In this document: positions 1 through 32,000 of the stretch, one piece after another
Numbering within the stretch: position 1 is the stretch's first letter
Layout of the letters: every line of letters starts with the position of its first letter
From: Planctomycetales bacterium
GTDB lineage: Bacteria > 4484-113 > JAFGCY01
Length of the DNA: 32,000 nucleotides
NCBI GenBank assembly: GCA_022646745.1
Contig: CP060262.1
Location: forward strand, 1,920,001 to 1,952,000
Reading direction: 5' to 3'
Program-made: the position numbers and the translations under genes
The notes under the pieces: generated by a model
What the model was told of the DNA's origin: nothing
The model's database searches: none
The model's input: the letters and a program-made list of their open reading frames with translations, nothing else

Positions 1-40
1 CCCTTCCAGCATCAAGTGAAACTGCCCGCGATTAGCGCGC

Positions 41-67
41 AAAAAAATGCCCCGGAAAACCCGGGGC
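41..67 (-). terminator. Intrinsic terminator after the sigma/anti-sigma operon
   Basis: On the minus strand: stem GCCCCGG, loop GTTTT, stem CCGGGGC (67..49), followed directly by ATTTTTTT (48..41). It lies about 55 nt 3' of the anti-sigma stop at 122. Confidence 0.7.
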
Positions 68-121
68 AATAATTGCTGTGGATTCCGGACCAGAACAGGA
101 TCCGGAGGATTGCTTACTTGT

Positions 122-883
122 TTAGGGGCGGCTGAAGCGGATAAGCAGGTCGATACGGCCCTGCGGATGGTTCACCGCGTATTCATTGACGCTGACCTTG
201 GAACCGTCAGCGAGCTCGATGGCGGGGCTGCCACTGCCGGGATAACCGGCGGCGATCGCCTGGATCTCGGTCAGGCTGGCCGCGTCAGCACGGATGCTGA
301 ACTCGGTCGGCAGCCCACCGGGGAAGGTATAGCTGTAACCATTGGGACCCTTGGCACAGACGGCGCCCTCGAACACGCCGAGCTGGCGGTCGAGCTGGTC
401 CACCAGCTGCATTGCGTTGCGGCTGGCACCGTTCTCGGCACGCTGCAGGGTGCTGTTGAGGAACTGGCTGCTTGAGGCGTTGATCAGGATCTCACTGGAG
501 CTGTCCTGGCCGTTGAAGCCGGAAGCCACGCCGACGTTGTTCACGCCCGGGCGGTCCATGGCACGATCGTAGATGAACTGGCCGAAGGCCAGGCCGACCA
601 CGATCAGGGCCACCAGCATGGAACCCGCGAAAGCACGCTGCGGGGTGAAGTTGAAGCGCTGCTGGGGCTCGATGCGCTCCATCAGCTTCGCGCGGAATGC
701 GCTGGGATGTACCTCAACCTCGGGGCCGCTGGACATCAGCAGGCCGATACGGCGCATCTGCTCATACTCGCGGCGCAGCTCAGGGTCCTGGGCCATCAGG
801 CGCTCGAACTCCGCCTTGTCGGCGAGTCCGATCTCCCCGTCCAGGTACTCATTGAGCCATCGTTTTGCCTTTGCTCGATTCAC
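122..883 (-). CDS. Membrane-anchored anti-sigma factor (non-zinc type)
   Basis: 253 aa. The GTG start overlaps the sigma stop (GTGA at 880-883). The N-terminal 50 aa follow the anti-sigma N-domain pattern (WLNEYLDGEIGLADKAEFERLMAQDPELRREYEQMRRI) but lack the Cys/His zinc ligands. One TM helix (FAGSMLVALIVVGLAFGQFIY) precedes a roughly 150-aa extracytoplasmic domain. The position immediately 3' of an ECF sigma gene is typical. Confidence 0.65.
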   Translation of the reverse strand: MNRAKAKRWLNEYLDGEIGLADKAEFERLMAQDPELRREYEQMRRIGLLMSSGPEVEVHPSAFRAKLMERIEPQQRFNFTPQRAFAGSMLVALIVVGLAFGQFIYDRAMDRPGVNNVGVASGFNGQDSSSEILINASSSQFLNSTLQRAENGASRNAMQLVDQLDRQLGVFEGAVCAKGPNGYSYTFPGGLPTEFSIRADAASLTEIQAIAAGYPGSGSPAIELADGSKVSVNEYAVNHPQGRIDLLIRFSRP

Positions 884-1497
884 GCTATGTTCACCTTCTG
901 CCTTACAAGATCGCGGGCACGGCTGATCCGTGACTTCACGGTGCCGATTGAAATGCCGAGGATCTCAGCCACTTCCTCGTAGCTGAGTTCGTTGATCTCA
1001 CGCATGATGAGGATCGTCCGGTATATCTCCGGCAGGCCCCGCACCGCCTCCATGATGTCCTGGACCAGCTTGCGCTGCTCCACCGTTTTTGCGGGGTCGT
1101 AAGTGGCATCCGGCAGGGTGTCGAGGATCTCGAAGTTCTTCTCCTCGCTCGGTGCCTGCTTCGGCGCGGACACGAACATCCGGCTGAAGCTGGAACGCCT
1201 GCGGGCATGGGTCCGGCAGTAGTTGAGCACGATCTTGTAGATCCAGCTCTCCAGGCTTGCATTGCCCTTGTACTTGCCGATGAACTTGTAGATCCGGACG
1301 AAGATCTCCTGGGCCACGTCCTCGATCTCGTCTATATCACCGAGGTGCTGGTAGACGAGGTTGAACACGTAGCGCTGGTACTTCGACACGAGCTCATCAA
1401 AGGCCCGGTGGTCGCCCTGCTGGCATCGCACGATCAGCTCACTCACCTCGGGGGAGTTGTAAGCCAGATATGCATCTGCCATAGCTGCCACTAACAC
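880..1497 (-). CDS. ECF-type RNA polymerase sigma-70 family factor
   Basis: 205 aa. Region 2 is present (FDELVSKYQRYVFNLVYQHLGD...DVAQEIFVRIY), as is the region 4 HTH (LSYEEVAEILGISIGTVKSRISRARDLV). The listed start at 1497 is GTG. An in-frame ATG at 1482 (MADAYLAY...) is an alternative start. Confidence 0.9.
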   Translation of the reverse strand: MLVAAMADAYLAYNSPEVSELIVRCQQGDHRAFDELVSKYQRYVFNLVYQHLGDIDEIEDVAQEIFVRIYKFIGKYKGNASLESWIYKIVLNYCRTHARRRSSFSRMFVSAPKQAPSEEKNFEILDTLPDATYDPAKTVEQRKLVQDIMEAVRGLPEIYRTILIMREINELSYEEVAEILGISIGTVKSRISRARDLVRQKVNIA

Positions 1498-1501
1498 CTT
1501 A

Positions 1502-1532
1502 TTTGAGACTCAGCTGCGGCGAACGGGTTCCC
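1502..1532 (-). promoter_or_regulatory. Candidate autoregulated ECF-type promoter (GGGAAC-N18-TCTCAAA)
   Basis: The minus strand reads GGGAACCCGTTCGCCGCAGCTGAGTCTCAAA (1532..1502). It has a GGAAC -35 core, and the -10-like TCTCAAA ends a few nt before GTG 1497. If real, this favours ATG 1482 as the start. This is a pattern match only. Confidence 0.3.
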
Positions 1533-1593
1533 TAAATCTTCAACATTATTCTGGATGTCCCCCGACAGCGGGCGATAGATTTTAACCGAGCAA

Positions 1594-1674
1594 TTCAGGG
1601 ACGCGGAGAAGGGGGGGGTTATTCAGGGACCAGGGACCGGGGATCAGGGAACGGGGAACAGGGAACAGGGAACG
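1594..1674. repeat. Heptanucleotide tandem tract (unit CAGGGAA/C) with adjacent G8 run
   Basis: cagggac at 1596-1602 and a G8 homopolymer at 1611-1618. Seven in-register heptamers follow at 1624-1672: cagggac cagggac cggggat cagggaa cggggaa cagggaa cagggaa. Confidence 0.85.
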
Positions 1675-1835
1675 TGTTGGAGGTGCGCAATCACGCCTGC
1701 GGCGTGACGTACAAAGGGGTGCTGGAGCAGTCTGAATAGTCCGGATAGTCTGAAAAGTGGAAGAAGTGGTTAGTTCTTAGTAGCGGCTGCACCTTGCAGC
1801 CGGACATCAGTAGTAGCAGCGGCGCCCTCGCCGCT

Positions 1836-1870
1836 GGAGCCGCGAAGCGCAGCTTCGGCTTCGCTTCCGC
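1836..1870 (+). repeat. REP-like hairpin element, copy 1 (short form)
   Basis: ggagccgcgaagcgcagcttcggcttcgcttccgc. It shares ggagccgcgaagcgcagcttcg and cggcttcgc with copy 2. The core hairpin is cgaagc-gca-gcttcg. Confidence 0.6.
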
Positions 1871-1910
1871 AACACAGCTCAGCCAGCCCGATCCGTGCTA
1901 GCCTGAAAGA

Positions 1911-2423
1911 ATGATCAAGCTATACAGATTCCTGCTGGATGTATTGCTCGTTGCCGGCCTCACGGTGCTGGTCTCCGGCTGCCCTGCAGGCACAGGCAAG
2001 ACTGCAACATCCGGTTCTGCTCCGCAGCTGCCTGCATCATGGCCCCTGCCGATTCTCACGCTGCCTCCCGGCGCAGTTGAGAATCCGCTGGGAGTATCAA
2101 TGGGCGTCAGCGGGATGGAAAGCACGATCGAAAAAGCCGGTGTCGGTGATGACGACGGCCTGCTCTGGGCGGTCGGCTTCAGGACGGACGGGACATTTGC
2201 AGATGTGAAACAGCATGTTGAATCGTGCTTGGACATGACAAAGTTCAGCCAGATCCGCGAATCTGATTCTGAGGGCAGGCATGTGGTCGACTGGGAATCC
2301 GCCGATGGGAAAACCCACGTCCAGCTATTCCACTCGGAGAAGAACATGGTCAATAGTGGCAAGGGTGTCATAGGGATGACCAGCTACCCTGGCTACAAGC
2401 TTGAAGTTACCGTGATGAAGTAA
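1911..2423 (+). CDS. Hypothetical lipoprotein
   Basis: 170 aa. Signal peptide with lipobox LVSGC (Cys24). No domain recognised. Divergent from the ECF sigma operon. Confidence 0.7.
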   Translation: MIKLYRFLLDVLLVAGLTVLVSGCPAGTGKTATSGSAPQLPASWPLPILTLPPGAVENPLGVSMGVSGMESTIEKAGVGDDDGLLWAVGFRTDGTFADVKQHVESCLDMTKFSQIRESDSEGRHVVDWESADGKTHVQLFHSEKNMVNSGKGVIGMTSYPGYKLEVTVMK

Positions 2424-2425
2424 AC

Positions 2426-2490
2426 GGGGGAGCCGCGAAGCGCAGCTTCGCTGGCTTTGCCGCTTGAGCTTGCGCAGTTTCGGCTTCGCC
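2426..2490 (+). repeat. REP-like hairpin element, copy 2
   Basis: gggggagccgcgaagcgcagcttcgctggctttgccgcttgagcttgcgcagtttcggcttcgcc starts 2 nt after the lipoprotein stop. The stem is agccgcgaagc / gcttcgc(t)ggct around loop gca. It is collinear with copy 3 at 8238-8301. Confidence 0.65.
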
Positions 2491-2600
2491 TATGTATTCT
2501 AGATAGAAGTTATTGTAATGTAAAAGAAGAAGAGTCGATTTTGGCAAAACTTCGGGGCTGAACCATTTCCCTATACATTAGTGATCTAACACTACCTAGA

Positions 2601-3467
2601 TCAAATCTGGATCAATACAAAAGCTGTGCTCCAGTACTTTTCAGGCACCGAGACTTTTTCCGCCCTAAAATGAAGTCTGTTTGGTCTAGCATGTGAACTG
2701 ACTAATCGCAATACTAGGCTACGCACTGGTGTCTTTTTGTTAGAATCAAGGAAAATAACAATTCCAACCATGTCAGGTTCGATTCTTTCAGTTTCGCACG
2801 TCACTGAGATGTCAGCAAAATTCCGCGGATTTGGTTCATTGCTATATGCATCAGAGTTAATTGTGATTTTGTCATATGTGCAATCTACATGATTGTCTGG
2901 AGTATAGGACAAGAAGCTATTGGGTGCTGCAGTTGCCGATTTGACAAAAGCAGCTCCGTTAATCCAATTCCATAACACGTTTGTACATGTGTATCCAACG
3001 CGAGGTTCTCCTTCGCTCTTTAAGATCATTGTTCTTGTCAACAGCCCCTTTTCCAATAGAGATTGACAAGCAGGGTCATTGCCGGCTCTGTATAGAGTTC
3101 GTTGATTAAATCGCGCAAAGGTCGCAACCAATTCTTTCTCTTCTGGTGAAAAAACTTTGTAATCAGACCACAATCTCCATGAAGAAATGATGCTCTTGAG
3201 CCAATCCCAAATGTTGCCAGCAATGAAGAAAATCCACTGCATACCAAGAACGAAACTAGAAGCTAGTACACCTAGTACAATGGGAGAAATGCTCTCAATC
3301 TGAGGCCACATGTGTGGCATTACAGTTGATGAATCATCTAGGGTGATTCCAGGTACTGCATATGGAAATTTGACAATCAGGTACAGCAAGAAGAGGCCTG
3401 ACGATAAGAAGGCAAATTGAGTTAGTGGATTAATCTGCTTGATTTCCTTCAGGATATCTAAGTTCAT
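2601..3467 (-). CDS. Hypothetical two-TM membrane protein in an AT-rich islet (possible SieB-like core)
   Basis: 288 aa. Good SD (GGAGAAG 7 nt before the ATG). Two N-terminal hydrophobic helices (LTQFAFLSSGLFLLYLIVKF; ISPIVLGVLASSFVLGMQWIFFIAGNIW). These are followed by FSPEEKELVATFARFNQRTLYRAGNDPACQSLLEKGLL and a roughly 140-aa C-terminal domain with no recognised motif. G+C is much lower than in the flanks. Confidence 0.7.
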   Translation of the reverse strand: MNLDILKEIKQINPLTQFAFLSSGLFLLYLIVKFPYAVPGITLDDSSTVMPHMWPQIESISPIVLGVLASSFVLGMQWIFFIAGNIWDWLKSIISSWRLWSDYKVFSPEEKELVATFARFNQRTLYRAGNDPACQSLLEKGLLTRTMILKSEGEPRVGYTCTNVLWNWINGAAFVKSATAAPNSFLSYTPDNHVDCTYDKITINSDAYSNEPNPRNFADISVTCETERIEPDMVGIVIFLDSNKKTPVRSLVLRLVSSHARPNRLHFRAEKVSVPEKYWSTAFVLIQI

Positions 3468-3770
3468 GTTTGCTTCTCCAAAAATATCTAATTTACAATT
3501 TTCTCAACTTCATTCTTGCAGATTGAGGACAGCCAAGCAGTTCATGGAAGCCAAGTTCCATAAGATGGAACGCTGATTATTCGATCGTACAATGATTCTA
3601 AGGGCAACTCAAGTGCTTGAATCTAGGAATATCTCGCATTTAGCATAACATTGTAGTCAAACATTTCGACATACGGATTGGAAATCTTGAACAGTTTCAA
3701 TTTGATGAAGTGTGTGCCCTCATCACCTACTGCTAGAGAAGGTATCACAACCGCAACCAACAATCTTCAA

Positions 3771-3787
3771 TCCCGCAAAGGGCGGGA
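3771..3787 (-). terminator. Possible terminator hairpin after the AAA+ ATPase gene
   Basis: The minus strand reads TCCCGC-CCTTT-GCGGGA followed by TTGAAGATTGTT. It lies about 39 nt 3' of the stop at 3826. The stem is short and the U-tract is imperfect. Confidence 0.35.
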
Positions 3788-3825
3788 CTGACCTCCGCGC
3801 CTCGCTACACCCTACAAATGAGGTC

Positions 3826-5163
3826 CTAGTACCTCAGGATGATTTCCGTGCGCTGGTTCTTCATCGGCAGCTTGCGCTTGCGGCCGCCCTGCTCATTGCT
3901 GCGCGGCGTGCGGTAGAACACGATCTCGCTCTTGGGGGTGATCCCGTCGCTGGCCAGCTCGTCCGTCTCCTGGATGCGGGCCTCCAGCAGGTCGCCCTCG
4001 TGGATCAGGCCGTAGGCATGCAGCTCGGCCACTTTGGTATCGATGTACTTCTCCACAGCGCGTACCAGCGGGCGCACACCGAGCTCGCGGTCCATCCCAC
4101 GGTCCACCAGCCAATCACGCACCTCGTCATTGAGCTGCAGCGTGAAGCCGAGGCCCGCGAAGCGCTCGGCGGAGATGTTGAGCAGCTTCTGCAGGATCTT
4201 GTACAGGCTTGGACGGTCCAGCGCACGGAACACGATGAACTCCGTCAGTCGGTTGCGGAATTCCGGCGTGAAGATGTTCTTCATCGCCTCCTTGGCCGCG
4301 ACGTAGATCTGCTGGTCGCTGCGGATCTCGGCCACGCTGTCCGTGTTGCGGAAGCCGATGCGGTTCTGGTGCAGGATCTTCTCGATGTCGCCGGCGCCGA
4401 CGTTGGAGGTCATGATCACGATGCAGTCCTCGAAGCTGACCTCGCCGGGGTCGTCCTTCGTGCGGCGCGCGAGCGTGATACGGCCCTCGTCCATGATCTG
4501 CAGCAGCAGGTTGTGCAGGCGGAAGTGCGCCTTCTCGATCTCATCAAACAGGATCAGGCGGTTCGTCGTGCCCTCCACGTTTTCCTTGGAGAGGATGGCG
4601 GGCAGGTCGGAGCCGATGTAGCCGGGAGGGGCACCGATCAGGCGGGCGATGGCATGCGGCTCGCTGTATTCGGAGCAGTCAACCTTGAGGATCGCGCGCC
4701 AGTCGTTGTGCAGCGCCTTGGCCAGCGCGCGCACGGTTTCGGTCTTGCCGACGCCGGTCGGGCCGGCGAAGAACATGGTGGAAATCGGGCGGCCGGATGT
4801 ACGGAAGCCCTCGCGGGAACGCAGCAGCGCCCGCGCGATGGCGTCGATCGCGCGCTCCTGGCCGATCACCTCGCGGTGCAGCACCTCGATGATGTCGTCA
4901 ACGGGGCTGCGCGCACCGGGCGGGATGATGATCGGGATGGTGGCCTCGTAGTCGGTGATGATGCCGCCGCCGTTCTTCAGGCCGGGGTTGCCGGCATCCG
5001 CTTCGGCACCGGATTCCGCACTGGCGGCGAGCAGCTCCTGCTCCTCCTCGACGGCTTCTTCCTCGACCAGCTCATCATTGACGGACTCACCCAGGCCCTT
5101 GTCATCCTTGAGAGGCTTCTTCGGCGCGCCCTTCTTGCTGTCACTGTTTTTCTTTCCCGGCAT
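3826..5163 (-). CDS. Single-module Clp/Hsp100-type AAA+ ATPase (ClpA/B D2-like only)
   Basis: 445 aa. Walker A GPTGVGKT, pore-loop-like GAPPGYIG, Walker B LILFDEIEKA, sensor-1 IVIMTSN, Arg-finger region FTPEFRNRL and sensor-2 GVRPL in a D2-small-like C-terminus. The N-terminal ~75 aa are a K/E-rich low-complexity region. No D1 module or N-domain. Confidence 0.85.
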   Translation of the reverse strand: MPGKKNSDSKKGAPKKPLKDDKGLGESVNDELVEEEAVEEEQELLAASAESGAEADAGNPGLKNGGGIITDYEATIPIIIPPGARSPVDDIIEVLHREVIGQERAIDAIARALLRSREGFRTSGRPISTMFFAGPTGVGKTETVRALAKALHNDWRAILKVDCSEYSEPHAIARLIGAPPGYIGSDLPAILSKENVEGTTNRLILFDEIEKAHFRLHNLLLQIMDEGRITLARRTKDDPGEVSFEDCIVIMTSNVGAGDIEKILHQNRIGFRNTDSVAEIRSDQQIYVAAKEAMKNIFTPEFRNRLTEFIVFRALDRPSLYKILQKLLNISAERFAGLGFTLQLNDEVRDWLVDRGMDRELGVRPLVRAVEKYIDTKVAELHAYGLIHEGDLLEARIQETDELASDGITPKSEIVFYRTPRSNEQGGRKRKLPMKNQRTEIILRY

Positions 5164-5227
5164 ACCTTATAGATACCCGATGCCCGGGAAATTCGACCTG
5201 AAGTACAAGTGGAATAACGGTGAAGGG

Positions 5228-8017
5228 TCAGGGGCTGACCGGTTCGAGGATGTTCCTTCCGTAGATGATCCGGCCCTGGCTGTCCACGAAGGAATCGCCG
5301 TTCTCGACCTGGTCGTTGATCTGGTGCTCCCAGAGGAGCGATCCGCCCGAATCAAGCAGCATGAGCCAGTGATTGCTGGTCACAAGCACATTGCCAGACT
5401 GGTCAGGAGTCAAACCGTATGGCTTTGCTCCCTGGCTGAAAGAAGTACTCCAGATGAATTCACCAGCCGGGCTGACCCTGTATGCACTGTCGTTATCCGC
5501 GACAAGCAGGCTGCCATCGAGCCAGATCACCGGGGATCTGTAAGAGTGGATACCCTCGAGTTCGTAGGTCCAGCGAAGTTGTCCCGCTGGGTCCAGAGAA
5601 ACGAGGCCGGTATTCATCAAGGTGAAGTAGATATTGCCCTGCAGGTCGATACCGCACTCCCGTGCGATCTTCTCGTCTGCTTCGTAGTCCCATAGCCGGT
5701 TTCCGGAAGCATCTAGGGCGTGCAGCCGGCCGTCCACATCGACAACATAGATCTCCCCGCTGAGTGACTGGGAAGGTGACAGCTCCAGCCTGGCAATCTG
5801 ATTGCTCATCCAGACAAGGTTGCCATCCAGGCTGATGCAGTAGACGCGGCCATCGACACAAGCCTGCAGCAAGTTGCCATCGATGGCAGGAACTGGCCCG
5901 GCAACCAGGGGGCCGCCAGCCTTGTAGGCCCATTTCTGGTTGCCATCCTCGTCCAGGGCGTACAGGTTGAAATCTTCACAGGAAACGTAAACCGTGCCGT
6001 CTGGACCGGCATAGGGGGACTGGCCAATGTTGGACGGGAAGGTCTTGCTCCAGGCATCACTCAGGTCACTGTTCAGCACACGGATGGTCGAGGCCACACT
6101 GCTGATGATGCGGCCATTTCCATCCATCACCTGCTCGAACCCCGCAGCGCCTGAATTGAAGTCCTGCTCGAGCACCCGCTGGATGTTTCCAAGCGGAAAC
6201 AGGTTGCCGGTTTGCCCGGTATGCCTGCCGTCGTAACCACTGGTTGGCCGGGGTGACGATGCTGGCTGCGGGTTGACCAGCACAGTGGCCTGCGCTGAGG
6301 ACTGCCAGCCGCGACTGTCAAACGCGATCACCTTGGCCTGCGGAGCACCGGCTTGTTCGAATACATGTTCTACAACCGCCTCGGTGCCTGTGCTGTCGAT
6401 GGTGCCATCGCCATCAAAGTCCCAGCCATAGCTGGCAATGGCATCGTCCGGTGAGGTTGAAGCCGATGCATCAAGCGTGTATGTGCCTCCGGCAAATCCA
6501 TAGGGGGGATTGACTGCCAGGACGACCTCCGGCAGCTGGCCCTGGACGATGACCTGCGTGTAATCGCGGTCCCACAGGCCGTCGTTGTCAATCACTCGCA
6601 GCTGCGGCTTCAATCCCAGCGGCCCGGTTGCGGTCTCCAGCAGCAGCGGATACTGCAAGTACTGGAGTGACTGGGCATCCCAGACATCAAAGATCCCATC
6701 GCCATCAAGGTCCCAGCCGCTGCCAACGATTGTCCCGTCTGCATCGGTGCTGGCTGATCCATCGAACAGCACATCCAGGGGAGGGACGCCATAGTTCGGA
6801 TCACAGGATGCATCGGCCTGAGGCCGCTGGCCCTCAGTGACAATGAGCGTTGCTCCGCTGAGCCAGACGGAGTCACCAGCCTTGGCGCGCACGGTGATCC
6901 TGCACACACCTGGGCTTGTGGTATCAGGCAGGTATGTGCCGGAGGATGCAGTTTCCGCCAGTCTCGGGTCGCCATCAAGGGCAAACTGGTATTCTTCTGC
7001 CCCGCTGGCCAGCAGTGCCGTTGAAAAACCCGCCGGTACATCATTGCTCTGCACAATCAGGCCGAATTCCATGACACTCTCCGGCAGGGAAGCTGCGAAC
7101 AGCATCTCTCCCGGTTCGGAAACATTGCCATTGTGATCAACCGACTGGATCCGCAAGTAACGTCCGTCGGGATACGCAGGCATGATCAGCCCCGGATATC
7201 TGGCCAGGCCTGGAATCTGCTTCACCCCGGGAGAATCTGTCCTGTGGAAAGGCAATGCACTGTGGCTGACAAGATAGCCGGCCACGTCTTCATCAGCTGG
7301 TGCCAGCCACGAGATCTCAGAACCTCCGGCCACCGGCTTTGCATCACCGCCGGTCGGGGCTGCCGGTTCGGCCTTGTCAGAGTTGTCAAGTGGGACCACG
7401 CCGATGCCGACAAGGTCCAGCGGATTGCTGGAGCTGACATTGATGGCAATGAAGCAGTTTCCGGAGCTGGAAAGGTAGTCGGCCCCGGCCTGGACGTTGC
7501 TTGCGGGAGCCAGCACGAGGTGCGGCTGATCGAACGGGCCATACCAGTCCCACCTGCCAGTGGCATAGTTGGCAATCGCCACGCTGTATCCGGAGCCGGA
7601 CTGCTGCGATCCGAGGGGATAGTTCACGTCGATGCCAAGGCTGCCGGGCTGCTGGCCTGACAGGGGGATACGGTAAAGGGCCCAGCTTGATTCGCCAAAT
7701 TCAGGGGCAAGCCTGGCAGCTTCTCCTGCTTCATCCACATCTGGGGAGGCAAGGAACCAGTCCTTGCCGAAACTGTATTGTTCCTCTGACGAAGTAGCAC
7801 TGGATCCGCGAATGCCGTAGGTGTCCACTTCCCAGGGCTGCAAACCATCGGTTGGCAGGGCAGTCGGGAATGCGACCGACGCAGGCGTACCGGTATCGGC
7901 GGCAGGCGCATTGGCGAAAGGCAGTTCGTTGATTTCGGCAGGAATGGTACCTGCGCTGCCGCAGGCTGCCACAAGCAGGCAGGCAATCAAGCCCGTGCAG
8001 ATTCTTGCACTTCTCAT
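5228..8017 (-). CDS. Exported lipoprotein with PKD-like modules and a C-terminal PQQ-like (BamB-like) beta-propeller
   Basis: 929 aa. Signal plus lipobox LLVAAC (Cys19). PKD-like segments (DGSASTDADGTIVGSGWDLDGDG; LDASASTSPDDAIASYGWDFDGDG). Repeated propeller blades (LYALDEDGNQKWAY, VYCISLDGNLVWM, LHALDASGNRLWDY, LVSLDPAGQLRWTY, LMLLDSGGSLLWEH). SD AGGGGAA before the ATG. Confidence 0.85.
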   Translation of the reverse strand: MRSARICTGLIACLLVAACGSAGTIPAEINELPFANAPAADTGTPASVAFPTALPTDGLQPWEVDTYGIRGSSATSSEEQYSFGKDWFLASPDVDEAGEAARLAPEFGESSWALYRIPLSGQQPGSLGIDVNYPLGSQQSGSGYSVAIANYATGRWDWYGPFDQPHLVLAPASNVQAGADYLSSSGNCFIAINVSSSNPLDLVGIGVVPLDNSDKAEPAAPTGGDAKPVAGGSEISWLAPADEDVAGYLVSHSALPFHRTDSPGVKQIPGLARYPGLIMPAYPDGRYLRIQSVDHNGNVSEPGEMLFAASLPESVMEFGLIVQSNDVPAGFSTALLASGAEEYQFALDGDPRLAETASSGTYLPDTTSPGVCRITVRAKAGDSVWLSGATLIVTEGQRPQADASCDPNYGVPPLDVLFDGSASTDADGTIVGSGWDLDGDGIFDVWDAQSLQYLQYPLLLETATGPLGLKPQLRVIDNDGLWDRDYTQVIVQGQLPEVVLAVNPPYGFAGGTYTLDASASTSPDDAIASYGWDFDGDGTIDSTGTEAVVEHVFEQAGAPQAKVIAFDSRGWQSSAQATVLVNPQPASSPRPTSGYDGRHTGQTGNLFPLGNIQRVLEQDFNSGAAGFEQVMDGNGRIISSVASTIRVLNSDLSDAWSKTFPSNIGQSPYAGPDGTVYVSCEDFNLYALDEDGNQKWAYKAGGPLVAGPVPAIDGNLLQACVDGRVYCISLDGNLVWMSNQIARLELSPSQSLSGEIYVVDVDGRLHALDASGNRLWDYEADEKIARECGIDLQGNIYFTLMNTGLVSLDPAGQLRWTYELEGIHSYRSPVIWLDGSLLVADNDSAYRVSPAGEFIWSTSFSQGAKPYGLTPDQSGNVLVTSNHWLMLLDSGGSLLWEHQINDQVENGDSFVDSQGRIIYGRNILEPVSP

Positions 8018-8180
8018 CTGTTTCCCCTACAGGCAGCTTACTGCCCCAGTGATCATTCCCAATCAGGACCTGCCTGCCCGCCGGCTTCCCGTTCACGGCA
8101 GGCGCCTCCCGCTGCGGGTGCAGCCCGGGCAGGTCCATACATTATAGGGACGAGGGGGCGGGGAAAGGGTTACAGGAAGT

Positions 8181-8236
8181 GGTCAGCGGTCAGTAGTCAG
8201 TGGTCAATGGGCAGAATCAGAATGAGAAACAGAAGC
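8181..8236. repeat. Heptanucleotide tandem tract (unit GGTCAGT, drifting)
   Basis: In-register heptamers: ggtcagc ggtcagt agtcagt ggtcaat gggcaga atcagaa tgagaaa cagaagc. The tract is directly followed by REP-like copy 3. Confidence 0.75.
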
Positions 8237-8237
8237 A

Positions 8238-8301
8238 GGGGGAGCCGCGTAGCGAAGCTGCGCTGGCTTTGTCGGAAGTTCTTGCGCAGCTTCATCCCGC
8301 C
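8238..8301 (+). repeat. REP-like hairpin element, copy 3
   Basis: gggggagccgcgtagcgaagctgcgctggctttgtcggaagttcttgcgcagcttcatcccgcc is collinear with copy 2. The stem is retained despite substitutions (gcgtagc-gaa-gctgcgc, one G-T wobble). Confidence 0.6.
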
Positions 8302-8455
8302 ACGGCGTGATTGCGCAACGCAGTTCCGTGGCGCGACGGACATCGGGCTTCCGCCTACCGCTGAAGCGGATAGCTCCGTTGTGCGACATGCGCCGCACCT
8401 CAGGAAGGAGGCCAAGCCGTTTGCTTGGCAATTGCCAGGCTGACAGCCTGGCCTC

Positions 8456-9334
8456 CTACAGCGGGTCGGTGTCGGAGAGCAGGATTGACAACAGGCGCTC
8501 GAGGTCCTCGTCGCCGTGGTAGCTGATGTTGATGCTGCCGTTGCCGGCCTGCTCGCTCAGGCGCACGCGCGTGCCGAGGTGCTCCATCAGGCGGCTCTCA
8601 GCCTGCTTCAGGCGGCTCGGCTCACTCGGTTTGACAACGAGCTTCTTGCGCGGCCGGCGGATCGGCTGGCGGTTGGCGGCCTCGGCGGCGCGGCGTTCCA
8701 GCTCGCGCACGCTCCAGCCCTCACGGGCGCAGGTCTCGGCGATCTCCTCGCGCTGCTCACCGGGGAAGCTGAGGATCGAGCGGCCGTGCCCGGCACTGAT
8801 GCGGCTGTCGCGCACCAGCTGCTTGACCTTGTCGCTGAGCTCCAGCAGGCGCAGGGTGTTGCTCACCGCCGGGCGGCTCTTGCCGATCACCTCGGCGAGC
8901 TGGCTTGTGGTGTATGCGTAGCGGTTCTGCAGGTTCTCCAGCGCTTCCGCGACTTCGATCTCGTTTAAGTCAGCGCGGATCAGGTTCTCGACGAGTGACA
9001 GCTCCTGCAGCTGGCGGTCGGAGAAGTCGCGCACGATGGCCTGGATCGAGGTATGGCCGAGGTCGCGGCAGGCGCGCAGGCGGCGCTCACCGGTCACCAG
9101 CTGGTAGCGGCCGTTGTCACCTTCGCGCACCGTGACCGGCTGCAGCAGGCCCTGGCTGCGGATGCTGGCCCGCAGTTCGTTCAGTTCCTCCTGGTCGAAC
9201 TCGCGTCGGGGCTGGAAGGGGTTGGCGTCAATCTGCGCGATGCGCAGGTCGAGGATCTTCTCGCCGTCCTTCAGCGGTCCCGCCGCCGGTATCAGTTCCG
9301 CCAGGCCCTTGCCCAGTCCGCGTTTCCTGCTCAT
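8456..9334 (-). CDS. parB: Chromosome partitioning protein ParB (Spo0J)
   Basis: 292 aa. N-terminal [10 protein letters not shown] box, ParB-box [11 protein letters not shown], and [33 protein letters not shown] overlap with parA. Confidence 0.92.
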
Positions 9335-10104
9335 TGCGTGCCTTCCATCCTGTCTATCAGTTCCCGTGCCGCGGCCCGGTAGGCCTGCGCCCCGCTGCCT
9401 TCCGGATCGTGCACCGTGATCGGGGCGGCGTGGCTCGGGGCCTCCGCCAGCCTGACCGACCGGGGCACCAGTGTCTCGAAGACATGGCCCGGGAAGTTGC
9501 TGCGGACCTCCTCCACCACATCGCGGCTGAGGTTGGTCCGTGAGTCATACATTGTAAGCAATGCCCCGGCCACGTCCAGCTGCTGGTTCAGCGCTGAGCG
9601 GATCCGGCCGATGGTGTCGGTCAGCTTGGCCAGTCCGGCCAGGGCGTAGAACTCGCACTGCACCGGGATCACCACATGGCTGGAGGCCACGAGGGCGTTC
9701 AGGGTCAGCAGGCCGAGGCTTGGGGGGCAGTCGATGATCACGTAGTCATGCGGCAGCTCGGCGCGGTCCAGTGCGCGCCTGAGCGCATACTCGCGCGCCA
9801 GTGCACTGACGAGCTCGAGCTCCGCCGCTGAAAGGTCAATATGTGAAGGGGCCACGTCCAGGCGTTCGAAGCTGGAGGCGCGCATCACCTCAGCCAGCGG
9901 CACGCCGTCCATCAGCACGTTGTAGATGGATTCACCGCTGCCGACTTCCACCCCGACACCGGCCGAGGCATTGGCCTGCGGGTCGAGGTCAATCAGCAGC
10001 ACGCGCCGCCCCTCGGCCGCAAGCGCAGCCGCGAGGTTGATTGAAGTCGTGGTTTTCCCTACTCCGCCTTTCTGGTTGGCCACGGAGATCACATGTGGCA
10101 TCAC
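9331..10104 (-). CDS. parA: Chromosome partitioning ATPase ParA (Soj)
   Basis: 257 aa. Deviant Walker A in [24 protein letters not shown] and Walker B-like VLLIDLDPQ. The listed start 10104 is GTG, immediately followed by ATG at 10101, which may be the real start. Confidence 0.93.
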
Positions 10105-10177
10105 GCGATTATAGCGCCGGTTTCACGCGGCCATTCCAGCCTGAATCAGCCAGCATGTAAAATCAGGACAGGTCCGC

Positions 10178-11008
10178 ATGACCGAGGTGGAGAAACGAGA
10201 AATGAGCACGGAGCAGTACTTCCGGCAGGAACTGGACAGCGATACCGGCGTGATGACGCTCACGATGGAGCGGCCGGACAACAACCGCAACCAGATCAAT
10301 ACCATCCTGCTCGAGCAGCTGCGCGACATCCTCATGCCTGAGCTGAGCTATCCGCGCCTGCGAGGGATGGTGATCATCAGCGGCTATGAGAAGGTGTTCT
10401 CCACCGGCGCCGACATTGATGGCGACCTCGGGCTGGTCGGCGACGCCGGCGCGCACCGCTTCGTCAAACTCGGCAGCGATGTGTTCCAGATGCTCAATTC
10501 ACTGCGCTGCATGACGGTCAGCTGCATCGCCGGCTTCGCGCTGGGCGGCGGGCTGGAGCTGGCACAGGCCACGGACTTCCGCATTTCGACGGCTAATGCA
10601 CGGCTCGGCCAGCCGGAGATCAACCTCGGGATGATCCCGGGCTGGGGTGGCACGCAGCGCCTGCCGCGCCTGATCGGGCCGCAGCGTGCGCGCTGGATGA
10701 TGTACAGCGGCGAACCGATCACCGGCAAGACTGGCCAGGAATGGGGCCTGATCGACGAGGTGGTGGAAAGCTACGGCGAGCTTTTGCCAGCGGCGCAGAA
10801 GATGCTAGCCAAGCTGCTGACCAAGAGCAGCCGTGCACTGGCCGCCGCCAAGCGTGCGATGAACGTCGGCACTGAGATGTCCCTGCGCGACGGGCTGGAC
10901 TACGAGGTTGAGGTGTTCAGCAACTGCTGGAGCACCCCGGACCGCAAGGAAGGCTTCGCGGCGCACTTCGAGAAGCGCAAGCCGGTCTGGCCGGGCTATC
11001 CCGACTAG
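10178..11008 (+). CDS. Enoyl-CoA hydratase/isomerase (crotonase) family protein
   Basis: 276 aa. Crotonase-fold core FSTGADI...AGFALGGGLELAQATDFRISTANARLGQPEINLGMIPGWGGTQRLPRLIG. Confidence 0.88.
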   Translation: MTEVEKREMSTEQYFRQELDSDTGVMTLTMERPDNNRNQINTILLEQLRDILMPELSYPRLRGMVIISGYEKVFSTGADIDGDLGLVGDAGAHRFVKLGSDVFQMLNSLRCMTVSCIAGFALGGGLELAQATDFRISTANARLGQPEINLGMIPGWGGTQRLPRLIGPQRARWMMYSGEPITGKTGQEWGLIDEVVESYGELLPAAQKMLAKLLTKSSRALAAAKRAMNVGTEMSLRDGLDYEVEVFSNCWSTPDRKEGFAAHFEKRKPVWPGYPD

Positions 11009-11011
11009 GCG

Positions 11012-11968
11012 ATGCCGGTCCAGCTGTTCGCGGCGCGCGACCCGCTGATCCTCGACGAGGCCGTCAGTGCCGTGTTGCCAAAAGGGGTCGAGCCGGAGCG
11101 CCACTACGCAGCCGAGCTGAATGCGGACACGGTGTTCAACCAGCTCGGCAGCGGCGACCTGTTCGCTTCCGAGAAGTGCTTCATCTACGTTGACATCCTC
11201 GACATGAAGCCGGGCAAGCGCGACAGCGAGCGCATCACGGAGATCCTCGCCAAGCTGCCGGCGGAGACCACGCTTATCTGCACGCAGCTGTTCAGCGATC
11301 CCGAGAAGCGCAGTGACGAGGACCGCCGGCTGAAGACCCAGGCCTTCACGCTCTGGCAGAAGGCCGGCAAGTACCACGACCTGCGCCGCCAGGGCGAGGG
11401 TGACAACGGGGTGCGCTGGCTGGCGGCACGGGCCCGGCAGCACTACAACCTTGAACTTGGCAACGCCCAGGCGATGCAGCTGCTGCACCTGGCGACTGAC
11501 CAGCTGGCGCTGGCGGATGCGGAACTGGCCAAGCTGGCACTGGCACTGGATGGCGGTGGCCGGGTGACGGATGAGCTGCTGCGCGAGACCGTGCAGGGCA
11601 GCCCGGCGGCGAAGTTCTATGAAATGGCGGACGCGGTCACCTTGTGCCGTGGGGATGCGCAGCGCCTGCTCTCGGACTGGTTCCGCAGTACCGGCGACAC
11701 CTTCCGGCTCGTCAACGAGCTGAAGCGCCGCTTCAGCGGGATGCGTACGCTCAGGCGTGGCGGCAATGTCTACCCGCCCTTCTTCGCGCGCTCACTGCAG
11801 CAGTTCCAGCGGCATTACCCGGACCGGCGTTTCAATGCGGCGGTCGGGCTGCTGGCCCAGCTTGAGCAGGACCTCAAGGGGGGGATGTACGCCGGGGCCA
11901 GCTCGAAGGATGCGGAGTTCACGGCGTTGCAGGTGTTCACGGCCGACCTTGCGGCACTGCCGCGCTGA
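11012..11968 (+). CDS. holA: DNA polymerase III delta subunit
   Basis: 318 aa. It starts 3 nt after the crotonase stop. The central segment GVRWLAARARQHYNLELGNAQAMQLLHLATDQLALADAELAKLALAL parallels E. coli HolA LPRWVAARAKQLNLELDDAANQVLCYCYEGNLLALAQALERLSLL (recalled from memory). Length and layout fit. Confidence 0.75.
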   Translation: MPVQLFAARDPLILDEAVSAVLPKGVEPERHYAAELNADTVFNQLGSGDLFASEKCFIYVDILDMKPGKRDSERITEILAKLPAETTLICTQLFSDPEKRSDEDRRLKTQAFTLWQKAGKYHDLRRQGEGDNGVRWLAARARQHYNLELGNAQAMQLLHLATDQLALADAELAKLALALDGGGRVTDELLRETVQGSPAAKFYEMADAVTLCRGDAQRLLSDWFRSTGDTFRLVNELKRRFSGMRTLRRGGNVYPPFFARSLQQFQRHYPDRRFNAAVGLLAQLEQDLKGGMYAGASSKDAEFTALQVFTADLAALPR

Positions 11969-12562
11969 TCAGGCCGGCTCGTCGGCGTCCATGTCCGGCA
12001 TCATCATGCAGAAGTCGCCGGCCTCCACGTCGCTCTTCGCGGTCTCGATGCTCAGGTTGCGGCGGCCCTTTGTCTCCGGCAGCAGGTTGCCGCGGATCCA
12101 CTGCTCGCTCATGAACAGGTGGCGGTAGCTGCGGCGCAGGTGCACGATCACCATCACGTAGATCCCGGTGACTGCGATCACGGCGAGTGCGGTCATCACG
12201 CCGCTCTGGAAGTCGTCCATCGTGCCACCGTTGCGGTAGGCACTGAACTTCTGGTCGATGCGGGAGAACTTGTCGATCAGTACCTGCACCCAGGGGATCA
12301 GCGGCGTGATGCCGGAGAGCCAGATCGCCCAGCGCTTGACGTAGAGGATGCCGAGCCCGCCGAGGAAGCAGGCCATCGGCACGAACACCAGGTTCAGCAG
12401 CACCATGAAGGCGCCGAGCCCGGTCTTGGTCTGGTTGTAGAGCGCGCCCTGGTCGAACTCGAAGAATGAGTTGAGCATCCAGACGAAGCCCGTGATGAAC
12501 AGGATGGTGGCCGGGAACTTGGCCCAGCGCAGCGCCTCTCGCTTGTGGTCTCGCACCAGCAT
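11969..12562 (-). CDS. Hypothetical multi-pass membrane protein
   Basis: 197 aa from ATG 12562 (MLVRDHKREALRW...). Three to four hydrophobic helices and an acidic C-terminus. The longer track ORF (to 12730) would translate the heptamer repeat tract and is not preferred. Confidence 0.6.
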   Translation of the reverse strand: MLVRDHKREALRWAKFPATILFITGFVWMLNSFFEFDQGALYNQTKTGLGAFMVLLNLVFVPMACFLGGLGILYVKRWAIWLSGITPLIPWVQVLIDKFSRIDQKFSAYRNGGTMDDFQSGVMTALAVIAVTGIYVMVIVHLRRSYRHLFMSEQWIRGNLLPETKGRRNLSIETAKSDVEAGDFCMMMPDMDADEPA

Positions 12563-12590
12563 GCGAAGTAGATTGTAACGCTGGATGGGG

Positions 12591-12774
12591 GGAGGTTGGA
12601 GTTTGGAGCTTGGAGGTTGGAATTTGGAGGTTGGAGGTTGGAGTGGGGAGGTTGGAGAAGCAATGAGTGGGGAACAATGAGCAATGAGACTGACCCAGGC
12701 AGAGGTCACCTCGGAGTCGGCCTGCCTCATTGCTCACTCTTCATTGCTCATTACTACTCCAACCTCCCCACTCC
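12591..12774. repeat. Heptanucleotide tract (14 units GGAGGTT then CAATGAG) plus an inverted 7-unit copy: long imperfect hairpin
   Basis: 12591-12688 is 14 in-register heptamers: ggaggtt ggagttt ggagctt ggaggtt ggaattt ggaggtt ggaggtt ggagtgg ggaggtt ggagaag caatgag tggggaa caatgag caatgag. After a 37-nt spacer, 12726-12774 carries the reverse-complement units: ctcattg ctcactc ttcattg ctcatta ctactcc aacctcc ccactcc. Confidence 0.85.
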
Positions 12775-12780
12775 GAACTG

Positions 12781-12807
12781 AAAAGGGGAGGGCCGTAGCC
12801 CTCCCCC
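12781..12807 (-). terminator. Intrinsic terminator of the 958-aa lipoprotein gene
   Basis: On the minus strand: GGGGAGGG-CTACGG-CCCTCCCC followed by TTTT (plus-strand stem 12785-12792 / 12799-12806, A-run 12781-12784). It lies about 140 nt 3' of the stop at 12948. Confidence 0.7.
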
Positions 12808-12947
12808 TTAGGTGGACGGAGTTGTTTCCGTTGCGGTTGCCAGACTTTCGCCTGACCTCCGCCTCCCGTTCGTTCAGCGTGACCCGACGAAACAGGCTTT
12901 CGCCGCAGCGCTGGACCGCCGCACGCTTGCGCGAGGCGGAAGATCGA

Positions 12948-15824
12948 TTAGTCGTTCGGGTTGCTGCCGACGACCACCAGCTGGTCAGCGCCGGTCCAGG
13001 TGGACTCCTGCGCGCCCCAGAACAGGGTCAGGTCGTAGGTGTTGCCCGGGTCAAGGCTGCCGATCCACTGCGGGCCGGCACCGATCTTGGCGAAGTCCTC
13101 TGCGGTCGGGACGTAGATCGCGAGCACGTTGAAGCCGAGGCTGCCGAGGCCCGCCGCGACGAGGTTGATGTCGCGGACGTGGTTGCCAGCGCCGAAGCGC
13201 AGCTGGGCGTCACCAGCATGGGTGCCGCTGTACTCGAACCACATCACGTCCGGGGTGGCCATGCCGACGTTGTTGCCGTTGAGCACCTTGCTGCTGTAGT
13301 CGCGGTTGGCGAGCTGCAGGTTGCCGCGGGTGCCGTCGTCGGTGATGTTGATGCCCCAGTTGACGCCGCTGATGTCGGTGTCGAACACGAACTCGTTGAT
13401 CACGATGTTGCCGTAGCCGAGGGAGTTCTGGTTGCGGTCGAAGACCTGGAAGCCGTACTCACCCACGTTGAGGGCCAGGATGTCGAGGTCGATGCGGCCG
13501 GTGCGCGGGTTGGCGGTGTTCAGGTTGATCACGCCGAGGTCGGGAGCGTCGAAGGGCACGGACTGGCCGTTAACACCCTGGGCGAAGCGCACGATCGGGG
13601 ACAGCGCGTTGGTGCTGGTCTCCTGGCCGATCGGGAACTCGCTGCCACCGTTGACAAGCATGTCGTTGTAGGCGGCGTAGTCCACCGGGCTGGCGGTCTT
13701 CTCCACGAGGTCGAAGACCACGCTGTCGTCACGGCGGATGTTGCCGGCCGGGAAGAACACGTACAGCATGGAGGTGTCGTCACCAAGCTCGTTGCCCTTC
13801 GGGAAGGTCTCAAGCTCGGTGGCCGGCGGAGCCGGAGTGGCCACGAGGAACTCACCCGGCTTGTTCACGCTGGACCAGGTGCCGCCGACACTCAGGTGCA
13901 GGCCATAGGTGTGGTCCGGGGTGACGTTGAGCTGGGTCATCGCGCTGAAGCCGTAGGGGCCGCCCGGCATTTCGGGATCGCGGATGCTGAACTCGCCGCC
14001 GCCTGCGGGCTCGGCCGGGGAGTAGTCGAACACGATGCTCTCAGCGGGGTCGCTGAAGTCGTACAGCACGAGGCTGACGGTGTCGAGGTTGGCAGGCTCA
14101 CCGGCGCTGCCCCAGAAGAAGGAACCCTGGATGGTGCCGGAGATCGAGCTGTCGAGAGCGTGGTCGCTGTCACCCGTGGTGCCGGCGCTGGTGGTGATGG
14201 ACTGGATCAGGGCCGCCTCGCCATCGGCGGAGACGTCCAGGTTCCAGCTCTTGTTGATCGCATTCGGCACGAAGTCACCGTTCTGCGCGAGGCTGACGGT
14301 GAAGCTGCCCTCGGCGGTGGTGGCGACGGTGCTGTCCGGGTCGTCATCCGGGAACACGGTGCCGCTGGCGCCGGTCGCGGTGGCGGTGAACTCAAGCACG
14401 CCGTCCCAGGTGCTGTGGAAGTCGTTGAAGCTGCTGTCACCGGCGGTGCTGGAGCTCCAGCCGAGGGCACTGACGACGGCCGCGAGGGCGTCATCGTAGT
14501 CCTGCTGGTCCATGCCGGCCAGGTCAGCGGAGGTGAAGGCGGTCTCGGGGCTGCCGTCGCCGTCCTGGTCCCAGGAGCCGGAGATGCCGGTCACGTCGAA
14601 GTTGTAGCTGCCGTTGGCAGGCCAGTTGAAGGTGTCGCTGCCATCGGGGGTCTGCTCGTTGTCAGACTCGTCGGTGATCGTCACGTCGAAGTCGGTGACC
14701 TCGATGCCGTTCACGCCGCTGGCGACATAGGTCACTGCGGTCGGGCTGACGCTCAGCGGGCCGTTGGCGCCGCTGCCGGTGCTGCGGGCCGCCACGAAGA
14801 CGGTGCCGTCAGCGTTGGTGTCAGCTGCCTGCACCTGGGCCATCGTGATCTCGCCGTTCCAGTGCATCCACACGCCGCTCCAGTCAGTGGTGCTGGTGCC
14901 GGTGGAAGCGCTGGGGGCTGAGCCGCTGCTCCAGGTGTGGGTGGCAACGACGGTCTCGCTGCCGCTGAAGGTATCGCTGTCGCCGAGCAGCACCTCGATC
15001 GCGGAAGTGCTCTCACCGAGGTGCACTGCCAGCGGGGTGATGTCGGAGATGTTGACACTGGTGTTGTAGTCGTAATCGGCCTTGGCGCCGCTGAAGTCGG
15101 AGTCGCCGACGGTCTTGCCCAGCAGGATGCCCAGCGGGGTGATGTCGCCGATGTTGGACTCGCCGTCCTGGTTGCCGTCGCCGCCGGCGAAGGCGCCCCA
15201 GAACATGTAGTCAGCCGGGGTGCTGTCACTGACGGTGCTGTTGCCGAACTGGAAGGTGCTCCAGGGGCTGGACAGCGTGGAGCTGCCCTCGCCGTAGGCG
15301 AAGATCACCGCATTGCTGTGGCCGTCGCCGGCAGCGCTCTGGGCACGCATCGGGCCGTTCTCGAACTCGATGCGGGCGAAGCTGCCGCTGAAGGGAACAC
15401 TGTTGTCAGCGTCAACCTGGCCGATGGCCACGATGCCGGGCTGGTTGAATGAGGACAGTTCCACATCGGACTCCAGCAGGCCGCTGAAGCTGGCGGAAAC
15501 GGGGCTCATGCGGTCGGCATCGTAATGCAGGTCAAGCGCCACACTGGCGTGCGCCGCATCGTCCATGATGCTGATTTCCACAACGGTTTTCGTGCCCTCG
15601 CTGAAGCTCCGCAGATCAATGCTGGAGTTGAGCGAGCTGTCACGGTAGCCGCGGTCGTTGTACCTGACTGCCTTGAAATCGCCCTCGCTCACGCCGATGA
15701 ACGTGTCAACCGGCGCGAGTTCCATGTCGGAATTCATTGCTGAACCGCCGCCACAGGAAACCAGGCCCGCAATCAGGGCAGCCATTGCCATAAGCAACAG
15801 TGCCGTATGTCTGGGATACTTCAT
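12948..15824 (-). CDS. Large surface lipoprotein with cohesin-like N-terminal module and dockerin-like Ca-loop pair
   Basis: 958 aa. Signal plus lipobox LVSC (Cys24). SD GGTGGAGA. aa ~75-160 are cohesin-like (VVEISIMDDAAHASVALDLHYDADRMSPVSASFSG...FARIEFE). aa 214-270 are two dockerin-like loops plus helices (DGNQDGESNIGDITPLGILLG; DYDYNTSVNISDITPLAVHLG). The remainder is T/S/D/G-rich beta-type sequence. Confidence 0.85.
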   Translation of the reverse strand: MKYPRHTALLLMAMAALIAGLVSCGGGSAMNSDMELAPVDTFIGVSEGDFKAVRYNDRGYRDSSLNSSIDLRSFSEGTKTVVEISIMDDAAHASVALDLHYDADRMSPVSASFSGLLESDVELSSFNQPGIVAIGQVDADNSVPFSGSFARIEFENGPMRAQSAAGDGHSNAVIFAYGEGSSTLSSPWSTFQFGNSTVSDSTPADYMFWGAFAGGDGNQDGESNIGDITPLGILLGKTVGDSDFSGAKADYDYNTSVNISDITPLAVHLGESTSAIEVLLGDSDTFSGSETVVATHTWSSGSAPSASTGTSTTDWSGVWMHWNGEITMAQVQAADTNADGTVFVAARSTGSGANGPLSVSPTAVTYVASGVNGIEVTDFDVTITDESDNEQTPDGSDTFNWPANGSYNFDVTGISGSWDQDGDGSPETAFTSADLAGMDQQDYDDALAAVVSALGWSSSTAGDSSFNDFHSTWDGVLEFTATATGASGTVFPDDDPDSTVATTAEGSFTVSLAQNGDFVPNAINKSWNLDVSADGEAALIQSITTSAGTTGDSDHALDSSISGTIQGSFFWGSAGEPANLDTVSLVLYDFSDPAESIVFDYSPAEPAGGGEFSIRDPEMPGGPYGFSAMTQLNVTPDHTYGLHLSVGGTWSSVNKPGEFLVATPAPPATELETFPKGNELGDDTSMLYVFFPAGNIRRDDSVVFDLVEKTASPVDYAAYNDMLVNGGSEFPIGQETSTNALSPIVRFAQGVNGQSVPFDAPDLGVINLNTANPRTGRIDLDILALNVGEYGFQVFDRNQNSLGYGNIVINEFVFDTDISGVNWGINITDDGTRGNLQLANRDYSSKVLNGNNVGMATPDVMWFEYSGTHAGDAQLRFGAGNHVRDINLVAAGLGSLGFNVLAIYVPTAEDFAKIGAGPQWIGSLDPGNTYDLTLFWGAQESTWTGADQLVVVGSNPND

Positions 15825-16124
15825 TTCTCCACCTTACGGGATTGAATTGAACAATAAGGAGGCAAGGTGAACGAAAGGAGCTTTTTACTCCCAAACGCTT
15901 CTGTGCATGTCCTGTACCGGATAGCCAAAACTCACCCGCACTCACTCTGTATGTGCCCGAATACTAACAGAACAAAGGAAACAGTCACTACATTTAGTTC
16001 GCACTTAACGGGGCTTCACACGGAGTTTACCGGGGCTGCAATCCGGGCTTGATAGGGCCTCAGGGTGTGTGCGATGATAGGAAACGCGCAATCCCCGCGC
16101 GACCCTCACAATCCGGACCAGTCA

Positions 16125-19100
16125 ATGAAAGCGTGCAGAGTATTTGTCAGTGTCCTGCTCCTGATCCTGGGCATCGGCAGCCAGGCCATGGCAGCCCGCG
16201 AGGCCCGCAGCATGTCCCGTCCCGAAATCAGCGCGGACGGGCAGACGGTGTACTTCTCCTGCTGGGGAGACATCTGGGCGGCACCGCGTGACGGCAACAG
16301 CCCGGCGCGCAGGCTGAGCGCCAATGTGGCCTATGACACCGGCCCGATGCTCTCGCCGGACGGCCTGACGATCGCCTTCAACTCCAACCGCTTCGGCAAC
16401 TGGGACATCTTTACGATGCCGGTGCAGGGTGGCCCGCCGACCAGGCTGACCTTCGACAGCACCAGTGACTATATCGGCGACTGGAATGCGGACGGCAGCG
16501 GCATCCTCGAATTTGCCCGCTATGACCAGCTATGGGACAACTCGATGTTCGAGGTGCCACTGGATGCCGGCACCCCGCGGCGGGTGAGCAATGATGACCA
16601 TGACGGGCATGTCTATGGACGCTACGTGCCGGGCGGCAGCCTGATCGCCTACTGCCGCGAGCCCGGCAGCTGGTCGCGCAAGAACTACCACGGCACATTC
16701 GCGTATGACATATATACATATGACACGGCTACCGGTGTGCACAGCCAGCTCACCGACTACGACGGCCAGGACTGCTGGCCGCTGCCCAGCCCGGACGGCA
16801 AGCTGATCTACTTCGTCAGCGACCGCAGCGGGGACGAGAACCTGTGGGTGATGAACACCGACGGCAGCGGGCTCAGGCAACTGACGCAGCTGAAGAAGAA
16901 TGGCCCGCGCTGGCCGCAGCTGAGCGCCGATGGCGATGAGATCATCTACGAGAAGATGGGCCAGCTGTTCGTGCTGCCCACGGCCGGCGGCACGCCGGAG
17001 CGCATCAGCGTGAGCTTCTCTGACGACCCGGCACGCGAGATGGTGGAGGAGCAGACCTTCCGCGGTGATGTCGGTGAGTACAAGCTGTCCCCGAATGGCA
17101 ACTACTTCGCTTTGGTGGTCAGCGGTGACATCTACATCCTGAAGAACCCGGACAGCTACAAGGAGGATGAGAAGCCCGACCAGGACCTCTCACAGGCCTT
17201 CCATGTGGTGGAGACCCCGGCGCGTGAGATGAGCATCGACTGGCTGCCTGACAGCAAGCGCCTGGTCTATCTCTCGGACCGCAATGATCAGTTCGACGTC
17301 TACATGCTCAACCTCGACACGATGGAGGAGACCCGCCTGACGGACACGCCGGGCGACGAGGTCGGCGTGGATGCTGCGCCGGTCGGCAGCAAGGTGATGT
17401 GGTACGGCGACAAGTTCAGCCTCGTGATGCATGACGTTGACAGCGGGGACGAGCAGGTCGTGCACAGCGGGCGGATCTTCGGCATCACCAGCGGGCTGGG
17501 CTTCGAGTGGAGCCCGGACGCGAAGTGGATCAGCTTCGTCGAGACCTATTACGACGGCGTTGACAACGCCTTCATCATGAACCTCGAGGACCGCCAGCCG
17601 ATCGACATCTCGCGCAGCCCCGATGGCAACTCATGTCCGCAGTGGAGCCCGGACGGCAAGTGGCTGGCCTTCGGCGAGGGTGAGGGCTTCGGCGAGGTCT
17701 ACATGCCCTACTACCCTGGCCTGTCCGCCGGCAGCGAGGTGATGCTGATCGAGCTGGACCCGGAGCAGGACGAGTACGACATGGACCTGCTGTTCGAGGA
17801 AGACATGCCAAAGCCGGAGCCGATCGAGGAGGAGAAGGCTGAGGGCGATGCCAAGCCGGACGACAAGGCTGATGCTGGCAAGCAGGACGAGAAGCCGGCT
17901 GACAAGGAAAAGGACGAGAAGGACAAGGATGTGCCCGAGGTGGTGATCAGGCTGGACCGCATTGACGAGCGGGCCTACCCGATCCGCCGCAATGAGGGTG
18001 GGGCGCGCGGGCCGCTGTTCTCGCCGGATGGCAAGTACCTGATCTACACCACGCGCCACGATGGCGACGTCGAGTGGTGGACCTATGAGCTGGAGAAGCG
18101 TGACATCGCGCGACTTGACAGCGGACGCAAGGGCAGCCCGCAGTTCACCAAGGACGGCAAGCGCATCTACTTCAACGAGGGTGGCAACATCAGCTACCTC
18201 GACATGCGTGGCAGCAAGTCCAGCGGCGGTGGCCGGGTGGCAACGACCTGCACGCAGGTGATCGACCGCTACGAGCGCTGGGACCAGATGCTGGTGGAGG
18301 GCTGGCGCGCGCTGAAGTACTACTTCTACGACCCGGACATGATGGGCGTGGACTGGGACGACGTACTGAGGCGCTACCGCCCGCGCGTGCAGGAGGTCGG
18401 CACCTTCACGGAGTACGGCACTCTGTACCGCGAGATGATCGACGAGCTGGGCGCTTCGCACATGGGCTACTACGTGCGCGGCAGCGAGCAGGAGGCACCG
18501 TCCGACAGCACGGCGGAACTTGGCGTGCTGTATGACGATGGCTTCGCCGGCCCGGGCTGGCGGATCCTCGGCATTGTCAGCGACGGCCCGGCGGACCGGG
18601 ATGCCAGCCGGCTGTACCCCGGTGACGTGATCCTCTCGATCGATGGTGAGAGCCTCAATGCCCAGAGCAACCGCGGCCGGATCCTCAACAATAAGTCCGG
18701 CCAGCCGCTGCGCCTCGAGGTTGCCAACGGTGACGCAGCGCGTGAAACGCTCGGTGACGATGCGGGTGAGACACGCACGGTCGACCTGAAGCCGGCTGGC
18801 GGGATGCGCGGACTGCACTACCGTGACTGGGTACGTGACAACCGTGATACGGTGGACCGCGAAAGTGGCGGGCGGATCGCCTACCAGCACATCCAGGGCA
18901 TGAACATGTCCAGCCTGATCCAGTTCCGCAAGGAGCTGTACGCCGACAGCTACAAAAAGGACGCGCTGATCATCGACGTGCGCTTCAACGGCGGTGGCTC
19001 CACCAGCGTGGAGATCATGGAGATGCTGACCCGCCAGGCCGCCTACTGGCGCCAGCTGCCCGGCGCGGAACGCAAGGAGGCGGCACGCCAGCTGATGTGG

Positions 19101-19427
19101 GAGGGCCCGATCGTGGTGCTGATCAACCCGCACAGCTACAGCAATGCGGAGATCTTCGCGCACATCATGAAGGACCACAAGATCGCCACGGTGATCGGCG
19201 AAACCACCGGTGGCAACGTGATCTCCACCGGGGGCTACGGCCTGGTGGACGGCAGCTTCCTGCGCATGCCGGGCTACCTCAACATGAAGTACGACGGCAC
19301 GGATATGGAAGGCAACGGCTGTGTGCCGGACATCATGGTGCCGATCGACCCGATGCAGCTGGCGGAAGGCGTTGACAACCAGCTGGAGGCCGCGATCGGA
19401 TTCCTGCTGGACGAGCTTGGCAACTGA
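16125..19427 (+). CDS. Tricorn protease homologue (PD40/beta-propellers + PDZ + S41 peptidase), with signal peptide
   Basis: 1100 aa from ATG 16125 (MKACRVFVSVLLLILGIGSQAMA, AXA cleavage-type signal). TolB/PD40-like repeats (PEISADGQTVYFS, LSPDGLTIAFNSNR, PSPDGKLIYFVSDRSGDENLW, WSPDGKWLAF, FSPDGKYLIYT). PDZ-like segment (GDVILSIDGESL). S41 core (ALIIDVRFNGGGSTS...IVVLINPHSYSNAEIF). The track start 16065 (GTG) adds 20 non-signal residues. Confidence 0.88.
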   Translation: MKACRVFVSVLLLILGIGSQAMAAREARSMSRPEISADGQTVYFSCWGDIWAAPRDGNSPARRLSANVAYDTGPMLSPDGLTIAFNSNRFGNWDIFTMPVQGGPPTRLTFDSTSDYIGDWNADGSGILEFARYDQLWDNSMFEVPLDAGTPRRVSNDDHDGHVYGRYVPGGSLIAYCREPGSWSRKNYHGTFAYDIYTYDTATGVHSQLTDYDGQDCWPLPSPDGKLIYFVSDRSGDENLWVMNTDGSGLRQLTQLKKNGPRWPQLSADGDEIIYEKMGQLFVLPTAGGTPERISVSFSDDPAREMVEEQTFRGDVGEYKLSPNGNYFALVVSGDIYILKNPDSYKEDEKPDQDLSQAFHVVETPAREMSIDWLPDSKRLVYLSDRNDQFDVYMLNLDTMEETRLTDTPGDEVGVDAAPVGSKVMWYGDKFSLVMHDVDSGDEQVVHSGRIFGITSGLGFEWSPDAKWISFVETYYDGVDNAFIMNLEDRQPIDISRSPDGNSCPQWSPDGKWLAFGEGEGFGEVYMPYYPGLSAGSEVMLIELDPEQDEYDMDLLFEEDMPKPEPIEEEKAEGDAKPDDKADAGKQDEKPADKEKDEKDKDVPEVVIRLDRIDERAYPIRRNEGGARGPLFSPDGKYLIYTTRHDGDVEWWTYELEKRDIARLDSGRKGSPQFTKDGKRIYFNEGGNISYLDMRGSKSSGGGRVATTCTQVIDRYERWDQMLVEGWRALKYYFYDPDMMGVDWDDVLRRYRPRVQEVGTFTEYGTLYREMIDELGASHMGYYVRGSEQEAPSDSTAELGVLYDDGFAGPGWRILGIVSDGPADRDASRLYPGDVILSIDGESLNAQSNRGRILNNKSGQPLRLEVANGDAARETLGDDAGETRTVDLKPAGGMRGLHYRDWVRDNRDTVDRESGGRIAYQHIQGMNMSSLIQFRKELYADSYKKDALIIDVRFNGGGSTSVEIMEMLTRQAAYWRQLPGAERKEAARQLMWEGPIVVLINPHSYSNAEIFAHIMKDHKIATVIGETTGGNVISTGGYGLVDGSFLRMPGYLNMKYDGTDMEGNGCVPDIMVPIDPMQLAEGVDNQLEAAIGFLLDELGN

Positions 19428-19701
19428 TCAGCCGGACAGCCGGATTCTGCTGAACCTGCTTTTGAGCGGCAGTTAACCGCGTTCAAATCCACGCGCCTGT
19501 CAAATCCGGTAACATTCCCGCAAACAGGATTTGTACTGGAAGTCAGAAGGCTGACAGGCAGTCCCGGGAGTATGTTGGCAACGGCCGGACCCGCGACCCG
19601 GCCGTGCAGTGGCGCGCAGGCATTCGCAGACGCAACAGTCGTCCAGGCCCGGATGGGCAGCCCACACAGACGGGCAGATCATTTACTGGGAGAAAACTCG
19701 A

Positions 19702-20070
19702 ATGAAGAAGTTCCTCACCGGCGCAATGCTGGTCCTTTCCGCCGCGATCATCATCACGAGCCTTGCCTTCGCGCAGGGTAGCCCCAACGAGCCGCCCGTG
19801 GCCGGCATCAATGATGTGATCATCATCATCAACGGCCGGGACAACGATGACAAGAAGAGCGTTGACGGGACCCCGAGCTATGACCTCGACGGCGAGGTCG
19901 TGCACTACCGCTGGGACCTCGATGGCAACGGCAGCTTCGAGACCGACACGGGCGATGTGCCGCGCGCCGAGGTCGGTTTCACTGAACCGGGCCAGTACTG
20001 GGTCGGCCTGCAGGTGACCGATGACGACGGTGAGACCAACACCCAGTACTCCTGGGTGACCCTTGAGTAG
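19702..20070 (+). CDS. Small secreted PKD-domain protein
   Basis: 122 aa from ATG 19702, with SD GGGAGAA upstream. Signal peptide MKKFLTGAMLVLSAAIIITSLAFAQG. PKD-like core DGTPSYDLDGEVVHYRWDLDGNGSFE...VGLQVTDDDGET. Confidence 0.75.
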   Translation: MKKFLTGAMLVLSAAIIITSLAFAQGSPNEPPVAGINDVIIIINGRDNDDKKSVDGTPSYDLDGEVVHYRWDLDGNGSFETDTGDVPRAEVGFTEPGQYWVGLQVTDDDGETNTQYSWVTLE

Positions 20071-20197
20071 CTGATCAATTACCGCGCTCTGCATGGCGGG
20101 CCCGCCGGCCGGTGGGTCCGCCGTGCCCGCTGGCACGATTCCCCGCGCTAGAATTCTTCCACTAAGCGCATGCCCCAGGCATGCCCAGTTGGAGAGA

Positions 20198-21745
20198 ATG
20201 ATGCGTAGAAGCTTCCTGATGACGGTCCTGCTTATGGTGTCCGCGATCCTCCTGCTCAGTGCCCCGGCACTGGCGGAGGAACTGAACCTCGGCATCGTGA
20301 GCAGCAATGACAGCCATGGGCACATCATGCCCTTCAGCCTCAACGGTGAGCCGGGCTGGGGCGGGATGGCCCGGCGCCGCGTGGCGATCCAGACGGCCCG
20401 CGCCGACACCGACTACTACTGGATGGTGCTGGACGCCGGTGACGTGTTCCAGGGCACGCCGATCTCCAACATGCTGACCGGTTTCCTCGACATCGAGTGC
20501 ATGAACCAGATGGGCTATGACGCGATGTGCCTCGGGAACCATGAGTTCGACTTCGGCTACGACCTGATCCGCGGCCGCATGCCGGACGCCAACTTCCCGA
20601 TGCTGTCCTGCAACGTGATCGACAAGGAACGCGGCACCAGTGTCGGCGAGCCCTACCACATCTTCCGGCGCGGCGACTACCGTATCGGCGTGATCGGCTT
20701 GACGACGCAGACCCTGCTGGGTGAGACCAACCCGCGCGTGGCGGACTACGTGGATGTCTACGACCCGGTGCCGATCGTGCGCTCGCTGGCACAGTACCTG
20801 CGCAGCATCGGCGTTGACATCGTGATCGCCGTCGGGCATCAGGGCTACGGCCGCGACCAGGCAATGGCCGAGGCGATCCCCGAGCTGGACGTGATCGTCG
20901 GCGGGCATACCCATACCAAGCTCGATGAGCCGGACCGCGTCGGTGACGTGGTCATCACTCAGAGCTGGGAGTGGGGCAAGCAGATCGGCGTACTGAAGCT
21001 GAACTTCGAGCGTGACAGCGAGGACGAGCGCTTCCGGCTGGCCTCATACGAGAACGAGTACGTGCCGATGAGCCCGGACAAGCCCGAGGACGACGGCATG
21101 AAGGCCTTTATCGCGGACTACGACCAGCGCTTCTCCAAGGAGATGGACCGCTTCGTCTGCACCGCGCTGCAGGACTTCCCGGTGGACGAGGTGCGCATTC
21201 GCGAGAACGCACTGGCTGACATGATCGCCGACAGCATGCGCCAGGCAACCGAGGCCGACGTGGCCTACTTCAACGGTGGCAACTTCCGTGCCGGGCTGGA
21301 AGCCGGTGAGGTGAACTTCGGCGACCTGTACGGCGTACTGCCCTATGACAACTTCCTGATGAAGGTCCCGATGCCGGGCTGGAAGCTGATCGAAATCCTC
21401 GAGCATGCCGGCCTGCAGTACGGTGACGGTGGCTTCCCGCAGGTCAGCGGACTGCGCCTGCGCTATGAGGACATGAACCTCGTCAGCGCACAGGTGCTGC
21501 GCGGCGGGGAGTACGTTGACATTGACCCGAATGAGCAGTACCTGTTCCTGACAACGGACTTCATGGCGATCGGCGGTGACGGCTTCCCGATGGACGAGGA
21601 CCCCTATGGCCCGGGCTACACCGGCATGGAGCAGCGCTCGACCTTCGCGCAGTGGGCCTCCCAGCAGCGTGAGCTGTCCTGGCAAACCGACGGCCGCGTG
21701 GTGTTCGACTGGGTGAACATGGAGGACCCGGGCATCGCGGACTAG
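20198..21745 (+). CDS. Secreted bifunctional metallophosphatase / 5'-nucleotidase family protein
   Basis: 515 aa from ATG 20198, with SD GGAGAGA. Signal peptide MMRRSFLMTVLLMVSAILLLSAPALA. Metallophosphatase motifs NDSHGH, DAGD, GNHEFD and GGHTH. C-terminal 5'-nucleotidase-type domain. Confidence 0.88.
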   Translation: MMRRSFLMTVLLMVSAILLLSAPALAEELNLGIVSSNDSHGHIMPFSLNGEPGWGGMARRRVAIQTARADTDYYWMVLDAGDVFQGTPISNMLTGFLDIECMNQMGYDAMCLGNHEFDFGYDLIRGRMPDANFPMLSCNVIDKERGTSVGEPYHIFRRGDYRIGVIGLTTQTLLGETNPRVADYVDVYDPVPIVRSLAQYLRSIGVDIVIAVGHQGYGRDQAMAEAIPELDVIVGGHTHTKLDEPDRVGDVVITQSWEWGKQIGVLKLNFERDSEDERFRLASYENEYVPMSPDKPEDDGMKAFIADYDQRFSKEMDRFVCTALQDFPVDEVRIRENALADMIADSMRQATEADVAYFNGGNFRAGLEAGEVNFGDLYGVLPYDNFLMKVPMPGWKLIEILEHAGLQYGDGGFPQVSGLRLRYEDMNLVSAQVLRGGEYVDIDPNEQYLFLTTDFMAIGGDGFPMDEDPYGPGYTGMEQRSTFAQWASQQRELSWQTDGRVVFDWVNMEDPGIAD

Positions 21746-21857
21746 GTTGATCTGCCGTCTCATGCGAGCATTCGACGGTCTGGCGCTGCGGCTGCGCATT
21801 CGCGCATCCGGGTCGCGCTGGAGTTGAATGCTTTCATTATCCAGATGAAGAAGAGAT

Positions 21858-22038
21858 GGGTAGCGGTGGCGCCTTGCGCCAATTGAAAGGGCATCTCCCA
21901 AAGTAATGTGACATTTCCAGATTTCGCAATACCTGCCAGATCAGGTTGAAAGCAAGCGCGATATTCCCTTATCCGGAATGTCAGGTTCGGACTGGTGATG
22001 CAATCTCTCTCAGTTGGCGCAAGGCGCCACCGCTACCC
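21858..22038. repeat. 181-bp element bounded by perfect 25-bp inverted repeats (MITE-like or long hairpin)
   Basis: gggtagcggtggcgccttgcgccaa (21858-21882) is the exact reverse complement of ttggcgcaaggcgccaccgctaccc (22014-22038). The match extends to 29 bp with one mismatch. The interior (~130 nt) is AT-richer and has further imperfect pairing (gtgacatttcc / ggaatgtca). It lies between convergent gene ends. Confidence 0.85.
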
Positions 22039-22093
22039 TGAATCGTGTATGTATCAGGAACGGGAATAAGGCTGTGGCAAGCGCGGGCCTGGC

Positions 22094-22621
22094 TCAGTCG
22101 TCATCATCGTCGTCATGGCCGCGCCGCTCGCCTTGCATGGCGGGGGCAGCGCCTGAGCTGACGGGCAGCAGGCCATCGCCGCGGATCTCCGGGTGCGATA
22201 TCTTGCCGCCGAGGTTGGCGGTCAGCGCGAACAGCACACAGGCCGCCAGTGAGACCAGCAGCGCCAGTCCGGTGGACCAGCCGGGGTACTGCTCGCGGCC
22301 GCGGCCGGCGAGCAGTGCAATGATTGCCAGGATCCCTCCGGCCAGTCCGGCGATGCGCGCGATGTCCGCCATTTCCTCATGCTCGTGGATCGCCGGCTCG
22401 CTCACATTGGGCTGGTGTTCCACCATATGCTCCGCCGGCTCACCGCTGAGGTACACCGGTACGGTGAAGATGCCGACGGCCAGCAGCGTTGCCAGGCCGG
22501 CCGAGAACAGCGCACGGCTGCGGAAGCTGAAGCCGCCGCCGAGAAGCAGTAGCGCGAACACACTGCCGATCACCGGGATGTGGTTGAGCATTAGGTGCAG
22601 GTGGGCCTGGTTGATCTGCAT
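22094..22621 (-). CDS. Hypothetical four-TM membrane protein, His-rich, poly-Asp tail
   Basis: 175 aa. Strong SD AAGGAG. N-terminus HLHLMLNHIPVIG. Four hydrophobic helices. A loop HMVEHQPNVSEPAIHEHEE. C-terminus GHDDDDDD. It loosely resembles DUF2231-type proteins from memory. Confidence 0.7.
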   Translation of the reverse strand: MQINQAHLHLMLNHIPVIGSVFALLLLGGGFSFRSRALFSAGLATLLAVGIFTVPVYLSGEPAEHMVEHQPNVSEPAIHEHEEMADIARIAGLAGGILAIIALLAGRGREQYPGWSTGLALLVSLAACVLFALTANLGGKISHPEIRGDGLLPVSSGAAPAMQGERRGHDDDDDD

Positions 22622-22711
22622 GGACTTACTCCTTTGGCAATCAGTCTGCGCCGCGAAAGCGCAACAGCTGCGACGAGGATTATCGAGTGTCCGATGGAAT
22701 TTGTTTCAATG

Positions 22712-22723
22712 ATTTCCGGAAAT
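22712..22723. promoter_or_regulatory. Perfect 12-bp palindrome ATTTCCGGAAAT in the cassette-A / membrane-gene spacer
   Basis: The palindrome is seen directly at 22712-22723, about 90 nt upstream of ATG 22621. It is a candidate dimeric regulator site. There is no other support. Confidence 0.2.
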
Positions 22724-22754
22724 GAGGATGCCTGTCAGTTCAGCCCAGCCGCAT

Positions 22755-24320
22755 TCAGGGCCTGAGCGCCACCAGCTCTTCATCCTCGGTGGTGTAGAAG
22801 GTGCCATCGCCGGTCACCACTATGTCCTGCTTCATGTCCGGGATGCGGTACAGTTCGTGGCCATCGCGGTTGAAGGCGGCCAGGTGGCCCTGGCTGCGCA
22901 CGAAGACCTGGCCATCCGGGCCGAACTCAACCTGGTCGAAGTAGTTGCCGGAGCGCTTGTACTGCCACAGCACGCTGCCTTCCGGGCTGATGCACTGCAG
23001 CAGGTAATGCGAGATCACGTAGATCCGCCCATCTGGCCCGACGCTGAGCTCGCCGCTTGGTCCGTTGTCAATCGTGATCCCCCAGATGCGCTCGCCGGTG
23101 CGACTGTTGAGCCGCAGCAGTTCCGGTTCGCCGGACAGGCTGCCGCTGGTATAGCCGAACAGGTAGATTGAATCTCCGGCGGGCAGCAGGATGTCCCGCT
23201 CACTGGCGGCATCAATGCTGTAGCGGCTGCCGTCCTCACGCCACAGTTCGCGGCCGTTGCCGGCATCCAGCGCAAACAAGCTGCAGCCGTGGCTGCCATT
23301 GCGGCTGCAGATGGCATAGAGCACATTGCCGGGGCCCAGCAGCAGCTTGTCAAATTCATTGACATCTGGATCACTGATCCCGCGCTGCCAGCGAAGCTTG
23401 CCGTCCGCTGCGATGCAGGCCAGCCCATGCTCAGCATCACGCCTGCTGGCGCGGCTGGCAACGAAGCATGTGCCATCCGCCGCGGTGGTGAGGCCGCTGC
23501 CCGGGATGCCGTCGATCGCCGTGCGCCACAGCTCGGAGCCGCTGCGGTCCATGCAGACGAGGTCCGTCTGGCGCACCGTCTCCATCGAACCGGGCCAGCC
23601 CTCGCGCTCCTGCTCGCGGCTGCCTTCCAGCACGAACAGCACGTTGCCATTGCCGTCATCGAATGGCCCGGCGGTCGGAGCCAGCCTGTCACCGGCCTTC
23701 ACACCGGCGAGGCTCGGGACCTCCCACAGGCGCTGGCCGCTTCCGCCGTCGATGTAGACGACGGCATTCGAGGTGCGGATCGCCAGGTCGCCGTTGGCGA
23801 GGGGCTGGCGCTGCTTGAGCGACCAGTTGCCAATCCCGTAGCTCCACTGCATCTCGCCCTCGTCAACGCAGAACAGCATGTTGCCATCCACGCCCTGCAC
23901 ATAGCAGCGCCCGTCCGGCCCGAGGCTCAGGCCAGCCAGCTTGCCACCGATGTGGTAGCGCCAGAGATAGAGCTCCGCCCGTGCGGCGGCCGCGGCGGCC
24001 TTGTCAGCCCTGTGCTTGTCAATCACCTGCTGCTGCACCACCGCGGCATCCACCACACCGGGCTCGACGGTCCCCTGTGCGGCGGACTGGCTTTCGACCA
24101 CCACCGGCGGCCGCATCGCGAAGTAGACAACCGCCACCACCATCGCGGCCATGATCGCCACGAGCAGCACGGTCTGCCAGACCCGCAGGCTGTGGAAGAC
24201 CAGCTGCTCCGAGGGCTGGATCTCCTCCTCGACGTAGTTGTCCTCCAGTGCATCGCTGAAGGCCACCGCCGGGTCCAGCCGTTCATTGATCTCCTGCGGG
24301 TCAGGCCGCTCCTCAATCAC
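22755..24320 (-). CDS. Cassette A large subunit: acidic-tail, single-TM-anchored PQQ-like beta-propeller protein
   Basis: 521 aa. GTG start preceded by SD GGGGGTGA and overlapping the upstream stop (GTGA). Acidic N-tail (ERPDPQEINERLDPAVAFSDALEDNYVEEEIQPSEQ). TM helix WQTVLLVAIMAAMVVAVVYFAM. Propeller blades (LFCVDEGEMQWSY, VVYIDGGSGQRLWE, LVCMDRSGSELWR, LFALDAGNGRELWR, LLRLNSRTGERIWG, LQCISPEGSVLWQY). Paralogue of 25088-26662. Confidence 0.85.
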   Translation of the reverse strand: MIEERPDPQEINERLDPAVAFSDALEDNYVEEEIQPSEQLVFHSLRVWQTVLLVAIMAAMVVAVVYFAMRPPVVVESQSAAQGTVEPGVVDAAVVQQQVIDKHRADKAAAAAARAELYLWRYHIGGKLAGLSLGPDGRCYVQGVDGNMLFCVDEGEMQWSYGIGNWSLKQRQPLANGDLAIRTSNAVVYIDGGSGQRLWEVPSLAGVKAGDRLAPTAGPFDDGNGNVLFVLEGSREQEREGWPGSMETVRQTDLVCMDRSGSELWRTAIDGIPGSGLTTAADGTCFVASRASRRDAEHGLACIAADGKLRWQRGISDPDVNEFDKLLLGPGNVLYAICSRNGSHGCSLFALDAGNGRELWREDGSRYSIDAASERDILLPAGDSIYLFGYTSGSLSGEPELLRLNSRTGERIWGITIDNGPSGELSVGPDGRIYVISHYLLQCISPEGSVLWQYKRSGNYFDQVEFGPDGQVFVRSQGHLAAFNRDGHELYRIPDMKQDIVVTGDGTFYTTEDEELVALRP

Positions 24321-24901
24321 TGTTCACCCCCGCTGGATTGCCCGCCTGCGGAGCTAGCCTGATCAAGTTCCTTCTTCTTCTCCTTGTATTCGATCAGTTC
24401 CCGGCACTTGCCGCAGACCGTCTGCTCAAGTCCGGCCTTGAATTTCTCCGGATCCGCCATTGCGGAATTGCTGGTCCGGGCCGGCACAAACTCGCCCGCA
24501 TGCCCGCAGGCGTAAGTGAATTCATATTTGTAATACAGCTCGGGGGTAGTGATCGGGTTGACAAGTTTCGGATCTGGCTGGCCGACCTGGATCACCGTCT
24601 GGTGCTCATCCTGGCTGACAATGTAGGCCGGCAGGTCGCCGACCAGCTGCCCGTCACCAGTCGGAATCCCTGTCAGAGAGCTGGCTGCATCAGGTCCGGC
24701 TGGCTGGAGAGCACCAGCGGCTGCCTGCGTGCGCATGCGCGGAATGCTTACGAAGACTATCAGCACAACCATCAGGGCCAGCAGCAGCGCGATCACCACA
24801 TTCCTGATGACGAATATGCGCGCGAGCTTTGTTTCCGGCCGCTCCCGGCGCCTCGGCCTCCACCTGTCCCTGTCCTTTCGTCTGTCCTGCAATCCCGCCA
24901 C
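24317..24901 (-). CDS. Cassette A small subunit: Arg-rich-tail single-pass protein with C-x-H...C-x-x-C motif
   Basis: 194 aa. GTG start. Basic N-tail (RRKDRDRWRPRRRERPETK). TM IFVIRNVVIALLLALMVVLIVFV. Conserved C-terminal block YACGHAGEFVP...AMADP...CGKCRELIEYKEKKKE. Paralogue of 26659-27204. Confidence 0.75.
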   Translation of the reverse strand: MAGLQDRRKDRDRWRPRRRERPETKLARIFVIRNVVIALLLALMVVLIVFVSIPRMRTQAAAGALQPAGPDAASSLTGIPTGDGQLVGDLPAYIVSQDEHQTVIQVGQPDPKLVNPITTPELYYKYEFTYACGHAGEFVPARTSNSAMADPEKFKAGLEQTVCGKCRELIEYKEKKKELDQASSAGGQSSGGEQ

Positions 24902-24931
24902 CTCTGTCCCGTGACGATTTCCTGTATGTCA

Positions 24932-24960
24932 TGAGACCCCGGAAACCACATTCCGGTTCA
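24932..24960 (-). promoter_or_regulatory. Candidate ECF-type promoter of cassette A (TGAACC-N18-TCTCA)
   Basis: The minus strand reads TGAACCGGAATGTGGTTTCCGGGGTCTCA. The -35-like and -10-like blocks are the only conserved islands shared with the cassette B upstream region, apart from the 24-nt leader. 30 nt separate the -10-like block from the GTG. Confidence 0.35.
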
Positions 24961-25087
24961 CCAGCAGTGATTCCAGAATACCGCAGATCCCGGGTGAGTC
25001 TCGTAGCAGGTCCGACAAGCGCCCATGCTGGAATGACAGACTGGCTGTCGCTGGGTGATCGACTGGCTGAACAGGGGGTATAGCTGA

Positions 25088-26662
25088 TCAGGGCTGGAAT
25101 GCGACCAGGTCCCCGTCCTCGACGGTGTAGAAAATCCCATTTTCATCAATCGCAAAGGGTTTATTGCCAGTTGGCAGTCGGATTAGTTCCTGGCCTGTGG
25201 AATCAAGGACCCTGATCCGGCTGTCGTTGTGAACGAAGATCCGCCCATCTGCAGCGGGCTCGACCTGGAAGTAGTTGGAAGTGCTGGTTTGCAATTCCCA
25301 CTGCACCTGGCCAGCCGGGCTGATGCAGCTCAGCAGGCCATGCGTGATCAGGTAGATGCGTCCGTCTGGGCAGACGTCGAAGTCATACTGCGGCTCGCTG
25401 TTAAGGTTGAGGGACCAGTTGATCCGGCCGGTTCGACTATCCAGAGCAAACAATTCCAGAAAGTCGGATTGGCTACCGCTGCGGTAGCCATAGACAAACA
25501 GGACACCATTGGCAGCCTGCGTCACTGCTCCGCCAGCCCGATGTGTGCCCAGTCGCAACCGCTCACCGGTTTCACTCCACAGGAGCCTGCCGCTGCGAGT
25601 GTCCAGCGCATGGACTGTGCCGGTGAAACTGTTGCTGTTACCACTGAAGGCCAGCAGCACACCCGCTGCATCCAGGCGCAGCATGTCGATCTGCGCTGTC
25701 AGTTCCGTTGAAGCCTCGAATTGCCACAACAGTTTTCCGTCCCGGTTGATGGCGGCAATCCGGTTTGGGTCTCCATGCTTCGAATGGTTGCTGGCAAAGT
25801 AACTCGTGCCATCGGGACCGACGACCAGGCCATCGCCAGGCCGGCCATCAATGGCCTGTTGCCAGATTGTCCTTCCTTCATTGTCCGCGCAACGCAGGGC
25901 ACACTGCATCACCTTCTGCATGCTGCCCGGCCATTCCGGGTTTTCCTGTTCGCGGCATGCATCCATGGTGAACAGCAGGTTTCCACGCCCATCTGCAAAT
26001 GGTCCGGAGGTCGGCACTTCCGTTGCCAGGTGCCTTGGCAGGTCCTGCGCCGGCTGCTTCCAGACCTGCCGGCCAGTGGAGCCATCCAGGTAGAACATCG
26101 CCATTTCGTTGCGAATTGCCACGTCGCCATTTTCCATTGCCAGAGTCTGCTCCGGCCGCCAGCGACCGAGCCCGAAACTCCACAGCAGGGAACCTTCGCG
26201 GATTGCGTACAGTGTGTTTCCCTTAATGCTTTGGCAATAGCAGACATCGCCTGGCCCGAGGTACACGCCTGATGCATCGTCCCCGATGTGGTAGCGCCAG
26301 AGGAACAGTTCGGCACGGGCGGCCGCTATCGCGGCCTTCTCAGCAGCCAGTCCGGGTTTGTCAGGCGGCCTGGCAATTACAATCTCGCGGATCGGGCTTT
26401 GCTGGGGTAAGGGGGGCGGTGCCGTGATTTCAGGCGTTGCCGGTTCAGGGCGTTGCATCGTGAAGTAGACAACCGCCACCACCATCATGGCCATGATCGC
26501 CACAAGCAGCACGGTCTGCCAGGCACGAAGGCTGTGGAATGTAAGCTGCTCCGAAGGCTGGATCTCCTCTTCGACATAGTTGTCCTCTAGTGCATCACTG
26601 AAGGCCAGCGCCGGGTCCAGCCGCTCGTTGATCTCCTGCGGGTCTGGTCGCTCCCCATTCAC
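25088..26662 (-). CDS. Cassette B large subunit: acidic-tail, single-TM-anchored PQQ-like beta-propeller protein
   Basis: 524 aa. GTG start with SD GGAGGTG and a GTGA overlap with the upstream stop. 62 of the first 70 residues are identical to cassette A by hand alignment. The propeller part is clearly homologous but much more diverged. Confidence 0.85.
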   Translation of the reverse strand: MNGERPDPQEINERLDPALAFSDALEDNYVEEEIQPSEQLTFHSLRAWQTVLLVAIMAMMVVAVVYFTMQRPEPATPEITAPPPLPQQSPIREIVIARPPDKPGLAAEKAAIAAARAELFLWRYHIGDDASGVYLGPGDVCYCQSIKGNTLYAIREGSLLWSFGLGRWRPEQTLAMENGDVAIRNEMAMFYLDGSTGRQVWKQPAQDLPRHLATEVPTSGPFADGRGNLLFTMDACREQENPEWPGSMQKVMQCALRCADNEGRTIWQQAIDGRPGDGLVVGPDGTSYFASNHSKHGDPNRIAAINRDGKLLWQFEASTELTAQIDMLRLDAAGVLLAFSGNSNSFTGTVHALDTRSGRLLWSETGERLRLGTHRAGGAVTQAANGVLFVYGYRSGSQSDFLELFALDSRTGRINWSLNLNSEPQYDFDVCPDGRIYLITHGLLSCISPAGQVQWELQTSTSNYFQVEPAADGRIFVHNDSRIRVLDSTGQELIRLPTGNKPFAIDENGIFYTVEDGDLVAFQP

Positions 26663-27204
26663 CTTGCACCTCCATTGGTCCGCCCACTGGATGCGCTGGC
26701 CTGGTCTGGTTCCTGCTTCTTCTCTGAGTATTCAAGCAATTCGCGGCATTTCCAGCAGATCCTCAGCTCCTGTTGCGCCTGGTACTTCAAGGGGTCTGCC
26801 ATTGCGGGATTGCTCGGATGGGAAGGAATGAACTCTCCCACATGTCCGCAGGCATAGCTGAATTCGCCCTTGTCAACCACCACCCGCTTCAGCTTCGGGT
26901 TGACGGACTTCGGGTCAGGCTCGCTGACGTAGATAACTGTCTGGCTTACCTTCGGTCTGACGACGTGGACCGGCTGGTCACCAGTCTGCAGATCATCGCC
27001 TGTCGGCAGGGCATTGCCTCTGGAAACCTGCGCCCGCATGCGCGGAATGCTTACGAAGACTATCAGCACAATCATCAGGGCCATCAGTAGTGCAGTCAAC
27101 ACATTCCTGATGACGAAAATGCGCGCGAGCCTCGTTTCCGCGCGCTCCCTGCGCTGCAGCATTGATCTGTCCCTCTCCTTTCGTCTGGCCTTCAATCCCG
27201 CCAC
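26659..27204 (-). CDS. Cassette B small subunit: Arg-rich-tail single-pass protein with C-x-H...C-x-x-C motif
   Basis: 181 aa. GTG start. Basic tail RRKERDRSMLQRRERAETR. TM IFVIRNVLTALLMALMIVLIVFV. Motif YACGHVGEFIP...AMADP...CWKCRELLEYSEKKQE. Confidence 0.75.
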   Translation of the reverse strand: MAGLKARRKERDRSMLQRRERAETRLARIFVIRNVLTALLMALMIVLIVFVSIPRMRAQVSRGNALPTGDDLQTGDQPVHVVRPKVSQTVIYVSEPDPKSVNPKLKRVVVDKGEFSYACGHVGEFIPSHPSNPAMADPLKYQAQQELRICWKCRELLEYSEKKQEPDQASASSGRTNGGAR

Positions 27205-27234
27205 CTCTGTCCCGTGACGAATTCCTGTGAACAG

Positions 27235-27262
27235 ACAGACCGCTTAACATGCAATCCGGTTC
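27235..27262 (-). promoter_or_regulatory. Candidate ECF-type promoter of cassette B (CGAACC-N18-TCTGT)
   Basis: The minus strand reads GAACCGGATTGCATGTTAAGCGGTCTGT. It is in the same register relative to the GTG start as in cassette A (30 nt from the -10-like block to the start). Confidence 0.35.
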
Positions 27263-27305
27263 GCGCGGTCCCAAACATGGATTACGCAGATCGCCATTCT
27301 GCACT

Positions 27306-27314
27306 TGCTAGAAT
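27306..27314 (+). promoter_or_regulatory. Possible extended -10 (TGcTAGAAT) for the dehydrogenase gene
   Basis: ttgctagaat lies about 57 nt upstream of ATG 27371. SD GGGAAGG lies 7 nt before the start. No convincing -35. Confidence 0.25.
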
Positions 27315-27370
27315 AGCCTCGCCGGCTGCCGCGGTGGCCGGGAAACACTGATTGATACAGGGAAGGCATC

Positions 27371-28294
27371 ATGAGCAAGAGCGGATTCAACAGCGTCGGC
27401 GTGATCGGCATCGGCACGATGGGCAACGGCATCGCCCAGGTGGCAGCCCAGAGCGGCTTCACCACCAAGGTGGTGGACATCTCGCAGGAGAATGTGGACC
27501 GCGGGATGGGGATCATCGGCAAGAACCTCGACCGCATGGTGGCCAGCTTCGAGAAGAGCGGTGGCGAGCGGGGATTGAGCCAGGCTGACCGTGACGCGGC
27601 CTGGGGCCGGCTCAGCGCTTCGACGGACCTCGCGTCGCTGCTGGACTGCGACATCATTATTGAGGCCGCCGTAGAGCGCGAGGACATCAAGCTGCAGATT
27701 TTCGGCACGCTCAAGGAAAAGGGCTACGGCGGGATCATCGCCTCAAACACCAGCTCGATCAGCATCACCCGCCTGGCGGCCGGCGTCAGCGACCCGGCGA
27801 AGTTCATGGGCATGCACTTCATGAACCCGGTGCCGATCCAGCTCGGCGTGGAGATCATCCGCGGCCTGCTCACCGATGACGATACCTACAACAAGGTGGT
27901 CGGGCTCTGCCAGGACATGGGCAAGGTGGAGATCCCGGCGGAGGACAAGGCCGGCTTCGGCATCAACCGCATGTGGGTGCCCTTCGTTAACGAGGCGATC
28001 CGCGTCGTCGAGGAAGGCGTGATGGCGCCGGATGAGGCGGACAAGTGCACGCTCTGCCTCGGGCACAAGATGGGCCCGCTGGTCACCGCGGACTTCGTCG
28101 GGCTGGATGTGATCCTGTTCATCTGCAACGTGCTTGAGGAGGAGTTCGGCTCCGCCTACAAGGCCAGCCCGCTGCTCAAGCGCCTCGTGGAGGCCGGCCA
28201 GCTCGGGGTCAAGAGCGGCACCGGCTTCTACGTCTGGGAGGGCGGCCAGGCCACAGGCGTCAACCCGGCGGTGCAGCGCTACCGCATCGGCTGA
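27371..28294 (+). CDS. hbd: 3-hydroxyacyl-CoA (3-hydroxybutyryl-CoA) dehydrogenase
   Basis: 307 aa. N-terminal Rossmann motif VGVIGIGTMGNGIAQVAA. IASNTSSISIT and MHFMNPVP motifs typical of the 3HCDH family. C-terminal GVKSGTGFY. Confidence 0.9.
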   Translation: MSKSGFNSVGVIGIGTMGNGIAQVAAQSGFTTKVVDISQENVDRGMGIIGKNLDRMVASFEKSGGERGLSQADRDAAWGRLSASTDLASLLDCDIIIEAAVEREDIKLQIFGTLKEKGYGGIIASNTSSISITRLAAGVSDPAKFMGMHFMNPVPIQLGVEIIRGLLTDDDTYNKVVGLCQDMGKVEIPAEDKAGFGINRMWVPFVNEAIRVVEEGVMAPDEADKCTLCLGHKMGPLVTADFVGLDVILFICNVLEEEFGSAYKASPLLKRLVEAGQLGVKSGTGFYVWEGGQATGVNPAVQRYRIG

Positions 28295-28352
28295 TCCTTC
28301 ACTGATGTGCAATGGCGATATCGAAAGGCGTTATTGCCTTATAATTGCCCGC

Positions 28353-28847
28353 ATGAGACCGAATATCAACCTGACCGGCCTGCTGCTGCTGGTCGCCGCA
28401 AGCTGCCTGTTCCTTTCGGCCTGCCCCAGCGGGGATGATGGCGCCAATGTATCGAAGGCTGATACCACGGGTGCCGACCCGGCTGTGAGTGCTTCCAACC
28501 AGAGTCTGCCTCCGGCGGACAGCGCGGCCGGTTCCGAGGCCGCTGCAAACCCCTGCGGCACTGAAGCACCTGCAGCAGTGGCGGATGCCAGTGATGTCTT
28601 CAAGACGGCCAACTGCACGATGTGCCACGGCCAGAACATGGAAGGCGGCCAGCTTGCCCCGGCACTGAAGAACATCGCCGGCGAATGGAACAAGGCCGAG
28701 CTGACCAGCTACGTGCGTGACGCGTCCAAGTATGAGGACAAGGGCAACCGCCTGAGCCACGATCCGAAGTACGTGATCGAGATGCCGCCCTTCCCGATGG
28801 GTGAAGATGACCTCAACAAGCTCGTGGACTGGCTGCTCACCAAGTAG
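28353..28847 (+). CDS. Class I c-type cytochrome lipoprotein
   Basis: 164 aa from ATG 28353. Signal plus lipobox LFLSAC. Ala/Ser/Pro-rich linker. Haem motif CTMCH. Distal Met candidate in VIEMPPFP. Confidence 0.8.
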   Translation: MRPNINLTGLLLLVAASCLFLSACPSGDDGANVSKADTTGADPAVSASNQSLPPADSAAGSEAAANPCGTEAPAAVADASDVFKTANCTMCHGQNMEGGQLAPALKNIAGEWNKAELTSYVRDASKYEDKGNRLSHDPKYVIEMPPFPMGEDDLNKLVDWLLTK

Positions 28848-28890
28848 CAGCAGTCAACGCGGCCACATCACGGCCGATAACATACAGAAA

Positions 28891-31347
28891 GTGAAAGTCC
28901 TCAAGACCGTCTTCAGCGTGATCATCATCGCGGCCCTGCTGCTCGCGGTGGCTGTCGGCGTGTTCTGGGAGAAGCTGCTGTCCCCCGCGCAGAAGCTGCG
29001 CTATGGCAAGCAGTTCAGCGCGGTGGAGGACCTGCGCGAGCAGAGCGCGGATGCCCCGGATGACAGCCAGGCGCTGGCGGACTACGTGGACGGCCTGGCG
29101 CTGGAAGGCAACATCGGGCGGGCGTACTACTTAAGCGAGCTGTATGGCGTGCACAACGACAAGGCCATTGCCCTGCGCGGGCTGGCGGTGCGCAGCCTGC
29201 AGCAGTCCACCGACGGCAGGATCCTCGACATCACCGCCGAGCCGGATGCACAGCAGTTCATGGAGACCCCGGCCTGGGAGGTGCTGCGTTACCTTGAGGG
29301 CTACCGCCATGCACTGAGCGGCGACTGGATGAGCGCGCGCAACGAGTTCATGGGCATCGTCAACGGCGACCTGCCGCCGGCGCTGCGCGGCTGGCACAAG
29401 TACTACCTCGCACGGGCCTACCGCTACGGCGGCGATGAGGAGCAGAAGCAGCTCGTGCTGAAGCTGCTGCGCGAGGTGGTGGAGGCCGAGGACAAGGCAG
29501 GCCAGCAGGGCAGCCTGCTGCATGGCCGCGCGGTGTACAACATCATCGACTGGTGCGTCAGTGACGACTATCCCGGCGAGGACGGCCCGCAGCTGGCAAC
29601 GGAGGCTGCGGATTCGCTGGATGAACTGCACGAAGCCTGGGCCCGGCAGAAGGGAGATACGGCGCTCGGCGACTACCTGCTTGCCAACGGCGATCCCGGC
29701 GGGGCCTGGCGCCTGTCCAGCACGGCACTGCTGCTGGACCCGGCGGGCAATGGCGGCAAGGCGGCCGGCGAGCTGGCCCTGCGCAGCATGCAGGAGATCC
29801 TCGCCGCATTCAGCAACAGGGGTACGGCGGGTTCGCCGGACTGGCAACCGGCGGAGGAGCCGCTGAGGCCGCTGATGAACCCCTCCGGCGAGCTGCAGGT
29901 GGAACTGGGCCGCGAGCGCCTGCGAGCGATCGCCGACTGGGCCGTTGCCAACGAGAAGGCAGCCGAAGCCGGTGCACTGCTGGTGGCGCTGCGCACGCAT
30001 GTCAGCGAGCGCGAGGCCTGGGAGGAACTACGGGTCGGCGAGGCGCTCTGCTACCGCAGCGCCAAGGACCGTCCGGCGATGCAGGCACTGATGCTGGATG
30101 CCAACCTGCGCGGGATGTCCGACCGCGCGCTGAGCGAGATCTACTTCGAGAACGGCATGCTGCTGAAGGGCAGCGGTGAGTGGAACGGCGCGCTGGACCA
30201 GCTGCGCAGCAGTGCGACCTTGAACGGGCCGCGCAGCGGCGAGGCCTGGTTCCAGTGCTACCTCGTGCTGAAGCGCGTACAGGACCCGCTCAATGTTGAC
30301 AGCGCAATCGGCTACCTGCAGCATGTGATGGATGGCGATGCCGCGAGCGATGCCTTCCCGCGGGCCTTCGAGGAACTGGTGCCGCTGCTGATCCACAACA
30401 GCAGCCGCACTGCGGCCCGCCAGCTCTGCGAACGCGTGCTGGGAGTGGCAACAGGCGGAACGATGGAAGGCGAGCGCGGCACGGAACTGGCAACGGTGGC
30501 CCGTTTCTGGCTGGGCTGGATCGCCCAGCAGGAGGGTGACTCCGCGCTGGCGAAGCGCTACCGCAGTGAGATCAGCATCACGCACTGGAACTACTACGAG
30601 ATCACGGCACACCAGGGCATCGAGCCGCACATGGCGAGTGTGCCTGGGATAGTCGACCAGCCGGAGAGTGCCGCCGAGTACTTCGCCGGGATGGGGCTGA
30701 CGACGAATGCCGCCGAGGTCTATGACACGGACGGCCCGGCCGACAGCCAGCTGCTGGCATTCTTCCGGATTGACAACGCCGTGCCCGTGATGGACCTGCC
30801 GAGCGTGCAGTGGCGCGCCACGGAGGTACTCGAGAGCGGGGCCGTCAATGAGGCGGCGCTCCTGGAGTACGTGCTGGCCAAGTCCTACCCGCGGCCGTTT
30901 GACGATGTCGTCAACCCGGCGGCGCGGGAATTCAACGTTGACCCGGCGCTGATCTACGCCGTGATCAAGAAGGAAAGCAACTTCAAGCCAGCGGACGTGT
31001 CCTGGGCCGGGGCCGAGGGCCTGATGCAGCTGATGCCGGAGTCGGCGAAGTGGCTCAACGAGCGCTACTCGCTCGGGGTGGACCTCACGAAGCTGCGCGA
31101 CCCGAAGCAGAATGTGCGGCTCGGCGCTGCCAACCTGCGCAGCCTGTACGACCAGCTCGGGCAGGACAACATCCGCGGCGTGATCATCGCACACAACAAG
31201 GGCGCCGGCAACTACCAGAAGTGGACCGGGCGCTACGGCTCAAACCCGGTGCTGATCAGCGAACTGGTGCCGAACGAGGAGAACGAGGGCTTCATCAAGC
31301 GAGTGCTGCGCTACTACCTGATCTACAAGTGGCTTGAGGAGAGGTAG
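28891..31347 (+). CDS. Membrane-anchored Slt-family lytic murein transglycosylase
   Basis: About 818 aa from GTG 28891 (VKVLKTVFSVIIIAALLLAVAVGVFW anchor). Long alpha-helical repeat region. C-terminal SLT domain with the catalytic Glu context AVIKKESNFKPADVSWAGAEGLMQLMP. The ATG at 28801 would overlap the cytochrome gene by 47 nt and adds non-signal residues. Confidence 0.85.
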   Translation: MKVLKTVFSVIIIAALLLAVAVGVFWEKLLSPAQKLRYGKQFSAVEDLREQSADAPDDSQALADYVDGLALEGNIGRAYYLSELYGVHNDKAIALRGLAVRSLQQSTDGRILDITAEPDAQQFMETPAWEVLRYLEGYRHALSGDWMSARNEFMGIVNGDLPPALRGWHKYYLARAYRYGGDEEQKQLVLKLLREVVEAEDKAGQQGSLLHGRAVYNIIDWCVSDDYPGEDGPQLATEAADSLDELHEAWARQKGDTALGDYLLANGDPGGAWRLSSTALLLDPAGNGGKAAGELALRSMQEILAAFSNRGTAGSPDWQPAEEPLRPLMNPSGELQVELGRERLRAIADWAVANEKAAEAGALLVALRTHVSEREAWEELRVGEALCYRSAKDRPAMQALMLDANLRGMSDRALSEIYFENGMLLKGSGEWNGALDQLRSSATLNGPRSGEAWFQCYLVLKRVQDPLNVDSAIGYLQHVMDGDAASDAFPRAFEELVPLLIHNSSRTAARQLCERVLGVATGGTMEGERGTELATVARFWLGWIAQQEGDSALAKRYRSEISITHWNYYEITAHQGIEPHMASVPGIVDQPESAAEYFAGMGLTTNAAEVYDTDGPADSQLLAFFRIDNAVPVMDLPSVQWRATEVLESGAVNEAALLEYVLAKSYPRPFDDVVNPAAREFNVDPALIYAVIKKESNFKPADVSWAGAEGLMQLMPESAKWLNERYSLGVDLTKLRDPKQNVRLGAANLRSLYDQLGQDNIRGVIIAHNKGAGNYQKWTGRYGSNPVLISELVPNEENEGFIKRVLRYYLIYKWLEER

Positions 31348-31351
31348 GGAG

Positions 31352-31370
31352 GTCAGGCCCATGGCCTGAC
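31352..31370 (+). terminator. Hairpin 5 nt after the transglycosylase stop
   Basis: gtcaggcc-cat-ggcctgac, an 8-bp perfect stem. No U-tract follows, so the terminator role is tentative. Confidence 0.4.
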
Positions 31371-31373
31371 AAG

Positions 31374-31415
31374 GGTGCAGGTTGCAGGGGGCTGCTTGCA
31401 GGGTGCAGGTTGCCA
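31374..31415. repeat. Heptanucleotide tandem tract (unit GKTGCAG)
   Basis: In-register heptamers: ggtgcag gttgcag ggggctg cttgcag ggtgcag gttgcca. Confidence 0.75.
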
Positions 31416-31477
31416 ATTCTTCTATGTCAAATGAATCCCTGGTTCTGTCTCCAAACTGGTGTTGATACAATTTATCA

Positions 31478-32000
31478 ATGAAGGGTAGATTCCAACCTTG
31501 GTTGAAGGTCGCTGGGTGCATTTCCGTTCTGCTCGTTTCAGGAGCAATAGCGATGTCAATCAGTGGGTGCAGGAATGACAAGGACCCACTTGCAGCGTTA
31601 GCTCCCTTTCCGAAGATCGACATGAGCAATTGGCCTGTTGCGTTGCCACCTCCCCAGGATTCGCTCTCCGGTTCACTGTCCGTTGATCCATCAGCTACCT
31701 TTGTCGAGCGAAGGAGTGGACTTTCCGCTGGAGAGGTCTGGGCTTATGCCTTTCATCACAGGATCAGCTTCATTGACCACCACTTCTATTACCAGTCACG
31801 GATGCGAGACGCAGGATTCAGGGTGGTCAAGGGGCGGAACCAGCTCGAAATTGCTGCTCTTGAATCCATAGATGTACGCTGGGCCGAGCAGTATGTCAGT
31901 AGTTCCGGAGATGTACTGGTTACGTTATGCACTTTGCATGACCCTGAACATCACGGTTCTCGATACGAGGTCTACATCGAGAAGCGCAATGACATTCCCG
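31478..32000 (+). CDS. Hypothetical lipoprotein, 3'-truncated by the window edge (not in the ORF track)
   Basis: Hand translation from ATG 31478 stays open to base 32000 (174 codons): MKGRFQPWLKVAGCISVLLVSGAIAMSISGCRNDKDPLAALAPFPKIDMSNWPVALPPPQDS... It has a signal peptide with lipobox ISGC. G+C is lower than the window average. Confidence 0.5.
   Translation, partial: MKGRFQPWLKVAGCISVLLVSGAIAMSISGCRNDKDPLAALAPFPKIDMSNWPVALPPPQDSLSGSLSVDPSATFVERRSGLSAGEVWAYAFHHRISFIDHHFYYQSRMRDAGFRVVKGRNQLEIAALESIDVRWAEQYVSSSGDVLVTLCTLHDPEHHGSRYEVYIEKRNDIP

What the first reader, a model, noticed from the sequence alone, without database searches (positions are those of the whole stretch)
2491..3720. AT-rich islet carrying a single two-TM protein with a possible SieB-like (superinfection exclusion) core
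Composition drops sharply across about 1.2 kb. Hand counts of three 60-nt lines gave 43-48% G+C inside, against about 62% for a line in the adjacent ATPase gene. This is not a full computation. The islet holds one well-formed gene (2601-3467, good SD) and long AT-rich non-coding flanks, which is consistent with recent horizontal acquisition. The protein has two N-terminal TM helices followed by FSPEEKELVATFARFNQRTLYRAGNDPACQSLLEKGLL (nt 3033-3155). From memory, this resembles the conserved core of the phage SieB superinfection-exclusion family: TM helices, then an E-K-x-x-L-x-x-F ... T ... D-P ... L-x-K-G-(I/L) segment. It then continues into an extra ~140-aa domain I cannot place. A lone membrane protein of this type in a compositional islet is a reasonable candidate for an abortive-infection or exclusion function. 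The left edge coincides with REP-like copy 2.
Basis: partly seen in the sequence, partly recalled or inferred. Interest (0 to 1): 0.7.

Follow-up and report, generated by a model that had tools for sequence, protein, structure and literature searches.

The report
Orphan SieB-like membrane protein islet
A 1.3-kb stretch of foreign, AT-rich DNA in a planctomycete chromosome carries one real gene for a membrane protein that looks like a very distant relative of the phage "superinfection exclusion B" protein with an extra tail domain, so it is a plausible but untested anti-phage gene.

Summary
Window 2491-3771 is 40.1% G+C against 61.6% around it. The single gene (2601-3467, minus strand, 288 aa) has GC3 of 0.40, against 0.66-0.89 in its neighbours. 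It has a GGAG Shine-Dalgarno sequence and two N-terminal TM helices.

The protein is an orphan. In about 15 billion proteins only identical copies exist, all from one clonal Planctomycetales population. Twelve related loci with the orthologous neighbouring ATPase lack it.

The SieB resemblance is real but below family thresholds:
- The only Pfam hit is SieB (E=0.011, 15.8 bits, cutoff 26).
- The only PHROG hit is a family that P22 SieB matches at 1.9e-19.
- A home-made SieB HMM beats 9,999 of 10,000 shuffles.
- hhalign gives 78% probability.
- Predicted secondary structure is collinear with P22 SieB through residue ~176.
- P22 SieB ranks second among BFVD viral structures.

Residues 177-288 are an unplaced, probably beta-rich extension.

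There is no prophage, defence island or mobility gene nearby. One argument failed its control: conserved "invariant" columns outside the core are matched equally well by shuffled decoys.

Verdict: a horizontally acquired, remote SieB-like variant. An abortive-infection role is inferred, not shown. Interest is moderate.

The parts
2491..3771 (.). AT-rich islet (1,281 nt, 40.1% G+C against 61.6% around it), lying between the 3' ends of two convergent native genes
   Evidence: Composition profiles. Maximum-likelihood boundaries and z=15.8. No target-site duplication or terminal inverted repeat at the edges.
2601..3467 (-). Single protein-coding gene, 288 aa (P0001; NCBI 'hypothetical protein H7A35_07610, Planctomycetales bacterium')
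   Evidence: ORF list. GC3 of 0.398. Chance expectation about 9e-6. Identical copies on 15 contigs from many samples.
3474..3479 (-). Shine-Dalgarno-like GGAGAA; the GGAG ends 8 nt upstream of the ATG
   Evidence: Read from the sequence.
3480..3771 (-). AT-rich non-coding leader (about 37-40% G+C). Presumed own promoter and 5'UTR region. No small ORF of note and no Rfam match.
   Evidence: The promoter function is inferred, not shown.
3339..3428 (-). TM helix 1 (residues about 14-43)
   Evidence: Kyte-Doolittle 19-residue windows above 1.4. AF2 helix 14-37.
3210..3299 (-). TM helix 2 (residues about 57-86). It is preceded by P-H-M-W (P22: PHYW; lambda: PHVW) and continues into a Trp-rich stalk helix to about residue 103.
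   Evidence: The PHxW match is a post-hoc observation and is not statistically supported.
2940..3155 (-). SieB-like soluble core, residues 105-176, with predicted helix-strand-helix-beta-hairpin-helix (winged-helix-like). The statistically supported sequence match is residues 106-148 (nt 3024-3152).
   Evidence: Pfam SieB 99-146. phrog_37662 91-151. Local HMM 107-148. hhalign 106-145. Secondary structure collinear with P22 SieB. Foldseek.
2604..2939 (-). C-terminal extension, residues 177-288. Predicted beta-rich at low confidence, absent from canonical SieB, with no family assignment.
   Evidence: AF2 pLDDT below 50. No Pfam hit even at E<=10. Only a weak repeated match to Big_13 Ig-like repeats of P0002.
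2429..2489 (+). Native REP-like palindromic element (GCGAAGC...GCTTCGC) that forms the left border of the islet. It probably also ends transcription of both convergent genes.
   Evidence: Metagenome assemblies break exactly at 2429/2430. The terminator role is inferred.
3771..3787 (-). Hairpin TCCCGC-AAAGG-GCGGGA just downstream of the ATPase stop codon (3826), at the right border of the islet. Possibly the ATPase terminator.
   Evidence: Read from the sequence. Not called by the consensus terminator scan, so this is inference only.

Best explanation
A 1.28-kb piece of foreign, AT-rich DNA sits between the convergent 3' ends of a native lipoprotein-like gene and a native AAA+ ATPase gene in a Planctomycetales chromosome. 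It carries one functional-looking gene.

The product is an inner-membrane protein with both termini in the cytoplasm. Its first ~176 residues have the architecture of phage SieB: two TM helices, a long stalk helix, and a small winged-helix-like domain carrying the motif S/T-x-x-E...P-x-x-x-S-L-L-x-K-G-L-L-T-R. I regard this part as a remote homolog of SieB. It is fused to a unique 112-residue, probably beta-rich C-terminal domain.

The most likely mode of action follows SieB of P22 and lambda. The membrane-anchored protein is made constitutively. Its cytoplasmic domains sense a product of an infecting phage. The protein then shuts down the cell's macromolecular synthesis, presumably through its TM helices and membrane energisation, so the infection aborts. 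The extra C-terminal domain would act as an added or alternative sensor.

Shown here: the islet, the gene, the TM helices, the core similarity and the absence from relatives. Inferred: homology over the whole N-terminal module (my estimate about 0.7), anti-phage function (about 0.4-0.45), and every mechanistic step after 'membrane protein with a cytoplasmic winged-helix-like domain'. The confidence given (0.45) is for the whole statement, function included. The islet and horizontal-transfer part alone I put at about 0.9.
For: Foreign origin:
- G+C is 0.401 against 0.616, and GC3 is 0.398 against 0.66-0.89.
- There is no homolog in 5.8 billion clusters or 1.84 billion representatives, apart from identical copies.
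- It is absent from 12 loci carrying the orthologous ATPase (57-85% identity over the C-terminal 144-aa query), none of which shows an AT-rich dip after the ATPase.

Real gene:
- The SD sequence is present and a 300-codon frame has a chance expectation of about 9e-6.

SieB link:
- The sole Pfam hit among 24,736 models is PF14163 SieB: E=0.011, residues 99-146 matching profile 71-118.
- The sole PHROG hit among 38,880 is phrog_37662 (E=0.11). P22 SieB matches that family at 1.9e-19 in the same register.
- An HMM of 16 non-redundant SieBs scores 13.7 bits. None of 5,000 shuffles of residues 91-288 that kept the N-terminal TM region intact, and 1 of 5,000 full shuffles, reaches that score.
- hhalign gives probability 77.9% and E=1.8e-5.
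- P22 'PEAISLLKKGIITR' compares with our 'PACQSLLEKGLLTR'.
- The secondary-structure elements of the two independent AF2 models line up in the same order and at nearly the same positions. Ours: H14-37, H49-58, H62-103, H108-119, E124-126, H132-139, E143-149, E155-161, H163-176. P22 SieB: H19-35, H38-47, H56-105, H109-120, E125-128, H132-140, E144-146, E155-159, H162-172.
- Foldseek of our model against BFVD ranks P22 SieB (Q38660, identity verified) second, with 108 aligned columns, rmsd 3.8 and probability 1.00. The two queries share most of their neighbours.
- All three proteins have an acidic, K/R-poor inter-TM loop.

Function of the reference family:
Against: - Every similarity score is sub-threshold. 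Pfam gives 15.8 bits against a gathering cutoff of 26; Foldseek gives E=0.017 from a low-confidence model (pLDDT 53); the exhaustive phmmer search found no SieB at E<=0.001.
- The significant sequence match spans only about 40 residues of a small winged-helix-like fold that is very common.
- No intermediate sequences bridge our protein to SieB.
- Conservation of SieB-invariant columns outside the core failed its control: 165 of 400 segment-shuffled decoys did as well.
- The genomic setting is not that of sieB. There is no prophage and no immunity region, and no Esc-like internal start.
- Function is known for only two enterobacterial-phage SieBs, and the molecular mechanism is unknown even there.
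- The population is clonal, so there is no evidence of selection, and no expression data exist.
Confidence: 0.45

Rival explanations
1. It is a membrane-anchored winged-helix protein with a non-defence role, for example a membrane-tethered regulator, signal transducer or scaffold brought in by horizontal transfer. On this view the similarity to SieB reflects a shared small fold and a common TM-plus-winged-helix layout, not shared function or ancestry.
For: The SieB core is a generic winged-helix-like fold. The P22 SieB model's best PDB neighbours are MarR/PadR-type regulators, and our model's BFVD neighbours are mostly small viral regulators. All SieB scores are sub-threshold. There is no defence or phage gene nearby. 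The extra C-terminal domain is absent from SieB.
Against: Among hundreds of HTH and winged-helix models in Pfam, only SieB is hit, and the only PHROG hit is also SieB-type. The match is in register with the TM architecture. P22 SieB outranks all but one of the viral structures, with the longest well-superposed alignment among the 50 matches listed (108 columns, rmsd 3.8). The putative recognition helix (DPACQSLLEKGLL) is not basic, which is unlike DNA-binding regulators (sequence).
Confidence: 0.25
2. It is a stranded remnant of a once larger mobile element or prophage (a 'moron'-like cassette) that is no longer under selection. The ORF is intact only because the acquisition is recent, and it has no current function in this host.
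For: The codon composition is unameliorated (GC3 0.40 in a genome where GC3 is 0.66-0.92). It is a total orphan. Long non-coding AT-rich flanks make up about a third of the islet. The islet lies at a rearrangement breakpoint relative to related genomes. The population is clonal, so persistence says nothing about selection.
Against: The frame is an intact 288 codons with a good SD, in DNA where stop codons are frequent. The islet was identical in every sample in which the organism was assembled, with no presence/absence polymorphism. No pseudogene fragments or mobility-gene remnants were detected in the flanks.
Confidence: 0.2
3. It is not a gene at all, only a chance open reading frame in an AT-rich intergenic spacer.
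For: It has no homologs. The AF2 confidence is low.
Against: The chance expectation of such an ORF is about 9e-6. An SD sits at the right distance. There are two clean TM helices and a profile match that beats shuffles.
Confidence: 0.02

Closest known systems
SieB, superinfection exclusion protein B of Salmonella phage P22 and coliphage lambda (Pfam PF14163; PHROGs 1301, 6399, 37662)
   Same: Both have two N-terminal TM helices with an acidic loop between them, a long post-TM2 helix, and then a helix-strand-helix-hairpin-helix soluble core at almost the same residue numbers. They share the core motif [LF]-[ST]-x-x-E...P-x-x-x-[SEK]-L-[LI]-x-[KL]-G-[ILV]-[IL] with identical P-to-G spacing. Pairwise identity to P22 SieB in the global MAFFT alignment is 21%, the same as between recognised SieB subfamilies (18-23%); that identity is not above shuffled decoys, since 62 of 400 segment-shuffled sequences reach as many identities to P22 SieB, so it shows only that the divergence is compatible with membership. 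Both are single-gene units with their own upstream region.
   Different: Our protein scores below the Pfam gathering cutoff (15.8 against 26 bits). It is 288 aa against 160-205 aa, with a 112-residue extra C-terminal domain. It is not in a prophage immunity region opposite an N-type antiterminator, but in a bare 1.28-kb islet in ordinary chromosome. It has no Esc-type internal start. The host is a planctomycete, whereas all SieBs recovered here are enterobacterial. The stalk helix is Trp-rich rather than highly charged.
Phage 'morons' and small lysogenic-conversion or defence cassettes
   Same: It is a single gene of deviant, AT-rich composition with its own upstream non-coding region, bounded by hairpin or terminator-like elements.
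   Different: It is not embedded in a phage genome, and no integrase, att-like repeat or tRNA lies nearby.
Single-protein membrane abortive-infection or exclusion factors (e.g. lambda RexB, P22 SieA, T4 Imm/Sp) - functional analogy only, from general knowledge and PMC10883804
   Same: Each is a small inner-membrane protein encoded by foreign DNA and proposed to act at the membrane against incoming phage.
   Different: No sequence or profile similarity to any of them was detected. RexB works with the partner RexA, whereas no partner gene exists here.
Bacterial Ig-like domains (Big_13, PF19077)
   Same: Residues 170-222 align weakly (about 30% identity) to each of seven Big_13 repeats of P0002, and the region is predicted beta-rich.
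   Different: The Pfam Big_13 model itself does not hit our sequence even at E<=10. The 9e-10 arises from summing seven copies of one weak match. The model confidence is below 50. A cytoplasmic location would also be unusual for such domains.

Membership tests
SieB (Pfam PF14163) | Profile match at or above the curated gathering score (26 bits) | tested here: not met
   15.8 bits and E=0.011. It is the only Pfam hit, covering residues 99-146 against profile 71-118 of 147.
SieB (Pfam PF14163) | Conserved post-TM core motif (L-[ST]-x-x-E ... P ... L-x-[KL]-G-[ILV]-[IL]) | tested here: met
   E, P, L and G are present with the same P-to-G spacing as P22. The local HMM scores 13.7 bits and beats 9,999 of 10,000 shuffles. 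hhalign gives 77.9% and E=1.8e-5. The first position is F instead of L.
SieB (Pfam PF14163) | Architecture: two N-terminal TM helices, a long helix, then a small helix-strand-helix-hairpin-helix domain | tested here: met
   Hydropathy. The AF2 secondary structure of ours against P22 SieB (pLDDT 82.6) is collinear element by element through residue ~176. Ours was a low-confidence single-sequence model.
SieB (Pfam PF14163) | Three-dimensional similarity to a bona fide SieB | tested here: inconclusive
   P22 SieB (Q38660) ranks second in BFVD with 108 columns, rmsd 3.8 and probability 1.00. However, E=0.017, TM-score is 0.29/0.40, and the query model has pLDDT 53.
SieB (Pfam PF14163) | Family-invariant residues outside the core (P37, P53, W56 in P22 numbering) | tested here: inconclusive
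   MAFFT aligns them, but 165 of 400 segment-shuffled decoys retain at least as many invariant columns. This is no evidence either way.
SieB (Pfam PF14163) | Located in a temperate-phage immunity or early-left region (opposite N / gene 24) | tested here: not met
   The lambda and P22 contexts are shown. Our window is ordinary chromosome with no phage genes.
SieB (Pfam PF14163) | Internal in-frame start producing Esc (a self-immunity product), as annotated in P22 | tested here: not met
   P22 esc starts at Met25. Our protein has no Met between residues 2 and 49, and no SD-like sequence before any internal Met. The feature is documented only for P22, so it carries weak weight.
SieB (Pfam PF14163) | Phenotype: aborts lytic development of superinfecting phage and halts macromolecular synthesis | not testable with these tools
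   The phenotype is defined in PMC7380047 and PMC10883804. It requires experiments.
Known defence systems (PADLOC-DB v2) | Match to any defence-protein model | tested here: not met
   There are no hits at E<=10. This is uninformative for SieB, because canonical lambda, P22 and 673R7 SieBs have no meaningful PADLOC hit either.
Bacterial Ig-like domain Big_13 (PF19077), for residues 177-288 | Profile match to the domain model | tested here: not met
   There is no Pfam hit at E<=10 for the C-terminal 118 residues. Only weak pairwise matches to P0002 repeats exist (E from 6e-5 to 0.015 in a two-sequence search).
MarR/PadR-type winged-helix transcription regulators | Profile match to an HTH or winged-helix family; soluble dimeric DNA-binding protein | tested here: not met
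   There is no Pfam or NCBIfam HTH hit. The protein is membrane-anchored. The resemblance is at fold level only, and was seen for the P22 SieB model at E>0.03.

The most novel reading that the evidence does not exclude
The gene founds a previously unseen branch of SieB-derived single-gene abortive-infection proteins that live outside prophages. In this branch the SieB 2TM-stalk-winged-helix module is fused to a C-terminal beta-sandwich sensor domain, giving a planctomycete a stand-alone membrane Abi switch. Because it is so divergent, it would define the minimal conserved SieB core (TM hairpin plus the E...P...SLLxKGLL winged helix). That would give a handle on the still unknown SieB mechanism.
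Probability: 0.3. Interest if true: 0.55.

Novelty: new variant of a known kind. Interest (0 to 1): 0.4.

Why it matters
SieB was described genetically in the 1970s-90s, yet its molecular mechanism is still unknown. The family recovered here is confined to enterobacterial prophages.

A homolog this remote, in a different phylum, outside any prophage and carrying an added domain, would show which parts of SieB are indispensable: the TM hairpin and a roughly 40-residue winged-helix segment. It would also extend single-protein membrane exclusion factors to Planctomycetes, whose phage defence is little explored.

The case is also a clean example of a minimal 1.3-kb, single-gene horizontal acquisition with unameliorated composition and no mobility genes.

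If the SieB link is only fold-level convergence, the finding reduces to an orphan membrane protein in a small genomic islet, which is common.

Tried and rejected
1. Genome-collection scan with the neighbouring ATPase. 
2. Metagenome scan with the anti-sigma-like 253-aa neighbour. No relatives were found.
3. Database search with only the 93-residue core at E<=10. No candidate shared enough 5-mers, so this search was wasted.
4. SieB-alignment search of the protein database and of viral contigs. Only enterobacterial SieBs came back, from three subfamilies in the database and close P22-type copies (>=78% identical) in viral contigs. No bridging sequences appeared, so the profile could not be broadened.
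5. Conservation of SieB-invariant columns (P37, P53, W56, G141) in a global alignment. It looked persuasive, but I rejected it as evidence after 165 of 400 segment-shuffled decoys did as well.
6. The 9e-10 hit to P0002. I rejected it as a domain assignment, because it sums seven repeats of one weak match and Pfam Big_13 does not hit our sequence.
7. tblastn and blastn of the protein and the islet against phage and plasmid collections, a viral-contig scan with the protein, a PDB sequence search, and Rfam at gathering and permissive thresholds. All gave nothing meaningful.
8. Search for target-site duplications or terminal inverted repeats at the islet edges. Only a 9-mer (TGATGAAGT) turned up, which I judge to be chance. 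There are no tRNAs.
9. Presence/absence polymorphism or SNP-based selection analysis. All 15 public contigs are >=99.8% identical and all carry the islet.
10. Promoter and terminator consensus scans. They found fewer sites than in shuffles, so they are uninformative for a planctomycete.
11. The literature search on 'SieB' alone was swamped by the botanical author abbreviation. Ranade & Poteete 1993 is not held in the library.
Full report
**1. Observation**

The compositional discontinuity is real and sharp.
- 300-nt windows fall from 0.56-0.68 G+C to 0.38-0.45 between about 2400 and 3750.
- No other 500-nt window of the 32-kb window goes below 0.526.
- A two-state maximum-likelihood segmentation places the borders at 2491 and 3771, with 0.401 inside and 0.616 outside (z about 15.8).
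- At codon level the contrast is stronger. GC3 is 0.398 for the islet gene, against 0.66-0.89 for five neighbours and 0.54-0.92 for the other ORFs picked across the window, only three of which fall below 0.65.

The islet holds one ORF of note, 2601-3467 on the minus strand, 288 aa.
- GGAGAA lies at 3474-3479, and its GGAG ends 8 nt upstream of the ATG.
- An open frame of 300 codons in DNA of this composition is expected about 9e-6 times by chance.
- Hydropathy gives two TM segments at about residues 14-43 and 57-86.

The left border abuts a REP-like palindromic unit at 2429-2489. That unit recurs at 1836 and 8241 and is therefore native to this genome. The right border abuts a 6-bp hairpin (3771-3787) just after the ATPase stop codon.

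The islet therefore sits between the 3' ends of two convergent native genes: lipo170 (1911-2423, plus strand) and the AAA+ ATPase (3826-5163, minus strand).

**2. Surroundings**

The window is ordinary chromosome. It encodes an ECF sigma factor and its downstream partner, a stand-alone AAA_2/ClpB_D2-small ATPase, PQQ/PKD surface proteins, ParB and ParA, enoyl-CoA hydratase, a tricorn-like S41 protease, a 5'-nucleotidase, 3-hydroxyacyl-CoA dehydrogenase, a cytochrome c and an SLT transglycosylase.

There are no phage, integrase, transposase or defence genes, no tRNA and no Rfam family. I found no target-site duplication or terminal inverted repeat at the islet edges.

**3. Distribution**

The protein (P0001, NCBI 'hypothetical protein H7A35_07610, Planctomycetales bacterium') is an orphan.
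- The word-indexed search of 5.8 billion clusters found only itself.
- The exhaustive phmmer search of 1.84 billion representatives found itself plus one repeat protein, discussed in section 5.
- The phage, plasmid and viral-contig collections gave nothing.

Fifteen public contigs from many samples carry the flanking genes. All contigs long enough to show the junction carry the islet, and all are at least 99.8% identical to the window. The population is clonal, so it gives no information on polymorphism or selection.

A metagenome scan with the C-terminal part of the ATPase recovered 12 loci, 11 of them 57-85% identical to that C-terminal query and one at 30%.
- None encodes a relative of the islet protein or of lipo170.
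- None has an AT-rich dip after the ATPase.
- In L106 and L110 the order is antisigma<-sigma<- ... ParA->ParB->ATPase->. Our ParA-ParB-ATPase block is therefore inverted relative to sigma/antisigma, and the islet plus lipo170 lie at that junction.

Together with the unameliorated composition, this supports a lineage-specific and probably recent acquisition. An exact empty site could not be shown, because the downstream context is not conserved among these distant relatives.

**4. Is it SieB-like?**

Several concordant signals are individually weak but mostly above chance.
- (a) Pfam: the only hit among 24,736 models is PF14163 SieB. E=0.011, 15.8 bits, gathering cutoff 26, residues 99-146 against profile positions 71-118 of 147.
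- (b) PHROGs: the only hit among 38,880 families is phrog_37662 (E=0.11, residues 91-151). That family is SieB-type, because P22 SieB matches it at 1.9e-19 in the same register.
- (c) I fetched lambda, P22 and vB_EcoS-673R7 SieB, aligned them, collected the family, reduced it to 16 representatives and built an HMM. Our protein scores 13.7 bits over residues 107-148. None of 5,000 shuffles that kept the TM region intact reached this score (maximum 8.8). One of 5,000 full shuffles did. No other six-frame ORF of the window did.
- (d) hhalign of the family against our protein gives probability 77.9% and E=1.8e-5 over 40 columns.
- (e) The local motif is striking: P22 'PEAISLLKKGIITR' against our 'PACQSLLEKGLLTR', with identical P-to-G spacing.
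- (f) Architecture. An AF2 model of P22 SieB built with its alignment (pLDDT 82.6) has H19-35, H38-47, H56-105, H109-120, E125-128, H132-140, E144-146, E155-159, H162-172. The independent single-sequence model of our protein (pLDDT 53, best around residues 131-140) has H14-37, H49-58, H62-103, H108-119, E124-126, H132-139, E143-149, E155-161, H163-176. The elements are the same, in the same order, at nearly the same positions.
- (g) Foldseek of our model against BFVD found nothing at E<=0.001. Rank 2 is Q38660 (E=0.017, probability 1.00, 108 columns, rmsd 3.8). I verified Q38660 as P22 SieB, at 99% identity to my P22 model. The two queries share most of their neighbours, which are small winged-helix proteins.
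- (h) The P22 SieB soluble core resembles MarR/PadR-type winged helices only weakly (E>0.03).
- (i) The inter-TM loop is acidic and K/R-poor in all three proteins, which suggests N-in/C-in topology.

**A failed argument.** A global alignment keeps four of the seven SieB-invariant columns (P37, P53, W56, G141), including a P-H-x-W motif before TM2. However, 165 of 400 decoys shuffled within topological segments keep at least as many. I do not count this as evidence.

**Negatives that carry no weight.** PADLOC has no hit, but it does not recognise canonical SieB either.

**Negatives that do carry weight.**
- All scores are sub-threshold.
- The significant sequence match is about 40 residues of a common fold.
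- No bridging sequences exist.
- phmmer against 1.84 billion representatives did not retrieve any SieB.

I put homology of the N-terminal ~176 residues to SieB at about 0.7.

**5. The C-terminal extension (residues 177-288)**

This part is absent from SieB, where two short helices follow the core. It is predicted beta-rich at pLDDT below 50.

The one non-self database hit, P0002, is a Big_13 Ig-like repeat protein. Each of its seven repeats aligns weakly to residues 170-222. The summed E-value of 9e-10 is inflated by that repetition, and Pfam's Big_13 model does not hit our sequence at E<=10. The domain stays unassigned.

**6. Mechanism**

Established for the reference family: P22 and lambda SieB abort lytic development of superinfecting phages, with cessation of RNA, DNA and protein synthesis midway through infection. 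P22 itself escapes (PMC7380047, PMC10883804). The P22 record annotates the escape product Esc as an internal in-frame start within sieB. The molecular mechanism is not known.

Inferred for our protein:
- It is a constitutively made inner-membrane protein.
- Its cytoplasmic winged-helix-like domain, and perhaps its extra beta-rich domain, detects a phage product.
- Its TM hairpin then compromises membrane function and aborts the infection.

None of these steps is shown here. No Esc-like internal start is apparent, which fits a chromosomal gene that has no phage of its own to protect.

**7. Comparison and membership**

It works like, and probably descends from, SieB. It is not a member by the curated criterion (Pfam 15.8 against 26 bits).

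It differs from SieB in length, in the added domain, in host phylum, in genomic setting (no prophage) and in lacking Esc. I file it as a new variant of a known kind.

**8. Rivals**

- A membrane-tethered winged-helix protein with a non-defence role: 0.25.
- A stranded, functionless remnant of mobile DNA: 0.2.
- A chance ORF: 0.02.

**9. Verdict**

Its interpretation is partly supported. The islet and the SieB-like core are real, the homology is remote and sub-threshold, and the exclusion function is a reasonable but untested inference. Interest is moderate (0.4).

Noticed in passing
window 1836-1864, 2429-2489, 8241-8262: A REP-like palindromic unit (GGAGCCGCGAAGCGCAGCTTCG, followed by CTGGCTTTG...) sits just after gene ends. 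Two copies are exact and one has 3 mismatches, with zero expected by chance. Independent metagenome assemblies break exactly at 2429/2430, which implies more copies elsewhere in the genome.
   Followed up: partly
window 1911-2423 (+): A 170-aa ORF has a lipoprotein-like N-terminus (...LTVLVSGC). It has no Pfam hit and a lower GC3 (0.66) than its neighbours. It is bracketed by two REP-like copies and has no match in 12 related loci. It may be a second, older lineage-specific acquisition next to the islet.
   Followed up: partly
window 122-10122 compared with L106 and L110: Relative to related metagenome loci (antisigma<-sigma<- ... ParA->ParB->ATPase->), the ParA-ParB-ATPase block is inverted with respect to the ECF sigma pair. 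A 929-aa PQQ/PKD gene (5228-8017) is inserted between ParB and the ATPase. The islet lies at the inversion junction.
   Followed up: partly
window 3826-10122; L105, L106, L110: A stand-alone 445-aa AAA_2 + ClpB_D2-small ATPase, with an acidic low-complexity N-terminus, is syntenic with parA-parB in several related genomes. This conserved association has no obvious explanation.
   Followed up: no
window 15501-16000 and 31466-32000: There are two milder G+C dips. The first (0.536) is at the divergent intergenic region 15834-16055. The second (0.526) is at the right end of the window, where a partial ORF (31466 onward, GC3 0.54) has no Pfam hit and could be the start of another foreign segment.
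   Followed up: partly
window 11009-15833: Three sizeable high-GC3 ORFs have no Pfam match at all: 11009-11968 (+), 11969-12733 (-) and 12948-15833 (-, 961 aa).
   Followed up: no
window 2496-2524 (-): The only sigma-70-like promoter match in the islet region (TTTACA-17-TAGAAT) lies downstream of the islet gene and points antisense into the 3' end of lipo170. Fewer such matches were found than in shuffles, so it is probably chance.
   Followed up: no

Follow-up and report, generated by a model that had tools for sequence, protein, structure and literature searches.

A tandemly duplicated gene pair of a Planctomycetales bacterium links a rare family of small bitopic proteins to membrane-anchored BamB-like propellers

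The propellers described here have recognisable functional analogues in BamB and in the Rv3035–FecB pair. BamB (YfgL), an eight-bladed propeller of the same Pfam family (PF13360) and fold (Foldseek ~1e-12 to our propeller), is a non-enzymatic periplasmic scaffold that is active solely within a hetero-oligomer, the BAM complex. However, BamB is an outer-membrane lipoprotein with neither a transmembrane (TM) helix nor a cytoplasmic tail, and its partner is BamA rather than a small bitopic protein. Rv3035 of Mycobacterium tuberculosis, an eight-bladed propeller of the periplasm, pairs with FecB in a tight 1:1 heterodimer (27 nM; PMC13041763; PDB 9p3f/9p3g), and this heterodimer supports an envelope glycosyltransferase, an arabinofuranosyltransferase (PMC13041763). 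Its propeller is detectably related to ours, and it resembles the pair proposed below in combining a BamB-like propeller and a non-propeller partner with an envelope-building role. In contrast, FecB is a lipoprotein with another fold, encoded away from Rv3035 in an actinobacterial lineage and devoid of a Cys/His knuckle, and Rv3035–FecB has no paired cytoplasmic tails.

By PDB profile, the nearest solved relatives of our propellers are the archaeal protein 3hxj (1e-61) and Bacillus YxaL (1e-47), followed by BamB (1e-20 to 1e-24) and Rv3035 (8e-13; Foldseek 9e-10). The first two, which are the closest natural solved sequences and carry non-catalytic PQQ-like repeats, are single secreted or soluble proteins with no TM anchor, no conserved cytoplasmic tail and no small partner gene. 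The combination of a PQQ-type propeller with a small charged helical subunit also recalls, in concept, the methanol dehydrogenase MxaF/MxaI, whose small subunit is basic and helical; however, our proteins are without the quinoprotein signature, the small subunit is non-homologous and both proteins are membrane-anchored.

The window analysed here is a 32,000-nucleotide stretch of a Planctomycetales bacterium (CP060262.1:1920001-1952000), with positions counted from its first letter. Four ORFs, all on its minus strand, form two consecutive cassettes, A and B, each with a small gene followed by a large one:

27205..27294, minus strand: cassette B leader, homologous to the A leader, with the start of homology marking the left boundary of the duplicated unit (alignment, BLAST)
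27204..26659, minus strand: smallB, 181 aa (start at GTG 27204) or 178 aa (start at TTG 27195); basic N-tail, then a TM helix at aa 35-53 (nt 27046-27102), a linker and, at the C-terminus, the Cys/His domain
26744..26862, minus strand: Cys/His motif of smallB, F-x3-C-G-[H/C]-x-G-x-F-x-P-x22-C-x2-C-R (pattern match)
26659..26662, minus strand: start/stop overlap GTGA of smallB and largeB (read from the sequence)
26662..25088, minus strand: largeB, 524 aa; acidic N-tail, then a TM helix at aa 51-69 (nt 26456-26512), a Pro-rich linker and the PQQ_2 beta-propeller at ~aa 121-524 (nt 25091-26302)
24902..24991, minus strand: cassette A leader, homologous to the B leader and containing the conserved ACAGGAAATCGTCACGGGACAGAGGTGGCGGGATTG (SD and start region; alignment, BLAST)
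24901..24317, minus strand: smallA, 194 aa (start at GTG 24901) or 191 aa (start at TTG 24892); basic N-tail, then a TM helix at aa 35-53 (nt 24743-24799), a disordered linker at aa 55-111 and, towards the C-terminus, the hairpin+helix domain at aa 120-188
24402..24520, minus strand: Cys/His motif of smallA, same pattern (C132, H134, C163, C166; pattern match)
24317..24320, minus strand: start/stop overlap GTGA of smallA and largeA, TTGA in the L001 allele (read from the sequence)
24320..22755, minus strand: largeA, 521 aa; acidic N-tail in which helices are predicted, then a TM helix at aa 51-69 (nt 24114-24170), a disordered linker at aa 69-116 and the beta-propeller at aa 118-521 (nt 22758-23969)

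Two of these proteins have database counterparts: smallB is identical to the NCBI MAG protein H7A35_07690, called there from an internal ATG, and largeB is annotated merely as a "PQQ-like beta-propeller repeat protein" (UNM09933.1). The first-pass annotation had read the locus as two tandem copies of one small-plus-large architecture, which the ORFs, the protein identities and the DNA homology bear out. SmallA and smallB share 56% identity (E 1e-74) and largeA and largeB 45% (E 3e-153), a paralogy well above chance at the sequence level. The homologous DNA blocks (24925..22755 and 27228..25088; alignment and BLAST) begin ~25-100 nt 5' of the small genes and end exactly at the large-gene stop codons, so that the two-gene cassette, no more and no less, is what was duplicated. 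The tandem layout was found again in four independent assemblies (L004-L007; 99.3-100% identity), while a related strain or assembly (L001/L002) has a single cassette. The L001 sequence is 100% identical to the window across 9.2 kb and then diverges by 10-28% through the small gene. Collapse during assembly is an unlikely cause of this single-cassette form, judging from the sequence, because the crossover spans just ~8-10 shared bases. A scan of the locus for promoters and terminators gave no signal above chance, and an Rfam search gave no match.

The same annotation had assigned GTG starts to all four genes, and had described GTGA overlaps of 4 nt together with a separate SD for each large gene. 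The overlaps can be read directly in both copies, along with an SD-like sequence 5' of the large gene (GGGGGTG in A, GGAGGTG in B), and the smallA/largeA overlap is retained in L001 despite its different start codon. The GTG assignment is uncertain for the small genes, which are preceded by a conserved GAGGTGGYGGGATTG, present also in L001 and in the distant L011; this element probably fits better as an SD (GAGGTG) with a spacer and, three codons further downstream, a TTG start (24892, 27195) than as a spacerless GTG start. In several relatives, a gap of 6-35 nt replaces the overlap. From this arrangement, translational coupling of the small and large genes appears likely, but six loci with two propeller genes per small gene argue against a simple 1:1 form of the fixed stoichiometry that was also proposed at first.

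The large proteins are, by sequence, bitopic PQQ_2 (BamB-like) propellers. Both score above the PF13360 cut-off of 27.6 bits (largeA 84.6 bits, E 1.1e-23; largeB 74.9 bits, E 9.5e-21). An AF2 model of largeA, of moderate confidence and built from a shallow 5-sequence alignment, is all-beta across residues 118-521, and Foldseek matches the model to PQQ-like propellers with probability 1.00. More specific assignments were rejected. Scores for BamB proper lie far below the cut-offs (29.8 vs 285 bits for TIGR03300 and 16.7-19.2 vs 423 bits for NF008351), and BamB-type lipoprotein anchoring does not agree with a 50-residue acidic N-tail, a 19-residue TM (H 2.7-2.8) and no lipobox. A PQQ-dependent dehydrogenase is rejected by its family scores (TIGR03075 16.9 vs 480 bits, PF01011 14 vs 26.7 bits) and by a propeller of just ~400 aa; an AfsK-type Ser/Thr sensor kinase by an N-tail of 50 aa, no Pkinase match and 13-26 vs 1300 bits with the AfsK model; and a ZAS anti-sigma factor by no HxxxCxxC motif or Pfam match and a sigma gene in none of the loci. 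Membership in a known anti-phage defence or phage protein family was rejected too: PADLOC had no match for the large or small proteins, and the PHROG matches were generic propeller repeats alone.

The small ORFs are real genes under purifying selection, as comparative sequence data indicate. Between smallA and its L001 allele, dN/dS is 0.18, close to the 0.19 of the large gene, which confirms the coding signal. No entry in Pfam, NCBIfam, PADLOC, PHROG or PDB matched the small proteins; the PDB sequence profile gave no meaningful match, and Foldseek with the small-protein model returned nothing (best E 1.4). A FecB-type partner was rejected on the same footing, given no Pfam/NCBIfam match and a predicted architecture different from the periplasmic-binding-protein fold of FecB. 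The family is very rare, with ~14 clusters among 5.8 billion, and all source-named members come from Planctomycetales MAGs. A hand-built degenerate motif pattern that recovers all known members gave one true and three chance matches in ~185,000 species genomes, three true and two chance matches in metagenomes, and a single match, due to chance, in viral contigs.

In all 11 readable loci, a bitopic propeller gene (tail, TM and PQQ_2) lies directly 3' of the small gene, at a spacing of -4 to +35 nt. This linkage holds down to 28% identity and persists across two different syntenic contexts, and six distant loci carry a second propeller gene upstream. The more distant propeller relatives P0013 and P0014 have neither TM nor tail, and no small partner. 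On the points that the first reading had set for checking it, the gene neighbourhoods show homologues of the small ORF beside TM-anchored propellers, and profile, PADLOC, PHROG and PDB searches place neither the small protein nor the pair in a characterised family. Nor did literature searches, including on PQQ-like propellers in Planctomycetes, turn up a description of such a small-plus-propeller pair. The gene pair is thus undescribed and its function is inferred; across the loci, there was no conserved third gene, enzyme or client protein, hinting at an envelope process.

In the C-terminal domain of the small protein, the three cysteines C132, C163 and C166 never vary within the family, whereas His and Cys alternate at position 134 even between close relatives; the invariant residues are common to homologues at 28-38% identity. 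In the AF2 model of the small protein, the TM helix (pLDDT ~91) is followed by a disordered stretch (residues 55-111) and a C-domain with pLDDT 80-88, in which a hairpin turn bears C132-G-H134 and the N-terminal end of a helix bears C163/C166; by secondary-structure placement, the four conserved ligands have a hairpin-knuckle plus helix-N-terminus layout. The three invariant cysteines and the His/Cys swap at 134 suggest that this Cys3His/Cys4 set may be a metal site, probably for zinc. A similar layout occurs in treble-clef and zinc-ribbon knuckles, where two ligands lie at a beta-hairpin turn and two in the first turn of a helix and His and Cys interchange. The small protein differs from them in its knuckle spacing (C-x-[H/C] instead of CxxC) and in its predicted periplasmic location. 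Similarity to Zn_ribbon_SprT was weak (E 0.03) and seen in two of ten members, and searches by sequence and by fold gave no significant match to any known zinc-finger family. Cys/His zinc sites are commoner in cytoplasmic domains, which counts against the periplasmic placement. Cysteines number 2-9 per propeller ectodomain, are mostly not conserved and often come to an odd total; this is unusual for an oxidising periplasm and makes the topology questionable. A Tat signal peptide in the Arg-rich small N-terminus was rejected from a reading of the sequence and the usual features of Tat signals, the hydrophobic segment being too long and too hydrophobic (H 3.4) and RR-x-F-L-K being absent.

The features first ascribed to the proteins, a basic small tail (net +8), an acidic large tail (net -9/-10), one TM each and a PQQ_2 propeller, are all present. 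The tails have net charges of opposite sign in eight of eight small/large pairs, but the strong basic/acidic contrast is confined to the window's clade; beyond it, net charges are just ±1-5 and the complementarity of the tails is weak (±1-2). The TM anchors of the small and large proteins are alike and co-vary (ALGC/ALAC vs ALM/AxM); hhalign aligned the two over 30 columns with 76.6% probability, a match that may be compositional. In the large proteins, tail and TM are conserved at least as well as the propeller, and the linker least. Values for tail, TM and propeller are 0.90, 0.89 and 0.41 between largeA and largeB, and 0.52, 0.68 and 0.33 between L010 and L022 large1. Likewise, dN/dS in the large gene is 0.16 in tail plus TM vs 0.53 in the propeller. 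Between A and B, however, dS is 0.29-0.40 in the tail/TM-coding parts vs ~1.2, and the A/B conservation there is therefore partly gene conversion, not selection. An N-terminal motif of the type LDxRLxxLxAxxxxV is found in both propeller subtypes.

The reading that we favour, tentatively and at somewhat less than an even chance, is that each cassette encodes a two-subunit bitopic inner-membrane complex presenting a non-enzymatic periplasmic binding platform. Both proteins would have a cytoplasmic N-terminus and a periplasmic C-terminus, an orientation that we infer from the positive-inside rule, together with the short basic tails seen in relatives. The single TM helices and the juxtamembrane and cytoplasmic tails would hold the subunits together, in the window's clade by pairing a small +8 tail with a large -10 tail, and flexible linkers of ~50-60 residues would hold both ectodomains off the membrane. 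There, the small hairpin+helix domain, putatively stabilised by metal (Cys3His/Cys4, probably zinc), may dock onto the BamB-like propeller, which would have no enzymatic activity and would serve an envelope process as a platform that binds proteins or glycans, comparable to BamB in BAM and to Rv3035–FecB. Duplication would have yielded two complexes with near-identical membrane and cytoplasmic parts and diverged periplasmic parts, the latter probably giving two different binding specificities.

Rather unlikely, in our estimate, is that the pair is instead a transmembrane sensor or co-receptor, in which propeller and small ectodomain would sense a periplasmic or envelope cue and the large protein's conserved acidic, amphipathic helix at the N-terminus would be the cytoplasmic output. 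That helix might bind or release an unlinked cytoplasmic target while the basic tail of the small protein masks or regulates it, in the manner of kinase-less PQQ-propeller sensor kinases (AfsK) or of anti-sigma-like partner switching. Consistent with this are the best-conserved cytoplasmic tail and TM beside fast-diverging ectodomains, the LDxRLxxLxAxxxxV motif shared by both propeller subtypes, the strain-level divergence hotspot in the ectodomain-coding part (the L001 breakpoint described above) and a weak local NCBIfam similarity to the AfsK propeller. Against it, no signalling gene of any kind, such as one for a kinase, a sigma factor or a response regulator, adjoins the pair in any of the 11 loci, there is neither a ZAS motif nor a kinase domain, and the second large proteins of L013 and L016 have tails of just 12 residues, so that the output motif is dispensable in some members. 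A fuller version, which we regard as quite improbable, is a hitherto unrecognised, Planctomycetales-specific envelope-spanning co-receptor in which a zinc-knuckle bitopic subunit joins a bitopic propeller via homologous TM anchors and charge-complementary tails, and which relays periplasmic binding to a cytoplasmic target through the conserved acidic N-terminal helix of the large protein without a kinase or sigma factor, and diversifies its ectodomains rapidly by duplication and strain-level recombination.

That the small protein is no stable subunit but a factor dedicated to making, inserting or stabilising the propeller (insertion, folding, metal or disulfide handling) is decidedly improbable. 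The tight gene order with its likely translational coupling, the six loci where one small gene serves two propeller genes, and a Cys-rich motif that could serve thiol or metal chemistry would all suit such a role, but matching linker lengths and the co-varying similarity of the anchors fit stable pairing better, and after duplication each propeller copy kept its small gene, each of which diverged alongside its own propeller. There is very little prospect of a quinoprotein-type enzyme in which the small protein is a subunit, as in MxaF/MxaI, and which passes electrons to a nearby cytochrome c. The PQQ-like fold, the long charged helix of the small partner (AF2) and a cytochrome c gene ~1 kb off (28134-28847) bring it to mind; yet, besides the family scores far under cut-off, the propeller, at ~400 aa, is shorter than that of dehydrogenases (~600 aa), none of the methanol dehydrogenase small-subunit families matches the small proteins, and the gene for cytochrome c runs on the other strand, lies beyond a further gene and is unlinked in clade-2 loci. 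Least credible of all, and already largely refuted, is that these are co-transcribed neighbours of unrelated function or that the small ORF is one of the many long spurious ORFs that arise in high-GC DNA, as in our own ORF listing, given its dN/dS, its homologues with invariant motif residues, its linkage in two syntenic contexts and its conserved RBS/start context.

The impact of the proposed two-subunit complex is limited by the rarity of the family, by its occurrence in uncultured organisms only and by no linked gene indicating a process. If the complex is real, the small proteins would be a new family, bitopic with a periplasmic Cys3His/Cys4 knuckle, and the obligate partners of membrane-anchored BamB-like propellers. 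It would also be the third case, after BamB/BAM and Rv3035–FecB, of PQQ-like propellers that work solely within heteromeric envelope machines. Planctomycetes, a phylum with unusual envelope biology, have many proteins annotated, without a function, as "PQQ-like beta-propeller repeat proteins", and the pair would provide the first handle on one of these.

The window, taken from a 4.1-Mb contig in the MAG of an uncultured Planctomycetales bacterium, has four head-to-tail ORFs on its minus strand. They make up two cassettes, A and B, each encoding a small membrane protein and a membrane-anchored propeller:

27204..26659, minus strand, smallB, ORF of 181 aa
26662..25088, minus strand, largeB, ORF of 524 aa
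24901..24317, minus strand, smallA, ORF of 194 aa
24320..22755, minus strand, largeA, ORF of 521 aa

The existing annotation calls the large genes only "PQQ-like beta-propeller repeat protein" and smallB hypothetical. The tandem two-gene cassette proposed in the first-pass annotation was borne out: smallA and smallB are 56% identical (E 1e-74), largeA and largeB 45% (E 3e-153), and DNA homology between the copies extends from ~25-100 nt 5' of each small gene exactly to the large-gene stop codon. Since these limits match the cassette, the duplicated unit is the two-gene cassette and nothing more. The proposed overlap of the second gene's start with the first gene's stop (GTGA) was likewise read at both small/large junctions, with an SD-like sequence ahead of each. 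Four independent metagenome assemblies (L004-L007) share the tandem arrangement, with 99.3-100% identity. In L004, which is 99.96% identical to the window, a 3-hydroxyacyl-CoA dehydrogenase gene (1845-2768) appears as two calls (74 and 225 aa), probably through an assembly indel rather than as a pseudogene.

Measured against the allele in the related contig L001, dN/dS was 0.18 for the small gene and 0.19 for the large gene. Because of this low ratio, and because small-protein homologues at 28-38% identity have invariant residues in common, the small ORFs carry a comparative coding signal, and the sequence evidence indicates that the cassette genes are coding, not high-GC ORF noise. The earlier claim that all four genes begin with GTG stood for the large genes, at their GTGA junctions, but not for the small ones, whose start is uncertain: the block GAGGTGGYGGGATTG, which is conserved in both cassettes as well as in L001 and distant L011, is better fitted by an SD (GAGGTG), spacer and TTG start than by a spacerless GTG start. 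The TTG was also picked by one gene caller (P0001); the two starts differ by three codons, which leaves the remaining analysis unaffected. L011 alone shares the window's clade, and the 5' end of its small gene (~365-425) has an in-frame TGA after the conserved SD/start block and before the TM-coding part (MVGLSKQQYKGKDRSTWL*RMYVVRN); the gene may start elsewhere or be a pseudogene, or the TGA may be a sequencing error.

The small family is very rare and confined to uncultured Planctomycetales. A word-indexed search returned only the window's own small proteins and one 81% relative, exhaustive phmmer against 1.84 billion representatives found seven true relatives, and with a profile search of 5.8 billion clusters the family grew to ~14 clusters. 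When the family's invariant columns were turned into a degenerate DNA pattern, scans with it recovered one true member in 185,579 species genomes (L018, an uncultured Planctomycetales MAG) and three in the metagenome collection; viral contigs yielded none. In every readable locus (window A and B, L001/L002, L010, L011, L012, L013/L015, L016, L018/L022, L026, L027), the small gene is followed, at -4 to +35 nt, by a gene for an N-tail, TM helix, linker and PQQ-like propeller, so that the linkage seen in the window is conserved; in one further contig, outside this count, the small gene and its downstream gene overlap by 4 nt. In six loci of the more distant clade 2, another bitopic propeller gene immediately precedes the small gene (order large1-small-large2), and the window's large proteins are nearer the large1 type (87-103 bits) than the large2 type (31-59 bits). 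More distant propellers that lack the TM/tail module have no small partner. Genomic neighborhoods differ between the two clades, and the small+large pair therefore moves as a unit; no third gene was consistently linked to it across the readable loci. On the same strand as largeA, and 133 nt downstream of it, is a 175-aa gene (22094-22621, minus strand) that is conserved beside the cassette in L001/L002, though not beside clade-2 cassettes. Judged by eye from its sequence, the product resembles a multi-pass membrane protein whose loop is rich in His and Glu and whose C-terminus is poly-Asp, and it had no Pfam, PADLOC or PHROG match; the gene could be a clade-specific third operon member.

Both large proteins match PF13360 (PQQ_2) well above the Pfam threshold, which places their propeller, by sequence, in the PQQ_2 superfamily. 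BamB equivalogs, quinoprotein dehydrogenase models and the AfsK model all scored far below cut-offs, and membership tests rejected an identity as BamB, quinoprotein, sensor kinase or anti-sigma factor. In the AF2 model of largeA (mean pLDDT 70, from a shallow alignment), short helices in the acidic N-tail precede the TM helix, a disordered linker (residues 69-116) and an all-beta propeller (residues 118-521), whose nearest solved structures are the non-catalytic PQQ-like propellers 3hxj and YxaL, followed by BamB, tetrathionate hydrolase and mycobacterial Rv3035. Tail and TM are conserved as much as the propeller or more, and the periplasmic linker least: largeA and largeB are 90% identical in the tail and 41% in the propeller, with dN/dS of 0.16 for tail+TM and 0.53 for the propeller. 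Since dS is also lower in tail+TM (0.40 vs 1.14), gene conversion contributes to this conservation as well.

The small proteins had no match in Pfam, NCBIfam, PADLOC, PHROGs or PDB sequences, and the smallA model none by Foldseek (best E 1.4). In that model the TM helix is predicted confidently (pLDDT ~91), residues 55-111 form a disordered linker, and the C-terminal domain (pLDDT 80-88) comprises a beta-hairpin, short helices and a long charged helix, with C132-G-H134 at the hairpin turn and C163/C166 at the N-terminus of the charged helix. C132, C163 and C166 are invariant across the family, while position 134 is His or Cys and swaps even between close relatives. Where one of four clustered residues alternates between His and Cys, as in zinc sites, a metal ligand is the usual explanation and a disulfide is not, and for this reason we infer a putative metal site. 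Zn_ribbon_SprT matched weakly in 2 of 10 family members.

How might the two proteins work together? Their TM anchors are similar in sequence and vary in step: clade 2 has ALGC/ALAC and the window's clade ALM/AxM. The profile-profile match between them is marginal (76.6% probability, 30 columns). In clade-2 loci L010, L012, L013, L016 and L022, a single TM Cys sits at nearly the same depth in small (ALGC) and large2 (ALAC/ALGC); the window's clade has Met at this site in both partners. Net tail charges are opposite in sign in 8 of 8 pairs. The basic small tail and acidic large tail described in the first pass held for the window's clade (+8 and -10), the only one with strong charges, and not as a strong contrast elsewhere. 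Both partners have disordered linkers of ~50-60 residues (AF2). The Arg-rich small tail, the short basic large2 tails of L013/L016 and the Pro/Ala-rich linkers argue for an N-in, C-out topology of both proteins, with the caveat of 2-9 cysteines per propeller, mostly unconserved and often odd in number. Together, tail/TM conservation, similar anchors, opposite charges and matched linkers fit two subunits that would pair through their cytoplasmic and membrane-embedded portions, with the paired ectodomains displayed away from the bilayer. A kinase-less transmembrane sensor is the main rival and seems unlikely; a two-subunit periplasmic binding platform is the best explanation, which we hold tentatively.

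The locus also varies between strains. When window 14317-25000 was compared with L001 9808-20480, identity was 100% over 9.2 kb (14317..23499; also in L002/L003), and divergence of 3-28%, or 10-28% when taken per 100 nt, followed through the N-terminal half of largeA and through smallA. Cassette B is absent from L001, whose upstream region is a hybrid: distally it resembles the B leader and proximally the A leader, and the switch falls within a short shared GATCTGCG. Because of this hybrid, the L001 form points more to real recombination (cassette deletion/insertion, allele replacement) than to k-mer misassembly, and suggests a recombination hotspot with copy-number polymorphism.

Elsewhere in the window, a single 929-aa protein (5228-8017, minus strand) has both a PKD domain and a PQQ_2 propeller, and 19609-20070 encodes a small PKD protein; in the clade-2 loci L013 and L016, large PKD-repeat proteins are encoded immediately after the propeller gene. 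This may indicate a functional association, or merely that both domains are common in Planctomycetes. An uncharacterized 958-aa ORF (12948-15824, minus strand), conserved in L001 (18973 onward) and without a Pfam match, is overlapped by a 745-aa opposite-strand ORF and adjoins a tricorn-like protease gene (16065-19427). Positions 2001-4000 have a GC of 0.46-0.48 vs ~0.62 elsewhere and may be a foreign insert; ORFs 2601-3467 and 1898-2371 (both minus strand) in this stretch had no Pfam match, and the window contains no tRNA.

The first-pass annotation knew of no described system of this kind. The pair itself is indeed undescribed, but functional precedents exist, the nearest being BamB in the BAM complex and Rv3035–FecB. 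In the latter, recently described complex, the eight-bladed periplasmic propeller and its partner form a 1:1 heterodimer (27 nM), and the propeller supports an arabinofuranosyltransferase (PMC13041763). By analogy, the cassette would rate as a propeller-plus-partner envelope complex, an already known sort, whereas its small partner is a new family unrelated to FecB. The finding is real, conserved and undescribed, but without a linked process, and what it adds is the small subunit and the paired bitopic architecture.

Follow-up and report, generated by a model that had tools for sequence, protein, structure and literature searches.

Within the window, by which we mean the whole stretch of 32,000 nucleotides analysed here, the open reading frames place two tandem gene pairs, A and B, on the minus strand, each made up of a small and a large gene. 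The features of the two pairs are as follows.

22755..24320, minus strand: large A gene, 521 aa (open reading frame and alignment to large B)
22758..23975, minus strand: large A propeller ectodomain (Pfam, AF2, Foldseek)
24111..24320, minus strand: conserved module 2, copy A, consisting of the large A acidic tail (codons 1–46) and membrane helix (codons 47–70)
24317..24901, minus strand: small A gene, 194 aa (open reading frame and alignment to small B)
24347..24580, minus strand: small A C-terminal knuckle domain, residues 108–185 (AF2 and family alignment)
24713..24925, minus strand: conserved module 1, copy A, consisting of a 24-nt leader and the small A tail and membrane helix (codons 1–63)
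24934..24959, minus strand: GAACC-N16-GGTCT upstream of small A, putative ECF-sigma-like −35/−10
25088..26662, minus strand: large B gene, 524 aa (open reading frame with acidic N-tail, single membrane helix, Pro-rich linker and PQQ_2 propeller)
25091..26311, minus strand: large B propeller ectodomain (Pfam and alignment)
26453..26662, minus strand: conserved module 2, copy B, counterpart of copy A
26659..27204, minus strand: small B gene, 181 aa (open reading frame with basic N-tail, single membrane helix, linker and CGH...CxxC domain)
26689..26922, minus strand: small B C-terminal knuckle domain (alignment with small A)
27016..27228, minus strand: conserved module 1, copy B, counterpart of copy A
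27237..27262, minus strand: GAACC-N16-GGTCT upstream of small B

In both pairs the GTG start codon of the large gene overlaps the stop codon of the small gene as GTGA, and a 4-nt start/stop overlap, GTGA or TTGA, is found in A, in B and in a sister strain. The database copy of small B, P0008, comes from a Planctomycetales MAG and is listed as a hypothetical protein, and large B, compared by eye, reads as the same sequence as Planctomycetales P0002. Neither the genes neighbouring both pairs in the window, which gave no functional clue, nor PADLOC, which returned no defence-system match on the window, pointed to a function.

The preliminary description had proposed, from hand alignment, that tails and membrane helices are near-identical between the copies and the ectodomains diverged, and the computed MAFFT alignment bears this out, identity being far from uniform along the proteins. 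Of the 70 N-terminal residues of the large proteins 62 are identical, compared to 178 of 458 elsewhere (Fisher p = 1e-15), and the small proteins share 46 of their first 63 residues versus 61 of 124 elsewhere (p = 0.002). The DNA of the large-protein membrane helix (24121–24180 vs 26463–26522) differs at exactly 3 of 60 nt, and both tail sequences that had been quoted are present in the proteins. At the nucleotide level, blastn delimited one block of 87% identity over 202 nt, with conservation setting in 24 nt ahead of the start codon of the small gene, and a second one of 79% over 414 nt, which extends from the C-terminal domain of the small gene across the gene boundary to take in the first 208 nt of the large one. 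The non-coding 24-nt leader carries a single A–B difference, further upstream identity is about 50–57%, and the module DNA of the two copies has diverged by 12%. The spacers 3′ of large A and of large B showed no homology to each other. The mosaic of near-identical anchors and diverged outer domains is thus real.

The outer domain of the large protein belongs to the PQQ_2 family (Pfam PF13360; 84.6 bits for large A and 74.9 bits for large B at a gathering cut-off of 27.6). The AF2 model of large A, which is of moderate quality (pTM 0.66, from an alignment of 6 sequences), shows about 40 beta strands across residues 118–519, and for both large proteins a propeller of roughly 10 blades is predicted. 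Foldseek searches with this model returned the designed 9- and 10-bladed propellers Cake9/10 as best matches, and additionally YxaL and BamB, the latter two with probability 1.0, E values of 1e-12 to 1e-13 and target-normalised TM-scores of 0.53–0.60. The large proteins therefore resemble BamB (YfgL) and YxaL in their above-threshold PQQ_2 match, their all-beta propeller fold and their probably extracytoplasmic location, but they differ from both in the approximately 40 modelled strands and in being partnered with a small knuckle-domain protein. All NCBIfam propeller matches were sub-threshold: large A and B are not BamB proper, since the equivalog models TIGR03300 and NF008351 score only 16.7–29.8 bits where 285 and 423 would be required, nor a PQQ-dependent dehydrogenase, for which TIGR03075 gives 16.9 bits, far short of its cut-off of 480. 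We also rejected a BamB-type lipoprotein, as an acidic tail of about 50 residues precedes the sole hydrophobic segment and the first Cys occurs at residue 139 or 141; where BamB has a lipoprotein signal, the large proteins carry the acidic tail and a membrane-helix anchor instead.

The small protein consists of a basic tail, a single membrane helix, a disordered linker and a C-terminal CG[HC]...CxxC knuckle domain. In the AF2 model of small A, the helix at residues 22–62 has a pLDDT of about 94 and the C-terminal domain (110–185) one of 88–95, with C132-G-H134 placed in a beta hairpin and C163xxC166 opening a helix. Cys132, Gly133, Cys163 and Cys166 are invariant in 16 of 16 family members, while position 134 is His or Cys. 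The knuckle domain probably binds a metal. Pfam found no family shared by the 16 small proteins, and neither a PDB sequence search nor Foldseek with the small protein yielded anything significant. Like ZAS anti-sigma factors, the small protein is single-pass with a Cys/His motif, and an ECF-promoter-like motif lies upstream of each pair. Its motif is however CG[HC]...CxxC and C-terminal to the membrane helix, whereas that of ZAS proteins is an N-terminal cytoplasmic HxxxCxxC. We discarded a ZAS identity because of this wrong motif position and because the Pfam matches listed for its 16 family members include no anti-sigma family. No sigma gene adjoins the pairs, the nearest ECF sigma gene (880–1497) lying 23 kb off.

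The motif GAACC-N16-GGTCT has only two matches in the window, compared to 0.04 expected, and both lie upstream of the small genes. It recurs upstream of the pair in the loci L001 and L002 and may represent the −35 and −10 elements of an ECF-sigma-like promoter; the spacer has diverged. Scans for sigma-70 promoters and terminators remained at chance level.

Beyond the window, an exhaustive search of 1.84 billion representatives with a profile HMM of the small protein recovered only 12 clusters, 11 of them additional to our own with E values between 1e-21 and 1e-3. The small family is recognised by LAxxRN before the membrane helix together with a C-terminal PELY..F.Y.CG[HC].G.F.P...C..C. In all seven recovered contexts the small gene adjoins one or two PQQ_2 genes, each encoding a product with an N-tail and a single membrane helix; adjacent anchored PQQ_2 genes were observed for A and B of the window, for L001, L003, L004, L005, L006 and L007 and on two JGI contigs, with small and large genes overlapping by 11–14 nt in L003–L005. 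Aligned together, the 16 small proteins proved too diverse to scan with, and a subfamily alignment led to three loci, while patterns built from the window's own tail peptides retrieved no relatives from GTDB representative genomes or JGI metagenomes. Our literature search found no description of a cassette combining a small knuckle protein with an anchored PQQ_2 protein. With an anchored PQQ_2 gene adjacent wherever DNA context exists, the two genes constitute a rare, undescribed cassette.

For the origin of the mosaic, the preliminary description had offered gene conversion, to be recognised by low dS at the 5′ ends, or purifying selection, to be recognised by low dN, and comparison of dS and dN left neither of them as the sole cause: low dS of the modules speaks for gene conversion or recombination, low dN/dS of the acidic tail for purifying selection. 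From estimates based on 24–70 codons, dS amounts to 0.33 in module 1 and 1.23 in the rest of the small gene, and to 0.40 in module 2 and 1.14 in the rest of the large gene. The fraction of identical codons is 0.79 in module 1 (0.49 expected at saturation) and 0.77 in module 2 (0.55 expected), while the ectodomains are at saturation (0.55 vs 0.52 expected for the large and 0.57 vs 0.58 expected for the small gene); the excess of the modules over the ectodomains has Fisher p values of 0.004 and 0.02 (combined 1e-4). Within module 2, the acidic tails of A and B differ by 13 synonymous and 5 non-synonymous changes (dS 0.64, dN 0.049, dN/dS 0.08), and the helix shows a dS of 0.125 and a dN of 0.098. 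The acidic-tail motif (E/R)LD...A(L/F)(D/S) is also present in distant relatives, namely L003_P2 and both propeller subunits of L006, which together with the dN/dS of 0.08 argues for real purifying selection on the tail. Although 9 substitutions have occurred over 27 residues, the small tail retains its net charge of +8 in A, B and A′, the strain orthologue of A. Partition-free, GENECONV-like tract tests were not significant (permutation p = 0.22 for the longest run and 0.32 for the maximal segment). In the large module, A and A′ differ at 14 positions and A and B at 25, in the small module at 13 and at 32–33; within-genome paralogues are hence not closer to each other than orthologues in the tract, and A groups with A′ and not with B, so that there is no sign of recent conversion. 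An excess of large-tail changes specific to the sister strain (12 vs 2, p = 0.013), which might have signalled recent A–B conversion, was dismissed as such evidence, because most of these changes adjoin a hyperdivergent patch in the small gene of the sister strain. Taking the unsaturated module sites, the acidic-tail dN/dS and the shared motif together, we consider that both causes contribute.

The locus differs between close strains, and a syntenic sister strain carries only one pair, with pair B absent. In this strain, 745 identical nt lie next to a C-domain allele of the small gene that has diverged deeply (dS 1.15), and the upstream region matches that of pair B in the window up to a shared GATCTGCG, about 88 nt ahead of the start of the small gene, from which point it resembles A instead. 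GC3 is 0.69–0.71 in large B, small B and small A, compared to 0.83–0.93 in host genes (large A: 0.85), and identity in the 3HCDH gene is 90–96% on the pair side and 95–100% on the far side. All this would fit a history in which pair B, rather than descending from an old duplication within the genome, is an allele or xenologue of a diverged relative, imported by recombination anchored in the 3HCDH gene, with the modules as the only strongly conserved part across the lineage. We regard such an import as a serious possibility, though one that falls short of being probable, since on its own it leaves the unsaturated synonymous sites of the modules unexplained and since a pop-out recombination that removed B from the sister strain accounts for the data equally well.

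If purifying selection acted alone, the duplication would be uniformly old and the younger appearance of the modules would reflect codon bias or sampling noise over short segments. The low dN/dS of the acidic tail with its 13 synonymous differences, the recurrence of the tail motif and of the helix-flanking LAxxRN and LxxxQT in distant relatives, the non-significant partition-free scans and a somewhat higher GC3 in the modules (0.90 vs 0.84 in large A, 0.76 vs 0.68 in large B) are in line with this. However, the same-codon fractions of the modules lie far above expectation while those of the ectodomains lie on it, with the Fisher tests given above, and the leader is conserved although it is non-coding, which renders selection alone unlikely. 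Gene conversion alone, by which recombination between tandem repeats would homogenise tails and helices with no special shared function, the opposite charges being incidental, agrees with the threefold lower dS in both modules, with the low dS and comparable dN of the large helix and with a recombination-prone locus, as seen from the lost or missing pair B and the diverged small C-domain allele of the sister strain. It would need two separate tracts, each coinciding with a tail-and-helix module, and it conflicts with the constrained and family-wide acidic tail, with modules that have already diverged in sequence and group by strain orthology, and with conservation of the same tails in a single-copy genome, seen in L001; we therefore consider it very unlikely.

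The opposite charge of the tails, on which a tail–tail interaction had been proposed, is confirmed for the window, where each small protein has a tail of +8 and the two large ones have tails of −10 and −9. Tails are likewise opposite in L001 (small +8, large −8) and L006 (+3; −10 and −5), but not in L003 (+5; +6 and +5), L005 (+3; +4) or L007 (−2; +2), so charge complementarity is specific to the lineage of the window and not a property of the family. A basic tail ahead of a membrane helix is the default outcome of the positive-inside rule. All homologous propeller subunits carry 3–6 Lys/Arg within the 15 residues that lead up to the helix and 1–3 behind it, from which we infer that large and small tails lie on the same side, N-in. 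The large protein of the window has only one Lys/Arg before and one after the helix and has lost the helix-adjacent charges that fix topology in its homologues, which counts against our preferred reading, as does the unusual occurrence of a Cys3His site in an oxidising periplasm. The acidic tail might accordingly be translocated like those of ProW and Pf3 coat, leaving the propeller cytoplasmic and making tail–tail contact impossible, and the Cys3His knuckle would be better suited to a reducing compartment; this is highly improbable given the clearly basic N-side in all homologous propeller subunits, the Pro-rich linkers of variable length after the helix in both partners, the extracytoplasmic location of PQQ_2, BamB and YxaL relatives, and the small tail, which with 13 Lys/Arg cannot plausibly cross the membrane and would place the knuckle domain outside in any case.

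We propose, with moderate confidence, a model in which the window contains two tandem cassette copies, each encoding a small single-pass protein and a translationally coupled single-pass PQQ_2 propeller protein, which most likely assemble into a membrane-anchored small–large hetero-oligomer. The tail-and-helix modules would serve as the interface for assembly and cytoplasmic contacts, possibly including direct contact between the tails, while propeller and knuckle domains would face the periplasm. The mosaic would result from strong purifying selection on the anchor modules acting together with a younger ancestry of the module DNA than of the ectodomain DNA, brought about by old gene conversion or recombination that happened before the sister strain diverged. 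With their near-identical anchors, A and B subunits may co-assemble or share one cytoplasmic partner while their outer domains differ. A more specific version, which we regard as decidedly unlikely, would make this an ECF-regulated, periplasm-facing propeller complex in which the helix-flanking positive charge has shifted to the small subunit in this lineage and the acidic propeller tail is a conserved docking helix; the resulting electrostatic tail clasp would set pairing and topology, and homogenised clasps would allow subunit mixing and combinatorial outer domains.

Tandem receptor paralogues such as clustered protocadherins and paired immune receptors combine homogenised anchor and cytoplasmic parts with diversified ectodomains. 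The two pairs resemble them in their tandem arrangement, their variable ectodomains, their conserved or homogenised membrane and cytoplasmic parts and in regional conversion as a candidate cause, but they are bacterial and two-subunit, and conversion is supported here by statistics only, which point to an old event. While the cassette resolves no long-standing question, it would, if the model holds, constitute a new membrane complex, in which a small knuckle subunit is joined by one or two anchored propellers and which is restricted to a few lineages that are uncultured and probably planctomycetal. The cassette would then also provide a clean bacterial case of modular evolution, in which near-identical strains differ at the locus and a constant assembly module is combined with outer domains that diversify.

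The cassette, a small membrane protein followed by an anchored propeller protein, is present in two tandem copies:

26659-27204, minus strand, small B, 181 aa (pair B)
25088-26662, minus strand, large B, 524 aa (pair B)
24317-24901, minus strand, small A, 194 aa (pair A)
22755-24320, minus strand, large A, 521 aa (pair A)

In both pairs the coding regions overlap at GTGA, in which the large gene starts (GTG) and the small gene stops (TGA); the sister strain has TTGA here. Such an overlap is typical of translational coupling. Each of the four proteins contains one hydrophobic segment and no more. A 175-aa hydrophobic protein ending in HDDDDDD, probably a membrane protein, is encoded 133 nt downstream of large A (22094-22621, minus strand); the sister strain conserves it in this place too, and it has no family match.

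We could confirm the preliminary description of like anchors and diverged ectodomains. The large proteins are identical at 62 of the first 70 residues versus 178/458 elsewhere (Fisher p = 1e-15), the small proteins at 46/63 versus 61/124 (p = 0.002), and 3 of the 60 nt in the helix stretch differ. Every count given in that description is thereby reproduced. At the DNA level, one conserved block (202 nt, 87%) starts 24 nt ahead of the small-gene start codon, and another (414 nt, 79%) extends from the sequence for the small C-terminal domain through nt 208 of the large gene.

Gene conversion and purifying selection had been put forward as causes of this mosaic, and dS and dN between copies A and B were estimated (Nei-Gojobori) to tell them apart. 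Synonymous divergence is lower in the tail and helix modules, with dS of 0.40 in the first 70 codons of the large gene versus 1.14 in the rest, and of 0.33 in the first 63 codons of the small gene versus 1.23. Restricting the comparison to codons with an identical amino acid in A and B, which avoids bias from unequal dN, the same-codon fraction was 0.77 in the large module (0.55 expected at synonymous saturation) and 0.79 in the small module (0.49), versus 0.55 (0.52) and 0.57 (0.58) in the large and small ectodomains. Synonymous identity differs between module and ectodomain (Fisher p = 0.004 and 0.02; combined 1e-4), while tests made without the domain partition were not significant (p = 0.22-0.32). 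The outer domains are therefore saturated, and the modules have a more recent common ancestry at the DNA level. In both of them, A is nearer to its orthologue in the sister strain than to paralogue B, so that paralogues are not closer than orthologues, which argues that any conversion between A and B would be old and not ongoing. As for selection, the acidic tail alone shows dS 0.64 and dN 0.049, and because dN/dS is 0.08 its exact sequence is under strong purifying selection; dS of the large-protein helix is 0.125. Sequence constraint is weaker on the small tail (dN/dS 0.5), whose net charge nevertheless stays at +8 in A, in B and in the sister strain. In our reading both processes contribute, the anchor modules being constrained and partly homogenised.

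The large proteins begin with a tail of 50 residues, of which 12-13 are Asp/Glu and 3 Lys/Arg, followed by the membrane helix, a variable linker (Pro-rich in copy B) and a PQQ_2 propeller, for which Pfam gives 84.6 and 74.9 bits (cut-off 27.6). An AF2 model from a 6-sequence alignment (mean pLDDT 71, pTM 0.66) places about 40 strands in residues 118-519; with it, Foldseek ranked designed 9- and 10-bladed propellers first and YxaL and BamB next, while scores against the BamB and PQQ-dehydrogenase equivalog models were far under cut-offs. The small proteins consist of a basic tail (12-13 Lys/Arg, net charge +8), the helix, a disordered linker and a C-terminal domain with a confident AF2 model (pLDDT 88-95, 16-sequence alignment) but without Pfam family, PDB sequence match or fold match. 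The model places C132-G-H134 on a beta hairpin and C163-x-x-C166 at a helix start. Since Cys132, Cys163 and Cys166, as well as Gly133, are invariant in the family, with either His or Cys at 134, this pattern suggests a putative four-ligand metal site.

The cassette is rare and undescribed. Word-indexed searches with the window proteins returned no relatives beyond the strain copies, and an exhaustive small-protein profile search found 12 clusters in 1.84 billion representatives. An anchored PQQ_2 gene adjoins the small gene at every locus with readable context:

L003, L004 and one JGI contig: small - PQQ - PQQ
L006: PQQ - small - PQQ
L007: small - PQQ
L005 and another JGI contig: small - PQQ, truncated, as both contigs stop within the first PQQ gene or directly behind it

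The closest match of the window large proteins is propeller subunit 2 of L004 (24.5% over 440 aa, E = 8e-19), and all propeller subunits of the family possess an N-tail and a single membrane helix. In distant cassettes (L003 6001-8005, L005 300-1530), the small protein and the first propeller subunit are alike in the helix region (35.6% over 45 aa, E = 6e-4; ARLAVARN vs KKLAVFQN). The anchors of both subunits may be of common origin.

The sister-strain contig L001, from another metagenome, is syntenic and 96-99% identical to the window flanks, with a single pair of type A (L001 9253-11700 vs window 22700-27370). Its upstream sequence matches that of pair B as far as a GATCTGCG common to both, some 88 nt ahead of the small-gene start, where it turns A-like. 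Accordingly, either the sister strain deleted pair B or the window genome received it by insertion; pair B may be an import and not a duplicate made in place, or the sister strain may have lost it. Between the strains the large genes agree fully over their last 745 nt and the remainder of the pair shows dS of about 0.16-0.22, while the small C-terminal domain is a deeply diverged allele under purifying selection, because its dS reaches 1.15 at dN/dS 0.10. The hyperdivergent patch (linker and C-terminal domain of small A, window 24321-24712) adjoins the identical large-gene end, which points to introduction of a deep allele by recombination. Large B, small B and small A (25088-27204, 24317-24901) are compositionally atypical, since their GC3 is 0.69-0.71 versus 0.83-0.93 in most neighbouring genes measured (large A, 0.85), and the neighbouring 3HCDH gene is more diverged on its pair-facing side. 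Single pair, uneven divergence, GC3 and this gradient together mark the locus as a recombination-prone, strain-variable island. Between its cytochrome c and 3HCDH genes L001 has a further gene, for a 132-aa protein (7879-8277 vs window 28294-28304), absent in the window. Elsewhere, the gene for a 929-aa PKD and PQQ_2 protein (5228-8017, minus strand, low GC3 of 0.67) is a second compositionally atypical propeller gene, and window 2001-4000 may be a foreign segment (GC 0.46-0.48 vs about 0.62-0.67 elsewhere).

GAACC-N16-GGTCT occurs exactly twice in the window versus 0.04 expected by chance, each 33-58 nt upstream of a small gene, and again in the sister strain:

24934-24959, minus strand, upstream of small A
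27237-27262, minus strand, upstream of small B
L001 9362-9387, upstream of the sister-strain pair

The boxes resemble ECF-sigma -35/-10 elements. They are conserved while the spacer has diverged, and thus appear selected, not homogenised. [GC]AAC-N17-18-GTC[TG] stands directly before the small-gene start in L003 and L005. An ECF sigma factor gene (Sigma70_r2/r4_2, Sigma70_ECF) lies at 880-1497 (minus strand); the overlapping 253-aa ORF after it (122-883, minus strand), without Pfam match, is a possible anti-sigma factor.

Net tail charge of small and propeller subunits
Window A: small +8; propeller -10
Window B: small +8; propeller -9
L001: small +8; propeller -8
L006: small +3; propellers -10, -5
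L004: small +1; propellers -5, +2
L003: small +5; propellers +6, +5
L005: small +3; propeller +4
L007: small -2; propeller +2

Given these mixed charges, the opposite tail charges from which an electrostatic contact had been proposed are not a family property; of that interpretation, constrained and partly homogenised anchor modules stand. What recurs is an acidic tail motif, (E/R)LD..A(L/F)(D/S), found as ERLDPAVAFSDALED in the window, EELDVLGALD in L003 and EELDALEALD in L006, which points to a putative conserved cytoplasmic docking element. Homologous propeller subunits are predicted to be N-in with the propeller outside, because 3-6 Lys/Arg directly precede their helix. The window large proteins have one Lys/Arg on each side of the helix, and their small partners are unusually basic. 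This shift of basic residues in the window lineage, a single observation, fits the tail-pairing idea, and an electrostatic tail-tail contact would be a lineage-specific possibility.
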